NCBI RefSeq assembly: GCF_031769215.1
Contig: NW_026782237.1
Coordinates: forward strand, 1,116,001 to 1,180,000
Length of the DNA stretch: 64,000 nt
Direction of reading: 5' to 3'
From: Ylistrum balloti
Taxonomy: Eukaryota
Position numbers and translations under genes: made by a program
Notes under the pieces: generated by a model
The model's database searches: none
Seen by the model: the letters and a program-made list of their open reading frames with translations, nothing else
Told to the model about the DNA's origin: nothing
Part shown: piece after piece, positions 1-64,000 of the stretch
Layout: each line of letters begins with the position of its first letter
Position numbering within the stretch: the first letter of the stretch is position 1

Positions 1-1062
1 AGTACACCAGTATGTGCTATTGATCAAACAGTGTCTCACACTGTGACAAGTCAGACTAGGGAGGCAGGATAGTACACCAGTATGTGCTATTGATCAAACA
101 GTGTCTCACACTGTGATGAGTCAGACTAGGGAGGCAGGATAGTACATCAGTATGTGTTATTGTTTGTACAGTGTCTCACACTGTGACGAGTCAGACTAGG
201 GAGGCAGGATAGTACATCAGTATGTGTTATTGTTCATACAGTGTCTCACAGTGTGATGAGTCAGATCAGGGGGCTGGGATAGTCCATCAGTATGTGTTAT
301 TGTTTGTACAGTGTCTCACACTGTGATGAGTCAGACTAGGGAGGCAGGATAGTACATCAGTATGTGTTATTGTTCATACAGTGTCTCACACTGTGACGAG
401 TCAGACTAGGGAGGCAGGATAGTACACCAGTATGTGCTATTGATCAAACAGTGTCTCACACTGTGATGAGTCAGACTAGGGAGGCAGGATAGTACATCAG
501 TATGTGTTATTGTTTGTACAGTGTCTCACACTGTGACGAGTCAGACTAGGGAGGCAGGATAGTACATCAGTATGTGTTATTGTTCATACAGTGTCTCACA
601 GTGTGATGAGTCAGATCAGGGGGCTGGGATAGTCCATCAGTATGTGTTATTGTTTGTACAGTGTCTCACACTGTGATGAGTCAGACTAGGGAGGCAGGAT
701 AGTACATCAGTATGTGTTATTGTTCATACAGTGTCTCACACTGTGACGAGTCAGACTAGGGAGGCAGGATAGTACATCAGTATGTGTTATTGTTCGTACA
801 GTGTCTCACACCGTGATGAGTCAGATCAGGGGGCTGGGATAGTCCATCAGTATGTGTTATTGTTCGTACAATGTCTCACACTGTGATGAGTCAGATCAGG
901 GAGCCGGGATAGTCCATCAGTATGTGTTATTGTTTGTACAGTGTCTCACACTGTGATGAGTCACACTTGGGAGGCAGGATAGTACATCAGTATGTGTTAT
1001 TGTTCGTACAGTGTCTCACACTGATCGATGAGTCGGACCAGGGGGCCGGGATGGTACACCAG
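1..1062 (-). repeat. 70-bp minisatellite (~15 copies, runs off window start) derived from the LINS1 CDS end and stop codon
   Basis: Period 70 (agtacaccag at 1, 71, 421). The terminal 72-bp copy (991-1062) is the last 21 LINS1 codons + TAA + 6 nt. Block 71-420 is repeated at 421-770. Confidence 0.95.
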
Positions 1063-4000
1063 GAGCCCACCTTCATACAAACTCTCCAACTTCAGCCTGA
1101 GTCGTATAAGTGTTGCCATGGTTTCGTCAAGGCATCTGTTGACCACCAGTGTATTTCCACAGGTTTCCTCGGTTTCCATAGATTCAGATTGTCCTGTTAA
1201 ATCACTTACTGGATTTCCACAACACTCTGATACATCACCTGACCACGTAGGTTCTGTCTCTGTGGTATCCATACTGGTAATGATGTGAGAACTGTCTGCT
1301 GCTAATTTGTCAGTAGTTACTTGACCAGAAAACCCATCATCATCATCATCATCATCATCATCACTGCTGTACTGTCCCAACAGTGAAAGCCCGCTTGAGC
1401 CCAATGTGCATGTGACAGTATCATTTGTTTTACCTTCATTTCGGATGTGTTTGGACAGCAATGTGTCTGTAACAGATTTAGGTTCAGGACAGTCCTCTAT
1501 ACCAGAAACATGTTCTTTTTCACCTTGACTTGTTTTCACTAATAGCTTTGAGTCTATGACAAATTGAGATTTGGGACATTTGCATTTTATTTCAGTTTGA
1601 TAATCTGTACTTTGGTTATCTTGTATAGAACTGGCAATCTTTTCTTCCTCCACATTTTTTCTTTCATCAGAGTTTGTTTTTTGTGATTCCATAGTAGACT
1701 TTGTGACATCTTCCCATGAATTTTTCATGAAGTCACTGCCTCGATTCTGTGTCAAACAATTTTCTGGATCCCACTTCCTGTCTAAGTGTTTACAGGTGTA
1801 ATCAGTGTTACCGAGACAGTCTAATGTTTCCACAAAACTTCCCCATTCATTAATCACACACTTCAGGTAACGTGTAAGATACAGAAGGGCACAAGTCTCA
1901 GGAGAGGTTAAAAGGTCAACCAATACACTGTGGTCAAAGCTGGTCATTTGTAACAGCTGGTAAAACTGTCGGTGTGGATTTATTGTTGTGATCAGCTTCT
2001 CGAGATATGGTCTGAATGTCTCTGATCTGAATATAAAATATTCATATTTAGATTTCATATACATTTGTACATGTCCATGCTTTGGTCATGATTACAAACA
2101 AGATATTAGCTTTATTTTGAAAAATATTTATCAAACATTTCAAAATAAAATAACTTTTTGTGTATTAAAAAATTATCATCTTAGCTTACAATGTAAAGAA
2201 GGACCTAAAGTATGGAAATTGAAAAAGAAAATGTAAGAAAGAAAAACATAAAAGATAATGACTTCAAAATGGTATTACATTAGAACTAAGAACTTCCTTT
2301 ATCCTACCTCTTGTTGGTGATACAGTAGATGTCCAGTACTTCTAAGAAGGCTTCCATCAGTGTGTCGTCCTGGTCACCAAACACAGTGGTCATCCAGTCA
2401 AAAGACTCACCCCTATGGTCACAGCCATGCACTGTTACAGTAGCATGGTCGTTCAGCTGGAGAAGACACTTGGAAAGGTCTGGAAGTGCTAGATTAACTT
2501 CTGAAATATGGTACAGCTGTAGTTCATTCTGATAAATATTTAAATCGACATATGTATTGAAAATGGCAAGAAAAATGCATATGATTAAAAACAAACACAT
2601 GATTATGGTTTCATTTGAAATGAATGTAAAATCTATAATGTATGCACAAATGATAAATAACACTACTTCATGATTATATAGTATTAAGTATGTCATCACA
2701 TTGTCAGGATGTATTGTGTCCTGTGTTGGATGTGATGTTACTGTTTGGATGTGAGGTTTGTTGTGGTGCATATTGTCTCACAGGTTGTCTCAAATTGATT
2801 GTGTTTAGTACGATATCACAGTGTTGAAATGTCATGTCTATTGTATTGAATGTGACATCAGTGTCAGGACGTCAAATCTGCTGTACAAACATATATTTTT
2901 TGGGTCTACTGTGTTGACAGCTACATCATGAAAGTAGAATGTTATGTGATGTTTATTGTGTGGAATGTCACATTCCATCTGAAGATGTTATATTTCTTGC
3001 TTTGAATGTAACATTACAGTCCTAGGATGTCATGTCTGATGTTTACAGTTGTTAATGTGACATCACAGTATTATGACATTATGTGTGTTTTGAATGAAAA
3101 ATTGTTATTTATGAATCTTTTGAAAGGGGAGAGGGGGGCAATTTTGTCATGTTTTACCTGTATCTTGAGAAAACCGGATAATGGTAGCAGCCACAGACAA
3201 AAGTAAAGCAGCAAGCTGTCGCAGAGAAGACAAATTTCCAAATTCTGGTTTCATTTGTGATTTGCAGGAGACAAAAACCAGTGTCCCGCCAAACCCAGAA
3301 GCAGTTTCATCATACAGGTTGCATATTCCTCTGCCTAGGGCCCATTGTATTATTGCTGTTCCTAGTTTCACATAGATAGGCTCAAGAGAGGTCTTCAAAC
3401 ACAAACTCTGGCCATAGGAGTAAAACGTTTTAAACAAGTGAATCACATGTCTGGAATACAGGTGCTTCTCAGTAACACTGATCCTATGTACAGTTTGTTG
3501 AAGGTTTTCAAAGTCCATAACCCAATGCAAATCTAACTGCAGGTCTTGACATTTCTTAGCTGACTTTCTCCACAAAATAATAAACGTTGTCAATAAAATC
3601 AAATTGTCATTTTGGAATGGTAATCTTAATAAGATTTCTGTTAGCCAAGGAAATGTCTGTTTCACAACATCTAGAATAGTGATTGCTAACTCTCCTTGAA
3701 GGAGGTCAGATGTTACCTCCAGTATTGTGTTTTTGTTTAATGTGCCAATTTCCTTTTTTCCAAGGCAATCCAATACTCCATGAAAGCATTTTTTCACTTC
3801 TACCTATTTCAACAAGACATAAATTTCAATAGACTGGTACAATAACAGATTGACAAATCATCTGTAGTAATGCCAATCATTTAAATGTAACATGGAATTT
3901 GAAATGTTATCATCTTTTTTGTTATCATCTTTAAGTGGTAAAAACATATGTTTACATAAGATAACTTGCTTTATAACAAAAATCTGTCTTAAGTTAAACG

Positions 4001-5560
4001 TTTTCTGTTTACCTATCTTCTTGACTTTTTAAATTGAAGTGAAACTTGTCAATATGAGTTCAGCAAATAATTGCCTGGTGTTACATTTCTAAAACATATG
4101 TAAAACCTTAAATCCATGAGAGAAAGAACCTGTGTCTTACTGCATTGGTAGATATGATCTTATACCTTATGACTTGGATGTTCCAACAGGGCTACAAGTG
4201 CTTGGCGAGCAGCATACAGTACAAAAGGGTCAGCATCTGTCTGTACCAAATCTATCTGAAAGAAGAGAGAAGTTCAATTAACAGAAAAACATCATTTTTG
4301 CCTGAGAATGACTTTGTATATATATATATTAGGTAAAAGTTATGTTAATACACTTCAGGTATCATCAACATGGTCAACACATAAAACACACAGTCTATGA
4401 TTGTACAAATGCTTTATTTTGTTTTTGTCCTGTCCTTACCGTTACCAGAATAATGATAATAATAATTACAATAACAATAATAGAAAAAGCCATGTCCATG
4501 TACCAGTCTCTAGACTAAGTTTGTCAGCTGAATTGTCATTTATGGTGTTGCTATATCATTATTTACTTAACTTGGCTGTCCTTCAATTCCGTACATTAAA
4601 AACTAAAAATTAGCACTGAAAGGTGACAAAAATTCACCAGTAAATAAGAAAAGTTTCATATATTAGCAGAAATAATGGATGCAGGCTTGTAGCCTCGATG
4701 TCCATATCGATATCAATACATAGCATAATGTAGATAATTCCTCAGTACAATGGCTTAACATAAGTTACTGTAAAGGGTTATTTTTCCAGTGTTCATATAG
4801 CCTTATTTCGAACTGTATAACAGATTCAGCATTGACAACATTTTGGGGTAATCTATTCCATAAATCTACAACTCGATAGCTGAAGAAATGCTTTCTTCCA
4901 TAATGACGACATTACTTCTAAAATATTTCTTGATCGGGACATCTGGTCCTATTCATATTGTCCATTTGGAAAAGGTTTCTTGATACCCTACTATCAAAAT
5001 TATAAGTTAATATTTTGAAAACGTTTCTTCTCCTGCGGTGTTGTAGTGTCGGCAGATTTAACTTTTGCAACCGTTCCGGATAAGACAGATTTTCAGTCCA
5101 GGGACTTGTTTTGTAGGCCTTCTTTGCACATTTTCAATGCGTTCTATATCTTTTACTTTATATGGGTTCCAGACACTCACGGCATACTCCAGGTGGGGTC
5201 TAACAATTGCTTTAATTAGCATTTTAAACATGGATTCGTCCAAAAATACTAAAGATCTTATTAAGCCTACTATACTGTTTACTTTATTTATTTCATTTGT
5301 AGATAATTTAATATTCATCTTAGACATCTTATAATGAAATATTGGATAGTTACCACAATATGTAGCAGTCTTGAAAAACTTTCATCAAAGTTCTTCAAAG
5401 AATGCTCTTCCCTGCTCCTGAACCATTTATTACAAGTTGTCAGATATCCGAGTTTGAAACTTGTCTGAATTTCTCTAGTATTTTCGGCATGCTGAACACA
5501 AGCATCTGATAAACAGTTACATAAATATGTAATATTAGTTCCTGTCAAATGTTTCAACAT
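997..5560 (-). CDS. LINS1: Protein Lines homolog (Lines_N + Lines_C), ~721 aa, 5 coding exons
   Basis: Exons 5354-5560, 4166-4255, 3158-3803, 2308-2500, 997-2026; all GT-AG and phase-consistent, total 2166 nt. Motifs FGDQDDTLMEAFLEVLDIY, NPHRQF..SFDHSVLVDLLTSPETCALLYLTRYLK and C-terminal LIRLRLKLESL..PGPLVRLIDQCE match the Lines family. Poly-Asp (cat)n tract near 1335-1362. The first exon is less certain than the rest. Confidence 0.88.
2690..3090. repeat. Degenerate short tandem repeat (atgtgacatcac-like) in a LINS1 intron
   Basis: Recurrent atgtcat/atgtgacatc/atgtgatgt motifs; period not fixed. Confidence 0.45.
4840..5335 (-). mobile_element. CR1/L2-type LINE reverse transcriptase C-terminal fragment, decayed
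   Basis: ORF 5058-5327 contains LIKAIVRPHLEYAVSVWNPYKVKDIERIENVQRRPTKQVPGL, typical of CR1-group RT C-termini. Confidence 0.88.
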
Positions 5561-5611
5561 AATAGTAACGTGTGTTTGTTTGCGAAAAAGATTTCACGCA
5601 CATGTTTCCTT

Positions 5612-5660
5612 TAACACTTCCGTCAACAACACAACCGGAAGTTTCTCTAATGGTTGAGGT
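5612..5660. promoter_or_regulatory. Candidate LINS1/TRMT1a bidirectional promoter with two opposed ETS motifs
   Basis: cacttccg (5615-5622) and accggaagt (5634-5642) lie 55-80 bp upstream of the LINS1 ATG. A plus-strand donor-like GAG|gtacaa follows at 5659. Confidence 0.4.
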
Positions 5661-5974
5661 ACAAAAATCAGATTGATAATTTTGATTTGTCAAGCATCAT
5701 ATCCACGTGCGTTCTGCTACGTTGTACATATAGGTGAATATCTATTTTATTCATAATGATAGTTTTACCCCAGTCAGTGGTCATATACACATGTTCAAAT
5801 TGTATGTAGAGTGGCTTGTACAAGACGAGATCGGCGGTAGTTATTCTTGTAAATGTCATTCAGCTGTCATTAAGCAGTGCGAGATAGAAAATGGTGAAAT
5901 CAGAGATGTAAATTGTGCAATATTATCAGGCAAGATGAATTACCTAAATCTACCATAATTTACCAAATCTACCG

Positions 5975-6608
5975 ACATAAGTAAGTAAGTAAGTAAACAG
6001 ATCTTGCACGCATATACCAATATATTTTCGTTTGGGGCCAGCCAGGGACATTAACGTTTTACCTGATGTTACCTTATGATGTTTCCGCATGCAGGACCTA
6101 CTGGTCCTCTATGGGCAGCTCAGAATTGTTCGTAAACACCATTTAATGAATTGCCGTCCTTCCGGTATCTGGTCCATAGCTTGCTGTGAAGTCAAACCAC
6201 AGAGGGTGGCTTTCCCAGAGCTTGTCAATTCTGTTCTTGGAAAGGTTTGTTGTTCTGGCAGAGACTATTTGTTCAGGAAGACTGTTCCATGAATCTACAA
6301 TTCTGTGTGCAAAGTTGTATTTCCTCTGGTACAATGTTGTTGCACTAATTTTAACGAGTTTCCTCTTGTGCTGCTGGACATGTTTAATTTCAACAAATCA
6401 GAAGTAACTTTCTGATCATAAATTCCTTTCAAAATTTTAAAGACTTCGATCATGTCTCCGCGCATTCGTCTGAATCTGAGGGTTGGTAACTTCAGTCGTT
6501 TTAGATGTTGTTCATAGTTCATGTCTTTCATATTTGGTAGCATCCGTGTAGCTCATCTTTGGACATTTTCTACTGCCTCCATATCCTTTTTCTTATAAGG
6601 TGACCAGA
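5975..6608 (-). mobile_element. 5'-truncated CR1/L2-type LINE 3' end with (TTAC)n tail
   Basis: Frameshifted ORFs 6295-6543 (RLKLPTLRFRRMRGDMIEVFKIL) and 6143-6334 (FAHRIVDSWNSLPEQIV). Plus-strand agtaagtaagtaagta near 5978-5995 is the tail. Confidence 0.88.
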
Positions 6609-8569
6609 CAGAGCTTGCAGAGGTTTTAATTTGCAGTTGCGTTTGTCTCCCTTCCATCTGTCCAAGTTTTTGGTAATTAAAATGTACCTGATCACTACAA
6701 ACTTCAAGATTTGACAATTTTATTAATGACACACTGCTCTATAGACAAAAACATTGCTTATTTCGAGATGGTGCGGACATAATTTTGGTGTTTTGGTGGA
6801 TCTTCATAATGGTGTTTCTTCTGGTTGTTTCCCGTGTTTGAAGATGAACCAAATCTGGCAAGTAGTCTGCTGGAAAGTTCATCACTCAAAGGAAACAGTT
6901 ATATCTGTATTTTCTCTTAAGTATGCAATTTATTCTTTCGTTGCCAGTTAGTTATCTTCCTTAGTTAGGTAAGAACAGTTGGAAACATTCCCTTCAGTTA
7001 AGATCACTTTCACCGAAACTTACTGAATGCTAGCAGACTTTTTGAAGGTATCAACTAAGTAGACGATTCTGGTATCTCCAGGTACTGAATTGATGGTGAT
7101 GTCTTGATCTCCTACGTGTGAAATAGCTAGATTTGCTTTGGTGCAGATAGGTCATTTCAAGAGAGAGAGTTATCAATTCTATTTGTGTGAAGCCCTCCTT
7201 TTCCACAAAATCTACAAATATAAAATTGTTCCTTTACATAATCAAAATCCTTTGTAATATTTATGTGAATGGAAAGATAAAATTATATTTATGTATTGTT
7301 ATAGTAAAATGATATGTGAATGTTTTCTACCGAAAGCTTATGTTTGTTAGCTATAGCACAACACTGGTTAGGTGATAACGTGGTAACCTAGGATTGGAAA
7401 GGATACAACCACAAACAATAATTATTGAATTAAAAAACGATAACTGATACGACATACCTGCAGTGTTAATCAAGGAGGTGACAATATGTGATAGATTTGG
7501 TTAACATTTAGGTAGTCTTCTGTAAGATTTGGGTAGATTGTCACTCCCATATTATCTGTTCATAAATTCTACTATACTTAATGATATGTTGGGAAAATTG
7601 GCTGAGCATTTATGACTGTTACCAGGATAAAGACAAAGAATAAGGCCTATTATATAATAGTTCTCACTTATTAATTGACTATTATTTCCTGATGGCTACA
7701 ACATTACATGTATATTTTACAATTTTGGAAGATCTATTGGAACAGAAAAGCCCTCTCCACTCAGTGTTCATGGGAATCATCAGGAGGAAAGCCACAAATT
7801 TGTGTATAATATGCAAACTAGCCTATTATATATACGTCCATTGGGATATGGTTTTGTTACTAAAAATAGTCAATATCACTTAAAATTTTGCTTTTTCAAT
7901 GATTGCCCATGTAACATTTATAAAGTCATGAAACGTCATACAAGTGCTAGAATAAAAGCTGGAAAGTACCAGAAATAGATGCAATACTCGCATCCTATAT
8001 TGCCTTTGTAACGATGGTATAGCTACAATCACAGCGACCGTTACATCTAGTTTCTAAGTAGCCAGCACTTTCAGTAAGCATCTCTTTGTAAAAAAATTAC
8101 CTATCTTGTCATAAGTTAATATGAGTGTGAATTATATATTACAAAAGTTACTGTTAAATGATTTTGGTGATTTATAGTAACACATCCATACCTCAGTTGG
8201 CATACAGTGTAATGGGCCAGGTTGCTTAGTATATGCAAATTTGTGATTTTCCCTGACCTGTTTATCTTAGAATAATTATTCCCAATGGAATATTCACATA
8301 CCGGTATATATGTACACTGACCAAAATATTATGAGCTATATGTTGTTCCTAGAAAACAAAATATAATGTTTACGATGTAGTTTGTTAATTGTAGAGTTTT
8401 TAATGAGAATGAGCTACCAAAGAATCCCAGTGAATGAATGTATTTTAAGAATGTTCTTGTCTGTATTATCTTTCAGATTGATGTGAAACTGGATGTGCTG
8501 AAGTAAGGCTTGTTTTGCTTAAACGGGAGGAAGCTTGTTTCTCCAAATTCAAGCAAGTTAAATACCAAA

Positions 8570-11500
8570 ATGAGTACCAAGCTGGAAGATGAAGAAACCC
8601 AGTATAATGTAGTGAGGGAAGGGAAGGCTGACATACTCCAGCCTAAATCTGTGTTCTACAATCCTGTACAGGAGTTCAACAGAGATCTCACTGTAGCCGT
8701 TATATCAAACTTTGCTCAATTACTTCGAGAAGAAATAAAAAATGATACTTCAAAAAACAAAAGGCATTTAAAACCCAAAAATGATAAGAAATGGCCAGAT
8801 ACGAGTGGGGAAGTTGTACAAAAAACTGATGTGAAGGAATCAGAAGAGCAGACCTGTGATGGTGATGTAGAAGCTGGCAAGAAGTATGCTGATGGTATAT
8901 CAATCTTGGAAGGCCTAGCAGCATCTGGGCTGCGGTCCATCAGGTTTGGGTTGGAAATTCCAGGTGTTCAAAGGATTGTCACCAATGATTTTGATAAAAC
9001 TGCTGTAGAAGTTATACAAAAAAATATAGAGAGAAATAAACTTGAACACCTTGTCACTTCTAGCTTAGGAGATGCTTCTATGGTAATGTACATGAGTAAA
9101 GGAACAGATGCTGCATTTGATGTGATTGACCTTGACCCTTATGGAGGTGCATCCCAGTTTCTTGATGCTGCAGTGCAGTCTGTTGGTGAAGGAGGTTTAC
9201 TGTGTGTCACATGTACAGACATGGCACTTCTTTGTGGAAACACACCAGAAAGTTGTCGGGCAAGATATGGAACTATGTCATACAGATCGGCTTACTGTAA
9301 GGAAATGGCACTCCGCATCCTTCTGCAGTCTTTGGAGACGACTGCTAATAGATATTCAAGGTATATTGTGCCAATGATATCTATCAGTGCTGACTTCTAC
9401 ATTCGAGTTTTTGTGAGAGTTTTCACAAGTGCAGCAAAAGTTAAACTCTCATCACTTAAGTTGGCTAACATTTATCACTGCTCAGGTTGTGGGGCTTTTA
9501 CCATTCAGAAGCTGGCTAGAAAAATACCAACAAAAGGTGACAATTTCAAAATGGCTGCAGCACATGGGCCTCCTGTCACAGAGATATGTGAACATTGTGA
9601 ACACAAACACTATGTTGTAGGTCCAGTATGGGCGGACAGACTTCATGACACAGATTTTGTGAAAAAGGTCATCAGTTATGTACAAAAGAAGTCATCTGAC
9701 TTTCAGACCCACAAGAGAATAGTCGGCATGCTTAGTCTGGTCAGTGAGGAGCTCAAAGATTGTCCCATGTACTATGTCATTGATGATGTGTGTCAACAGG
9801 TTCACCTTTCCTCCTTCAACCAGGAAATATTCATGTAAGGATGATATGATCTTCTGTTTATATTCTTATACAAGGGAGGTTATTTCACACTAATAATTTT
9901 CAGTTTCACAACTGCATAGAATGGGATGTGGTTGCAATTTAAATAGAGAATTTTTCTGTCATGTTTACCTAAACCATAAAAAATGGATTTATCCTAATCA
10001 CCTTGAAGATACAGGGTTGACTGTTGTATGAAAGCTGTAAAAAAAGTTCTTTAATCACATGAAAAAAATCTTAAATGTTCACAAATTTTTCATTGGTAGT
10101 AAGCAATTTTCAAAGTACAGACAGAAACATCGTCAGAGTTCATTTCTGATATCTTGTTAACTTGGTAGGCCATGCCACAACGACAGTTTTTTTTTCTGAG
10201 CAGCAATTTGATTCAACATTTTTTAAAAGAGATATTTCATGTTGTTTTTTCAGAACTTGTATAGAATCTCCTCCATCGGTTTTTAATCAATTTGTTTAAA
10301 CTTGGTAGGGTTTATGCATTATAATTAAAGTTTTATGAATAGCATTTTCAATGATAATTGGAAGAGTGATTGCCCTTTGCATTTTCAGCATTTTAATCTT
10401 TAATCATGTCCATTTTCTCTGTTTTCAACCTGTGTCTTTAAAACTTGTTATAATTAATCACAAAGAAATGCAGCATTGTTGTTCTTCCCATTGTTATATT
10501 CATTTTAATGCAATGTATTTCTCTGTGACATGGAGCAGGTGTATATTGTTCCGACCCGTGGTATTTCTGTCTAAATCATACTATAAATTTGATAATATTT
10601 TAATTTCTAGGTCTGCTTTGTTGAATGCTGGTTTTGAAGTTTCTATGTCTCATGCTGAACAGAATTCCATCAAGACAAATGCATCAAACAGGGATATTTG
10701 GGTAAGATAACATACGTGCAGTTCGGTCATGCAATGAAAAAATAGAACGTCAGAACATTTTGAACTAGGAGTGGTTGTACATAAACTTGAACTCTGAAGT
10801 TGGAATTGTTCTTCTTTCAAAGTTGTGAGATAGTGGCCAGCTTATTGTCACCATCTAACAAATTTGAGGCGTGTCTGAAAGTGTGTATACTATCAAAAAG
10901 GAACAACTACATAATGATTTTAAAAGTTTCATCAAGTAGAAGCTTCATATGATGGGTACAACATATAAATAAATCTTTATTTTCATATCAAATTATGGAA
11001 TAGGTAATGTGTACATTCATTCCATTTTTTAATGTGTTATAAACTCATTAAAACTCGTTAAAATACCTAATCTGCAATATGACATGTTAAGTGTTATCAA
11101 AAATTCTGTATAATGCTGCTGTATGTTTGTCAGAGGTAATGTAGTCAGGGCTCTTGATCTGCCAGATTTGGGGCCGATATTTGGCCCAATTCCCAATGCA
11201 AAATAGTATCTTTTTTTCCCAATTTAGACCCCAAGTGTTGAAAGACACAAGTGTTTACGAGTTTACAAAAGTTAGACCCTGATGACAGGGTCCTATCTGT
11301 TCACCATCATCATCTTTATCACTGTCTTTTTAACTTTATAGGATATTGTCAGGTCATGGGAGAAAACACATCCTGTAACTGAAAAGCGACGTGTACCAGG
11401 ATCAGTAACAGCCAATATCCTGTCCAAGGAGCCAATCCTGAAAGTGTCATTTGATCTCCACCCTGGAGCAAAGCAAGAGTCCAAGAAACGAGGACTGTCA

Positions 11501-12246
11501 CGATATCCACAGAATCCAGAGAAATTCTGGGGACCTAAACCAAGGGCTAAAAAGTCAGAGGTTGACTCTACAGAATCCATGGTAGACAAAAGGATAAAAC
11601 TGCAGGGAAAAAGGAAGAAAAATCAGGAAGTCAGTAATAGTCACTCAAGTATGATCTTATTAATTCTAAATATGCTTGTAGTAAGCATGAGAACTCGTAT
11701 CTCAGCTTTTATCCAAAACTTTGTTTTGTTGTGAGACTTAGTGTTGAATTATAAATGCAGCACAGGTGCTATAGATTGAAGGATTTTTGTTTGTTACAAC
11801 ATTTTGTCTGTAACTCGACAGCAAGTTCACATTTTCACAATGTTTGTAATTCTCATTGATATAAATGTTTCGTAATTGAATGTTCAATATTATCTTAAAT
11901 TCCCTGCATAGAAAAACCATGTAAGTTTTCAATTCTTTTCACAATTCTAATAAAGATCATTGCAACAGTGATGTTATAACTAAAATTGATAAGTAATGAG
12001 TTTATCACTGAAATGATTACTTAATTTACTGCTGAAGTCATCAAAGTCAGTTTACGGCTGACTTCCTTTATCAGTTTACCACCAAAGTCATTAAAATTCA
12101 TTAAAATTAGTTGAATGCTGACTTCCTTAATTAGTTTACTGCTTAAAACATTAATCAGTTTTACCACTGAAGTAATACCTTTTTTGCAGACTGATGAGAC
12201 TGCTGCTGGAAATGCCAAGAGGAAACTAGATTCATTGCCTTCCTAG
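8570..12246 (+). CDS. TRMT1: tRNA (guanine26-N2)-dimethyltransferase, paralogue A (~566 aa), predicted nuclear form
   Basis: Exons 8570-9834, 10611-10701, 11342-11629, 12190-12246 (1701 nt, phase-consistent). Motifs VFYNPVQEFNRDLT, ILEGLAASGLRSIRF, FDVIDLDPYG, GGLLCVTCTD, GPKPRA. Basic tail KRIKLQGKRKKNQE..AKRKL. The last junction (gaa|gtcagt to ttgcag|act) is moderately supported. Confidence 0.93.
11995..12180 (+). repeat. Degenerate tandem repeat directly upstream of the last TRMT1a acceptor
   Basis: Repeated gctgacttcctt..agtttac..aagtcat motifs ending at the ttttgcag acceptor (12189). Confidence 0.5.
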
Positions 12247-12319
12247 AGAGACCACACCAGTGAATGGTGTGGCATTGCTGGGGATTATACAACAACTCTT
12301 TCAGAACTTGCACAGTGCG

Positions 12320-13130
12320 GTTGGTGAAGGACTTGTTTAAAAGAAGGCTCCCTGGAGAGACAAATGTGAATTGTGAATGGTGAGGAGCTTGTTACAATAA
12401 AGGTTTCCCATGGAGATAAATGTGAAGTGTGACTGATGAGGGCCTTGTAACAAAAATGTTCCTTAGAGAGAGATATGTGAACTGTGGCTTGTTTCGCTGA
12501 AGGTGGCTTACAGAGATAGATATGAAGTGTGGCTGTTGAGGGACTTGTAACAAAGAAAGCTTCCTAGACAGGTCATTGTAAATGTTACTGTTGAGGGTCT
12601 TGTAACAAAGAAAGCTTACAATACAGGTCATTGTAAATGTGACTGATGAGGGACTTGTAAGACTGAATGTTCCTTAGAGAGAGATATGTGAACTGTGGTT
12701 TGTTTCAGTGAAGGTGGCTTACAGAGATAAACATGAAGTGTGACTAATGAAAGTCTTGTAACAATAAATGGTCCTTAGAGAGAGATATGTGATCTGTGGG
12801 CTTGTTTCAATGAAGGTGCCTTACAGAGATAAATATGAAATGTGACTGGTGAGGGTCTTTTAACACAGAAAGCTTACAATGCAGGTCATTGTATATGTGG
12901 TTGATGAGGGTCTTGCATCAATCCAGATGCCCTTGACAGTTCATTGCAAATGTGGCTGGTGAGGGTCTAACAATGAAAGCTCCCTAGACAGGTCATTGTA
13001 AATGTCATTGTTGTGAGGCTTGTTTAAATGACAATTACCGAAAGAAGTCACTAAGAAGTTTGACTGGTGAGGAGCTTGTAAAGGGCCCCTAGATATGTAG
13101 CTTTTTTTATCACTGGTGAGGTACTTGTAC
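12320..13130 (+). repeat. Degenerate ~50-bp minisatellite with higher-order structure, TRMT1a 3' UTR or flank
   Basis: Recurrent gtgactgatgagggNcttgtaac...acaggtcattgtaaatg. The block ttccttagagagagatatgtgaactgtgg..gaaggtggcttacagagata recurs near 12460, 12670 and 12775. Confidence 0.8.
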
Positions 13131-14288
13131 CAAAGGAGGCAAAATGTAATTGGTAAGGGGCTTATAGCAGTCATCTTAGGAGAGAGTTGCTACTTGTCTT
13201 CCTAGAAAGGACACGGTCATGATTACAAAAAAATCATGTTAACAATTTTCAAAGCTGTCAAAAGTGAAAAGGATGCGTGTTTCAGTTTGATATTTTAAGA
13301 GAGCCCCCTAGCAGCAAGCTATGAACTTGGCTTATGCTCAAATTTCATCAAAATAATTCTTTTTTAAAACTTAAGCCTTATGAGCACATTGAAGTGGAAG
13401 AGGCCATTTTTGTAATGTGAAAATATGAAAACTAGTTATAGTCATGGCTTACTTTTAGCAGTATTCATGTCTTTTTGAAGCAACATCACAGTAAAATGAT
13501 ATTTTTGCTCTTTTGCCAATATTCTGCTTTGACAGAAAAAAACTTTTAAGAATTACATACTGGTATGTACATGGAAAGAATTCTAGCTCCATGTTGATCT
13601 GAATTATGGAAAAAAAACATTAAAATGGCACTCTTCATGGCATGCTATAACAAATCTTTAACAAGGTGTGGAGTGTGCTATTTTTCTACTTTTTATACAT
13701 TTCATTTCAATTATCTTAACCATCTGACACATCTTTCCAGAGTATGATTTAGATGTGTGAAAACTACAAATAGCCTTGTATCTGTGCCATTTCATTTAAA
13801 CAGAATTGATTCCACCAAAACTGCCACATAGTTATAATATTCACATGTCTAGCATAATTACCATACACAAACATTTATTTCATCCTATTCATTCCTAATT
13901 TCATTGAAGTGTACTCGATCATTGAAAAAATGAAAAAAGTTGGATTATAAAATCCTGAAAATTACCCAACTTTGAGGAACATGACTATTTGTGCGAGTTG
14001 ACTTAAATAATTAATCGGTTTTACTTGCAGACACTAACGCACAAGTTCAGACATGAAATAGCAGCAGAGATTAGTAACCTTCATTATGCTGTTATATGTA
14101 AAACTCTTTAATACCTAAGGAGGCCTTATGATGTCCCAAATATTTCCTCATTATAACACCCTGTTAAGCCCTGGGAGAAAAACCATGGAAATTTCAGTTG
14201 AACAGTTTGGACCTACACCAAATTAAACTATCTAGGTTTCTGGAATAAGACTTAAATTTGAACTTTAATCAACGTCTAGTTCAATATG

Positions 14289-14903
14289 TCATGCGCTTAC
14301 CCAAATGAATTTATATTCTGCATCCACCACTGCCACTAATACTATCGAATGGAATCCCTTATGATTATAATACAAGGACCTACCATTATTCGGACACCTC
14401 ATGGCAATGTGTTTTCCATCCGGAGCTCCAACATCATGATGAAGATTCCAGCGGCTTTCGAACTGATCAGCTATCTCTCGCCATCCATCTGGTGTAGAAG
14501 GAATGGCTATAACTTCATCCGAGTATTCTGCCAGAAAAGCTTCGCACACTTCACGGGTCACCATGGATATGGTGTTGTGGGCAACACGGAAACTGTACAT
14601 CAGGCTTTTGTAACTGTCCCTGGTTGCAAAATGTCAGAGAGTGATGGTCAGTTTACATCCAGGTTCAATTGCCTTTCAAAACCAGGTGACAGTTTTGGTT
14701 ATTCTTGGAGTCAGTCTAAACGGAAGTTCATTAAACATTGCTGGTTCCAGTCTTAGGAAGTTCCTGAAAGCAGATTTATCTGAGGGCAAAACATCTGCAA
14801 TATGAATCCAGAATAAAGATAGAAGGGATAGGATTTTAAGCAAAGTCGAAATGCTAGAGTCAATGCCGAGCAAAGAGTTTTTCTCGACCTTCACGACAAA
14901 CAT
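14289..14903 (-). mobile_element. PIF/Harbinger transposase (HARBI1-like DDE_Tnp_4) remnant
   Basis: FRVAHNTISMVTREVCEAF..WREIADQFESRWN..GAPDGKHIAMRCP..YYNHKGFHSIVLVAVVDAEYKFIWV; truncated and frameshifted. Confidence 0.88.
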
Positions 14904-15059
14904 TGCTCATTTCTGTAGAGAAATTTGAGTCGCTGGTTTACTTTTTTAACAATTGAATCTACTATTTCTTCACCTGATAGCAAGTCATTAATGCTATACA
15001 AAGATATTTTATACACTTCATAACTTTAATGTCATGATTATTGCACAATATTTTAAAAT

Positions 15060-15545
15060 TCATATTTGTAGGTTTATCCAATTTTCTTTTAGAGCCAAAA
15101 ATAATATTTTCTGTTTTACATAAATGAGAGAAAGCTTGTTATCCACTAACCATTCATGACAGAACTCTAACACCAAAGACATTTTTTGCGATATTACTGC
15201 TGGGTTTAGATGGGGAAAAAAGTGTAGCAGAATCGTCTGCATACAACATAACATGCAGTTAGAATCAATGCTGACTTGCATATCATTGACATTTATCAAG
15301 AACAGAAGAGGACCTAACAAATTCCCCTGAGGTACCCCACATTTTATGTTACATGACTCGGATGTTACTTCATTGATATTTACGATTTGTTTCCGTCCCG
15401 AGATAGGATCTAAACCATTTTAGTGATTCCACTCCAAGAACAGAGAGCTTCTCACATAAAATATTGTGGTCAGCTATATCAAATGCTTTTTGCAAGTCGA
15501 GCAATACCATACCTGTAAACAAGCCTTTGGAAGACTGAGATTTGA
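15060..15545 (-). mobile_element. LINE RT fragment, downstream half of the outer element of a nest
   Basis: Minus strand gives KGLFTGMVLLDLQKAF, then LGPLLFLINVNDM and a degenerate YADD (tatgcagacgat). Continues the frame broken at ~17485. Confidence 0.85.
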
Positions 15546-17484
15546 TATTTAATAGGATTTAATAGGATAATAGTGAACGCAGGCATTTCTGCCTCTGTAT
15601 TCACATCAATACAATGTATTATTAATATAAACATAATATTAGACTAGATACAAGATGCTGTATGATCGTACTTCAGTTCAAGATCTTTCCAGAAATCGTC
15701 TAGGTGTTTTTCAAAATCATGAACGTTAAGTGATGATATTGCCCATTGAGGGAGGCTATTCCAAGTATCAATTATTCTTTGAGTAAAATAATGTTTTCTG
15801 ACATTCAAATGACAATGTTTTTTAAATAATTTTTTACTATGTCCACGAGTTTTTCCTGCAGGGTCGAACATTCCCTCCACCAGCTTTGGATCAAATATCC
15901 CATTCATGAACTTAAACACGTTTATCATATCTCCACGTAGACGACTGTATATCAAGGTTGGGAGATTCAAACGGCGTAGCCTCTCATTGTAGCTTAAAGT
16001 TTTTACTACCGATGAAGGGAAGGTGTGAACGACACACTTACTATAGTATTAAACACACCTTCCCTTCATCGGTAGTAAACCGAAATATTTTGAGCCAACC
16101 CTCCCCCCCCCTTTCAAAAAAATAAATAAATAAATAAAACTAGTACAGAAGGACTATATGACTATATTCACTGTTAAGATGTTATGAATTCTCCGGTCCC
16201 AGTGATCTAACCTGTTGATATATATTTTGTACGTAAATTAGTTTAGTACTGAGTAACTTTCGTTTTCTCGTTGTACCATCGATGGAAAAGCAAGGTATCA
16301 TTGGGTGTAGAACGAAACAAATGGGACAACCCAATTAGGTCTGATCTGAAGCCACCTGTGACTTGGACTCTTCCAATTAACCTCTCGCGACAGTCGAGTG
16401 TTTGTAAAATGCCGATGTCTGCACAGTATTTTTTCACCTGGCTCCACCCACAATCGATCTAGACTTGGCTCTGCCAATCAGAGAGCTTGTTGCATAAATT
16501 TAAGGAATTCGATTGGTGAAGTACTTCAGTACAATACTATCAATACTTTGTTCAGTAATACAGTACTTGAAACGTTCACACCTTCCCTTCATCGGTAGTA
16601 AATCCCGGTAGTAGTTTTGTCGATCTCCTCTGGACATTTTCTATCCGTTCGATGTCCTTAATTCTGTGTGGGGACCAAAAACTTGCCGCGTACTCTAGGT
16701 GCGGTCGTACTAGAGCTTTAAACAAATTCCTGAACATATTTTCGTCCAAATAAACAAATGATCTTGTTACCATTCTATTAGCTTTATTTATTGCTTGTTG
16801 GATATGTGTTGTAAAACTTAAATCTTGATCTACCACAACTCCCAGGTCTTTTTCCAATGCAATGGTTTCCAATGTTATGATTTTACCTTCATTGTTTGTT
16901 ATATGATATTGCGATTCTCTTTTTTTATGTTTTGTTGACACAGTCATAACTTTACATTTATTTGGATGGAATCGTAATAGCCACTTATCCGACCACTTCA
17001 TCAAATTACAGAGATCTTCTTGGAGTAAGTGCTCATAGTTACCATCCGATATTGTTCTATAAAATTTAGTGTCATCCGCAAACATGTAGGTTGGTGAAGA
17101 TGTGCATTCCGGTAGATCGTTAATATGTATGACGAAAAGTATCGGACCTAGTACGCTCCCTTGGGGTATTCAGCTAATAACTTTGTGCTGTGCTGATGGT
17201 GTACCGTTAACAATAACTCTTTGTTTCCGATCTGTTAAAAAACTTTCAATCTATTCAACTAACTGAGTGCTAAAACCATAACCTCGGAGTTTGTTTAGAA
17301 GGCGTTTATGTGGAACTTTATCAAACGCCTTCATAAAGTCCATATACACTATATCCAATTCTCCGCCATTATCTAAAGTTGTAGTTCATCCATCCATGAC
17401 TTTCAGTAGTTGTAGCACTGTTGACCTCCCAGACAAAAATCCAAATTGTTTATCACTTAATAATTTGTTTTCCTCCATATGTAT
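15546..17484 (-). mobile_element. 5'-truncated CR1-type LINE inserted into the outer LINE
   Basis: KQFGFLSGRSTVLQLL, YMDFMKAFDKVPH, IPQGSVLGPILF, MFADDTK, LVRPHLEYAASFWSP..VQRRSTKLLPG, then RLNLPTLIYSRLRGDMI..TQRIIDTWNSLP. Short (TCCTATTAAA)2 tail near 15547-15568. Confidence 0.92.
16006..16598. mobile_element. 593-bp MITE with perfect 26-bp TIRs and TA target duplication (Tc1/mariner-type)
   Basis: CTACCGATGAAGGGAAGGTGTGAACG at 16006 and its exact reverse complement ending at 16598. TA at 16004-05 and 16599-600. Removing the element restores the RT frame PGFKTLSYNERLRRL. Confidence 0.93.
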
Positions 17485-17950
17485 AGTCTAACATATGTAT
17501 TAAACATGTGTCAGTAGAATATTTGCTTCTGAAATCGGACTGAAGTTCATAAAGTAAGTTATTTCTTATCAAAAAAGTTTCTAACTGGCTATACGTAGTG
17601 CATTCAAGAATTTTTGATTCTACACTTAGAATACTAACAGGTCTGTAGTTTTCGGCGTTAGGTCTATCTTTTTTCTTTAAAAGTGGTTTGACTTTGGCTA
17701 ATTTTAATTCATCTGGAACAATACCATCTGAAATTGACATATTTATAAGAAAAGTGAGGTGAATTTTAATAACTGGGGCAGCGTCTCTGTGAAATCTAGC
17801 TAGCAAACAATCAAGTACCACAGATTTAGATGTATTCAATTTACACAGCTCTTTATAAACAAAGTTTTCGCCCACGTGTTTTAAATTAAATTCGTTTCAA
17901 CTTTTCGATCTATAGAAGTTTATTTACTGTATCTGACGAAGCAACATATT
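17485..17950 (-). mobile_element. LINE RT fragment, upstream half of the outer element
   Basis: ORF 17453-17875: LINMSISDGIVPDELKLAKVKPLLKK..ENYRPVSILSVESKILE..QSDFRSKYSTDTCLIHMLDY. Confidence 0.88.
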
Positions 17951-18197
17951 TTCCCTTTCCTTGGGGAAACTCCTTAACTAAATTGGCAGCTACATTATTG
18001 GTTTCTTTTGCTGATCATGGCAAATTAGCTAAGGTATAAACAACCAAGCTGAGCTATATATGTATAGTGTCATTTTAATCTGTAATCATCCAGTTTTTTT
18101 ATCATCAGATACAGCTTCAGTTTGAAGTAGCTGATCAATTTCACTAGTGTTTTTCCTCTCAGACTGTTGATGAGATAATGAAAGATGTCTCCTTGTT

Positions 18198-19460
18198 TTA
18201 GAAGAATGAATCCAAGTGTAGACTGCTTCTTTCAGCTCGAAAAGTAGACAAAGTGTCTGGCATCAATTTGATCCTCATGAAATTGTGCAGGGTAACCTGA
18301 TTCATCCGAGATCTATATGTAGTTTTGAGCTTATTCATGGCACTAAAGGCTCTTTCACAGAGTGCTGTGCAAGCGGAGAGTGTCATCATAATTTTCACAA
18401 GGACTAGAATGGACTTCAAATTGTCTGGATTTAGTGTCAACAAGTTAGCACAAGCAATTTGAGGACATGTTGTTCGCTGTCTGCTCACTTAAACATGAAG
18501 CAAAGTGCACCAATATATCAGAAACTTGTTCATTGCCAAATGATCTCAAATCAGTCTCAGAGACTTACCATAAAGCCAACACCAACTTCCTAACAACATC
18601 TGTCACAAATAAGTCATCACTCTGGTAGCTTTCACCGAGATTTTTCAAAACTGAGGTTACATCAAGCATGAAATGTAAAAAATTCACAAACTGTTTTCAA
18701 TTCTGTTAACAGACCTAGATTTTGCTGCATCTTCTCTAGATCTTTGACGAACATGTTCTAAGTGGTAGACAGCAGCAGCATAGTGCTTCTCAAGAGCAAT
18801 CAAAGACCTGTGTCTACTGACTAACGGATTTGCAGTACTCCACTGAAATATGCCTGATTCTTTGAGTTCCCGCCGGGTTTTTTTTTTTTTTGTAATTTTA
18901 GAATAAAAGTAATATTTTAAGATACTTTTAACAGTATTTTGAAATTGCTGCAAATATGGAGCTGTCTTTACAGCATCCACAACTCCTAGTTCCCTGTTAT
19001 GTGCAACACAGTGGATTGCTAACTGATGAGGAACTTTCTCTGTTAACTTTGTAGCAACACCTGATTGTTTGCCCATCATTACGGCAGCACCGTCAAAATT
19101 GCAGCCAACTAGTTTGTTTTCAATATCAGCCTGAGATAACCCAACAGCCTGCAAACCCTTCTCAATGCCTAATAATACCCCCTCAGCAGTAGCATTTTCA
19201 AGTGTAACTACGTCACATAAATGTGTTTTGGGATAGCCTGAATGAGATCTAACCGACACTGCCTCTTGTTCTACTATTCCAGCATATGCACTATCATCAG
19301 AGAAAATTCAAATAACCAAGTTTCCTTCAACTCATCCACAACAGATTTGACTTTAGTTTCAGCTATTGATTTTATGAAGGTCGTACATACCTTATCATTT
19401 TTATATTTTGGACCAAGATCTACCACATTTTCCCCCTGTAAATTACAAAGACCTTGAAAT
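18198..19460 (-). mobile_element. hAT transposase remnant (ZNF862-like family), frameshifted
   Basis: GCNFDGAAVMMGKQSGVATKL..IHCVAHNRELGV, and the hAT dimerisation motif TALCERAFSAMNKLKTTYRSRM..LHNFMRI. Confidence 0.88.
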
Positions 19461-20403
19461 GAATTAAATGACTTATACTGCTTTGCAACATAAAATGCAG
19501 TGTCGAACAGAAAGCGAATTTGGTTTTGTATGTTATCACTTAGAGTAAGGGATATTTTTTAAAGGCCCAACATAATCTGGTCGACTACCAAGTTTCTTTT
19601 CACACTTTAAATGTTGTTTGGACTTGTGATGAGTAAGAGTGTCTTTCCTAAATTTTCCTGCACCCCCGGTTCCCTTAAAAAGCCACTATAATTGTCTGTT
19701 ATGCTAGGAAATTAACGACAAGCGGTACAATACATTTGATCTTTTTCCTCGTCATATTTAACGCATGAAAATTCCTTCGTCTACTAAGATTTGAAATTCC
19801 GTTTTTTCTCCTTTATGGTTTCTGATTGTGTCGCTTTAGAGTCCCCCTTACTCTCACTGCTAGTACCAACTTTAGTAAAGAAGGCATCGATAGTTCGTTT
19901 TGCCAATTTGTCGGTAGGCTTGAACACAACTTATTGCTGACATTAACTACGAGAAAAAAAAAGATAGATGATAAAATACGAAACGGTAGCCGCTATGCAC
20001 ATGCGATCCGGAATTCAATCAGCCAGATGAACACGTGTTGTCGATCTGATATATAATGACAGTTATCATTTGAATTTGTTTTCTTTATTTGAATTGTTTT
20101 CACTTACGTCTGTAATAAAATCATTCTAAATATGGATGCATAATTCTTTTAATTCCGGAACATGGTGCTATGTCCGGAGATATGTTACCCTATTATATCA
20201 ATCTACCTCAATGAAATGCTTGTATGAATTGATTCAGGTGCGTACTCACCATGCTGTACTCCGTTATTTGCGTGGTTCGCATACGTTGTACCGCGTTTTA
20301 ATACGGAGAGTAAACAATGGAAATTAAGACTGGTTGATCTTTTTACGTGACTTTAATTAATTTAGTGTCTATATTTATGGGGAAATACATTTTATAAAAC
20401 TAA

Positions 20404-20504
20404 TTGCACTCGTCCCAAGTGACGAGCCCAGTTGAAGAACCGCTCGACCTGGACCGTTTTTCACCCGTCCAGGACGGATGGACGAGTGCATTTTTCGCAC
20501 TCTG
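20404..20504 (-). mobile_element. Probable hAT-like transposon terminus with subterminal inverted repeat
   Basis: Inverted pair tgcactcgtcc (20405-) / ggacgagtgca (~20480-20490). Minus strand starts CAGAGTGCGAAAAATGCACTCGTCC. The matching other end was not found. Confidence 0.4.
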
Positions 20505-21881
20505 ACTCCATTGTTCTCCACATATATGATATGACAACATCATATGATTAGAGGTCATGTTCTGGTGACACTTGCAACCCTCTGTACTTAACTCGGGGAG
20601 AATGGTCAAATTCACTATCTCGTCTGATACAAGTCATTTTGTTACAACATTGTAAGACCAATGTGATTGAAACTCGGATCCTAAGATGCTCTCCACAAAA
20701 GAGTGAAAAAAGACCCAGCATTTTAAAAGGACATAATGTAACGAAATGCATTAATGCACGTAAAATTGCCACAAATAGGACCATGCAAGATATTTCACCC
20801 ACCTTCATTTACTTTCAAGATTCAGTAGACTGAAAATTATTGAGCTGATTAAATGCATGTCAGATTCTTTGTGGAAAATAACAGTGAGAACTAGGATTTG
20901 CATTTTAATTAGATTGTGTTGTCTTTCCACAAATACTACTTGAATGCTGACCCTGGCAGGGGTCACTGATTTACCTAAGTTATGGTAAGGCTGGCATTCT
21001 AATGTTCATTGTGAACTTATTTTCAAGTTCAAGCAATGGGATTAACCGGTGCAGCTGACATTTTGCATGGAATGGTTCTAATAGCCACAACCAGTGTTAT
21101 ATGGCTACCAACTTGAAGACCTCATTTTAAACTTCTTCTCTACTTGCTTTGATGCCATTGAGCAGAAACTGGTTAGGATATTCAGGAAAGGGTGCTGATA
21201 ATATCTTTTTCTGTATGGCTGCCACAGCAACCATTTTTGTAATATGATTGCACAGTTGTGGCCTTCCTGCACAAAATTAATTGTGAACTTCTCTGAGATT
21301 TAGCAGGAACTTTGAAAGATTCTTTGATGGTCCCTATCACGTTTAGCTGTCCTCAGCTGTAGGTGGCCACTATGGCTGCTGTTTTAATGAAAAAAATAAT
21401 ATCTACCCCAGGTCCAAATGATGCCATTGTTTTGAAAATTTATGGGGATGTTAAGGAAATATGCCAATTTAGAATATAGAGAACTGATAGATAATAAATG
21501 ATTATTAATGTTGATTGTAGAGTAGAAGTGTTCTACCAGACTTTAAATAAGCATTTATGACATGATGTATTTGTGTTAGCCAATAAGCATTACTAAACAA
21601 TTTCAGCATGAGAAAATAAGGGAAGGACAAAGAAGTATGAGAGGAAAAAAGACTGTAAATTTTGCTAAAATGAAAGTTACTTTAGTTGAAATATTTTCAT
21701 GGGTACAACTTCTGTATAAAAATCAACCTTCAGTATACATACCACTATATATCTGGTGCATTCCTTAAAATGATATAACATGGGAATATGATTTTCCTAA
21801 TTCATGACAGAAATTTTAATTTTGATTCAGAGAATATGTTTGTTTTTATTAGCACACAGCAGATTCTACCAGATGTGAACA

Positions 21882-24800
21882 ATGCTGTATCGGGTGATGT
21901 TCAGATGGATGTGTAAGTCGTTACCCAAGAGGAGAGTGCAATGTCTTTGTTTTCACACCAGTTCTAGTGTGAACATAAAAGAATTCAGTGAGGATTCTCG
22001 GTACAGTAAAGTCAACGAGGGAAAGGCAGAAATACTCCACCCAGCTAATGTGTTCTACAATCGAGTTCAGGAGTTTAACAGGGACCTCACTGTGGCTGTA
22101 ATTTCAAACTTTGTTCAAATACGTCAACAGGAGATTAGGCGTAGTAAAGCGCGGAGAAGTGATTGTGTAACTGAGAAACATGTCATAGCAGACGATGATA
22201 TTGAGGTACCAACTGGAAGTACATATGATCATGAGGTTATGGAAGCTGGGAGGAAGTATGCTGATGGTATATCAATTTTGGAAGGCCTAGCAGCATCTGG
22301 GCTGCGGTCAATCAGGTTTGGGTTAGAGATTCCAGGTGTGAAGCGAATTGTCACCAATGATTATGATAAAACTGCTGTAGAAGTTATACAAAAAAACATA
22401 GAGAGAAATAAACTTGAACACCTCGTCACTTCCAGCTTAGGAGATGCTTCTATGGTAATGTACATGAGTAAAGGAACAGATGCTGCATTTGACGTGATTG
22501 ACCTTGACCCTTATGGAGGTGCAACCCCGTTTCTTGATGCTGCAGTGCAGTCTGTTGGAGAAGGAGGTTTACTGTGTGTCACATGTACAGACATGGCACT
22601 TCTTTGTGGAAACACACCAGAAAGTTGTCGGGCAAGATATGGAACTATGTCATACAGATCGGTTTACTGTAAGGAAATGGCACTCCGCATCCTTCTGCAG
22701 TCTCTGGAGACGACTGCTAACAGATATTCAAGGTATATTGTGCCAATGATATCTATCAGTGCTGACTTCTACATTCGAGTTTTTGTGAGAGTTTTCACAA
22801 GTGCAGCAAAAGTTAAACTCTCATCACTTAAGTTGGCTAACATTTATCACTGCTCAGGTTGTGGGGCTTTTACCATTCAGAAGCTGGCTAGAAAATTACA
22901 AACAAAAGGTGACAATTTGCAAATGGCTGCAGCACATGGGCCTCCTGTCACAGAGATATGTGAACATTGTGAACACAAACACTATGTTGTAGGTCCAGTA
23001 TGGGCGGACAGACTTCATGACACAGATTTTGTGAAAAAGGTCATCAGTTATGTACAAAAGAAGTCATCTGACTTTCAGACCCACAAGAGAATAGTCGGCA
23101 TGCTTAGCCTGGTCAGTGAGGAGCTCAAAGATTGTCCCATGTATTATGTCATTGATGATTTGTGCAAGAAAATTCACGTCAGAGAAATGAAGCAGGAATT
23201 ATTTATGTAAGTATTACTAAAAACACCTATAATTTGATGATATTGACTCTTGATGTGTTTTTGATGTGGAATTTGTTATTAATTAACCTCTGCTCCAAAA
23301 AAGGTAACATTTATACTTTTAATGTACCTGTATGGAAGTTAAGTACATTGCCAATAGTACATTCACAAACAAAATTTGATAAGTTGTGTTGTTCTTTATT
23401 TTTTTTTCAAAATTGAACAAAATGCCCATTTCTGTAACTTTTAACTTGAAATACAAAGATGCAGTTGCATAACAACGTATTATATTCATTAGCGCATATG
23501 CACCACTTTTCAGAAATACAAAGTTTAGGTCAGGTGGTGATAAAATCTACATCCCATGTGTCTGAGCAGGTCTTAATCCATGATTCTTAACAATAAAAAT
23601 CAGTTCTTTTCATATATTTCTTGTTCAATCAGCTATGGATTCTGTATAAAAATCACTGTTAAATAAATTTTTCCATTAAATCCATCTCAAGCTTAACATT
23701 CATAAAACTTAATAATTTTAGTTAAAATGACTTTATAATATGGAATAATGTTAGTCCAGAATGGGATTGCCTCTGACCTGGGAACAGTTGTGCTAAAGTT
23801 TTCAATGGTATTATACTTTGGATGCCTTAATTAACTCAGAAATGTTTTTTGAAAATTTTGTTTCAATGGAAATAATCATAAAAAGCTGATAATGTGTCAT
23901 TATTTCAAGGGAGACAATTAAGATGTCATGATGACATGACTTGTGAAAAAAAATGTAAAGATTATTGTTATTAATAATATTTCTGTAAAACCAAGCTTTA
24001 ATTTGTTGCGATATCAATTCTGTTACATGCAGTTGATTTGTGTTGCATCCTATAAGTAGGTCATAGGATATATGTTTGGGATAATTTTTAAAACTTAGAA
24101 GTGTTTTTTTATAGAAAAGGTTCAGTCCAGTTGTTTCTGTATGGCTCTGATTATCTAACAGTTATGTCAGTATTTAATTGTAAGAAACTCTATCTGGTGT
24201 CAAGTTTCTTTTGTTATGTATGCTCACAGAACCTTCCTTATTTCTAGGTCTGCTTTGTTGAATGCTGGTTTTGAAGTTTCCTTGTCTCATGCTGAACAGA
24301 ATTCCATCAAGACAAATGCATCAAACAGGGATATTTGGGTAAGATAACATTGTAGATGTAAATCTATGGAGGGCCACTGAGGCTCACTAGATGTATCTAT
24401 AGTACTATCATTACTTTGACTGGATTTCTGATCAGATCCAAAAGTCAAGTCTGGAAATTTGGGTTTAAGTCAGAGCCAGCAGAGATATTTAGGACTGTAT
24501 TGTTGCATAACAATGGTAACCACAAATATAGAGAGGACATAACTTGAAGTTTGAGGTGGAAATGTCCATTTTCTACTGCATCTACCGGGGTACTTACAAA
24601 ATTGATCATGTGATAAAAAGAATATTAAACTTGTCTCCATTTGATATATGATTTATGGAGCATCATGCATTTTTTATGTACCTCACCAATGACTTACTAA
24701 AATGGAAAATTCATGAGAATTACTTAGCAACAGATACATGACCGTTGGGTTACTTGTTAATTTTGTTCTTATCTTCAGGACATTATTAGATCATGGGAGA

Positions 24801-25033
24801 AGATACATCCAGTGCACGAGAAGAGGCTTGTAACAGGTTCAGTCACAGTCAATATTCTATCTAAAGAGCCAGTCCTCAAGGTGTCCTTTAAGCACCACTC
24901 AGGAGCCTCACAGGATTCTAAGAAAAAGGGACTGGCAGGATACCATAATAATCAGGAAAAAAATTGGGGACCAAAGCCAAAGACTAAACGATCAAAGGTT
25001 GGTTGTTTAGGATCTGTGAGAAACAAGTGGTAG
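21882..25033 (+). CDS. TRMT1: tRNA (guanine26-N2)-dimethyltransferase, paralogue B (~556 aa), predicted mitochondrial form
   Basis: Exons 21882-23206, 24248-24338, 24779-25033, with the same intron positions as paralogue A. N-terminus MLYRVMFRWMCKSLPKRRVQCLCFHTSSSVNIK is Arg/Ser-rich with no acidic residue. Stop occurs before the basic tail. An alternative donor aag|gttggt at 24998 cannot be excluded. Confidence 0.92.
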
Positions 25034-25757
25034 TTTGCAGGGATAGAGTCTGGAAGTCTGTAATAATCACACATTTATCACAAGTAGGACATTACCTATG
25101 CCCTCAAAAGCTTGGAGTTTGGTGGCTACAAGGTAGGTTCCATGGACAGTCTGTCTCAGACTGGTTCAGTGTAGGGACAATGGAGGCTTTCGCCATGGAC
25201 TGCCACAAAGTTAGAGATGAGGGGTAGTGAATATGACTACAATGAAAGTTGTCTGGAAAGTGTTTCACAATGACTTTTTCAGTGTAGGGACAAAGGAAGC
25301 TCCCTCAATAGACTGCCACAAAGTCTGACTAGTGGAGTGGTGGATATAATGAAGATTTCCTCAAAAGGCTATCTTGGAATGACTGGTTGTGTCATAGGTT
25401 GACACTTGTATCAAAACACTTCACAAGGTGTAGGAGGCATTTGAAGCTTCATTATAGAATGGAGTAATTTGAAAGCTCGAATCACTTGTTTTGCTAAAGT
25501 ATCCCATCTTTCTGTCCCAGCTGGCCAATGATTTATACAGCACTGAATCCATTTAACATCAAGATGATCTACTGGTATATGAAATTTAGTTAAAATTCCT
25601 CCATCTGTACAGGAGAAAACTTGACCACAGTTTTCACTCTTTGATCCGATTTCTTTATTTTTAGGGGGCTATATCTTTCTGTTTAACATTCGCTGACTAA
25701 TGCATCAGACCTGCTTTAGAAGTCACCTGCAGCTATTCTAGACTTTTAGAGTTCGAA

Positions 25758-25853
25758 ATGGACAGACAGGTAATGGACAGACAGGTAATGGACAGTTAAT
25801 GGACAGACAGTTAATGGACAGTTAATGGACAGACAGGTAATGGACAGAAAGGT
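25758..25853 (+). repeat. Short tandem repeat (aatggacagacaggt / aatggacagtt), 11-15 bp units
   Basis: About 7 visible units. Confidence 0.85.
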
Positions 25854-26317
25854 ACCAGTACAATACTCTTAGTTTAAAATTTTACAAGGAATAAATTAAA
25901 TAAAAAAGATAACATAGAAACCATGTAACATTTCATAATGATAAATTTATTTCAATGATATAATTAAGCGTACTTTTCATATAATAATAACATTCACAGA
26001 ACATGAAAATCCTTCACTATATAGTTATCACTGAATGAACAATATACATGTATAAAAAATCACAACCCAAAGTAATAAATGTACTATAGTAGCACCAGCA
26101 ATGCTGATGTGACTGACTAAAACACTTAAAACATGTTGTTTAGATAATACAAATCTTTACAATACCCAGTCTTTGTTTTCGCTGAAGGAACACAGCCCTT
26201 TTTGTCAACTTTTATTTAATGGTTGTTATTTCGTCAATGAGATGACTTGTTTCACATACATGGTATCATCTTTGGAATGAGATTCATGAGTTTAGTATAG
26301 ATTTAGTATAGAGTCTA

Positions 26318-26525
26318 GGTCACAATGCAATATTGGACGGGCAGGTTTGTAGGTCACATACAATATTGGACAGTCAGGTCTGTAGGTCACATACAATATT
26401 GGACAGTCAGGTCTGTAGGTCACATACAATATTGGACAGTCAGGTCTGTAGGTCACATACAATATTGGACAGTCAGGTCTGTAGGTCACATACAATATTG
26501 GACGGTCAGGTTTGTACGTCACATT
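26318..26525. repeat. 33-bp minisatellite, ~6 copies
   Basis: Unit gtcacatacaatattggacagtcaggtctgtag; explains the 11-aa periodic ORFs at 26292-26584. Confidence 0.95.
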
Positions 26526-26852
26526 TTGCTGGAAACAACAATAGATATAGAAATGGATTTAAAGACATGACTGTAATCAAGTAAAACTTTACATAACATT
26601 TTACTTTTGGATCTTGTGGAAGGTATCAGTGTTGGACGGAAGGGACTAACTTGGCATACATATCGTCAGCAATTTGACTTTGATAGATAGAATTGGAGAA
26701 TCAGTATTTGTTCTGTGTGTCCATTCATATTTATTTGTTTTCAAAAACGATGTGGAAGGAAAAAAATAGAAATCCTAATTCTTCATTGATTTTGAACATC
26801 TCTTACTTTCAACTGTTCTACTGAAATATCACAGTAAATTAATTCAGCATCT

Positions 26853-26962
26853 GGAATCAAACTCTCCCAGACTATGACCTCTGATGTATGTCAGGAATCA
26901 AACTCTCCCAGACAATCAGCTCTGATGTATGTCAGGAATCAAACTCTCCCAGACAATCAGCT
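26853..26962. repeat. 41-bp tandem repeat, ~2.7 copies
   Basis: ggaatcaaactctcccagac at 26853, 26894, 26935. Confidence 0.9.
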
Positions 26963-28438
26963 TTTGATTAGAAAAGTCTACTTTCATAAAGTACACTAAT
27001 TTTGAAGTTGTCTTAATGTTCAAGGAATGGAAATAACACCTATTTTCTGACACTACATGTACAATATATCCTAGCCACAGACGATGACTTAACCACTTGT
27101 ACTAATTCAAAAACAGGAAAATTTGAAAGGAACATGAAAATATTTTATCTGATGCAAGATATATTTTGACACTTCAAAACAAAAATATTAGAATAAATAT
27201 GTCTTATGCATTGGCTTAATAAAAGATAAGAAAAAATGTTAAATCAGTTTTCTTTGATGTTGTGATTTTTTTTCTTTCCAGCAGTAAGAAAGATACTAGA
27301 ACCTAGGACATCTTTGTCATATATTCTTTTGAATTAATGTGGTAAACCCATTTAGAACTGTAAAAGCAGATTTTTTTCTGACTGATGACCGATTTTGTGA
27401 ACAGAGAAGATCCATTTTCTATATGAAAGTGAAAATAATCTAACACATCATGCTTCACTCCATTCAGTGTCTAATACCAAAGCTAGTGATGGTTGTTTGA
27501 GAGCATTTAGTACTAACATTGGAAGCAGATATAACCAATAATCACCTTCATTTAGTATGACATACATACATATTCATAAACCATATTTATAACAAATTTC
27601 TCCTGTGCATGCAGTATAACACAAAATTTAACCCTTTTGAAATTTTCTGCCTTTAAGTTTTTATTTCCCATGTGTAGAAAAATTGAGCTTTTGGATAGCA
27701 TTGTGATATCTGAGTTTATTATCTCTGCATTGTCAGAATTACGGCAAGATTTGGTATTTCTAAGTAAAAATTAAATCTTAACTTATGTAGTCTGTAGCCA
27801 AATCATATGTATGGACATGGTACATTAATCTTGTATACCTCACAATTCCAAATACCTAGTAAATTGTAGTTGCTTTTCAGCTAATGCTGATCCAAAAGGA
27901 TAGTAAACAGATAATTTTAATTGTACATGTATTTATCACAGTACATTGTAAGTAAAACAATAAATATACAATACCCCCACAAAAGTGAAGACAACAGAAA
28001 AACAGTTAACAATATCACAGTCATGTACATATATATACTTTATCTTTTCTTGGAGAAACTTGTGTTATAAGTTTATCATATCAAGTGATTTGGCCCCACA
28101 TGTTTAATGCTGAACACAACAGCACCAGTAGATATTGGTTTTGTTGAAACTTTTTATTTTGTGAATGGTATCTAAAACAGAAACCATTCATTGTCATATA
28201 ACCTGACATTTAGAATGGCGGTATATTCACTATTGAGAATATTTTGAAATGCCTTTTCTGGGTAAAAATTCCCAGATTTTTCATATATCGTCAATTTCAC
28301 ATTTTTCTTTATACAAAAAGTTTCCTGACAATGCCAAGCATATTTAACAAATGAAAAATAAATGAGACACTAAACTTATGTCAAATTCAAGAAATCACAT
28401 GTGAATTTTTGCTAATTATCTCCCTTGTATGGGAATTT

Positions 28439-31400
28439 TCATGACTGGTCATTTGTTTCTTCATCTGGCTCATCTGCATTCTCAATTGTTGTACCCAGAA
28501 TTCCCTCTACATCTTCTATTGCACTCTGTAATAGATATACATGGTTGTATCATTTACAAACAAACAGTTAAAGCTTTAGTTTGTTGTTAATTCTCCAAAC
28601 CGTAATATAATTTGTATTGTTTGTTAGTGAGGTATATTTCATCTTGTGTGGATCATGGTTCTCATGTGACCTAAAGAAAGTTTACAGAACTTTAGTAATT
28701 TGATGAAAAAATCTTACTAATAGTCAATACTTTTTGGGAAAAGAACTGGATTTTTTTCCCGTGGAGAGTACAATATTATTAAATAATTACCTTAAAGTTG
28801 GTCTCGCCCTGCATGTTAGGTGCAGAGATTTCCTGGTGGATGACTGACATGTTCCTAGCAAAGGTAGCCAAGGCTCCTTGTAGATTGTCTCCAATAGTCC
28901 TGTCAATGTGATGTAAACAGAATCATCAACAGACAGATCTACTACTATAAGACATAGTTGTTTCTGGTCTTGAAAAAATCAGATCATATTGATGTTGGCA
29001 ATGAATAATCTAGTTATAGACACTACACAAGACTGATCAATGATAAAATATACTTACAACATTCCCAACCGTTCTCTGTTAAAACTGTCTATCAGTGTAA
29101 ATACTGTTCCTTGTTTCTCCTGAAAATAGAAAATAATGCCTTGATTAATAGTAATCTCTCAGCAAATATTGATTAAATCATAAATCAGATGTAAACGAGA
29201 GAGAAACTGCAATCAAATCCTGACGCAATGATAAATCTAGGGTTTACTGTTAGCGATTCAGATATCGACAGTTCATTTTAAGAGTTGACAATTTAACTTG
29301 TCAAATCTGAAGTTTGCATCACTCAAAGCACACAACGTGTCAATAGAAGTGATAACTGTTAAATTTCACTACAAGAAAATGTACTTATGGAAATCAAGGA
29401 ACCACAAAATTTTATTTGAAAAGTTTTGTAATGTTCAATGTACAAAAAAAACCCCAACTAAAACTGATCATGTGTACAATACAGCTGGTACATGTACACA
29501 AATATATGACATAGTGGTACATACTGGTAATCAAAACAAATCAGATGGAAACTGAGAGACCAGTTGTTCATTTTATATTGCTAGATGAAGACTTATCATT
29601 CAAATATGATTAAAACTGAGTAAGTCCAGCTACACTATCAACTGAAGTTATTATAATATGATACTACTGTGTGTACCTTGATATCATAACCAATGCCATG
29701 GGCCCTACACATCTGGAAGAACACGCTGTAGTGGACGACAGCCAGGTTCGTGTGCAGGAGACGGGTACTCATCACTCCAAAGCGACCTGTGTTTGGCTCC
29801 TGCTGTAAAACACAGATAGTGTTAGATAAAGCTGTATATACCAGACGAAAGTGAAATACTAGTATCATTATTATTGGTACATTATCATCTTTTATCACTG
29901 GGTAATTGGATCAGAAAGTAACAGAAAAGCACCGCACAGGAAGTACATTTTTGTACATTAATCAACAGTTACCTCTTCTTCCTGACCCGCAAGTCTTCGT
30001 CTCCTCTGACGTTTCTCTTGCTTGTTCATTGGAACATTGAAGACATGCTTGACTGGGTCGAGAGCACCGTTACTAACATAAGACATAAGCTGGAACATGG
30101 CCAGACTGTCACTATAATGTAGACTCAGATCTAGTGCCCAGAGTCGCTGCTCCATCTGTGGGACAAAAAAGACACATTACAGAGCTGGCATCACAATTAC
30201 TATCAATCTGAGGGATGCAGAAGGACATTACAGAGCTGGCATCACATTTACTATCAATCTGAGGGATACAGAAGGACAACATTACAAAATGGCATCACAA
30301 TTACTATCAATCTGAGGGATACAGAAGGACAACATTACAAAATGGCATCACAATTACTATCAATCTGAGGGATACAGAAGGACAACATTACAGAGCTGGC
30401 ATCACAATTACTATCAATCTGAGGGATACAGAAGGACAACATTACAGAGCTGGCATCACAATTACTATCAATCTGAGGGATACAGAAGGACAACATTACA
30501 GAGCTGGCATCACAATTACTATCAATCTGAGGGATACAGAAGGACAACATTACAGAGCTGGCATCACAATTACTATCAATCTGAGGGATACAGAAGGACA
30601 ACATTACAAAATGGCATCACAATTACTATCAATCTGAGGGATACAGAAGGACAACATTACAAAATGGCATCACAATTACTATCAATCTGAGGGATACAGA
30701 AGGACAACATTACAAAATGGCATCACAATTACTATCAATCTGAGGGATGTAGAAGGACAACATTACAAAATGGCATCACAATTACAATCTAATCCAAGGG
30801 ACACAGATCAACAGGTCATATGTCTGCTGATACTGATTTTGGCACATTTTTTCAACATTTACATCAATATAAACATTTTTTTATACTAATACCCGGTAGG
30901 TAACCTTTTCGGAATAGACAATAAATAAAAGGAAATGTGCTGCAACATTTTGATATTGATAGGTGGTACAGCCATGCAGTGAACAAAAACAGAATTGTTT
31001 TCCAATAGAATACAACAACCATCTAAGACTGACTAGACTTTTAACTGTATCATTCAATAGTAAAATAAAACAAGTTAAACTTACAGATTTAGGGTCAATA
31101 AACGTCACAAAGTCGACAGAGAAGTATCCCAGAATACCCCTGGTTTTGCAGGCCTCTGCAATTTTTTTACAAGCGACACTGAGGACATCTGGTTCAACAG
31201 AGGACTGGGGTACTGACACACCCCAGCAACTGAACGGTGTCTCTGCATGGATCTGGTCACCACAACACACAATGTTGTATTTGCCGTTTGGTTCGATCAT
31301 CATATCCACAGTGAGTGTCGTGATGCTTTCCGACGGTGGACATGCCTCAATCACTCCACCTGAATTAGAGTGAAGTTTTGTTGATTAAGAATACACAAGT

Positions 31401-34400
31401 TATCCCCTGTAACCCAACTGATACAGAAAGACTGATGTTTATCAAATCATAGTTACTTCCAAGGTAAGATTATCTGTTAAAAACTCATTTCATGTTAACA
31501 ATACGATTGGTTCACTGTGCTATTTCATGAAAAGGAATGATTCAAAATTATTAAAATGAAATTCAATTATTTAAAATATTTGAAACTAATTTGGCATTCT
31601 GAAAAGAGTACACTGCCCTACCAGTATACCTAACAGTATTTGGATAGAGACAGTCTACTGTGCTAAACTTGTTCCAAGACAGCCTACCTTGACTGAGGAA
31701 AGCCTCTAGGAATTTCTCCCAGGTCGTATAAATACTTGTATGGACTGGTTTTGCGTTAGCATGTAATACATCTGCTATTTCTGCATGGATTTTTATATAT
31801 GCAGCTTCCTAAGAAAGAATATCAGGACATATTTTAACAAGAGAGTTGTTTGAAGCATTCAGTGGTATACAACTGATAAAAAAACAAACAAAACAAAAAG
31901 AAATTAAAAATCTTTAAAATTTTGAAATATAACAACAGATTCAAAAGTTAAGCAAACTTTCAAATATTTACCAGTAAAGGTTAAACTCTGGTTTCTTTAA
32001 ACATATAATGAACAACTCTATATACCTGTGCCCATTTTTTGCTCCACTTCTCGCCGTACCGTCTTGACTCCTTTAGGGCCCATGAGTAACACTGCAGATA
32101 TTCTGTCACATCACAATAGGCAATGCCACGCCCATCAAACTCGTCATCAAGCTTAAACAGCCAGCGCTTCACCATTAGGTTTTCTGTAACTAGCTGTGCC
32201 AGACATTCATGTAGCTGGAAGAAGGAAGTAAAGAGAAACTCTGTAAAGCAGCTGTCCACAGCTTACCTCAACAAAAATGACTTTTTTCATATAGTATCCA
32301 TCTTTCCTAATATATCAACTTTTAAAAATCAGGTAAAGTCTAGGGTTCCTTTTTCTTAAATATCTGAGAGCAAAAGGTGTGAAAAAATGATCCTGATTAT
32401 CAAGGTTTAAAAAGAGTATCATTCAGGTTAACAACTCAACATAAAGCTGTTCACCTGTCCAAGACTGTATACGTCATATTCACTAGGAGGCAGGTCCACA
32501 TTAGCACTAGCGAAGATCCTCTTGCAGCCAGACTTGGTGGAGTATAGGTGTGCTACTTCTGGCTCCGGTGACAAGATTGGTACATCAAGCTCGTCAGCCA
32601 CAGCCAAGTCATCACTGTGGGGGACTCCAGATACAATATATGCCTCCCGCCCCTTGATTAAGTGTTTTATACGTTTGATGGTGCGTGGACTGTATTTTAG
32701 AAGCGTGGACAGACACATCCTATGGGTCTGAGAAATAGAACAAAGGAAATAATAAACTTGTGAACTATGAGTCATTGACTAATCTTTCAATGCAATTAAT
32801 GAAAACTTCAGGTTAGAACATGTGATACAAATATTTGTCCAAGTGATGTATAATCTATTGGAGGTATTCATTAAAAGTTTATATTGCCATAGGTTTTCTT
32901 AGCCAAAGTTTTGGTGACAGACTGAAATGCTTTTCAATGATGATCCACAGTATGATGGCAGGCCACTTATATACTGACTGACAAATCACACATAAAGTTT
33001 AGCCCATGAAACTATAAATTATAAAGTGTAATAATTACAGGGAAACTCTTGATAGCATCAGGGGTAATGATGCGATACCGCTCCGACATGACACACTGAT
33101 CCTCCACATTGCCTGAGTCAATGGCAGCCTTGAGACCTAGCAGCTTGCTGTAGTACTGGAGCGTCTCCTCACTCAGTGGAACCGGGGAGATAAATATCAC
33201 ATCCACATTGGGATCTGTAAGAAATCAACCAATCATGTCGAGAATTCTTACAGAAACAAGTTAGTAATCAAAACATCTGTATTGTTATTAGTGTAGGGAT
33301 ATAGTCAGGTACTATAGACCTTTAGGAAAGTAGCAATCATATCTGGTTCAGTGCGGTCAGCAAGAGGTCAGGAAATTATTGCTACCAGTAAAACAGATAT
33401 CTAAAACCCTCATATGGCTAAGAAGAAAACTGACACATGATATCTCTAGTCTGATTTACCATGAGAACTAAAATCATTCCCAGAAAATTGATAACTGAGC
33501 CTAAGCAAGCACTGCTGAAAATATTGCTACCCCAGACATCACATTGAAACATCTAAAATTTCTAACTTAAAAATATACATAACCCAGGAGTCGGAACAAG
33601 ATCCTCCTGAGGAAACTAAAGCTTAAAATCTCATATACAGAGTCCAAGATAAGGAGTTATACCTAGGAACCATAACAGTAACTAATATAGCTTGATCCTG
33701 GCTGATTGTCATGTAACAAGATATAAATCTGTGTCAGTGAGATTTCATTATTCTGTACAGGACAAATGTTAATAGACCAATAATGAAGTACTTACCCCGG
33801 ATATCACAGAGCCGGGCCATCTGTGTGTTCTGTCGGATCCCAAACTCATGGATGGTGTCCCTTATATTCTGAGATAGACCCAGAGAGGACATGTGGATGA
33901 TCACTCTCTTAGACTGTTTGATTCTGTCCCAGGACATTGCAAACTTCTGTAAGGTAAAGAATTCATAGTTAGATACATTGGTATTGATAACTGATGATGT
34001 CAGCATCTTAATGAATTCAGTATCATATCATACTTATTTGGTAATAAGCCCATCTTTTTACCTACGTTAATTGCTGTTCAATGGCACTGTGGGATTATTG
34101 TAGGCTCACTACTGTCTAGAGCCAGTTTGCTGTCTCTTACCCTCTTTATGAATGATGACCTTGACCCTCAAACTTTAACAGTCAGTAAGATACTTGAAAA
34201 CCAGTCTTCCATGAAATCAGATATATTCTAACAAGCCCTGATTCTTTAATAAGAAAACTTCTATCTCTTCCAGATAAACAGACAGCCTTGTTCTAATGAC
34301 TTACCTGAATTACGATTTAAAATTTATATTACATTTAATGATTAACCGAATGACACAAAATGTTGGTGCTTTCTTCAGTGGTTTAGATTTGACATTATTT

Positions 34401-36409
34401 CAAGGGTAAAACCTTTGTTGATAACACATAATTACTGACATGATTCTTTCATCTGAAGTCTAACTTGTTGTATTCAGTATTAAAGTAAATTTATCTCACA
34501 TAAATGATGTTTTACAGTGATTAATGACTGTGACGACATATCTGACCTTTGCCCTGCGTCTGAATGCCTCCAGCTGATCTTCTCGACTCTGTTTGAGTTT
34601 TTGTTTGACTTGTGACATCTTTATATTCATGATCCAGGAAATGGCAATAACACCTGCTGCCCACTTCTTCTTACGATATTCTAGGTATTCAGAACGATCC
34701 CGGAACATCCGCCAAGACGACTGGATACGAGTTGCCGCCACATTTTTTCCATTTGGACCCTTGAATCGTCTTCCCTTAAAAACCAAACAAGAATTGGTAT
34801 GGGATTGTACTAATGAATAATTATGACTTTATGTATTTTGAACGATTGAACTGTTTAACCTGTATAAGTCAACAAACACTTGTACAGTGTTAGAATAATA
34901 TCTACACATGTGAATGTATACTTGTGTGGTATACATTGTACTTGTTGATCAGGAAGTGTTAGGTTGTTTGAGTGACTCAATGCTTGGGTGGAGGTACTTA
35001 CTGGTACAGAAAAGTTGTTGAGTGACTCAATGCTTGGGTGGAGGTACTTACTGGTACAGAAAAGTTGTCCAGTGACTCAATGCTTGGGTGAAGGTACTTA
35101 CTGGTACAGAGAGGGTTTTGAGTGATTCAATGCTTGGGTGGAGGTACTTACTGGTACAGAGAGGGTTTTGAGTGACTCAATGCTTGGGTGGAGGTACTTA
35201 CTGGTACAGAGAGGTTTTTGGGTGACTCAGTGTTTGGGTGGAGGTACTTACTGGTGCAGAGAGGTTTTTGGGTGACTCAATGCTTGGGTGGAGGTACTTA
35301 CTGGTACAGAAAAGTTGTTGAGTGACTCAATGCTTGGGTGAAGGTACTTACTGGTACAGAAAAGTTGTTCAGTGACTCAATGCTTGGGTGAAGGTACTTA
35401 CTGGTACAGAGAGGGTTTTGGGTGACTCAGTGTTTGGGTGGAGGTACTTACTGGTACAGAGAGGTTTTTGGGTGACTCAATGCTTGGGTGGAGGTACTTA
35501 CTGGTACAGAAAAGTTGTTCAGTGATTCAATGCTTGGGTGGAGGTACTTACTGGTACAGAGAGGGTTTTGAGTGACTCAATGCTTGGGTGGAGGTACTTA
35601 CTGGTACAGAGAGGTTTTTGGGTGACTCAGTGTTTGGGTGGAGGTACTTACTGGTACAGAGAGGTTTTTGGGTGACTCAATGCTTGGGTGGAGGTACTTA
35701 CTGGTACAGAAAAGTTGTTCAGTGATTCAATGCTTGGGTGGAGGTACTTACTGGTACAGAGAGGGTTTTGAGTGACTCAATGCTTGGGGGAAGGTACTTA
35801 CTGGTACAGAGAGGGTTTTGAGTGACTCAATGCTTGGGTGGAGGTACTTACTGGTACAGAAAGGTTGTTAGGTGACTCTGTGATTTGGTGGAGGTACTTA
35901 CTGGTACAGAAAGGTTGTTAGGTGACTCTGTGATTTGGTGGAGGTACTTACTGGTACAGAGAGGTTTTTGAGTGACTCTGTGCTTGGGTGTTGGTACTTA
36001 CTGGTACAGAAAGGTTGTTGGGTGACTCTGTGATTTGGTGGAGTTACTTACTGATAAAGAGGTTTTTGAGTGAGTCAGTACTTGAATGGATGTACTTACA
36101 GGTCTGTTCATGATGACCTCTACATCCTCTCGGTTGACAATGACAGCTAGTAAGTCATCCGTACTTGGAGCCCTCTCCAACTCAAACTCCAAGGACAAGT
36201 CAGCAAGTCTGTCAATCACAATGTCAGTGGTAAGACAAAGAGTTGACAAACATTACAGATCTCCAGACTTTAAACCAGTCATATTCACTTGAGGCCATAA
36301 ACCAGTCACGTTCATAGGAAAATTACATCACAAAAAACACCTCATCTCAAGAGATAATAGATTATCATGTATTTTAGGGTATCAAAGACAATACATAATA
36401 ATATGCACT

Positions 36410-36441
<32 letters not shown>

Positions 36442-39400
36442 TTAAAAAAATAGTTTTTAATTGTCACTTCACAAGTCATTAACAAAGAGAGTTATGTGTT
36501 GATTATACATTTAAATGAGAAATCAGAAGTAGTTCTTAAGTTCTAATATAAAGGATGATAAAGAGTCTATTATACCCAGATTAAAGCATCACTGTACCCT
36601 GAAAAACGAAAAAAAAAAAAAAAAAATATGCACTGAATACATTCTAGACTTACTTGTCTCCATTGATGAAGGCAATTGGAACAGTGAATTCCTGTGTCAT
36701 CTTTTCTAGATGTCTAATCATTGATACAATGCTGTAATAACAGAGATGATAAGAGGTTGATGGTTCCAAACAAAAATAATTTATGAGATATCTGACACTA
36801 CAACAAATACCTGTGTGTTGTTCCATTACACTGAAGGGTTGTTATGATCTTAAATTCAACCAAACATTTGTATCCTTGTACACTCCACCAATCATTTGTA
36901 TCACCTTATACTCAACAAATCATTTGTATCCTCGTACACTCCACCAATCATTTGTATCCTTGTACACTCAACCAAACTTTTGTATACTTTACTAAAACAA
37001 TATTGACTCCCCTCTCCCCCTCTAAGGTAGTTTAGATTGTATGTCATCTAAAATTTATGTAAAGCTGAAAGTTGAATTTTTCAAATAAATTAAGAATTAG
37101 ATACATACAAAAATTTGTTTAATGTAACTTATAAATGTTTCAGAAGAAGTTATTGGTCTTAACTTTGTTAATCTAAATATTAATTACTGAGTGACCTAAA
37201 ATGTTTGTTCTTCAATAAATCAAAAAGTTTTTGAATGGGATTTATTATTCCGCAATATACATTGTATAGACAAGCGGAGGCTGACCATTAATAGCGAGTA
37301 ATTGGGTCATAGATACATCAATTTGTTGCTATTTATAGGGTCAGAGATATAATGGAGGAACTAGGTTTGTACAATCTACTTATATTCTAATGTTTTTACC
37401 AAACATGTACATTTACTTTGGAATTTCAATTTCTTTTCCCACTACCTCCCCTGCAGCCCATCTTTTGCATAGAATATGCTTACTTGGTGGATAAGTTGTA
37501 CCACAATTTAGTCATGTCTATTGTGTTTTAACAATATTTACAAGAAGGTTTTGTATGTAACATTATAGAAATTTGTTGTATGGAGTTTTTCATATCCCAT
37601 CTTTGACTTGTCAACTTTTTCTCATAACATTATTTGCAACCAAGTTTTGCATATGTCCATCTATGGAAATTTGTTGTTATTGGGTGTTTTCATACCCCCA
37701 TCTTAGACTTGTCAACTGTTTCTCAAAATAATATTTACAATAAAGTTTTGTTTATGTACAATTATTGAAATTTGTTGTATATATGTACATCTTTATGTAT
37801 ACATTGTTTGATAAAAACAGCCATTTTCAATACATGTGCAGAGTTTGTTTTCCTGGGGTACTCTGCTTTCCTCCCACATCGCGCACTTTCATTTGGGTCA
37901 ACAAGAGTGATTAATATAAGTTGGAAAAACTTGTTTTGCAATTGTTGTAAAATAGATAAAGTTTATCATTTATCATTTCATCAAATACTGACGTAAGACC
38001 ATTCACAATAACTTCCTGCAAATCTAATGCTAACCTATGTACACTACAGAATTATCTTCCCACAGATACTTCTCTATCATAATACAAAAACAGGTGAAAT
38101 AACATCAAAACTATTTGAGTTAACAAATATATACAAGTATTGATAATAAATGCTAAGTAATATCTACGTGGGAGTGCTGTAACTGATATTGTCTACACGG
38201 ACATCTTGATTCAGGCTATCATTGTGTTGCTAGGTTTATTGAAAATGGATTGGGTCCAAACTAATTAAACAATGAAGAAGATAACAGTGTGTGGAGAGTA
38301 CGAGCTAAATAGCAGAAGCTATTACTGTGTATAGAATATCAACCATAGTGACCATAGATATATAACTGAAAATGTTTATAAATCTGAAAATTATAAAATT
38401 GTTATGTGTTCCCATAGCAAAGGCATACAGTGTCCATAGATATAAAAATGAAAATGTTCATAATTTCTGTGAATCGTAAAATTGTAATGTGTTCCCATAG
38501 CAAAGGCATACAGTGCCCATAGATATAAAACTGAAAACGTTCATAAATTCTGTATATCATAAAATGTATCACAGACAACAATGAATATGTATGAAACAAC
38601 ACGAAAAAAAAAAAAATTATGAATAATATCCACCATGCTTGATTTTTCTTACCAAACATGACACTGCTATCACTACAAGTATATGAAGAATGTTAATGTC
38701 TTGTTTCCAACGGTCGGTAGATTCTAGGATTTCAGTGACAAATAAAGAGAATTTTTTTTGTTAGAAGTTATTCAGAGTCTACATTTACTTATAGATTTTC
38801 ATATTATTGTTTCATAATTATTTCCATGAAACACAGAAATTTTACTTTACATCACATCGTCCTGAAGTAAAACAAAGTAAAGGAAATGTCATGACACCTC
38901 TATCAAAATAAGATATAAAACACACTGTCAGACAAAATACCAGTATCTTTACCTTCCCCACGTTAGACAGTAGTGCTGTTTGAAGGACAAGAACTCAGCA
39001 GACGTGTCTCGTATCTTTCCATTCTGAATGGCAAATCTGTGGGTAAGGTTTTTGATGTCACCACTTGCGGGGGTGGTAGGTGGTGGCTGTAAAGAGACAT
39101 GTTAATCACATTAGATTATATAAGTATGATGCTCCAGGTGAATGGTGGTGTTATAACTGATGACAGACATGTATCATAGAAAACGTCACAAAATCAGCAC
39201 TGATACTTCAGTCTAAACACTGACAAAGAACTAGACTTAAATGTTAAAGAATATCTGTAAAATTATACATGAAATCCAAACAATGACTTTTCAGACAACA
39301 AAAACAACTACAGAACTATGATAAACATCAGCAGATAGTAAAGTTGATTTTGATAAAGTCAGATTTTGTAAATATTGTTTTACCTGTTGCTACCTTAATT

Positions 39401-42400
39401 AAGATCTGTACACATTTTTTTTTACAATTTCAGAAATAAATAAGCCATTCTCTTATCATCTATTTTTTATTCCAAAATTGCATGAATTAATCATCTAGAA
39501 GGTGATAAAACGTGTTAAGATCAAGGGACAGTATAGACAGGGTCTACTATATATATACAGTTAAAATAGTAACCAACACCGACAGTCCATAACACCGACA
39601 CCTTCCTACATGTTATCTTACATCATAGAATATTAAACAGTTCTAATCAGTATGTAAAAGTACATAAATTCAACATTTATAGAAGTTTACACTAGTTAAA
39701 TACTTGTGGAGCTGTGCTGTGAAAATATGTATAAATAATAATAAAAGTGCTTGGTAAGGTGACACATCAAATTTCTGATGGCGTCCAATTTTGTGTGATG
39801 TCCATAAAGTGGTGGAAAGCAAAAGCTATGTGCAGTCTTCTTCTTCATCTCTTTTTCTTTCTTTTTTTTTTAATTACAATATGCATCGAAGGAAAGAATT
39901 ATAGAAACATGTAAGTACAAGGAATATTTTCCTCAGCAGCCTCAACTCATCCCTTTTGATGACTAAATCAGAGTCTACTAGAAATCAATGATTGGAAAAG
40001 AGAGTTTTCGACACATGGTCCAGTTATCAGCTCAAGATCCTTACAGCAGTGAAGCATGCGAAGAAAAAGTTTTGTAGAATGATCATATTTCATGTCTTGA
40101 AAAATGAAACAACTTTAACTTAACTGACAAATGAAGACATTAAGAAATGAATACATTGTAGATACCACAGGACATACAAACACTGAAACACTCGATGGAA
40201 AGGACAGGACATTTATTGTATTATACCAACCATTGTCTAAGAGGAGAATGTAGTTACCATATTTAAACATTAGAGATATTGTGTACATATATATGTAACC
40301 CTGGTAAATACTAGCCGCAAAATACCGCTCGACTAGAGAGAACTTCTCTTTAGCTCGATTGGTTGAGCGTCAGACTAGTAAGCCAGGGGTCTCAGGTTCG
40401 ATTCCTAGCAGGGGCAATGAAATTAACAATGACCTCTGTTACATTGGCATCCATGTAGGAACCCGGAGATAGTACTTAGCCATTGCCCACCAGCATTACT
40501 TTCACAAGTACCGCTGTGAAAATAGTGGTATTTTGCATCTAGTATTTTACCTGTGTTACATATAATTATGGTTCATTATATATGATATATTATATGTATT
40601 ATATCAATGGAGGAACCTCCCAGAGATAGACACCTGTAATCTGGAGATGACATAAACTGCCGACAAAAAAGTCAACAGAACATTACACAAGAGCCGGAAA
40701 CAAGTAATAGATACAGGAGAGTGTAGTACGTATAGTTAGCTTACGCAGAACAGAAATAATCTAAAGGCTACAAAATAAGGGTTTTTAGCAGAACTACTGT
40801 ATCTATGGTGACGCATGCTCTGATTTTAGTGAACCTTAATGTGTGGTAGGTAGGTAACGTCCACAGGTCTGACTGCGCTGGCCGACTGCACTGGTATATG
40901 GATGATCTTGTTGAGCTCAGGGGACTGTATCAACTCCTTAAAAATTGAGCAGCAACTTGTCACTGTATGAGTGTGTGAATCTGTTACTTACCTGGTATTC
41001 TTACTGAGTCAGCCAAGGGTAGCTGCTTCAGTCAGAGATTTTTTTCTCTTCATAAACAAATTTGTTTGGTTCATGTCTAGGTAATACAGTATTTTCCATT
41101 ATAGCTCTTACAACAAATTGCATCTGTTTTTGCAAAAATGTTTCAAAAAATTTTTTTTTATTAAATCCTAAAAAAGTCATGTGAATTACATTTAAAATTT
41201 TAAACACAGATGCAATTAGCTGATAGAAAAGGAAATGAATCGCTCAGAAGCCAAGTGATTGGTGAGCATTTAAAAGGACGACTTGTAGGCTTGTGTGAGT
41301 TTTCATGCCACAGATGCTGTGATCAGTAAAACGATTTCTGCCATTTGACATTTCAGTGACAGTTCCGAACAAAAGTTTGTAAAGGAGGCAGAACTGTTCA
41401 CTTAAACATCATGAAATGGTCCATAATAACTATAGCTATATAGAACTATGTCTATTGATACCTTCTTGAACAATCGTATTTTAGGCCCCTGAAATAAAGT
41501 TGAGAGGTTAGTTGAAAATTAGTGAGCCAGACCAACACAAGCAAACATTAGCATCACAACCCTGTATCCATGTGCTCATTAATGAAAGAATTTCCTGGTA
41601 AATAAAGATTTATAAAAGACTAGCAGAGATCAATGTTCAGTTTACAAGATACTACTGCACTGACGACTTGTACCAAGAGACATCCTTCCCTAGAGGAATA
41701 CTATTGAGAGCTGGGCTTGGTGTTGTAAAATGTAATCTACTAACCATAGCCATATTCTTAAACAGAAATAAATAATTTAGAAAGGTAGAAAAACAAAATA
41801 CCAAAAAAATAGAACATGTACCGTGTATATATATAACAAATCTTACGCTAAACAGAAATCTATAGCCCTGTTTTGATGATGGTGACCTTATGGGGCCACC
41901 ATACCGGTCGGGTGAGGATGATGTCATTTGCTGAAATATCAATTTTTGGCATTTTGCTATATTTTCTCCATATCAAAAAACATTCATGTATGATGACTTA
42001 AAGCACAGATAACAGTAAGTCTACAAATCAAAAGGCTGCTTTACGGTACTAAAAAAAGATTAAACAAACACATTATTTAAGTTAAAGATGGGGGTTTTCA
42101 ACTGCAGCTGCAAGCTTCATCCAAAATATATCAAAAATAACTGAACAGTCAGATAATGTCTACTGACAAAGAACGAATCAATGATCAAATTTATTTTTTT
42201 GTTTTTGCAAAGAACTCAAGGTGATAGGGCCAAAATGTGGTAATATCTTTTTTATTTTTTTGTAAAAAGTTTAACCTCATACTTTCTGAAATAAAAAGGG
42301 TGATTAAAAATTAATAACAACATCACTCTGGGCCTAGCTGTTCAAATTTTAGTCAGCTTGTGTCAAGTCAACACAAATAATCATCAAACATCTAGTAGAT

Positions 42401-45400
42401 ACTAAGCTTAAGATTGTTCAACATGACAAGAATTCTCCATCTTTTCTCTGATGAAAATATTGAATAAAATTCATCATTTAAATCAAAATGTAGTAATTAA
42501 GAATCTAAGACATTTTTCATATAATTCAAAGTATCCAGATCTGAAAACTTTTCATCGGTGATTTCAGAATGTGATGATACAGTGAAGAACTGGGCCCACC
42601 GAGTCTCAGCTTTACTGTTAATTATGTGAAAGCACTGAACAACAAGTCACCGTGACATCATTAATCTCACACATATCAATGTCATCTTTCTAACAGTCTT
42701 ACCCCATAATATTGATCCTGAAATTAGTCAATGCTTAACTATCATCTCCGAATTCTAAATCATAAACCTTTCAGCTAATCCGGAGTTTATTTTAAACACT
42801 GACTGAAATAACATTTCTAAAAATCATAATTCTAATTTCATTGAAATGAAAACATCAGTAGGTTACCATTCTTTCTGAAAGATCTTGTTTTACGGAAAAA
42901 GTCTGTTATTTTGTGTGTAATTCCCTCTTGCTCCATAATTAAGGTGATGCGTTTTAAATCATATATGATTTCTATATTTAGAAATAACACTAATTTTTTT
43001 TGAGGAGTTACATACAGTTATCTTACAACAAAATGATTTTTTGAAAATTCATTAAAGATTTATGTAAATAATTGATTACTGTTTATTCTGATTTACTTTT
43101 GTGTTTATTTAAAAGAATTTGAACACCTGTAATATTTTAAGAATAATCTATCTTATTCCTACCAACGATATTTATATCATATCTCACATTACAGCATGCA
43201 GTTAATAAAGATGGCTACACCAATATCAGACTGAGTTTCAAAATTTTAAATATTTACTAGTTAAACCACGCAGTTATATCAATAAAAATGCATGCTATGA
43301 GAACATGATTTTAAAATGAGAAATGAAATTTTGAAAAGTAAATCTCAATATGTACGATATACATACCATTGGCTGTAGTGGTAGATCAAAGGTTTTAAGG
43401 GTGGCTGGTGTTTTTATCTGTGGCATAGATGCTGATGTAGCGCGAGTCTTTGCTGAGGGGGTTCTCGTTTCTGTACTATGGGCAGACAATGGGTGTGGAG
43501 GGACTATGGGTATCCGCGTCACATTATCATCTATTTCTGCTTTCTTTGATGATGTTGTGATGTCTAGTTTGACTCCAGCCAGATGATGGGACATCTCTGT
43601 AACAAATATGTTGTATCTTGGTTAATGAATGATAAAGTCTTCAAACAGAATTAGTGGGCAAAACCATTTTAAAAATTCAGGTGAAATATAGAGTAATTCA
43701 AGTTTTAAAGTCTCAATTTACAGCTAATGTGATATCATAAATGACTTACTTAAAGTTGAACTTTAACCTGAAAAGTTTGCCAGTATTTAATAGTCTTTTG
43801 GTAGATATTGTACCAATGATGTCCTTACTCACCTGGCTGTGCTGGCTTTGTTTTAACATGTGGGTCATGGAGAGGTGCAGTCTTGTGTCTGACTGGTGAA
43901 GGGTCTAAGGTTAGCTCGGCGGCTGGTGGAATCAAACCCCTCTCTAGTAAACTCAGAATCCCCTTCCTAGCATCATCTTCTGATATAGGTGGAGGAGCAA
44001 TCTAAAAGTAGATTTCTCTTTTCAAGACTAAACAAATCAATCTTGGTCCAGGTTGTATCACAATATATATGAGTGACCACAAAATTTATAAAAACATTTA
44101 GTCCTAGCACAATTTTTCCTGTAGCAAAATATTTACTCAGGCCCAGAGCCAGTATGTATAAAAAATATTAAGTCATCTGAGCCAGTATGTATAAAAAAAT
44201 TAAGTCATCTGAGCCAGTATGTAGCACAATATTTAGTCATCTGAGCCAGTATGTAGCACAATATTTAGTCATCTGAGTCAGTATGTAGCAAAATATTTAG
44301 TCATCTGAGTCAGTATGTAGCAAAATATTTAGTCATCTGAGTCAGTATGTAGCACAATATTTAGTCATCTGAGTCAGTATGTAGCACAATATTTAGTCAT
44401 CTGAGCCAGTATGTAGCACAATATTTAGTCATCTGAGTCAGTATGTAGCACAATATTTAGTCATCTGAGTCAGTATGTAGCACAATATTTAGTCATCTGA
44501 GTCAGTATGTAGAACAATATTTATTTACCCTAGGCAAAATGTAGTACAACATGTATTTCTTTATCCTGGTCTAGACATGGCATATATTTACCATGGTCAA
44601 GATTTATTACAATATTTAATTATCCTGGCCAAAATGCGGTATGATGTTTCACTGTGTTAATTGGAATCTATGTCTAGACAATGATACTTCACTATAACTG
44701 TATGCTCATTATAAATACCTGAGGGTCGACTCTGTTAGCCCGTGGAAGGACAGCTAGCGGTTCCACTGTGGTTCCTATGATTGGTCGTGGAATATTCTGT
44801 CATAGAAAACATTGTTATAATTATGATTTATAAGTAATGCATGAAATTCTCCATCCAAGAAGGAGACATCCTATTTCTCACAATGTTTTTTGGTAATACA
44901 TCTGGAAAGTAAGGCTGGCTCACTATACATACAGTATGTTGCGTAGTTTAATTGAATAGAATCAACTCAAAAAGGCAATACAAATAACGCAACAAAAACT
45001 AATTAACTTGTACTTCACAATTTTCATTGTAAAATAAATTCTTATTGATTATGTAAATCATATTCTTTGGAAAAAAAAAATGTAGTACAACATGAATTTC
45101 TAATATAACAAGAGAATTTCTAGACAATAAGCATATATTTGACAAGAGAATTTCTAGTATGACAAGATAATTTCTAGTATGAAGAATTTCTATATGACAA
45201 GAGAATTTCTAATATGACAATGAGGTATGATGTTTCACTGTGACAAGGAATTTCTATGTATGACAAGAGAATTTCTACTATGACAAGAGAACTGTATGAC
45301 AAGAGAATTATAAATGACAAGAGAATTTCTAGTACAATAAGAGAATTTCTAGTATGACAAGAGAATTTCTAGTAATATGAGAATTTCTAGTACAATAAGA

Positions 45401-48400
45401 GAATTTCTAGTATGACAAGAGAATTTCTAGTATGACAAGAGAATTCTAGTATAGAAAACATTATTATAAGTATGATTTATAAGTAATGCATGAAATTCTC
45501 CATCCAAGAAGGAGACATCCTATTTCTCACAATGTTTTTTGGTAATACATCTGGAAAGTAAGGCTGGCTCACTATACATACAGTATGTTGTGTAGTTTAA
45601 TTGAATAGAATCAACTCAAAAAGGCAGTACAAATAACAAAAACTATATTTACTTGTGCTTCACAATTTTCATTATAAAATAAATTCTTATTGATTATGTA
45701 AATCATATTCTTTGGAAAAAAAAAACAAGAAAGTAACAGAATTTCTAATATAACAAGAGAATTTCTAGTACAATAAGAGAATTTCTAGTATGACAAGAGA
45801 ATTTCTAGTATATTAAGATTTGTATATTATCAGTGAAATGCTGTAATAACAAATCTGGTAAAAAGTACAAATATATTACAATGTAATTACAACTAATAAT
45901 TGTTTACACAGAAAATTGCAACACACACAAAATTCTGCTTAGCAAAACCATCTGTCATTGTTCCAAATTAAAGTCACACTGCCATTAAAAAAATAAAAAA
46001 ATTCTATATATATCACAAACAGTCACAACAAACTAAACTCAGCACAGTCACCACATACTTTTGTTAATACTGCTTCTTTCCTGTTATAATATTCAAACCA
46101 TCCACCAAAAACAAATCTCACATGTTTTATGGAGACACAAAACTTATTTTTAATTTTCTTATTTTCTTTCTTTTCCTTTATTCTTCTTTTTAACAATAAA
46201 AGTTAAAATTTCAATGTGTTATCAATATACCAGTTAAAACAAACATAAAGTTTAAGTGAATACATCAGCCAAGTCTATTTTTTATAGTAAAAAACCTTGC
46301 GTTAAACACACAATATACAATCATGAGTAAGCATGTTGTGGTCAGCGGTTAGAGACTTTACTCACATTGGTCACTTTTATGACCACTCCACTATTATCCT
46401 TTTGTATAAGTCTGACCTTTCTCTGAAAATATCGGCAAGTACAGTTTAACAGGGAGAGAAACTTCAAATAGCATTTCCATAAAGATAAAGCAATGTCTAT
46501 TACACATCAATCAATGTAAACACACCAATATATTTTATCTGCAGTGGTGCATTCTACGTACTAGATTTTGTATAACGGTAGAAAAGTACATCTGATGAGA
46601 AAATCTCCATTGACCTCTGTTAAATACCTGTGCACGATCCTAGAATGGTATCCGTCTCATCTTCATTCAGCAAATTATTAATTTTAATCATAATTGTTGA
46701 TGACACAAAAATTCCCACTAACTTTTTGACATTCAAATCATGACTCGCTGAAGTATTTCAAAATCAAATATAAAATCCTAGTTTGTTTGTTACAGTTTTT
46801 ACTATATGTAACAGTAATTCTAAACACTAAAATCAATGATCCACAAGACTCCTCCTTGTCTTAACCCACATTTTCATTAAAACAGAAAATCTTATGAATA
46901 AAACATGTTTCTTGACTACAACTCCAAAACAAGCTCTGGTAGATGTGAGTATCGTGTCTGCCAGTACTAAGTTTTCTAAAGACAAAAATCACAGGGCACT
47001 AAATCTTACCTGTTTTCTAGCTGTTGAATATGTTTATAAGGAGCAGATCTTGACTTTGTTTTCAGGTGCTTTTTAGGGTTATAAGCCTTGAACTGTTACC
47101 TTGTTTTAAGTTGCTAAAAGGAGGGACTTATATATATATATATACATATATTGTTTTCATTAATTAGGGATCACTAACCAATCACCTGGCCCAATAGACC
47201 TGAGAGGCAGGGCCTATTTGAGGAAATTTGAGCAAATTCTTTAAAATCTTCTTCAGGAAAGATTAAATTTTGGACAAACTTACTGTGACACGTCCTTGGA
47301 TAAAGGGACCTGAGTTTTGTTAAACTGTTACATCTGAAGCCCTGGAGGTAGACAGGAGTGGGTTGATAGAGGAAATAGCTAAAAATCTTTAAAATTCTTT
47401 AGTTTAGATAAAGCAATCTCAGCAAACTGAGGAAGGTGATCAATACAGGCCCTATGGGCCTCTTGTTTGTTGTAATAACAAGCAGACCTGTCTTGTTTTC
47501 TATTGTTTTAAGGAACAGACCTTCCATACAGCTGGTAATTTTGTTATTTTCTCAGTTTTCTTTTACAATGGCAGAATGATATTTCAACAAATTAAAATTT
47601 TGCAATCGGGATGTTAAAGGACATCTTATATATGTCTTATCATATCATGGATTAAATTTTCACATTCATGTTAACATATATCATCTTCTCAAAAATAACT
47701 GGTTAAAGAATACCTCATTTTTCTTGTTGTTATAAGGAGCAAACCTCCCTGGTTTTCAATCTAGTTTTGTGTGTGTGTTATAAGAATGGCCTTGTTTTCA
47801 GACCTACTTTGTTTTTTCTTCTTACCTATATTGCTTTTTGTTGTTTTTTTTGTATTATAAGATGCAGAACTGCCTTGTATTTTGTTCTTCAAAGAAACTT
47901 TTGTATAAGGGTCAGACTTACCTTGTTTTTTATTGTTAAAACATCCAGACCTACTTTGTATTTTGTTGTTATTATGGTCAGACATACCTTGTTTTCTGTT
48001 CGCTGTGGTATAAGTGGAAGCTGGATACCAAAATTGTCATTGAGAGATTGTCTGTTCTGTCCATGCATTGGGTTCAACACTGCTCTCAGCGTTAACATGT
48101 GTTTTGTCTGACAAAATATGAATTATATGTCTTTAGTTATTCAATTTCTTAAGATGCATTTAAGTCTATAATTTGACACCAATTAATTCAGACAATGAAT
48201 TTGGAACATGAATTTGAACACTGACAGCTTATTTGAAAAAGGACCCAGCAGCCTATTATTCTTCAAGCCCAACAGCTTTGGTTAGCAAGTTTTATTTTAA
48301 ATCTCGAAAAAAAAGTTTGGTAACTATAAGGAAAGTTCCAATAAGATTACCAAAATAAACAAAGGTGTGAGTCTTCTTTGAGGTACCTTTTTTCTATGTA

Positions 48401-51400
48401 GGAAGTGTTTAGACAAAGACTGAACATACTTAACACAGTTACAAAGTCATAATTGATTTTCCTACGTACTACAATATAAAGAATGATACATTGTTTAGCA
48501 AATACATTGTAATGTAGGTAATGTTAGTGACCTTTACAAGTGACCTTGACCTTGCTGCAATTACCTGTTGTCCTGGTGATGGCCCTGCAACCTGGACCTG
48601 CTGTCGTTTTGGTAACAATGCCCCTGGAGGCTGTGGCTGTCTTAGCTTCTCTCTGGTAAGTACATCATCAATCATAGAAACACACACTGACTTATTAAAG
48701 AACAGATATCATTTAAGCAGTTTTTTTAGGATAATATGAAAAAAATTAACAACTGAGAACTGAGAAACAACCTTGTGATGACAGATAATGGAGAGATATA
48801 AAATCAGTTGCAAAAATAGTACACATGAAGGAAACAAGAGGCCAAAGGAGCCTGCATTGCTCACCTGGTTAATTTAGCTTATCAGCCATTTAACAAAGTA
48901 TTTCAAATATGACAAACAATTTCTGATATAATCTTCCTTCGGCCTTGTGGTCAAACAGAAGTCAGATTCACTATTCATAACCAGGTCCAACCATTTATAT
49001 AAAATTTATTCCTTTTTACCAATGATGCTTAAGACAAAATTTGAGCAAATCTAATATTTTCTATAGGAAGAGTAGGACTTCAAAATAATTGCTCAATTTC
49101 CCCTATTGGGCCCCATCCCTCCCATCAGGGGGGCTGAGACCAACCATTTATACAAAAATTGATTTCCTTCACACAACAATGCTTCGGACTATTTAGGCAA
49201 AACCCTATCATTCCTACAAGAGGAGTAAGACTTCAAAGTATTTGATCTATTATCCCCATTGGGCCCCGCCCCTTCTGCCCAAGGGGACCGAGACTGACCA
49301 TTTATACAAAACTGATGTCCTTTTATCCAACAATGCATCTGACTGAATTTATGCAAAACTGAATCATTTCTACATGAGGAGTAAGATTTTAAAGAACTAG
49401 TTCTATTTCTTCTATGAGGCCCTGCCCCTCCAGCCCCAGGGAGCCAAGACCAACCATTTATACAAAATTGGTTTCCGTTTATCCAATGATGCTTCAGACA
49501 AAATTTGGACAAAATCAGATCAATCCTACAGAAGGAATAGGATTTTAAAGACTTTGCTCTTTTACCCCTATTGGGTATAATGAGTAAATGATCTGAATTA
49601 TTTCAAAGTATACTGTATTATTGTACTATTGAATATAATTAGCCTGGACTTTCAATGATGCCAACCTCATATTAGTTGTAAATGTCTCTGCTCCTAATAT
49701 GTTATCCTCAATATATACTTACTTTTGTATTTCAGTATTAACTGATCTGTGATAGTTTTGAATATATGGTACATGTGAAATACAGTTAATATAAAATTTG
49801 TTAATGTCATTTAAATATATTATCTTCTTGAGCCCCTGCTTTTCCCTTTATTATAATCTTTGTAATGCAATTTCTGTCACTTGATACTTGTGACCTTACA
49901 TTATCATGTGACACTGATCTAACATACACACCGTGCGAGATACTGTTGGTCTTGTACTTTCTTCATTTCTGATTTGGTCTTTGTTTTAAGATCCCACGTC
50001 TGTTCCAGGGCCACCATACCAGGGTCGAACCTGGTACTGAGGGCTGTGGGTAGAGTCTGTACCTTGTTGTTGTAGTGATTTATCACCTGTTCAGTCTTCA
50101 TCTGCAAAATAATATGTTTTAATCAATATCTTCTACAAAGCATGGTCAAGTGACAGGACAACTTTTAATTATATCATTTCATCCATGATTTACCTATTTA
50201 TAGTTGTTTTTCAATAATCTTTTTGCACCCTTGCACTTGTGTCATCCAGTAAATGTTCTATGTATTTAGAGTGTGCTAAATTGCTTCATATTTTCATATT
50301 ACTTAACAAGTTCAACACCAAGCTACAAATGAACTAGTATGAATGTCATCAAACATTCCGTCTTATCATGTTCTTGTGACTTCCCACATCCGAATTTACA
50401 ATTTGACAAAGATATTGACATAAAAATTCTGAAGCATGAGACTACATCAAGTAAAAAAGCACTAGATAAGTTCAGATAGGCAGGTAGTTGTGATTGGCAG
50501 CACAGAGACTGTCACTTATGTATCTATAATCTGAATGATTGGCAGCACTGAGGCTGTCACTTATCTACCTTCAATCTTACTGGTAGTACAAGGACAGTTA
50601 CTTTCATCCCTTTTTATCTGACTGATTGGAAGAACTGAGACTTAAATTTCTCCATTTTCAAATTAATTGCTCCAAGGGAGGCTGGCAGAGCTGCGTCTGT
50701 AAACTCCACCAATCAGACTAGTTAATAGCACCAGTGCTGTAACTTGTTTTTAAATATGTCCTTTCATGTTTTAAGGTTAACTTTAACATCAACACATTTT
50801 CACTTAATCACTTGGCTATATGATGTCCTCAAAGACTCCATGAAATATATATAAACAATACAAATGTGATCTATAACATTGATGACACAAGTCGAAAGTT
50901 TTCTATTGCAAAATCAATATTTGATATTTGCCCCACTTGACTTATTTGTTTAAGTAATTGCTAAAACAAACGATAACTAATTATTTCCTAGATGAAAAAA
51001 TGTTTGACGGTATGACGATGACTAAGACGTGTTTTTAATACTAGTTTACTTACCTGTAGTCCCTCTTCAGTTTTGGCCAGGGCACTTTCCAGGTCCTTGA
51101 TGTTAATACTGCTCCCCTCCCCATGGTTAATTTTCTCTCGTAACTGGCGGATATCATCCTGTACCTGTCGAGTGAGGAAAACCATTTAAAAATCAGTAAA
51201 ATCTTCCTATCTACCTTCATTGTAATGATATCTCATTCACCCTAAAGAGAACTGATAAAACTGCTATACCTGTATATCTCAAACATGACCAATAATTTCA
51301 GGAAAAATGCAAATTAAGTGTTTCCTGCTACCCAGGACCAAGGGCAGCCGAGCAAAATATTTGAGAATGATCCCTCTAATACTGTTCACGAAATAGTTAT

Positions 51401-54400
51401 CTAGCAAATGTAAATGATCGAAGTTCAAGATGGACATCTTTCTGTTTTATTTGTTTTCAAATCAGTCCCAAAAAGAACACTAAAACACTTGCTACCTGAG
51501 GGGGGACCAACTGATGGCATTTGAGATGTGATAATTTGGTGTGTTAAAAACGAAAGATTCACTGAAAAGTTTTCTACCCTGTCTTACCTAAAACCTAGGT
51601 CATACCAACATCATCCTTAACACACAAGGGCAGAAAATCCTTGGTCATACCAACATCATCCTAAACACACACGGGCAGAAAATCCTTGGTCATACCAACA
51701 TCATCCTAAACACACAAGGGCAGAAAACCCTTGGTCATACCAACATCATCCTTAACACACAAGGGCAGAAAATCCTTGGTCATACCAACATCATCCTAAA
51801 CACACACGGGCAGAAAATCCTTGGTCATACCAACATCATCCTTAACACACAAGGGCAGAAAATCCTTGGTCATACCAACATCATCCTTAACACACAAGGG
51901 CAGAAAATCCTTGGTCATACCAACATCATCCTAAACACACACGGGCAGAAAATCCTTGGTCATACCAACATCATCCTAAACACACAAGGGCAGAAAATCC
52001 TTGGTCTTACCAACATCATCCTAAACACACAAGGGCACAAAAACCTTGGTCTTACCAACATCATCCTAAACACACAAGGGCAGAAAAACCCAGGTCTTAC
52101 CAACATCATTCTAAACACACAAGGGCACAAAAACCTTGGTCTTACCAACATCATTCTAAACACATGAGGGCAGAAAAACCTTGGTTTTATTGATGTCATC
52201 CCACACACACAATGAAGACAAAAACTGTCAAGTAATACTGTGCTTTGAATTATATCAATGTATTAACTCTTAATTGGAATGTTAATAAAGGGTATGTGAT
52301 GCTTTTTTGATTTTGTTCTCAGGAGAGTGAAAATTATTGACAAATGTATAGACTTATTTGGAATTTAAATACAATCTATTGCATAATATTATATACCCTT
52401 TTATGGGTATTTGATATAAGCCAATCTGAATATGATTCCTAGCTGTATTCCATTTCCACCTGTGTACACACACTCGGTAATGTGGGCCATCCCCATTGAT
52501 TTTCCTAATCGGGTATAGGATTTTAAAAGTAAAGTGATTTGTAACCTGGGGCTTGTTATTTGTAGATTGCTGAAATAAGTCTGACAGTTAAGGCCACTGT
52601 ATGGGTTCCTAGTGGTATGATACTTAAAAGCTGATCATACCAGTACTTTGTTATATGGCTAAGTACTATATATTGTACACACTTATACCTTTTGTATACT
52701 GCCTACTTTATGAAAAGCTCTTTTGCTTCATGTATACTGTGTGAAACATATGCCTACTATGTGGTACCTTATGTATACTGTTTGACACTTTATGTATACT
52801 GTGTGGTACATACCTTATGTATACTGTGTGATACTATATGTGTATTGTGTGGTACATACCTTATGTATACTGTGTGGTACATACCTTATGTATACTATGT
52901 GGTACATACCTTATGTATACTGTGTGGTACATACCTTATGTATTCTGTGTGATACATACCTTATGTATACTATGTGGTACATACCTTATGTATACTGTGT
53001 GGTACATACCTTATGTATACTATGTGGTACATACCTTATGTATACTGTGTGGTACATACCTTATGTATTCTGTGTGATACTATATGTGTACTGTGTGGTA
53101 CTTTATGTATACTGTGTGGTACTTTATGTATACCATCTGGATCGATGTCTACATTAACATTTCTTTGAGAATAAAGAGACACGTGTATTATAGTTATTTA
53201 TAAACAAACCTATTCACCTATTCAATAATCAGGACATTAATTCAAAGTTCTATTATAAAAGATTATATTAGATCAACCAATAAATGATTTAATTTCGAGG
53301 TTTTAGTACAAACTTATTACAAAATGTTCTCTCTCGAGTATTAATGCATTTCATCCAGTGCTATAGCAGTAGTTTTATGGATAGCTTTGAACTTTTATCT
53401 TGGTTGAACAGGTCTAAGTTTATCTCCTTGTACATTAATATGCTAAAACCTGATAACTTCAAATGCACTTTACTACAACTAGCTAACACTTCCCCATTTC
53501 TGTGGAACTGAATCTGTAAGTGTGCAGTAATGGTGTCCTGCTTGTCTTAAACAAGAACAAAGAGGCATTACATTAGTGGTAGTAAGAACAATTATAAAAA
53601 GTGTAAAACATTTTTGAATATTTTAGCATTAAACATCACAAAACCACTCATCACTTCACTCTCACAACATTTACTCAAAATTTCAGCTCAAATGCAGCAG
53701 AAGTTTAAATCTTTTTTTCAAGATGGCAGTCAGGGCAGCCTCAAAACAGCCACCAAAAAACGACAAGACTCGATCAGCACCATCTTAGGACTATTTCAGG
53801 CAAGTTTGAGCTGAATCCCAAGGGTGGATCTTAGGAAGTTTATTGTAGGTGTTGTTCAGGAAAACCATTATTGTGTAACCATATTACAAAATGGATACCA
53901 TTGCTGATATGTCAAAGTTTTGGCAAGGCTGAAACATAACAACACTTTGCCAGTTTCCTTTCCCAAATCCAAACCAATTTTTAGCTCAATGGTACCAATC
54001 ACACTAGAAAATAAGTTTAAAGTGTGATTTTTAAGATGGCAGCAAGTCATGCTGGCCCACATTAAATTTGGCAAAGACAAAAAGTAACACATCCCTACCA
54101 ACTTTTAGCTCAATGGCACCAGTTAAACTGGACAAGAAGAGCATTCACTTTGTACAGCTGGGTGAATTATCGGACATCCCTCATCTAAGGGATGAGTCTG
54201 TGTTAGGCTTGAGAGGTTGAGCAATAATTGAGCAATTACTGTGGTGTTCAAATAAGTGGCGTAAACATGGAATGTGCTGATAAATTCATGAACGCCATCT
54301 TTTATACCTTAATATACCTACCATGTAACTATTGTTACCAGTGTTATAATACTGGTATATATACACTCATATCCAAGTGCTTAATCAGACTAAGACAATT

Positions 54401-57400
54401 TTTGTAGGTTCCAATTAAGACGGCATCAAACACTTTTTAGGAATTTAATCAATGAAAGGGTAACCATATATCATAATGAATGAACTTCGTAAATGGTGAC
54501 ATATTAATAATCAACTTTTCACAAAAAAATCATATTGTTACCTAAGGAGTTGTTTCACATAATCCCTACAATACACAACTTAAGTGTCATCCTCCGCATA
54601 TGTTAACTTGGTTTTGAGCAACTGTGGAATCATTTCTAAAATGGAGCAATCTTCATAGATGGCATTCATGGAAAGCAAATTATAATGTAGGTTTACATTC
54701 AAAGATATTCACAAGTGAAATTTCACACAATCTCAATATAAAATACAGCCAAAGGTCATTACTATATTGGCAAAACCTTACAACTACATGCTATATCTTG
54801 TATAAGGTCAAACTATCACAGTTTCTACTTGAGTGAATGTGAATGGCCTCAACTGAATTTTTATAATAAGGGAAGACTAAAAACTTTAATCTATTTCTGA
54901 ACAATAAAAGTAATTCTACCAGCCAAAACAGGCCTATTATACACATCCAAAAGATTAATGGTATTCTGCTAGACTCCTTTTACTGTTTAACATAGGTTTT
55001 AATGTACATAATGATAAAGTAAATTCTATTTTATAAATGTCTGAACGTTTAAGTAATCCAGGTGTCCAATTCAAGTCATTTCGTTTATGAATATGCCTTT
55101 TAGAAATTTACTTAAGATCTGTTAAGGATATGGAAAAAGGTTCAGCACGAATTTAATTAAAACATGAAATATATATTGACAGGTGAAATACACTCAATAT
55201 CTGCTGAAATAAAACTGTCATCTCCCAGAAAATCATGGAACATATCGGATGATTGTACAAAAGACACACAAATGAATTACACATTTCTAAAGCTTAGAAT
55301 TAGATATAGTATAGCGAAACAATGAATTAAACATCTTACTGCTCTAACACTCATTGGTGATGCTAGTAGTTATTGTAAATGCTTAAATTCTTGGAAACTA
55401 ATTAGGAATCAACTTTGGATAATTAAAATTAGTTGAAATATATGTTAAAAAGTCAGAGGGGAAGGTGCACTTATCCAAAAAGATTCAATAAATTACAAAA
55501 TATTAACATTGGAAGATTTCAAAAGAATGTAAAGTATTGTATGTGTATATTCAAAGTCACAACATGACTATGTGTAAAACAAAGTTTCTACCATTATGCC
55601 TTGATGAAAATTGAAATAAAATGCAATGTTGTTAAATAATTTTTTATTTTTATTTCATGAATCAATCCATGTAACAGCTAATGAACAACTGGATAATATG
55701 TATATTTGAGCAGCCTTCAGTTGTCGATGATTGTACTGAGGGATTCCACCCTATGTCTAATGTACACTGGGTGGTACTTCATAAATTGTATAATGCTATA
55801 CTCACAGGGTCTGCTTGAGTGACTATCCAAAAAATCAATCAAAAGACCCTGTCACAACAATCAATGGAAACATTGCCAGATTAAGTAAGACTTTGTAATC
55901 TTCTTCAAATCTGTTAAGAGTTCAACAATCTTAGACAGATCAACAGTTTGGTTTAAGAACACTAAGTCTGTCAATCTGATAAAGCTGAAATTTACTTTGA
56001 TAAGAACTTCGGTACTATTTTGTTGTGTCACAAATGGTTTCCATTTTAAAGAGCTCAAATACATTTTTGTTCAAATTCTTAAAAAAGGTATGCTGTAAGA
56101 GATCCAAGAGGACGGTTACTAACTTAACTATCCTGATGTAACCAACTCCTACATACATCAGGTATAATACCACTTGACTAGCTGGAATTGTTCAGATATG
56201 AAATAGGAATAGACATGCATGTGTTTTCTTGATTTATTTCCAGACTTATTTAGAAATGCCTTATAAATTACTGAACAGTTCTTTCATGCTATCTGAACAC
56301 TTCTCTGAGGTCATATTTCCATAGCTGGGACTAGCCTTTTGTATGACCTTGATTCCTGAATGAATATCTACAGTATTTAATAGTGCAGCAATCAAGAAAT
56401 ACATACACCATAGAATGAACGCAGATATCTATAATATCACAAGGACAGATTCTTGTCAAGAAATTGTTACTTAATAGTTTTTGTCATGCTCTCCTCAAAG
56501 TTTTACACCTGTATTACCTTACCTCTTTGACAACTTGTGAATAGTCTATATCCTTACAGACAGAACCTTTTCTTTTCACTTTCTGAGTCTGGATTGGATT
56601 AGACAGTGTGGGTAGACTAATGCTACCAGTTGATTCAAACACTGATCTCCTCTCTGTCATTATGAATTCACTTTTAAACCGAATTGTCCTTTGCACCTTC
56701 TTAACACATTCTGATTGCACATGGTGGTTTTAGTATTTTTCACCTATGGTTCTGAGACAGACTGCTGGTCTCTGTTGTACCGATGATTGAGTTATACACA
56801 TAACTTTGTATAGTTTTACTTTAAAACAGAAGTTAATCCTACTAACAGTGTTACCAGTGCAGTCAGTAACACAAACCGTGAGAACAGATTTTGTAATCAG
56901 ACCATCTCACTATTCTAGCATTTGATTGCACTGTATCTCCAATAGCAGAAAATATTTAAAACTTGACACCACATTATGAGGTACGCAGTCTGTGATCAGA
57001 TGAGAGGCTCTATCTCCAGATTAAACTTTAAATGTCTGCAGTGTACCTCAGTCCCATTCCAAATCAATATAAGCACACACGCCTACTACAGGAAGAACAA
57101 TACAACATGAACAGGCCGTAATGGTAATGTAATGTTTAGGTCAAGACTACACAACACAACAAAAAATGATAAGAATCATATAAAATTACCAACGACTTGA
57201 AAATATGTTTACAAAATACAGCTTTACCACAAAGAACACAAAAACTTCCTGTGATGTTATTCTGGATAACAGTATTAATTATATTGTGTGTTTGAAGGTT
57301 ATTTTGGATGTAAGACACATGATATGTTTTCTTAATATTACATGTGATTTCAATATTTTCTGATTTACGTTTTGGACAATAAAATAACTAAGGGTGTACT

Positions 57401-60400
57401 ATTCATCAGTACAGTTATATTGGCATGCCTGTCAATGTGTACTCAGTATAAAGATGACCCCCTAACACATTGGTTTACAGGGTTTAATAAAGTTATAAAC
57501 TTCTAACTTACAGGTCATACAAGGTCACATGAACCTCTAATTCACAAATTCTGATGAACACAGGTCACATCGGGTTAAAAGATTCTCTAACACACACAGA
57601 TCATACAGGATCAAATGAACCTTAGCTTTAACTAATACAGGTCATATGAACCTCTCTCTAGTGTAATAGTTTCACATGTCAGAAAACTGTCCAATCTCTA
57701 CAGGTCACACATATACATGTATTATAACCATTACAGATACAAAGTCAAATGGTATTAATTCATCAGTGTAATCAGAAGTACATCTGGCCTGTCAAATGGT
57801 ACTGGTTCTAACAGGTAAGCATCTACAAAGACATACTCTAGGGATAAAGAAATGCAGGGTGACACTATTTGCAATATCTTGCGAACGCGTTGTTCAAAAC
57901 CAATGAAAATCAGTCAAGCAACACTCTAGGTTACAGTGCCGGGGTCCTGTATTGAATGTTGTATTATTGTATTGCTTGACGATGTCTTCCAGGGAAAGCA
58001 GGAAATAGGAAAATCTCATGCACAGCAGTGTTGTGACATTGAGAGTTACACTGCTTGTCATACCATTAGGTAGTCTTCACAGAGACACATTATTTTCCGA
58101 TATTTTGATTAATTTCTGATAGAATTAAACAATGACATGGCTGACGTAAGTTCAGAAGGGTCAGGTCATTGCTATGAGTATGCAAGGTCAAAGGCAAATA
58201 CAGGTTGCCAGATATTTCGGTGTCCATATTGGCACTTTAGAACGTCTTGTTAGATGTATAAGGGAAACTGTGCGGGTTGCTGACAGACCTACGTCTGGGT
58301 AACCATGTGTACCGTCACAACACTCAGGACAGGTTTATTCGTCTCGTGCATTTGTGCAATCAGCACTTTACTGCCACTGAATCTGCCCTTCATACCATTG
58401 GTACTCATAACCATGCAGAAACTGTTAGCAGGAAGATGGTCAGCAGGTATGTCACAAGTTTGCAGGTCTGCCCCTTACCATTGCTCATCACCATCATTGT
58501 ATGGCTTGGGTGGCGGCACATGCCCCCAGAATATTCCCATTCAGGCAATGGAGAGGGGTCTTGTTTACAGATGAGTCATTGTACACCCTCTTTCGAGCAG
58601 ACGGTCAATGTCGGGTATACCAATGTTGTGGAGAATGTTTTGCTGACTGCTGCATAGTAGAGATGGATAGGTTTGGAAGTGGATCGGTTATGGTGTGGGG
58701 AGGAAGCACACATGGAATTAAATCACTACTGGTTGTGGTAGCAAGTAATAGAACAGCCACTAGGTATAGAGATGAGGTCCTCCAACCCCAAGTTGTCCTA
58801 TTATTGCAGCAAAACAACCTCACATTCCAGCAGGATAATGCTTGTCCCCATGAAGTGAGGATCTGTTGCGACTTTCTCACTAACATCAATATCCACCCAC
58901 TGGACTGGCCACCATACAGTCACGACCTATCCCCTATTGAGCACTTGTGGGACCAGCTGGATAGACAGGTTCAACTCCCCCGGTTATGCTGGCCCAACTG
59001 AGAGCAACCCTCTTGGAAGAATGGGCCAACATCCCAATGTGGAGGATAGACCCACTCATAAACTCCATGCCTAGGAGAATCAGGGCTGTGGAGAGAGCAA
59101 AGGGGGGACATACCCAGTATTAACTAGCCAGCTCCCACAAGAAGTCAATTTCGACTTCAGATTACAGAGTTCTCTTTCAATTCCCTTCAATTACTCCTAA
59201 ATCACTTTTACCCTGCATTTCTTTATCCCTTGAGAATATTTTTATAGCAGATTGATGCAGTATCTGATAATAAAGTATATTGCATCACTCTGAAACAATG
59301 CGCCAAACTAAAATTGAAGTAGAGTTGGAATGCAAACATCTTGAGATCTGAAAGACCTTGCAGTTACGTAATGATTTCACCACTGCACCAAATCAATATC
59401 AAAGATCTAAGATAAGTGGTAAGAACTTATTTTACTCAGAAGAACAGTTGATCAATACCAACATTATATGATGCAGTGATCAGGATGACTGCTTTAAAGT
59501 TTTCAACAATGCAATAGTAAGCATATAAATCTATTTGTATATTTTTTCTTTTTCAAATGCTAGAGGACACTTTGAATAAAAATACAAGGCCCAATCCTTT
59601 CCTAATCCCTACTAGAGATTCTTTTTGACAATCTGTGAAAATCTTCAGACCTGATGTCATTTGTTTTAAACTACATGTATGCAAACAATGATTTTCAAAA
59701 TATGTCCTATTGTATGATACCGTTATTTCCTCTGTAGAAATATAGCTTTAATAACTGATCTGTTAGCATACATGACCCTACCTCAACAGATTGCTGCTGG
59801 AGAGTTACATGAAATTATTAGTTTTTATAATGGAGATGTATGGTAAAACCAAAAGTAACTTCTTGCTTACTGTCACGCATGTGCTCGAATGAGATATTAG
59901 GCCTAAATGCCTGGACAGTCATCTTACTACATAGGCAAAGAAGCAATGTAAATAATTTTCAATCTTCTTTTCACTCTGAAATGAAATACTGTGTATCAAA
60001 ATTTGGTACACGATGTCATCATCAAGAAGATAGCAAGAATATGGCTTTGCAGTTTTAAATTAAATAAGTAATCACTTTCTATATACATATAGGTAACATG
60101 GAGGTTATTAATAGAATCATGAACCTTAAGAATCATTGGTGCATTTGTTTCGGACCCCTTCAGAATAATTTTTCGCTAGCTATGCTATGTTGATGAAATG
60201 CCATCAAACAAATACATAAATGACTTGAAATGTGTTCATACTATAAGATATATTTAAAAACTGACCTGTGAAAGTCCACTATTTTTCTAAAAAAATATCA
60301 CAGAAATTGTTTCAAATCTGCTCACCTGAAATGATCAACATGTGTATGGCACATGTGATTGCATTAAAATGTATGTCTCTGATGACATCACCGATCACAG

Positions 60401-61424
60401 AGATGCTTGAGTTAGCTTAGTGTGACCCAGAAATACACATGTACACGAAATCATTATTTGAATAGGAATGACATTTTGATGAAAATAAAAATCAAAATAC
60501 ATTCATGGTGCGAAAGTGGTAGATATCTGTGTTTATGTGTGCACCTTTTCTAAAGAGTTCGATCAAACGTCTTATTTTTTTTTATCTTTTTTCTCCTCAA
60601 ATGAGCTATATTTCATGGTAAACATCTTTCTTATAACACTATTTATTATAAACTATTTAAATAAAGTTGATTTTTCATCTCTCGGTCTACAACTCCCTAG
60701 TTAAATAAAATCTGAAATGAATCATCAAAAGTGATAATTTATACATCATCATGTTTTCAATATATAAGTTTGGACTTCCATAGCAAAAAAATTGTAAGAT
60801 GGTGCGGTCTATTATTATTCATGGTCGATTTTCATTCATATGATAGACGACAACTAAAAATTGGCATCTGAGGATGAATTCATGGCTTATTTCATCATAT
60901 CTAAGAGGAAGTTTGACATGTAAAAATCGAGCATTGTTAAAAAAACCAAATTTGCCAATGAAATATATACTCGTAATATTTTATAGTGATTAGTGTAAAT
61001 AAGTTTTTTTTTTATTATTTTCGGAAGCGTGACATGTTACAGCAACCAAAAGTATCCGGGTGCAAGGTCATGAGGGTCACGAAGGTCAATAGTTCATGTT
61101 ATACGGCTGGACAAAATGGCAGTTCCGAAATACATAACGGTGCGGAACCGATGTCAACACAATACATTAAACATAATGGTCACCTGCCTATATTTTTCGT
61201 TTCGGGAACCTTTTAGTTTCGGGAATTGGAAGTCACGAACCTGTTACACACATACTGAGTATCTGCTATCATAAATATCAAAGCTTCGATAACGCACGAC
61301 GAATATGTTAGACCTACAATGCTCAGTAGTGTTACTTTCAATTGAACTTTCAGAAAGGTGTACATGTTCTTACCTTCAAAAGGATTTGTCCAACTTCTTC
61401 TGGTCTTGTTTCTACCTCTGTCAT
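28439..61424 (-). CDS. IQCH: IQ motif-containing protein H, ~1095 aa, 23 coding exons
   Basis: Exons in transcript order: 61374-61424, 51054-51164, 49932-50101, 48532-48652, 46366-46422 (least sure), 44719-44796, 43833-44001, 43367-43596, 38953-39086, 36654-36731, 36100-36208, 34547-34774, 33796-33946, 33039-33214, 32455-32727, 32026-32214, 31688-31808, 31085-31359, 29973-30155, 29677-29802, 29058-29119, 28791-28899, 28439-28525. All GT-AG, phase-consistent, total 3288 nt. IQ motif [15 protein letters not shown]; family motifs [64 protein letters not shown]. Confidence 0.93.
30158..30790 (-). repeat. 53/54-bp minisatellite of 3' splice-acceptor copies abutting an IQCH exon
   Basis: Minus unit tgtccttctgtatccctcag|attgatagtaattgtgatgcc; ~11 copies ending at the true acceptor ttttttgtcccacag|ATGGAG (30156-57). 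Confidence 0.93.
34955..36099 (-). repeat. 50-bp minisatellite of 5' splice-donor copies starting at an IQCH donor
   Basis: Minus unit begins gtaagtacc(t)ccacccaagca..tctgtacca; ~22 copies downstream of the true CCT|gtaagt donor at 36099. Confidence 0.95.
36860..36985. repeat. 28-bp tandem repeat, ~4-5 copies
   Basis: Unit atcatttgtatccttgtacactccacca. Confidence 0.85.
37530..37790. repeat. Diverged ~100-bp tandem repeat, ~2.5 copies
   Basis: gaaatttgttgt..tttcata(t/c)cccatctt(t/a)gacttgtcaact recurs. Confidence 0.7.
38375..38560. repeat. ~80-bp tandem duplication
   Basis: tgttcccatagcaaaggcatacagtg(t/c)ccatagatataaaa at ~38408 and ~38490. Confidence 0.85.
40294..40443 (+). mobile_element. 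150-bp LTR-like unit (TGTAAC...GTTACA) with a degenerate tRNA-like core, followed by a PBS-like TGG motif
   Basis: Terminal inverted hexamers; box A TAGCTCGATTGG (40351), D-stem gctc/gagc, loop CTAGTAA, box B GGTTCGATTCC (40395); then tTGGCATCCATGTAGG at 40444. Confidence 0.65.
44140..44520. repeat. 32-bp minisatellite, ~11 copies
   Basis: Unit agtcatctgagtcagtatgtagcacaatattt. Confidence 0.95.
44802..45810. repeat. ~650-bp intronic tandem duplication: ~280-bp unique block plus 21/22-bp minisatellite (atgacaagagaatttctagt)
   Basis: 44802-45080 is nearly identical to 45451-45724; each copy is followed by gaatttctaatataacaagagaatttctag arrays. Confidence 0.92.
47165..47470 (-). mobile_element. 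Fragment of a non-autonomous interspersed repeat (aaacaagaggccc terminus; Helentron/HINE-like)
   Basis: Plus strand caggccctatgggcctcttgttt at ~47447-47468 is the inverted form of the terminus at 48832. Family assignment is inferred. Confidence 0.55.
47780..48110. repeat. Degenerate T-rich ~35-40-bp tandem repeat
   Basis: Recurrent agac(c)tac(c)ttgttttt motifs; explains the low-complexity ORFs here. Confidence 0.65.
48832..49575 (+). mobile_element. HINE-like non-autonomous element carrying ~4 internal ~154-bp monomers
   Basis: Starts aaacaagaggccaaaggagcctgcattgctcacctgg. accatttata(c)a recurs at ~48990, 49143, 49298, 49453. Confidence 0.65.
50505..50720. repeat. Degenerate ~45-bp tandem repeat
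   Basis: gattggcagcac(a/t)gag(a/g)ctgtcacttat recurs. Confidence 0.55.
51588..52200 (-). repeat. 45/46-bp minisatellite, ~13 copies, each an acceptor-10 nt-donor cassette
   Basis: Minus unit ttttctgcccttgtgtgtttag|GATGATGTTG|gta(a/t)gaccaagg; located in IQCH intron 1. Confidence 0.93.
52735..53130 (-). repeat. 25-bp minisatellite, ~15 copies, ~10 carrying AAG|GTATGT on the IQCH sense strand
   Basis: Plus unit ttatgtatactgtgtggtacatacc (52861, 52886, 52911); explains the Y/V/C-rich ORFs. Confidence 0.93.
53650..54130. mobile_element. Probable interspersed-repeat fragment with internal repeats (caagatggcag, tttagctcaatgg)
   Basis: Paired motifs at ~53720/54035 and ~53980/54105; family unresolved. 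Confidence 0.35.
56523..56660 (-). CDS. IQCH: Candidate alternative first coding exon of IQCH (46 aa)
   Basis: ATG at 56660; [22 protein letters not shown] ends at GAG|gtaagg (phase 0), in frame with exon 2 (VQDDIRQL). Confidence 0.5.
57490..57720. repeat. Degenerate tandem repeat (acaggtcata/cac..tgaacct)
   Basis: Five or six recurrences of acaggtca(t/c)a. Confidence 0.55.
57836..59236 (+). mobile_element. Near full-length decayed Tc1-family transposon (~1.4 kb)
   Basis: Inverted repeats gggataaagaaatgcagggt / accctgcatttctttatccc flanked by TA. Catalytic motifs [40 protein letters not shown]; frameshifted. Confidence 0.92.
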
Positions 61425-61624
61425 CTTGAAACAATATTTTGGTTAATACTCTTTAAAATAACCAATGCATTCAATTTCACTTGTAATGCAATATGACAAA
61501 ATAACACTACATATCTAAATCCACGAACAACTATGAGTCTAAAAACCGCCAGCCATGCGCTGTTTCTCCAGCAACACATCAAACAACACAAAGTTATGAC
61601 GTAGTACACATTTCCGGTTTAATA
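61425..61624. promoter_or_regulatory. 200-bp bidirectional promoter / 5' UTR interval between IQCH and AAGAB
   Basis: Divergent ATGs at 61424 (minus) and 61625 (plus). Contains tgacgt (CRE half-site, ~61597) and atttccgg (ETS-like, ~61610). Confidence 0.75.
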
Positions 61625-63400
61625 ATGTCTTCCTATGCGCTTTTCACATCATGCTGCAACGATTTCAAACCTGATGAATTGATTCGACGTACGTTTTTTC
61701 ACTTAACATAAAACGTTGAATGTAGCGTATAGCCGAAGTTAATTCAATAAGTTCAATTAGTCATCAGAATTATTAAGATGAACGGAAACTGTTAGGACAG
61801 TAGCTGTAAGCTGAACAAGACGTTTCGGCCAAGAAATTAGTAATGTACCGAAATGACTTTACTTTGACACGGAAACCCGGACACCGACCTGAAGTTGACT
61901 AGAAATTATAGCAGGCATTTAAGAATTGGGCTTTGTCACTGAGTATGTTTGAATGATATATTAATTATATCCTGGTAATGTATATCATATGCATTTCAAG
62001 CAATTTGGGCATCTCTGGAAATAAACATGTAACGGATGCATCATGATCAGTGATCATGTTAAAGCTATGATCTCCGGTAAACAACAGTATCCTGTTCAGG
62101 TTTTTCGTTGGTTATTTCTAGAACAGTGTCCTTTTAAGATTAAATGAAGTTCTATTGTATAATTTAAATGCATTTCCTGAAAATAAATGGTGTCGTTTCC
62201 AATTTCTAATTCTTTAAAATGCTGAGAGATAGCTTAAACTCGGACTTTTCTGTTGCCCAAGTAAACAACAGTAACCTTTTGTATCAGATAAACAACAGAT
62301 GTCTTGTGTATGAGAATCAAATTATAGATAGCATTATGATCTGTATATTTGTTAACATTTTTTAAACAAAAAATATCTGGCATCCCATGTACGGACCTCA
62401 TATAAGAGGAACCCTGGGTTTGTTACTGGTATATATTTGCATGTGTAAAAAAATTTTTGCTGGTTATTGGTGAACTTAACACTGGTTTTTCTTTAAATTT
62501 CAGAAATATTGAATATTGACAACTTACCATCAGCCAGCCACTTGATTGAGGATATATTGGGATACGACTGGCACATAGATACCAAATACTATACTGCAGA
62601 TATTCAGTTGTGCTGTACAGCAAGAAGAACTATTGGTGATGAAAGTTTTGCTGAGAATGTCCATGCTTTTGTGGTCTATTTTGATGCGGAGGAGGTAAGA
62701 CTTATGAAAAATCCTCTGGCCTTTTCTTACTCTATTATCCAGCCTGATACACACAAAAGTATTTTAATATTTGCAACACAGTGTATATGTTGAAGTGATA
62801 TGTGAATGTATTGTAGTCATAAAAAGAATAACAATGCTCTGAAAATTTGATAAGCAAGTCTTGTCCATACATTGAAATTTGTCAGAACAATCTGGGTAAT
62901 TTTTAACTATTTGCCAGTCAAAATTTGAGCATGATATGTTTCATGTGCTGTACATACTGTCCATTCACCTGAACTTGTGATACAGGCCCATTGGGTCTCT
63001 TGTGATACTATTATTTTGCGATTGGCTCTGATGTAATAGGAATCATGCAGGAATGGATACACTAATCATAAAGAATAAATCTTTAGTATAAATTCACCAT
63101 TGCATTTAAACCTCATCACTCACTTCCACTGGTTTCAGGGTTTTAACCAAATTTTGGACATTTTAACATATCTTCAGATGAGAATGCTTTATTTCATTGT
63201 GTGTTATTGTTGTTATGTCATAGTTTGATATCAAATGCATCACCATGTCATCACAATGTATGATACTCTAGCTTTCTTTTGGATTTCCTCTCTGTTACAG
63301 AGCAAGACTTTTGAGCTGGCCAAGTCCTGGCTTCCCTACCTAAAGCAGATAGAACCAGCAATACAAATCCTTGTTTGCCATTCCTGTTCAGAGAGCACCA
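61625..63400 (+). CDS. AAGAB: Alpha- and gamma-adaptin-binding protein p34, first three exons (gene continues beyond window)
   Basis: Exons 61625-61688, 62504-62694, 63301-63400, phase-consistent. MSSYALFTSCC..LIRQIL, WHIDTKYYTADIQLC, VHAFVVYFD, SWLPYL..QILVC match AAGAB. Confidence 0.92.
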
Positions 63401-63639
63401 GTATGTTTTCTCATTCCACACTGAAAATCAGCAAGTTCTAGTTCAACTAACTAGTTCAATCTTGCCTTAGTTCATTATTAAGGAAGAGTTGATGATTTTT
63501 CTATGTTCTTTTAATGTTCAGAAAATATTTCTTATAATGTTATAAATATATTTAATCAAGCTATTATTTGTGATGGAATTCATGAACACTGCCCAGAGAA
63601 TTTCAGCTAGACTTGACAATCCAAAAACTCTTTAGAAAC

Positions 63640-63800
63640 CAGTGCCCGGTTGTTCAAAACTGTCATTAAGCTTATGACGTTGTTAAACTATGGTTAGCAT
63701 GTTGCTAAAATTTAGCAATGTCGTCAACTGTTGTTCCAAAAAAAAATATCACTTAAGGACTCACTGATTATTGGCTAACTTTAATCATTCATGTACCCAT
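63640..63800. mobile_element. Possible MITE fragment (gcccggttgttcaaaa end; internal palindrome ttgctaaaatttagcaa)
   Basis: Terminal-like motif at ~63643 and palindrome at ~63702-63718; second end not found. Confidence 0.3.
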
Positions 63801-64000
63801 GGTTAAGTATTTAACGGGGTGTTAAATATTACTGCTTTGGTGCTTGCTGTTGTGCGTCCTCAGAGGAAACAGTGTGTCTTCCACCATCAGACAATTCTAG
63901 ACTGATCGTTAAACGAACCATGAATTGAGGAAGAGGTGTAGATTTGGATGCCATGCTTTTTATTTCATCACACACCTCCTCAAAGAAGATCTAGAGAGAA

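What the first reader, a model, noticed from the sequence alone, without database searches (positions are those of the whole stretch)
8477..25075. TRMT1 tandem duplication that splits nuclear and mitochondrial targeting by reciprocal loss
Established: yeast TRM1 and human TRMT1 are single genes serving nucleus and mitochondria, using an N-terminal presequence, alternative starts and a basic NLS. Seen here: copy A starts at an acidic MSTKLEDEE N-terminus with an in-frame stop 22 codons upstream, and keeps a basic C-terminal tail. Copy B has an Arg/Ser-rich, acid-free N-terminal extension, lacks the equivalent of the second Met, and stops just before the basic tail. Each copy retains a decayed relic of the signal it lost. 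Inference: a clean subfunctionalisation of one dual-targeted tRNA m2,2G26 methylase into compartment-specific enzymes. I cannot confirm whether this is described for this lineage.
Basis: partly seen in the sequence, partly recalled or inferred. Interest (0 to 1): 0.85.

Follow-up and report, generated by a model that had tools for sequence, protein, structure and literature searches.

The report
Scallop TRMT1 pair with split targeting
The saucer scallop carries two neighbouring copies of the tRNA-methylating enzyme TRMT1: one has lost the mitochondrial address tag and the other the nuclear one, a tidy but still untested case of duplicated genes dividing one ancestral job.

Summary
The window is Ylistrum balloti (GCA_031769215.1). 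It carries two same-strand TRMT1 genes that match RefSeq proteins exactly. Copy A is 566 aa in 4 coding exons (8570-12246). Copy B is 556 aa in 3 exons (21882-25033).

A starts at MSTKLEDEE, with TAA 22 codons upstream, and ends in a bipartite basic tail. B has an acid-free basic 33-aa N-terminus, no second Met, and a stop at the start of the tail. The old tail persists as a significant 3' relic.

New here:
- The duplication is not specific to Ylistrum. Pecten, Argopecten and Mizuhopecten all have A and B in the same synteny.
- A close outgroup transcript, an oyster and a pearl oyster have one gene with presequence, second Met and basic tail.
- Mizuhopecten A still keeps the presequence, so that species looks like an intermediate.
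- B tails were lost differently in each genus.
- The catalytic core and exon 2 are homogenised by gene conversion. Fourfold-site divergence is 4.5% between the paralogues against about 40% between orthologues, and AU tests reject a single history.
- Both copies are under purifying selection.

The compartment split itself is inferred, not shown. No targeting predictor was available, B keeps a KRSK motif, and no paper describing this was found. It is a new example of a known kind of event.

The parts
8477..8569 (+). Copy A 5' UTR part of the first coding exon. It occupies the position of the ancestral presequence and now carries in-frame TAA 8504-8506 and two minimal uORFs (ATG TGA 8481-8486; ATG TGC TGA 8493-8501).
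   Evidence: The acceptor position is conserved in all four A genes. In Mizuhopecten the same stretch encodes MLLVPRLCPSRQLLVSWRRIIFRQIYTNST. Sequence similarity is not above shuffles.
8570..9834 (+). Copy A coding exon 1 (residues 1-422): acidic N-terminus MSTKLEDEE and the TRM methyltransferase domain.
   Evidence: Exact match to RefSeq P0121.
10611..10701 (+). Copy A coding exon 2 (30 codons).
11342..11629 (+). Copy A coding exon 3. Its last 14 codons (11588-11629) encode KRIKLQGKRKKNQE, the first half of the basic tail. The donor is gaa|gtcagt.
12190..12246 (+). Copy A coding exon 4 (TDETAAGNAKRKLDSLPS plus stop), the second basic cluster. KK-X12-KRKLD fits the classical bipartite NLS pattern.
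   Evidence: Conserved in Pecten, Argopecten and Mizuhopecten A proteins.
12247..21881 (.). Spacer between the copies, made of transposon debris on the minus strand (Harbinger-type DDE, reverse transcriptase and hAT fragments).
21882..21980 (+). Copy B presequence-like N-terminus (33 codons, no acidic residue, 7 K/R). No Met at the position of A's start.
   Evidence: Same pattern (..F/L-R-S..RR-I/V...F-H-T-N/S-S) as the other B genes, Mizuhopecten A and the outgroup.
21882..23206 (+). Copy B coding exon 1 (presequence plus TRM domain).
   Evidence: Exact match to RefSeq P0003.
24248..24338 (+). Copy B coding exon 2.
24779..25033 (+). Copy B coding exon 3, ending ...KTKRSKVGCLGSVRNKW with TAG at 25031-25033.
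25034..25085 (+). Relic of the lost basic tail and of the old exon-3 donor in B's 3' UTR (tgcaggga...ggaagtctgtaataatcac). The KRKKNQ codons are deleted.
   Evidence: (z = 10.1, 0 of 500 shuffles).
8870..9796 (+). Gene-conversion tract 1 in A. Its partner in B is 22242-23167, at 96.8% nucleotide identity.
22242..23167 (+). Gene-conversion tract 1 in B.
10603..10713 (+). Gene-conversion tract 2 in A: exon 2 plus 8 and 12 intron bases. Its partner in B is 24240-24350, at 98.2% identity.
   Evidence: There are 2 differences between the Ylistrum copies against 9-12 to other species.
24240..24350 (+). Gene-conversion tract 2 in B.

Best explanation
These are two functional TRMT1 (tRNA m2,2G26 methyltransferase) paralogues. 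They come from one tandem duplication in the scallop stem lineage.

The ancestral gene made two products from one exon: a long form with a mitochondrial presequence, and a short form starting at a second Met. Both ended in a basic bipartite tail that I take to be the nuclear import signal.

The inferred order of events is:
1. Early on, copy B lost the second Met, so every B protein carries the presequence.
2. B's tail then became dispensable and decayed differently in each genus. In Ylistrum it ended in a premature TAG.
3. A's presequence became redundant and was destroyed in Ylistrum, Pecten and Argopecten, but not yet in Mizuhopecten.

Meanwhile recurrent gene conversion keeps the catalytic core and exon 2 of the two copies nearly identical. 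The paralogues therefore differ essentially in their N- and C-terminal ends.

Shown here: the gene structures, the age and synteny of the pair, the conversion, the purifying selection, and the complementary loss of sequence features.

Inferred: that A works in the nucleus/cytosol and B in mitochondria.
For: - Exact gene models. Both are TRM domain proteins.
- All four annotated pectinid genera have A and B in the order Cactin, LINES, A, B, IQCH.
- One gene carries presequence, second Met and bipartite basic tail in the outgroup transcript L008, in oyster and Pinctada and in many other animals.
- Human TRMT1 has an N-terminal MTS and a C-terminal bipartite NLS, and its C-terminally truncated fragment loses nuclear localisation (PMC11139479; PMC12120178).
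- All B proteins lack the second Met and have 5-8 K/R and no D/E in the first 30 residues. The three short A proteins start with a net-acidic stretch.
- B tails were lost by TAG (Ylistrum), TGA one codon earlier (Pecten) and a new donor (Argopecten), and eroded in frame in Mizuhopecten.
- The A tail is highly conserved. C-domain dN/dS is 0.02-0.05 for A against 0.14-0.25 for B.
- The core is homogenised. Fourfold-site divergence between A and B in Ylistrum is 4.5% (n = 134) against about 40% between Ylistrum and Pecten orthologues, and 35-67% in the ends.
- Segment trees and AU tests conflict. The core rejects paralogue clades (p = 4e-34). The ends reject species pairs (p = 1e-9 and 0.002).
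- A deeper-rooted tree places the duplication after the split from the outgroup.
Against: - No localisation data, and no TargetP, MitoFates or NLS predictor could be run.
- The hydrophobic moment of the presequences is not above shuffles of the same residues.
- Ylistrum B still has KRSK and KKK clusters near its end.
- Presequence-bearing proteins can be dually localised.
- The scallop tail is not inside a zinc finger as the human NLS is, so it might be an RNA-binding tail rather than an NLS.
- A could in principle start at a near-cognate codon (TTG 8510), giving a 20-residue basic extension.
- Expression of B could not be checked.
- It was not checked whether scallop mitochondrial tRNAs carry G26 or m2,2G26.
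Confidence: 0.6

Rival explanations
1. The division of labour is only partial. B is mainly mitochondrial but still reaches the nucleus or cytosol through its remaining basic clusters or inefficient import. Alternatively, A still reaches mitochondria through an internal signal or a non-AUG start. The pair would then be quantitatively, not cleanly, subfunctionalised.
For: - B keeps KTKRSK and SKKKG.
- Mizuhopecten keeps both signals in A and an in-frame tail in B, so long coexistence without full partition is possible.
- An in-frame TTG at 8510 would add a basic, acid-free 20-residue extension to A.
- Amphipathicity of the presequences is unremarkable.
Against: - The A tail is under very strong constraint while B tails decay in four different ways.
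- All B genes have lost the second Met.
- A's upstream frame is closed by TAA, and its two upstream ATGs stop at once.
Confidence: 0.25
2. B has taken on a changed function, not just a compartment. Examples would be a different RNA substrate set, or m2G rather than m2,2G, by analogy with the separate job of vertebrate TRMT1L. The end differences would reflect new RNA contacts rather than targeting.
For: - B's C-terminal domain evolves about 5-7 times faster in dN than A's.
- B's N-terminal variable insert differs strongly from A's.
- In human TRMT1 the C-terminal region mediates tRNA binding (PMC11139479).
Against: - Gene conversion keeps the catalytic core 96-97% identical, which argues against catalytic divergence.
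- B's dN/dS stays well below 1 in all segments.
- The lost and kept pieces coincide with the ancestral targeting elements.
Confidence: 0.1
3. The copies arose by independent recent duplications in each species, or B is a decaying redundant copy.
For: In the core and exon 2, the paralogues cluster by species with 96-100% bootstrap support.
Against: - The N-variable and C-domain segments reject species pairs (AU p = 1e-9 and 0.002).
- B-specific residues (DDLCKK.H...KQE, IRSWEK, loss of the second Met) are shared across genera.
- Synteny is shared.
- Introns between the copies are unalignable.
- B reading frames are intact, with dN/dS 0.08-0.25 across four genera.
Confidence: 0.03

Closest known systems
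Human TRMT1 and yeast Trm1 (a single dual-targeted gene)
   Same: Same enzyme family (PF02005, E 1e-111). The ancestral bivalve gene has the same logic: an N-terminal mitochondrial presequence, an internal start, and a C-terminal basic nuclear signal.
   Different: In scallops the two products are encoded by two genes. The scallop proteins lack the C3H1 zinc finger in which the human bipartite NLS is embedded. By my recollection the yeast NLS is internal; this was not checked here.
Subfunctionalisation of duplicates by subcellular relocalisation (the duplication-degeneration-complementation model applied to targeting signals)
   Same: An ancestral gene with two targeting elements, both duplicates retained under purifying selection, and complementary degenerative losses.
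   Different: Here only the ends are free to diverge, because the catalytic core is repeatedly homogenised by gene conversion. Related genera show different stages and different lesions, with Mizuhopecten as an apparent intermediate.
Vertebrate TRMT1L (paralogue of TRMT1)
   Same: A second Trm1-family gene kept alongside TRMT1.
   Different: By my recollection TRMT1L is an old, highly diverged paralogue with its own domain layout and target. The scallop copies are a lineage-specific pair, 82% identical overall, and both hit TRMT1 orthologues best. TRMT1L itself was not compared here.
Concerted evolution of tandem paralogues by exon-limited gene conversion
   Same: Paralogues are closer within a species than orthologues are between species. 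Synonymous sites are homogenised. Tracts end where homology ends at the diverged introns and gene ends.
   Different: The tract boundaries spare exactly the segments that carry the presumed targeting signals. In Pecten the copies are now 7.2 Mb apart yet still show 12.6% fourfold divergence.

Membership tests
Trm1/TRMT1 tRNA (guanine26-N2)-dimethyltransferase | TRM methyltransferase domain (Pfam PF02005) above the gathering score | tested here: met
   A scores 373.9 bits and B 370.9 bits against a cut-off of 27; the best hits are TRMT1 of molluscs and vertebrates.
Trm1/TRMT1 tRNA (guanine26-N2)-dimethyltransferase | C-terminal C3H1 zinc finger of metazoan TRMT1 | tested here: not met
   no C-x7-8-C-x4-5-C-x3-H piece in any frame of window 8-30 kb. 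All eight pectinid proteins and the outgroup end without it. Oyster P0020 has it.
Trm1/TRMT1 tRNA (guanine26-N2)-dimethyltransferase | m2,2G26 methyltransferase activity on tRNA | not testable with these tools
   Needs an enzyme assay or complementation.
Dual-targeted TRMT1 architecture (presequence, internal Met, C-terminal NLS in one gene) | Acid-free basic N-terminal extension followed by an in-frame internal Met | tested here: not met
   Ylistrum A has no extension (TAA at 8504-8506). Ylistrum B has the extension but no internal Met. The feature is met in outgroup L008, Saccostrea, Pinctada and Mizuhopecten A.
Dual-targeted TRMT1 architecture (presequence, internal Met, C-terminal NLS in one gene) | Bipartite basic C-terminal signal | tested here: inconclusive
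   A has KRIKLQGKRKK and KK-X12-KRKLD. B stops before them. The pattern match was made by eye against the classical consensus; no NLS predictor or assay was available.
Subfunctionalisation by complementary loss of targeting signals | The ancestor carried both elements | tested here: met
Subfunctionalisation by complementary loss of targeting signals | Both duplicates retained under purifying selection | tested here: met
   dN/dS is 0.05-0.11 in the core and 0.02-0.25 in the C-domain. Reading frames are intact in four genera.
Subfunctionalisation by complementary loss of targeting signals | The proteins localise to different compartments | not testable with these tools
   No predictor or experiment was available. 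The composition heuristic is consistent. The amphipathicity test was not significant.
Gene conversion between paralogues | Region-specific discordance of gene trees with statistical support, including at synonymous sites | tested here: met

The most novel reading that the evidence does not exclude
Scallop TRMT1 may be a natural time series of subfunctionalisation by targeting. A single early lesion, loss of the internal start in B, committed the pair. After that, the now-redundant signals decayed separately in each genus: A's presequence and B's nuclear tail. Mizuhopecten preserves the intermediate state. Gene conversion confines all divergence to the address-bearing ends. If so, the same catalytic module is kept as one evolving unit in two genes, and only the targeting ends are partitioned.
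Probability: 0.4. Interest if true: 0.6.

Novelty: new member of a known kind. Interest (0 to 1): 0.48.

Why it matters
TRMT1 is a textbook dual-targeted enzyme, making nuclear and mitochondrial forms from one gene. A lineage in which the two forms are hard-wired into two genes gives a natural separation-of-function system. Each compartment's m2,2G26 could be removed on its own.

The case also has features that suit teaching and testing models of duplicate-gene fate. These are an identifiable ancestral state, complementary degenerative lesions, different lesions in sister genera, a living intermediate, and gene conversion that isolates the targeting ends as the only diverging parts. The principle itself is well known, so a specialist would find this neat rather than surprising.

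Tried and rejected
- Hydrophobic-moment test of the presequences against shuffles was not significant (fraction of shuffles reaching the observed value 0.04-0.40). It is not used as support.
- Global alignment of A's 5' UTR relic to the Mizuhopecten A presequence and to B's presequence was no better than shuffles (z = 0.7 and -0.1). Only positional homology is claimed.
- Search for a relic or usable exon 4 downstream of B found only 'RRKLD' at 25611-25625 (E = 1.5), which is not significant.
- Search for a CCCH zinc-finger exon found none.
- The idea that Mizuhopecten A regained its presequence by conversion from B was rejected. Identity there is only about 50-60% with gaps and rises only after the second Met.
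- Independent duplications per species were rejected by AU tests on the ends.
- Look-ups of P0001, P0005 and P0007 by exact protein were not on record. Cluster members P0124-P0127 were used instead.
- Dewe et al. 2017 (PMC5640816) is not held. Its results are cited through PMC11139479 and PMC12120178.
- The species of the outgroup run SRR26445938 could not be identified.
- Literature searches for a description of this duplication found nothing relevant.
Full report
**What is there.** The window is a piece of the saucer scallop Ylistrum balloti assembly GCA_031769215.1, contig JAUZWB010001341.1. A locus fetched by protein identity is base-for-base identical to window 11882 onward.

Two 442-codon open frames lie on the + strand, at 8510-9838 and 21882-23210. 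Both are Trm1/TRMT1 methyltransferase domains (PF02005, E 1e-111 and 1e-110). I built exon models by requiring exact translation to RefSeq proteins:

| Copy | Protein | Coding exons |
|---|---|---|
| A | P0121, 566 aa | 8570-9834, 10611-10701, 11342-11629, 12190-12246 |
| B | P0003, 556 aa | 21882-23206, 24248-24338, 24779-25033 |

The 9.6-kb spacer between the copies is transposon debris on the other strand.

- A's ATG is at 8570. TAA at 8504-8506 is in frame, 22 codons upstream. The exon begins behind an acceptor at 8476/8477.
- A begins MSTKLEDEE. Its first acidic residue is at position 6, and it has 6 D/E in the first 30 residues.
- B begins MLYRVMFRWMCKSLPKRRVQCLCFHTSSSVNIK. It has no acidic residue before position 34 and 6 K/R in the first 30 residues.
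- B has I/N where A has its start Met.
- B stops at TAG 25031-25033, aligned to the codon just after A's 'DKR'.
- Downstream of B's stop, the old tail and the old donor site are still recognisable, with the KRKKNQ codons deleted. The alignment scores z = 10.1, and 0 of 500 shuffles reach it.
- A's upstream relic is homologous by position only. It lies in the same exon behind the same acceptor as in the other A genes. Its sequence alignment is not better than shuffles.
The full tail is KRIKLQGKRKKNQE-TDETAAGNAKRKLDSLPS. By eye it fits both monopartite (KRKK) and bipartite (KK-X12-KRKLD) consensus patterns.

**Comparative evidence.** The pair is not special to Ylistrum. Pecten maximus, Argopecten irradians and Mizuhopecten yessoensis each have an A-type and a B-type protein.

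The genes lie in the order Cactin, LINES (minus strand), A, B, IQCH (minus strand). In Pecten the two copies are 7.2 Mb apart on one chromosome, and each keeps its outer neighbour.

The ancestral state can be read from several single-copy genes:
- A close outgroup transcript (L008, 73% identical, species unidentified) has an in-frame MFVFRSSSALIRLYARTSTWTRIVYIHTTSR. This is followed by MDYEMEEHS and then a basic bipartite tail.
- The oyster Saccostrea and Pinctada show the same layout.
- Among 56 full-length homologues with at least 35 residues before the conserved EGKA motif, 32 have an internal Met within 25 residues of that motif.

For human TRMT1, the literature reports an N-terminal mitochondrial signal and a C-terminal bipartite NLS. 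It also reports loss of nuclear localisation when the C-terminus is removed (PMC11139479; PMC12120178).

**Pattern across genera.**
- All four B genes lack the second Met and carry the presequence.
- B tails are gone or eroded in four different ways:
  - TAG in Ylistrum.
  - TGA one codon earlier in Pecten.
  - A new upstream donor with an unrelated ending in Argopecten.
  - An in-frame but degraded tail in Mizuhopecten, where KRIKLQGKRKK has become RTIYLQGKRMK and AKKK has become AKMQ.
- A tails are nearly invariant.
- A presequences are destroyed in Ylistrum (upstream ATG now out of frame, plus TAA) and Pecten (ATA where the ATG would be). In Argopecten the region is too diverged to align.
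- The A presequence is intact in Mizuhopecten (MLLVPRLCPSRQLLVSWRRIIFRQIYTNST before the second Met).
- That Mizuhopecten presequence is not a recent copy of B's. Identity there is only about 50-60% with gaps.

The simplest ordering is duplication, then loss of the internal start in B (shared by all four genera), then lineage-by-lineage decay of the two redundant signals. Whether the three A losses are independent or one old event followed by decay is not resolved.

**Age and mosaic history.** Within Ylistrum, A and B are 96.8% identical over 8870-9796 versus 22242-23167, and 98.2% identical over exon 2 plus a few intron bases. They are only 73-80% identical at the ends, and the introns do not align.

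Fourfold-degenerate site divergence:

| Comparison | Segment | Divergence |
|---|---|---|
| Ylistrum A vs B | core (n = 134) | 4.5% |
| Ylistrum A vs B | C-terminal | 35% |
| Ylistrum A vs B | N-terminal | 67% |
| Ylistrum vs Pecten orthologues | core | about 40% |
| Pecten A vs B | core | 12.6% |
| Mizuhopecten A vs B | core | 12.2% |
| Argopecten A vs B | core | 38.8% |

Segment trees put paralogues together by species in the core (bootstrap 96-100). They put the B genes together in the C-domain (96), and three of the four B genes together in the N-variable part (100).

AU tests reject the paralogue-clade tree for the core (p = 4e-34). They reject the species-pair tree for the N-variable and C-domain segments (p = 1e-9 and 0.002). 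Exon 2 shows the same species-wise pairing, with 2 differences inside Ylistrum against 9-12 between species.

This is an old duplication with recurrent, exon-limited gene conversion. A protein tree rooted with other bivalves puts the outgroup transcript outside a pectinid A+B clade. Support is 100 for outgroup plus pectinids and 62-69 for the pectinid clade.

**Selection.** Core dN/dS is 0.05-0.06 for A orthologues and 0.08-0.11 for B. C-domain dN/dS is 0.02-0.05 for A and 0.14-0.25 for B. B is therefore a constrained, functional gene, but it evolves several times faster outside the converted core.

**What remains inference.** No targeting predictor or expression data were available. The presequence call rests on composition, position and homology. 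A hydrophobic-moment test was not significant.

Ylistrum B still has KRSK and KKK clusters. The scallop tail is not embedded in a zinc finger as the human NLS is. Scallops and the outgroup lack that finger altogether.

A near-cognate start at TTG 8510 would add a short basic extension to A. I consider this unlikely but cannot exclude it.

**Known or new.** Searches for TRMT1 with scallop, and for Trm1 with duplication and subfunctionalisation terms, found no description of this pair. The genes themselves are annotated in RefSeq as 'tRNA (guanine(26)-N(2))-dimethyltransferase-like'. The principle, duplicates of a dual-targeted gene dividing compartments by complementary signal loss, is well established. 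I file this as a new member of a known kind, with the added features of core-only concerted evolution and an apparent intermediate stage in Mizuhopecten.

**Earlier notes of this scan.** Three first-reader notes on the same window agree with what I found: s1-262883, s1-262919 and s1-263001. I tested the B relic and the homogenisation directly. The A relic holds only by position.

Noticed in passing
window 8870-9796 / 22242-23167 and 10603-10713 / 24240-24350: Homogenisation between the copies is limited to exons. Two separate tracts are 97-98% identical, while the intron between them (776 versus 1041 bases) does not align at all. The short exon-2 tract extends only 8 and 12 bases into the introns.
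   Followed up: yes
L003 (Pecten maximus LR736846.1 about 23.66 Mb) and L002 (about 30.86 Mb, reversed): In Pecten maximus the A and B genes are 7.2 Mb apart and inverted relative to each other. Each keeps its outer neighbour (LINES/Cactin for A, IQCH for B). A rearrangement therefore broke between the copies, yet their cores are still only 12.6% diverged at fourfold sites.
   Followed up: partly
window 8000-30000; L008; L009: Scallop TRMT1 genes and the close outgroup transcript lack the C-terminal CCCH zinc finger that oyster and human TRMT1 carry. In human TRMT1 this finger mediates tRNA binding and holds the NLS.
   Followed up: partly
L009 (Saccostrea) versus window 8570-12246: The oyster gene has 7 coding exons and scallops have 3-4. 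Two introns inside the catalytic region and one in the C-domain are absent in scallops, giving an unusually long 1.27-1.35 kb first coding exon.
   Followed up: partly
window 12247-21881: The spacer between the copies is minus-strand transposon debris. It holds a DDE_Tnp_4 fragment (14289-14600), reverse-transcriptase fragments (16576-17085 and 17453-17875) and a hAT dimerisation domain (18198-18488), next to an unassigned 191-aa ORF (18684-19259).
   Followed up: partly
window 8481-8501: There are two minimal upstream ORFs in copy A's 5' UTR: ATG TGA at 8481-8486 and ATG TGC TGA at 8493-8501. The second ATG is the likely remnant of the ancestral presequence start, now out of frame.
   Followed up: partly
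window 11630-11734: If the exon-3 donor of copy A (gaa|gtcagt) is not used, the frame stays open for 35 more codons into a hydrophobic stretch (..SMILLILNMLVVSM..). RefSeq isoform X2 (P0123, 555 aa) reads partly into this region (…NQEVSNSHSN).
   Followed up: no
window 997-3797, minus strand: Long minus-strand ORFs upstream of copy A (997-2064, 2304-2771, 3147-3797) probably belong to the LINES-like gene that lies head-to-head with copy A in Pecten and Argopecten. The two genes may share a bidirectional promoter region.
   Followed up: no
L007 6001-6056 (Argopecten B): Argopecten B has an extra upstream coding exon. It adds MSHKLRSSRIDALVRCCHS in frame before the conserved presequence Met; the other B genes lack it.
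   Followed up: no

What the first reader, a model, noticed from the sequence alone, without database searches (positions are those of the whole stretch)
8477..8572. Fossil mitochondrial presequence in the TRMT1a 5' UTR, with its ATGs capped by immediate stops
A: tgATGtgaaactggATGtgctgaagt aligns with B coding sequence tgATGttcagatggATGtgtaagt (Met6 and Met10, 12 nt apart in both). In A these read ATG-TGA (8481) and ATG-TGC-TGA (8493), out of frame with the main ATG. The following open codons (..SSKLNTK) still resemble B (..SSSVNIK). The old targeting starts are now minimal uORFs that may tune translation.
Basis: partly seen in the sequence, partly recalled or inferred. Interest (0 to 1): 0.7.

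Follow-up and report, generated by a model that had tools for sequence, protein, structure and literature searches.

The report
Decayed mitochondrial signal in TRMT1 leader
In a scallop with two neighbouring copies of a tRNA-methylating enzyme gene, the stretch just before the first copy's start codon is the broken remnant of the mitochondrial address tag that the second copy still encodes: a tidy but ordinary case of two gene copies dividing an ancestral double job.

Summary
The window is from the scallop Ylistrum balloti and holds two tandem TRMT1 genes: A (ATG 8570) and B (ATG 21882).

The main idea holds. Positions 8477-8569 are a decayed mitochondrial presequence. The proof comes from orthologues, not from A against B. 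The leader aligns strongly with the Pecten A leader. It also aligns with the Mizuhopecten A orthologue, where the same stretch is still an open 30-codon basic extension. A pre-duplication outgroup transcript has the same presequence followed by an internal Met.

- ATG 8493 sits at the ancestral first Met, not at B's Met10.
- ATG-TGA at 8481 lies in ancestral 5' UTR.
- A's main ATG matches the ancestral internal Met, which is GTG (Val30) in B. The SSKLNTK/SSSVNIK match is therefore 12 nt out of register.

A regulatory role for the two tiny uORFs has no support. They are absent from the Pecten and Argopecten leaders and have poor start contexts (T at -3 and +4). Two ATGs in 93 nt is the chance expectation.

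No RNA data were available, so 5' UTR status is inferred. This is a new member of a known kind: subfunctionalisation of a dual-targeted gene.

The parts
8462..8476 (+). Pyrimidine tract and CAG splice acceptor in front of the leader
   Evidence: The same acceptor, followed by RTTGA, is found in Pecten A (L002 9911|9912) and Mizuhopecten A (L003 9985|9986). Splicing is inferred; there is no RNA evidence.
8477..8569 (+). A leader: decayed mitochondrial presequence (inferred 5' UTR part of the first coding exon)
   Evidence: Shuffle tests: vs Pecten A leader z 6; vs intact Mizuhopecten A presequence global z 3.8, p<0.0005; vs outgroup presequence p 0.0035. Intron-flank controls were not significant or only borderline.
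8481..8486 (+). Start-stop uORF (ATG TGA), specific to Ylistrum, in ancestral 5' UTR
   Evidence: It lies 12 nt upstream of the ancestral start position. It is absent from Pecten, Mizuhopecten and Argopecten A leaders. Context is T at -3 and T at +4.
8493..8501 (+). Two-codon uORF (ATG TGC TGA) on the ancestral first Met codon
   Evidence: It sits 16 nt after the acceptor. Mizuhopecten A's ATG is at 15 nt, and Pecten A has ATA at 15 nt. All A-orthologue alignments agree.
8504..8506 (+). TAA in frame with the main ATG; blocks any N-terminal extension through this exon
   Evidence: Translation. It aligns with a TAA in the Pecten A leader, so it was probably already present in their common ancestor.
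8507..8569 (+). 21 open in-frame codons without ATG; relic of the presequence's C-terminal half
   Evidence: The GRK codons align with the WRR codons of Mizuhopecten A. Offsetting indels (-2 and +5 nt) mean part of it is read in a shifted frame.
8570..9834 (+). TRMT1 A first coding exon, starting at the ancestral internal Met
   Evidence: PF02005 E 1e-111. Donor GT at 9835. The annotated protein P0121 starts here.
21854..21881 (+). B leader with its own start-stop ATG TGA at 21873-21878
   Evidence: It shares the 8-mer at 21872-21879 with A's 8480-8487.
21882..21968 (+). B presequence (Met1 to Ser29), intact
   Evidence: The first 33 residues have 7 basic and 0 acidic residues and an amphipathic moment of 0.67. 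It is conserved in Pecten, Mizuhopecten and Argopecten B.
21969..21971 (+). GTG (Val30) at the site of the ancestral internal ATG
   Evidence: Alignment A2. Both this codon and 8570 lie 48 nt before the EGKA codons.
21882..23206 (+). TRMT1 B first coding exon
   Evidence: PF02005 E 1e-110. 100% identical to P0001 of Ylistrum balloti.

Best explanation
The ancestral scallop TRMT1 gene encoded a mitochondrial presequence followed by an internal Met, which is the dual-start layout of yeast Trm1 and of many mollusc TRMT1 genes. After tandem duplication the two copies divided the two products.

Copy B kept the presequence and lost the internal Met (ATG became GTG at 21969). Copy A kept the internal Met (8570), and its presequence decayed into a non-coding leader (8477-8569).

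In Ylistrum the ancestral first ATG survives at 8493. Small insertions put a TGA two codons later. A TAA shared with Pecten (8504) closes the main frame, and further indels scramble the rest.

The ATG-TGA at 8481 is a younger, lineage-specific ATG in what was already 5' UTR.

Shown here: homology, frame disruption, and the reciprocal state of the two start codons. Inferred: that the leader is transcribed, that the intact presequence imports into mitochondria, and that the two tiny uORFs are nearly harmless leftovers (leaky scanning, rapid termination) rather than regulators.
For: Family and species: PF02005 on both copies; P0001 and P0121 are Ylistrum balloti proteins. There are only two PF02005 loci in the genome.

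Orthologue chain:
- Ylistrum A leader vs Pecten A leader, z 6.
- Ylistrum A leader vs the Mizuhopecten A intact presequence, p<0.0005.
- Mizuhopecten A vs the B presequences, z 4-5.6.
- Ylistrum A leader vs the outgroup presequence, p 0.0035.

Mizuhopecten A (P0124) carries an open 30-residue extension with 5 basic and 0 acidic residues.

Outgroup transcript L006 is sister to all eight scallop copies (98/99). It has a presequence plus an internal Met in one ORF. Oysters, mussels, clams and octopus show the same layout.

Human TRMT1 has an N-terminal MTS and a C-terminal NLS (PMC11139479). Trm1/TRMT1 modify both cytoplasmic and mitochondrial tRNAs (PMC10275265; PMC2115826).
Against: - No RNA data exist for this species in the tools. 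The only run found is DNA. The exon boundary at 8476|8477 and 5' UTR status therefore rest on conserved splice signals and on other species' gene models.
- The direct A-versus-B alignment is weak and its register is ambiguous.
- No targeting predictor or localisation data were available. 'Presequence' rests on composition and on family knowledge.
- Leader divergence (73% identity in aligned columns plus many indels) is close to the four-fold-site level (60%), so fine-scale homology statements carry uncertainty.
Confidence: 0.75

Rival explanations
1. One reading: 8481 and 8493 are the counterparts of B Met6 and Met10, perhaps through a short B-to-A gene conversion within Ylistrum.
For: It is the optimal pairwise alignment. 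The core is 15/19 identical, reached by 0.6% of shuffles. Gene conversion between the copies clearly operates further downstream (97-98% tracts). Both the A uATGs and B's Met10 are specific to Ylistrum.
Against: With the A orthologues included, most alignment settings (all of those using A orthologues alone) put 8493 at the first-Met column. Pecten A has ATA and Mizuhopecten A has ATG at the same offset from the shared acceptor. A conversion would have to act about 27 nt out of homologous register. The 3' half of the same alignment is demonstrably 12 nt off.
Confidence: 0.12
2. The two minimal uORFs are selected translational regulators of TRMT1 A, comparable to AUG-stop elements.
For: Both uATGs stop within two codons. 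The joint probability is about 0.02, given that 8.6% of window ATGs are start-stop and 13.9% stop within two codons. AUG-stop elements can stall ribosomes in plants (PMC7503886). B carries the same start-stop motif.
Against: Pecten and Argopecten A leaders have no uATG. Both uATGs have T at -3 and T at +4, against A at -3 for the main ATG. Two ATGs per 93 nt is the window average. There is no unusual RNA structure (z 0.34). The p value is post hoc.
Confidence: 0.1
3. Copy A still makes some mitochondrial enzyme, by non-AUG initiation downstream of the TAA or by an unseen alternative exon.
For: The 21 in-frame codons at 8507-8569 have 4 basic and 0 acidic residues, and they include a TTG.
Against: The amphipathic moment is low (0.40 against 0.67-0.84 for intact presequences). 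The stretch is not conserved as an open frame of similar sequence in Argopecten, which has stops. The annotated A proteins start at 8570.
Confidence: 0.05
4. The leader is an ordinary 5' UTR and its resemblance to a presequence is chance.
For: A-versus-B significance vanishes with wider ranges.
Against: There is significant chained homology to the intact presequences of Mizuhopecten A and of the outgroup. Intron controls were negative or, for the flank beside the Pecten acceptor, only borderline.
Confidence: 0.03

Closest known systems
Dual-targeted Trm1/TRMT1 (yeast TRM1, human TRMT1)
   Same: It is the same enzyme family (PF02005). It has an N-terminal mitochondrial signal ahead of the catalytic domain, and a second in-frame Met gives a form without it. 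The outgroup and other molluscs show this layout. Literature. The two in-frame ATGs of yeast TRM1 are from my own knowledge.
   Different: Here the two products are split between two genes. One gene has turned the signal-coding DNA into a non-coding leader.
Subfunctionalisation of duplicates by subcellular relocalisation (duplication-degeneration-complementation)
   Same: The losses are reciprocal. A lost the upstream start and B lost the internal start. B evolves faster than A.
   Different: The degenerated signal is still recognisable in the leader. One species (Mizuhopecten) retains the intact state in copy A, so the process is caught part-way. The comparison with published cases is from my own knowledge.
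Minimal AUG-stop uORFs (Arabidopsis NIP5;1)
   Same: [quoted passage not shown]
   Different: There is no conservation, the initiation context is weak, and there is no evidence of stalling or regulation. The plant element is ligand-responsive.

Membership tests
TRM1/TRMT1 tRNA (guanine26-N2)-dimethyltransferase | Match to the PF02005 TRM domain above the curated cut-off | tested here: met
   374 and 371 bits against a cut-off of 27. The annotated orthologues carry the family name.
Relic (pseudogenised) mitochondrial presequence | Sequence homology to an intact presequence at the orthologous position | tested here: met
   Shuffle tests against Mizuhopecten A and the outgroup; alignment A2.
Relic (pseudogenised) mitochondrial presequence | Loss of a continuous ORF from the old start to the mature protein | tested here: met
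   8493 is out of frame and stops after two codons. There is an in-frame TAA at 8504.
Relic (pseudogenised) mitochondrial presequence | The intact version actually directs import into mitochondria | not testable with these tools
   Only composition is available: 5-8 basic and 0 acidic residues, amphipathic moment 0.67-0.84. Human TRMT1's MTS is known from the literature.
5' UTR uORF with regulatory function | The uATG lies in the mature mRNA leader | tested here: inconclusive
   The acceptor is conserved and the homologous stretch is annotated exon in Mizuhopecten. No RNA run was found for this species.
5' UTR uORF with regulatory function | Conservation of the uATG across related species | tested here: not met
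   There is no uATG in the Pecten or Argopecten A leaders. In Mizuhopecten the ATG is the CDS start.
5' UTR uORF with regulatory function | Favourable initiation context, or ribosome occupancy | tested here: not met
   Both uATGs have T at -3 and T at +4. Ribosome occupancy is not testable here.
Subfunctionalised duplicate pair (DDC) | The single-copy ancestor carried both functions, and each copy lost a complementary one | tested here: met
   The outgroup has presequence plus internal Met. A lacks a usable upstream start and B has GTG at the internal Met. Only the N-terminal signals were tested here. Localisation itself was not tested.

The most novel reading that the evidence does not exclude
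Both Ylistrum paralogues carry the same 8-nt start-stop motif just upstream of the ancestral start codon (8480-8487 in A, 21872-21879 in B), and their orthologues lack it. If selection or gene conversion maintains this motif, it could be a shared translational brake that co-regulates the nuclear and mitochondrial TRMT1 genes.
Probability: 0.07. Interest if true: 0.5.

Novelty: new member of a known kind. Interest (0 to 1): 0.3.

Why it matters
It gives a sequence-level record of how a dual-targeted gene is split after duplication. The old targeting signal is still readable in one copy's leader. The old first ATG is neutralised in three different ways in three scallops: truncated in Ylistrum, ATA in Pecten, and gone in Argopecten. 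In Mizuhopecten it is still intact. That makes scallop TRMT1 a usable natural series for studying loss of alternative translation starts. It does not change what is known about TRMT1 or about uORFs.

Tried and rejected
- The direct A/B alignment gave three different registers depending on tool and ranges. It was rejected as a basis for codon-level homology.
- RNA evidence: the run search returned no RNA run. The single run laid was DNA contigs of another individual, and its difference list was cut off before 8477.
- Look-ups of P0003 and P0004 found no record. Longer isoforms from the cluster list worked instead.
It was redone from files.
- RNA folding of the leader showed nothing unusual.
- Only first coding exons were searched, by reference.

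Full report
WHAT IS THERE

The window has 35% G+C and no N. It carries two tandem genes whose long first coding exons match the TRM domain PF02005 at E about 1e-110. Copy A has its ATG at 8570 and copy B at 21882.

A word search with B's first exon, given by reference only, returned a 100% identical protein of Ylistrum balloti (P0001). It also returned close relatives in Pecten maximus, Mizuhopecten yessoensis and Argopecten irradians. The cluster list added the annotated A proteins of all four scallops. The genome has only these two PF02005 loci.

THE OBSERVATION

All literal features are present:
- ATG-TGA at 8481 and ATG-TGC-TGA at 8493, both out of frame with 8570.
- A TAA at 8504 in the main frame, followed by 21 open codons.
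- B's Met6 and Met10 ATGs 12 nt apart, like the two A uATGs.

With ranges anchored at the splice acceptors and the conserved EGKA codons it does not (p 0.11-0.28). MAFFT gives other registers. Both leaders repeat GATGTG, and each of two competing registers owns a shared 8-mer. The A/B pair alone cannot settle which base matches which.

ORTHOLOGUES SETTLE THE MAIN QUESTION

I fetched the genomic loci of A and B from the three other scallops.

The A leaders share a CAG acceptor followed by RTTGA. The Ylistrum A leader aligns with:
- the Pecten A leader at z 6;
- the homologous Mizuhopecten A stretch at global z 3.8, p<0.0005.

In Mizuhopecten that stretch is not a leader. It is an open 30-codon extension of the annotated protein P0124, with 5 basic and 0 acidic residues, running into the same Met-Ser start as Ylistrum A. 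That extension aligns with the B presequences at z 4-5.6. Intron flanks used as controls are not significant or only borderline.

A Logan transcript contig (L006, protein P0007) is sister to all eight scallop copies (98/99). It carries a presequence and an internal Met in one ORF. The Ylistrum A leader aligns with its presequence at p 0.0035.

Oysters, mussels, clams and octopus show the same presequence-plus-internal-Met layout.

THE REGISTER

Every alignment built from A orthologues alone, and most of those that add B sequences, puts 8493 within 1 nt of the Mizuhopecten A first Met, which shares its column with B Met1. Counting from the acceptor, the ATG is at 16 nt in Ylistrum and 15 nt in Mizuhopecten. 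Pecten has ATA at 15 nt. So 8493 is the ancestral first start codon. A small insertion after it creates the TGC-TGA.

The TAA at 8504 aligns with a TAA in Pecten A. The ORF was therefore probably already broken in their common ancestor.

8481 lies upstream of the ancestral start and has no counterpart in the other A leaders.

B's Met10 is absent from the other B genes, and the outgroup has a serine codon at Met6. Neither is an old start.

At the 3' end, A's ATG 8570, the outgroup's internal ATG and B's GTG at 21969 share a column. Both 8570 and 21969 lie 48 nt before EGKA. This makes the SSKLNTK/SSSVNIK resemblance 12 nt out of register. It also shows that B lost the internal Met.

FUNCTION OF THE TINY uORFs

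Pecten and Argopecten A leaders contain no ATG at all. This fits purging of upstream starts rather than retention of a regulator.

Both Ylistrum uATGs have T at -3 and +4, whereas the main ATG has A at -3. Two ATGs per 93 nt is the window average. Both stopping within two codons has a post hoc probability near 0.02.

The leader has no unusual fold. Its divergence is near the four-fold-site level.

I read the uORFs as neutralised leftovers that scanning ribosomes mostly skip or leave at once. This step is inferred.

LIMITS

No RNA run exists for this species in the tools. The one holder is DNA from another individual. Exon status therefore rests on conserved splice signals and on other species' models.

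Import into mitochondria rests on composition and on family knowledge: the human TRMT1 MTS and NLS, and Trm1/TRMT1 acting on cytoplasmic and mitochondrial tRNAs.

Whether the loss in Argopecten is shared with Pecten and Ylistrum or is independent is open. The scallop branching order is not resolved by these data.

VERDICT

The leader is a genuine fossil presequence, and the fossil start is 8493. This is subfunctionalisation of a dual-targeted gene, a known kind, documented here in useful detail.

Noticed in passing
window 8870-9792 vs 22242-23164; 10603-10713 vs 24240-24350: A and B are 96.9% and 98.2% identical over these tracts but only 72-79% identical in the flanking exonic parts. This pattern indicates gene conversion between the paralogues. 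The leader and presequence lie outside the tracts.
   Followed up: partly
window 21873-21878: B has its own ATG-TGA start-stop, 3 nt before and in frame with its main ATG. It is absent from Pecten and Mizuhopecten B; Argopecten B has a different uATG. It shares an 8-mer with A's 8480-8487.
   Followed up: partly
L001 and L002 (Pecten maximus LR736846.1): In Pecten the two copies are not tandem. A is near 23.66 Mb beside LINES and cactin. B is near 30.87 Mb on the opposite strand beside IQCH. The copies are tandem in Ylistrum, Argopecten and Mizuhopecten.
   Followed up: no
L002 about 9813-9892: Pecten A has a partial tandem duplicate of the acceptor plus the leader start inside the upstream intron.
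   Followed up: no
L006 456-560: The gene call on the outgroup transcript starts at 561, but the ORF is open from an ATG at 456 and encodes a presequence. The 455 nt further upstream are AT-rich with many short uORFs, possibly retained intron.
   Followed up: partly
window 1-1062, 12307-13081, 30151-30807, 34961-36103, 44120-45830, 51590-52225: There are several long tandem-repeat arrays. The one downstream of A (12307-13081) has counterparts downstream of A in Pecten and Mizuhopecten.
   Followed up: no
window 7256-8935: A DNA contig from another individual differs by 41 substitutions and 39 gap letters over 1.7 kb, including a 25-nt deletion at 7676 and a TCTT insertion at 8424 in the pyrimidine tract. 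Differences inside 8477-8569 were not shown.
   Followed up: no
window 7786-7883 and 8154-8252: There is an inverted repeat (74% identity) in the intron or intergenic DNA just upstream of the leader.
   Followed up: no
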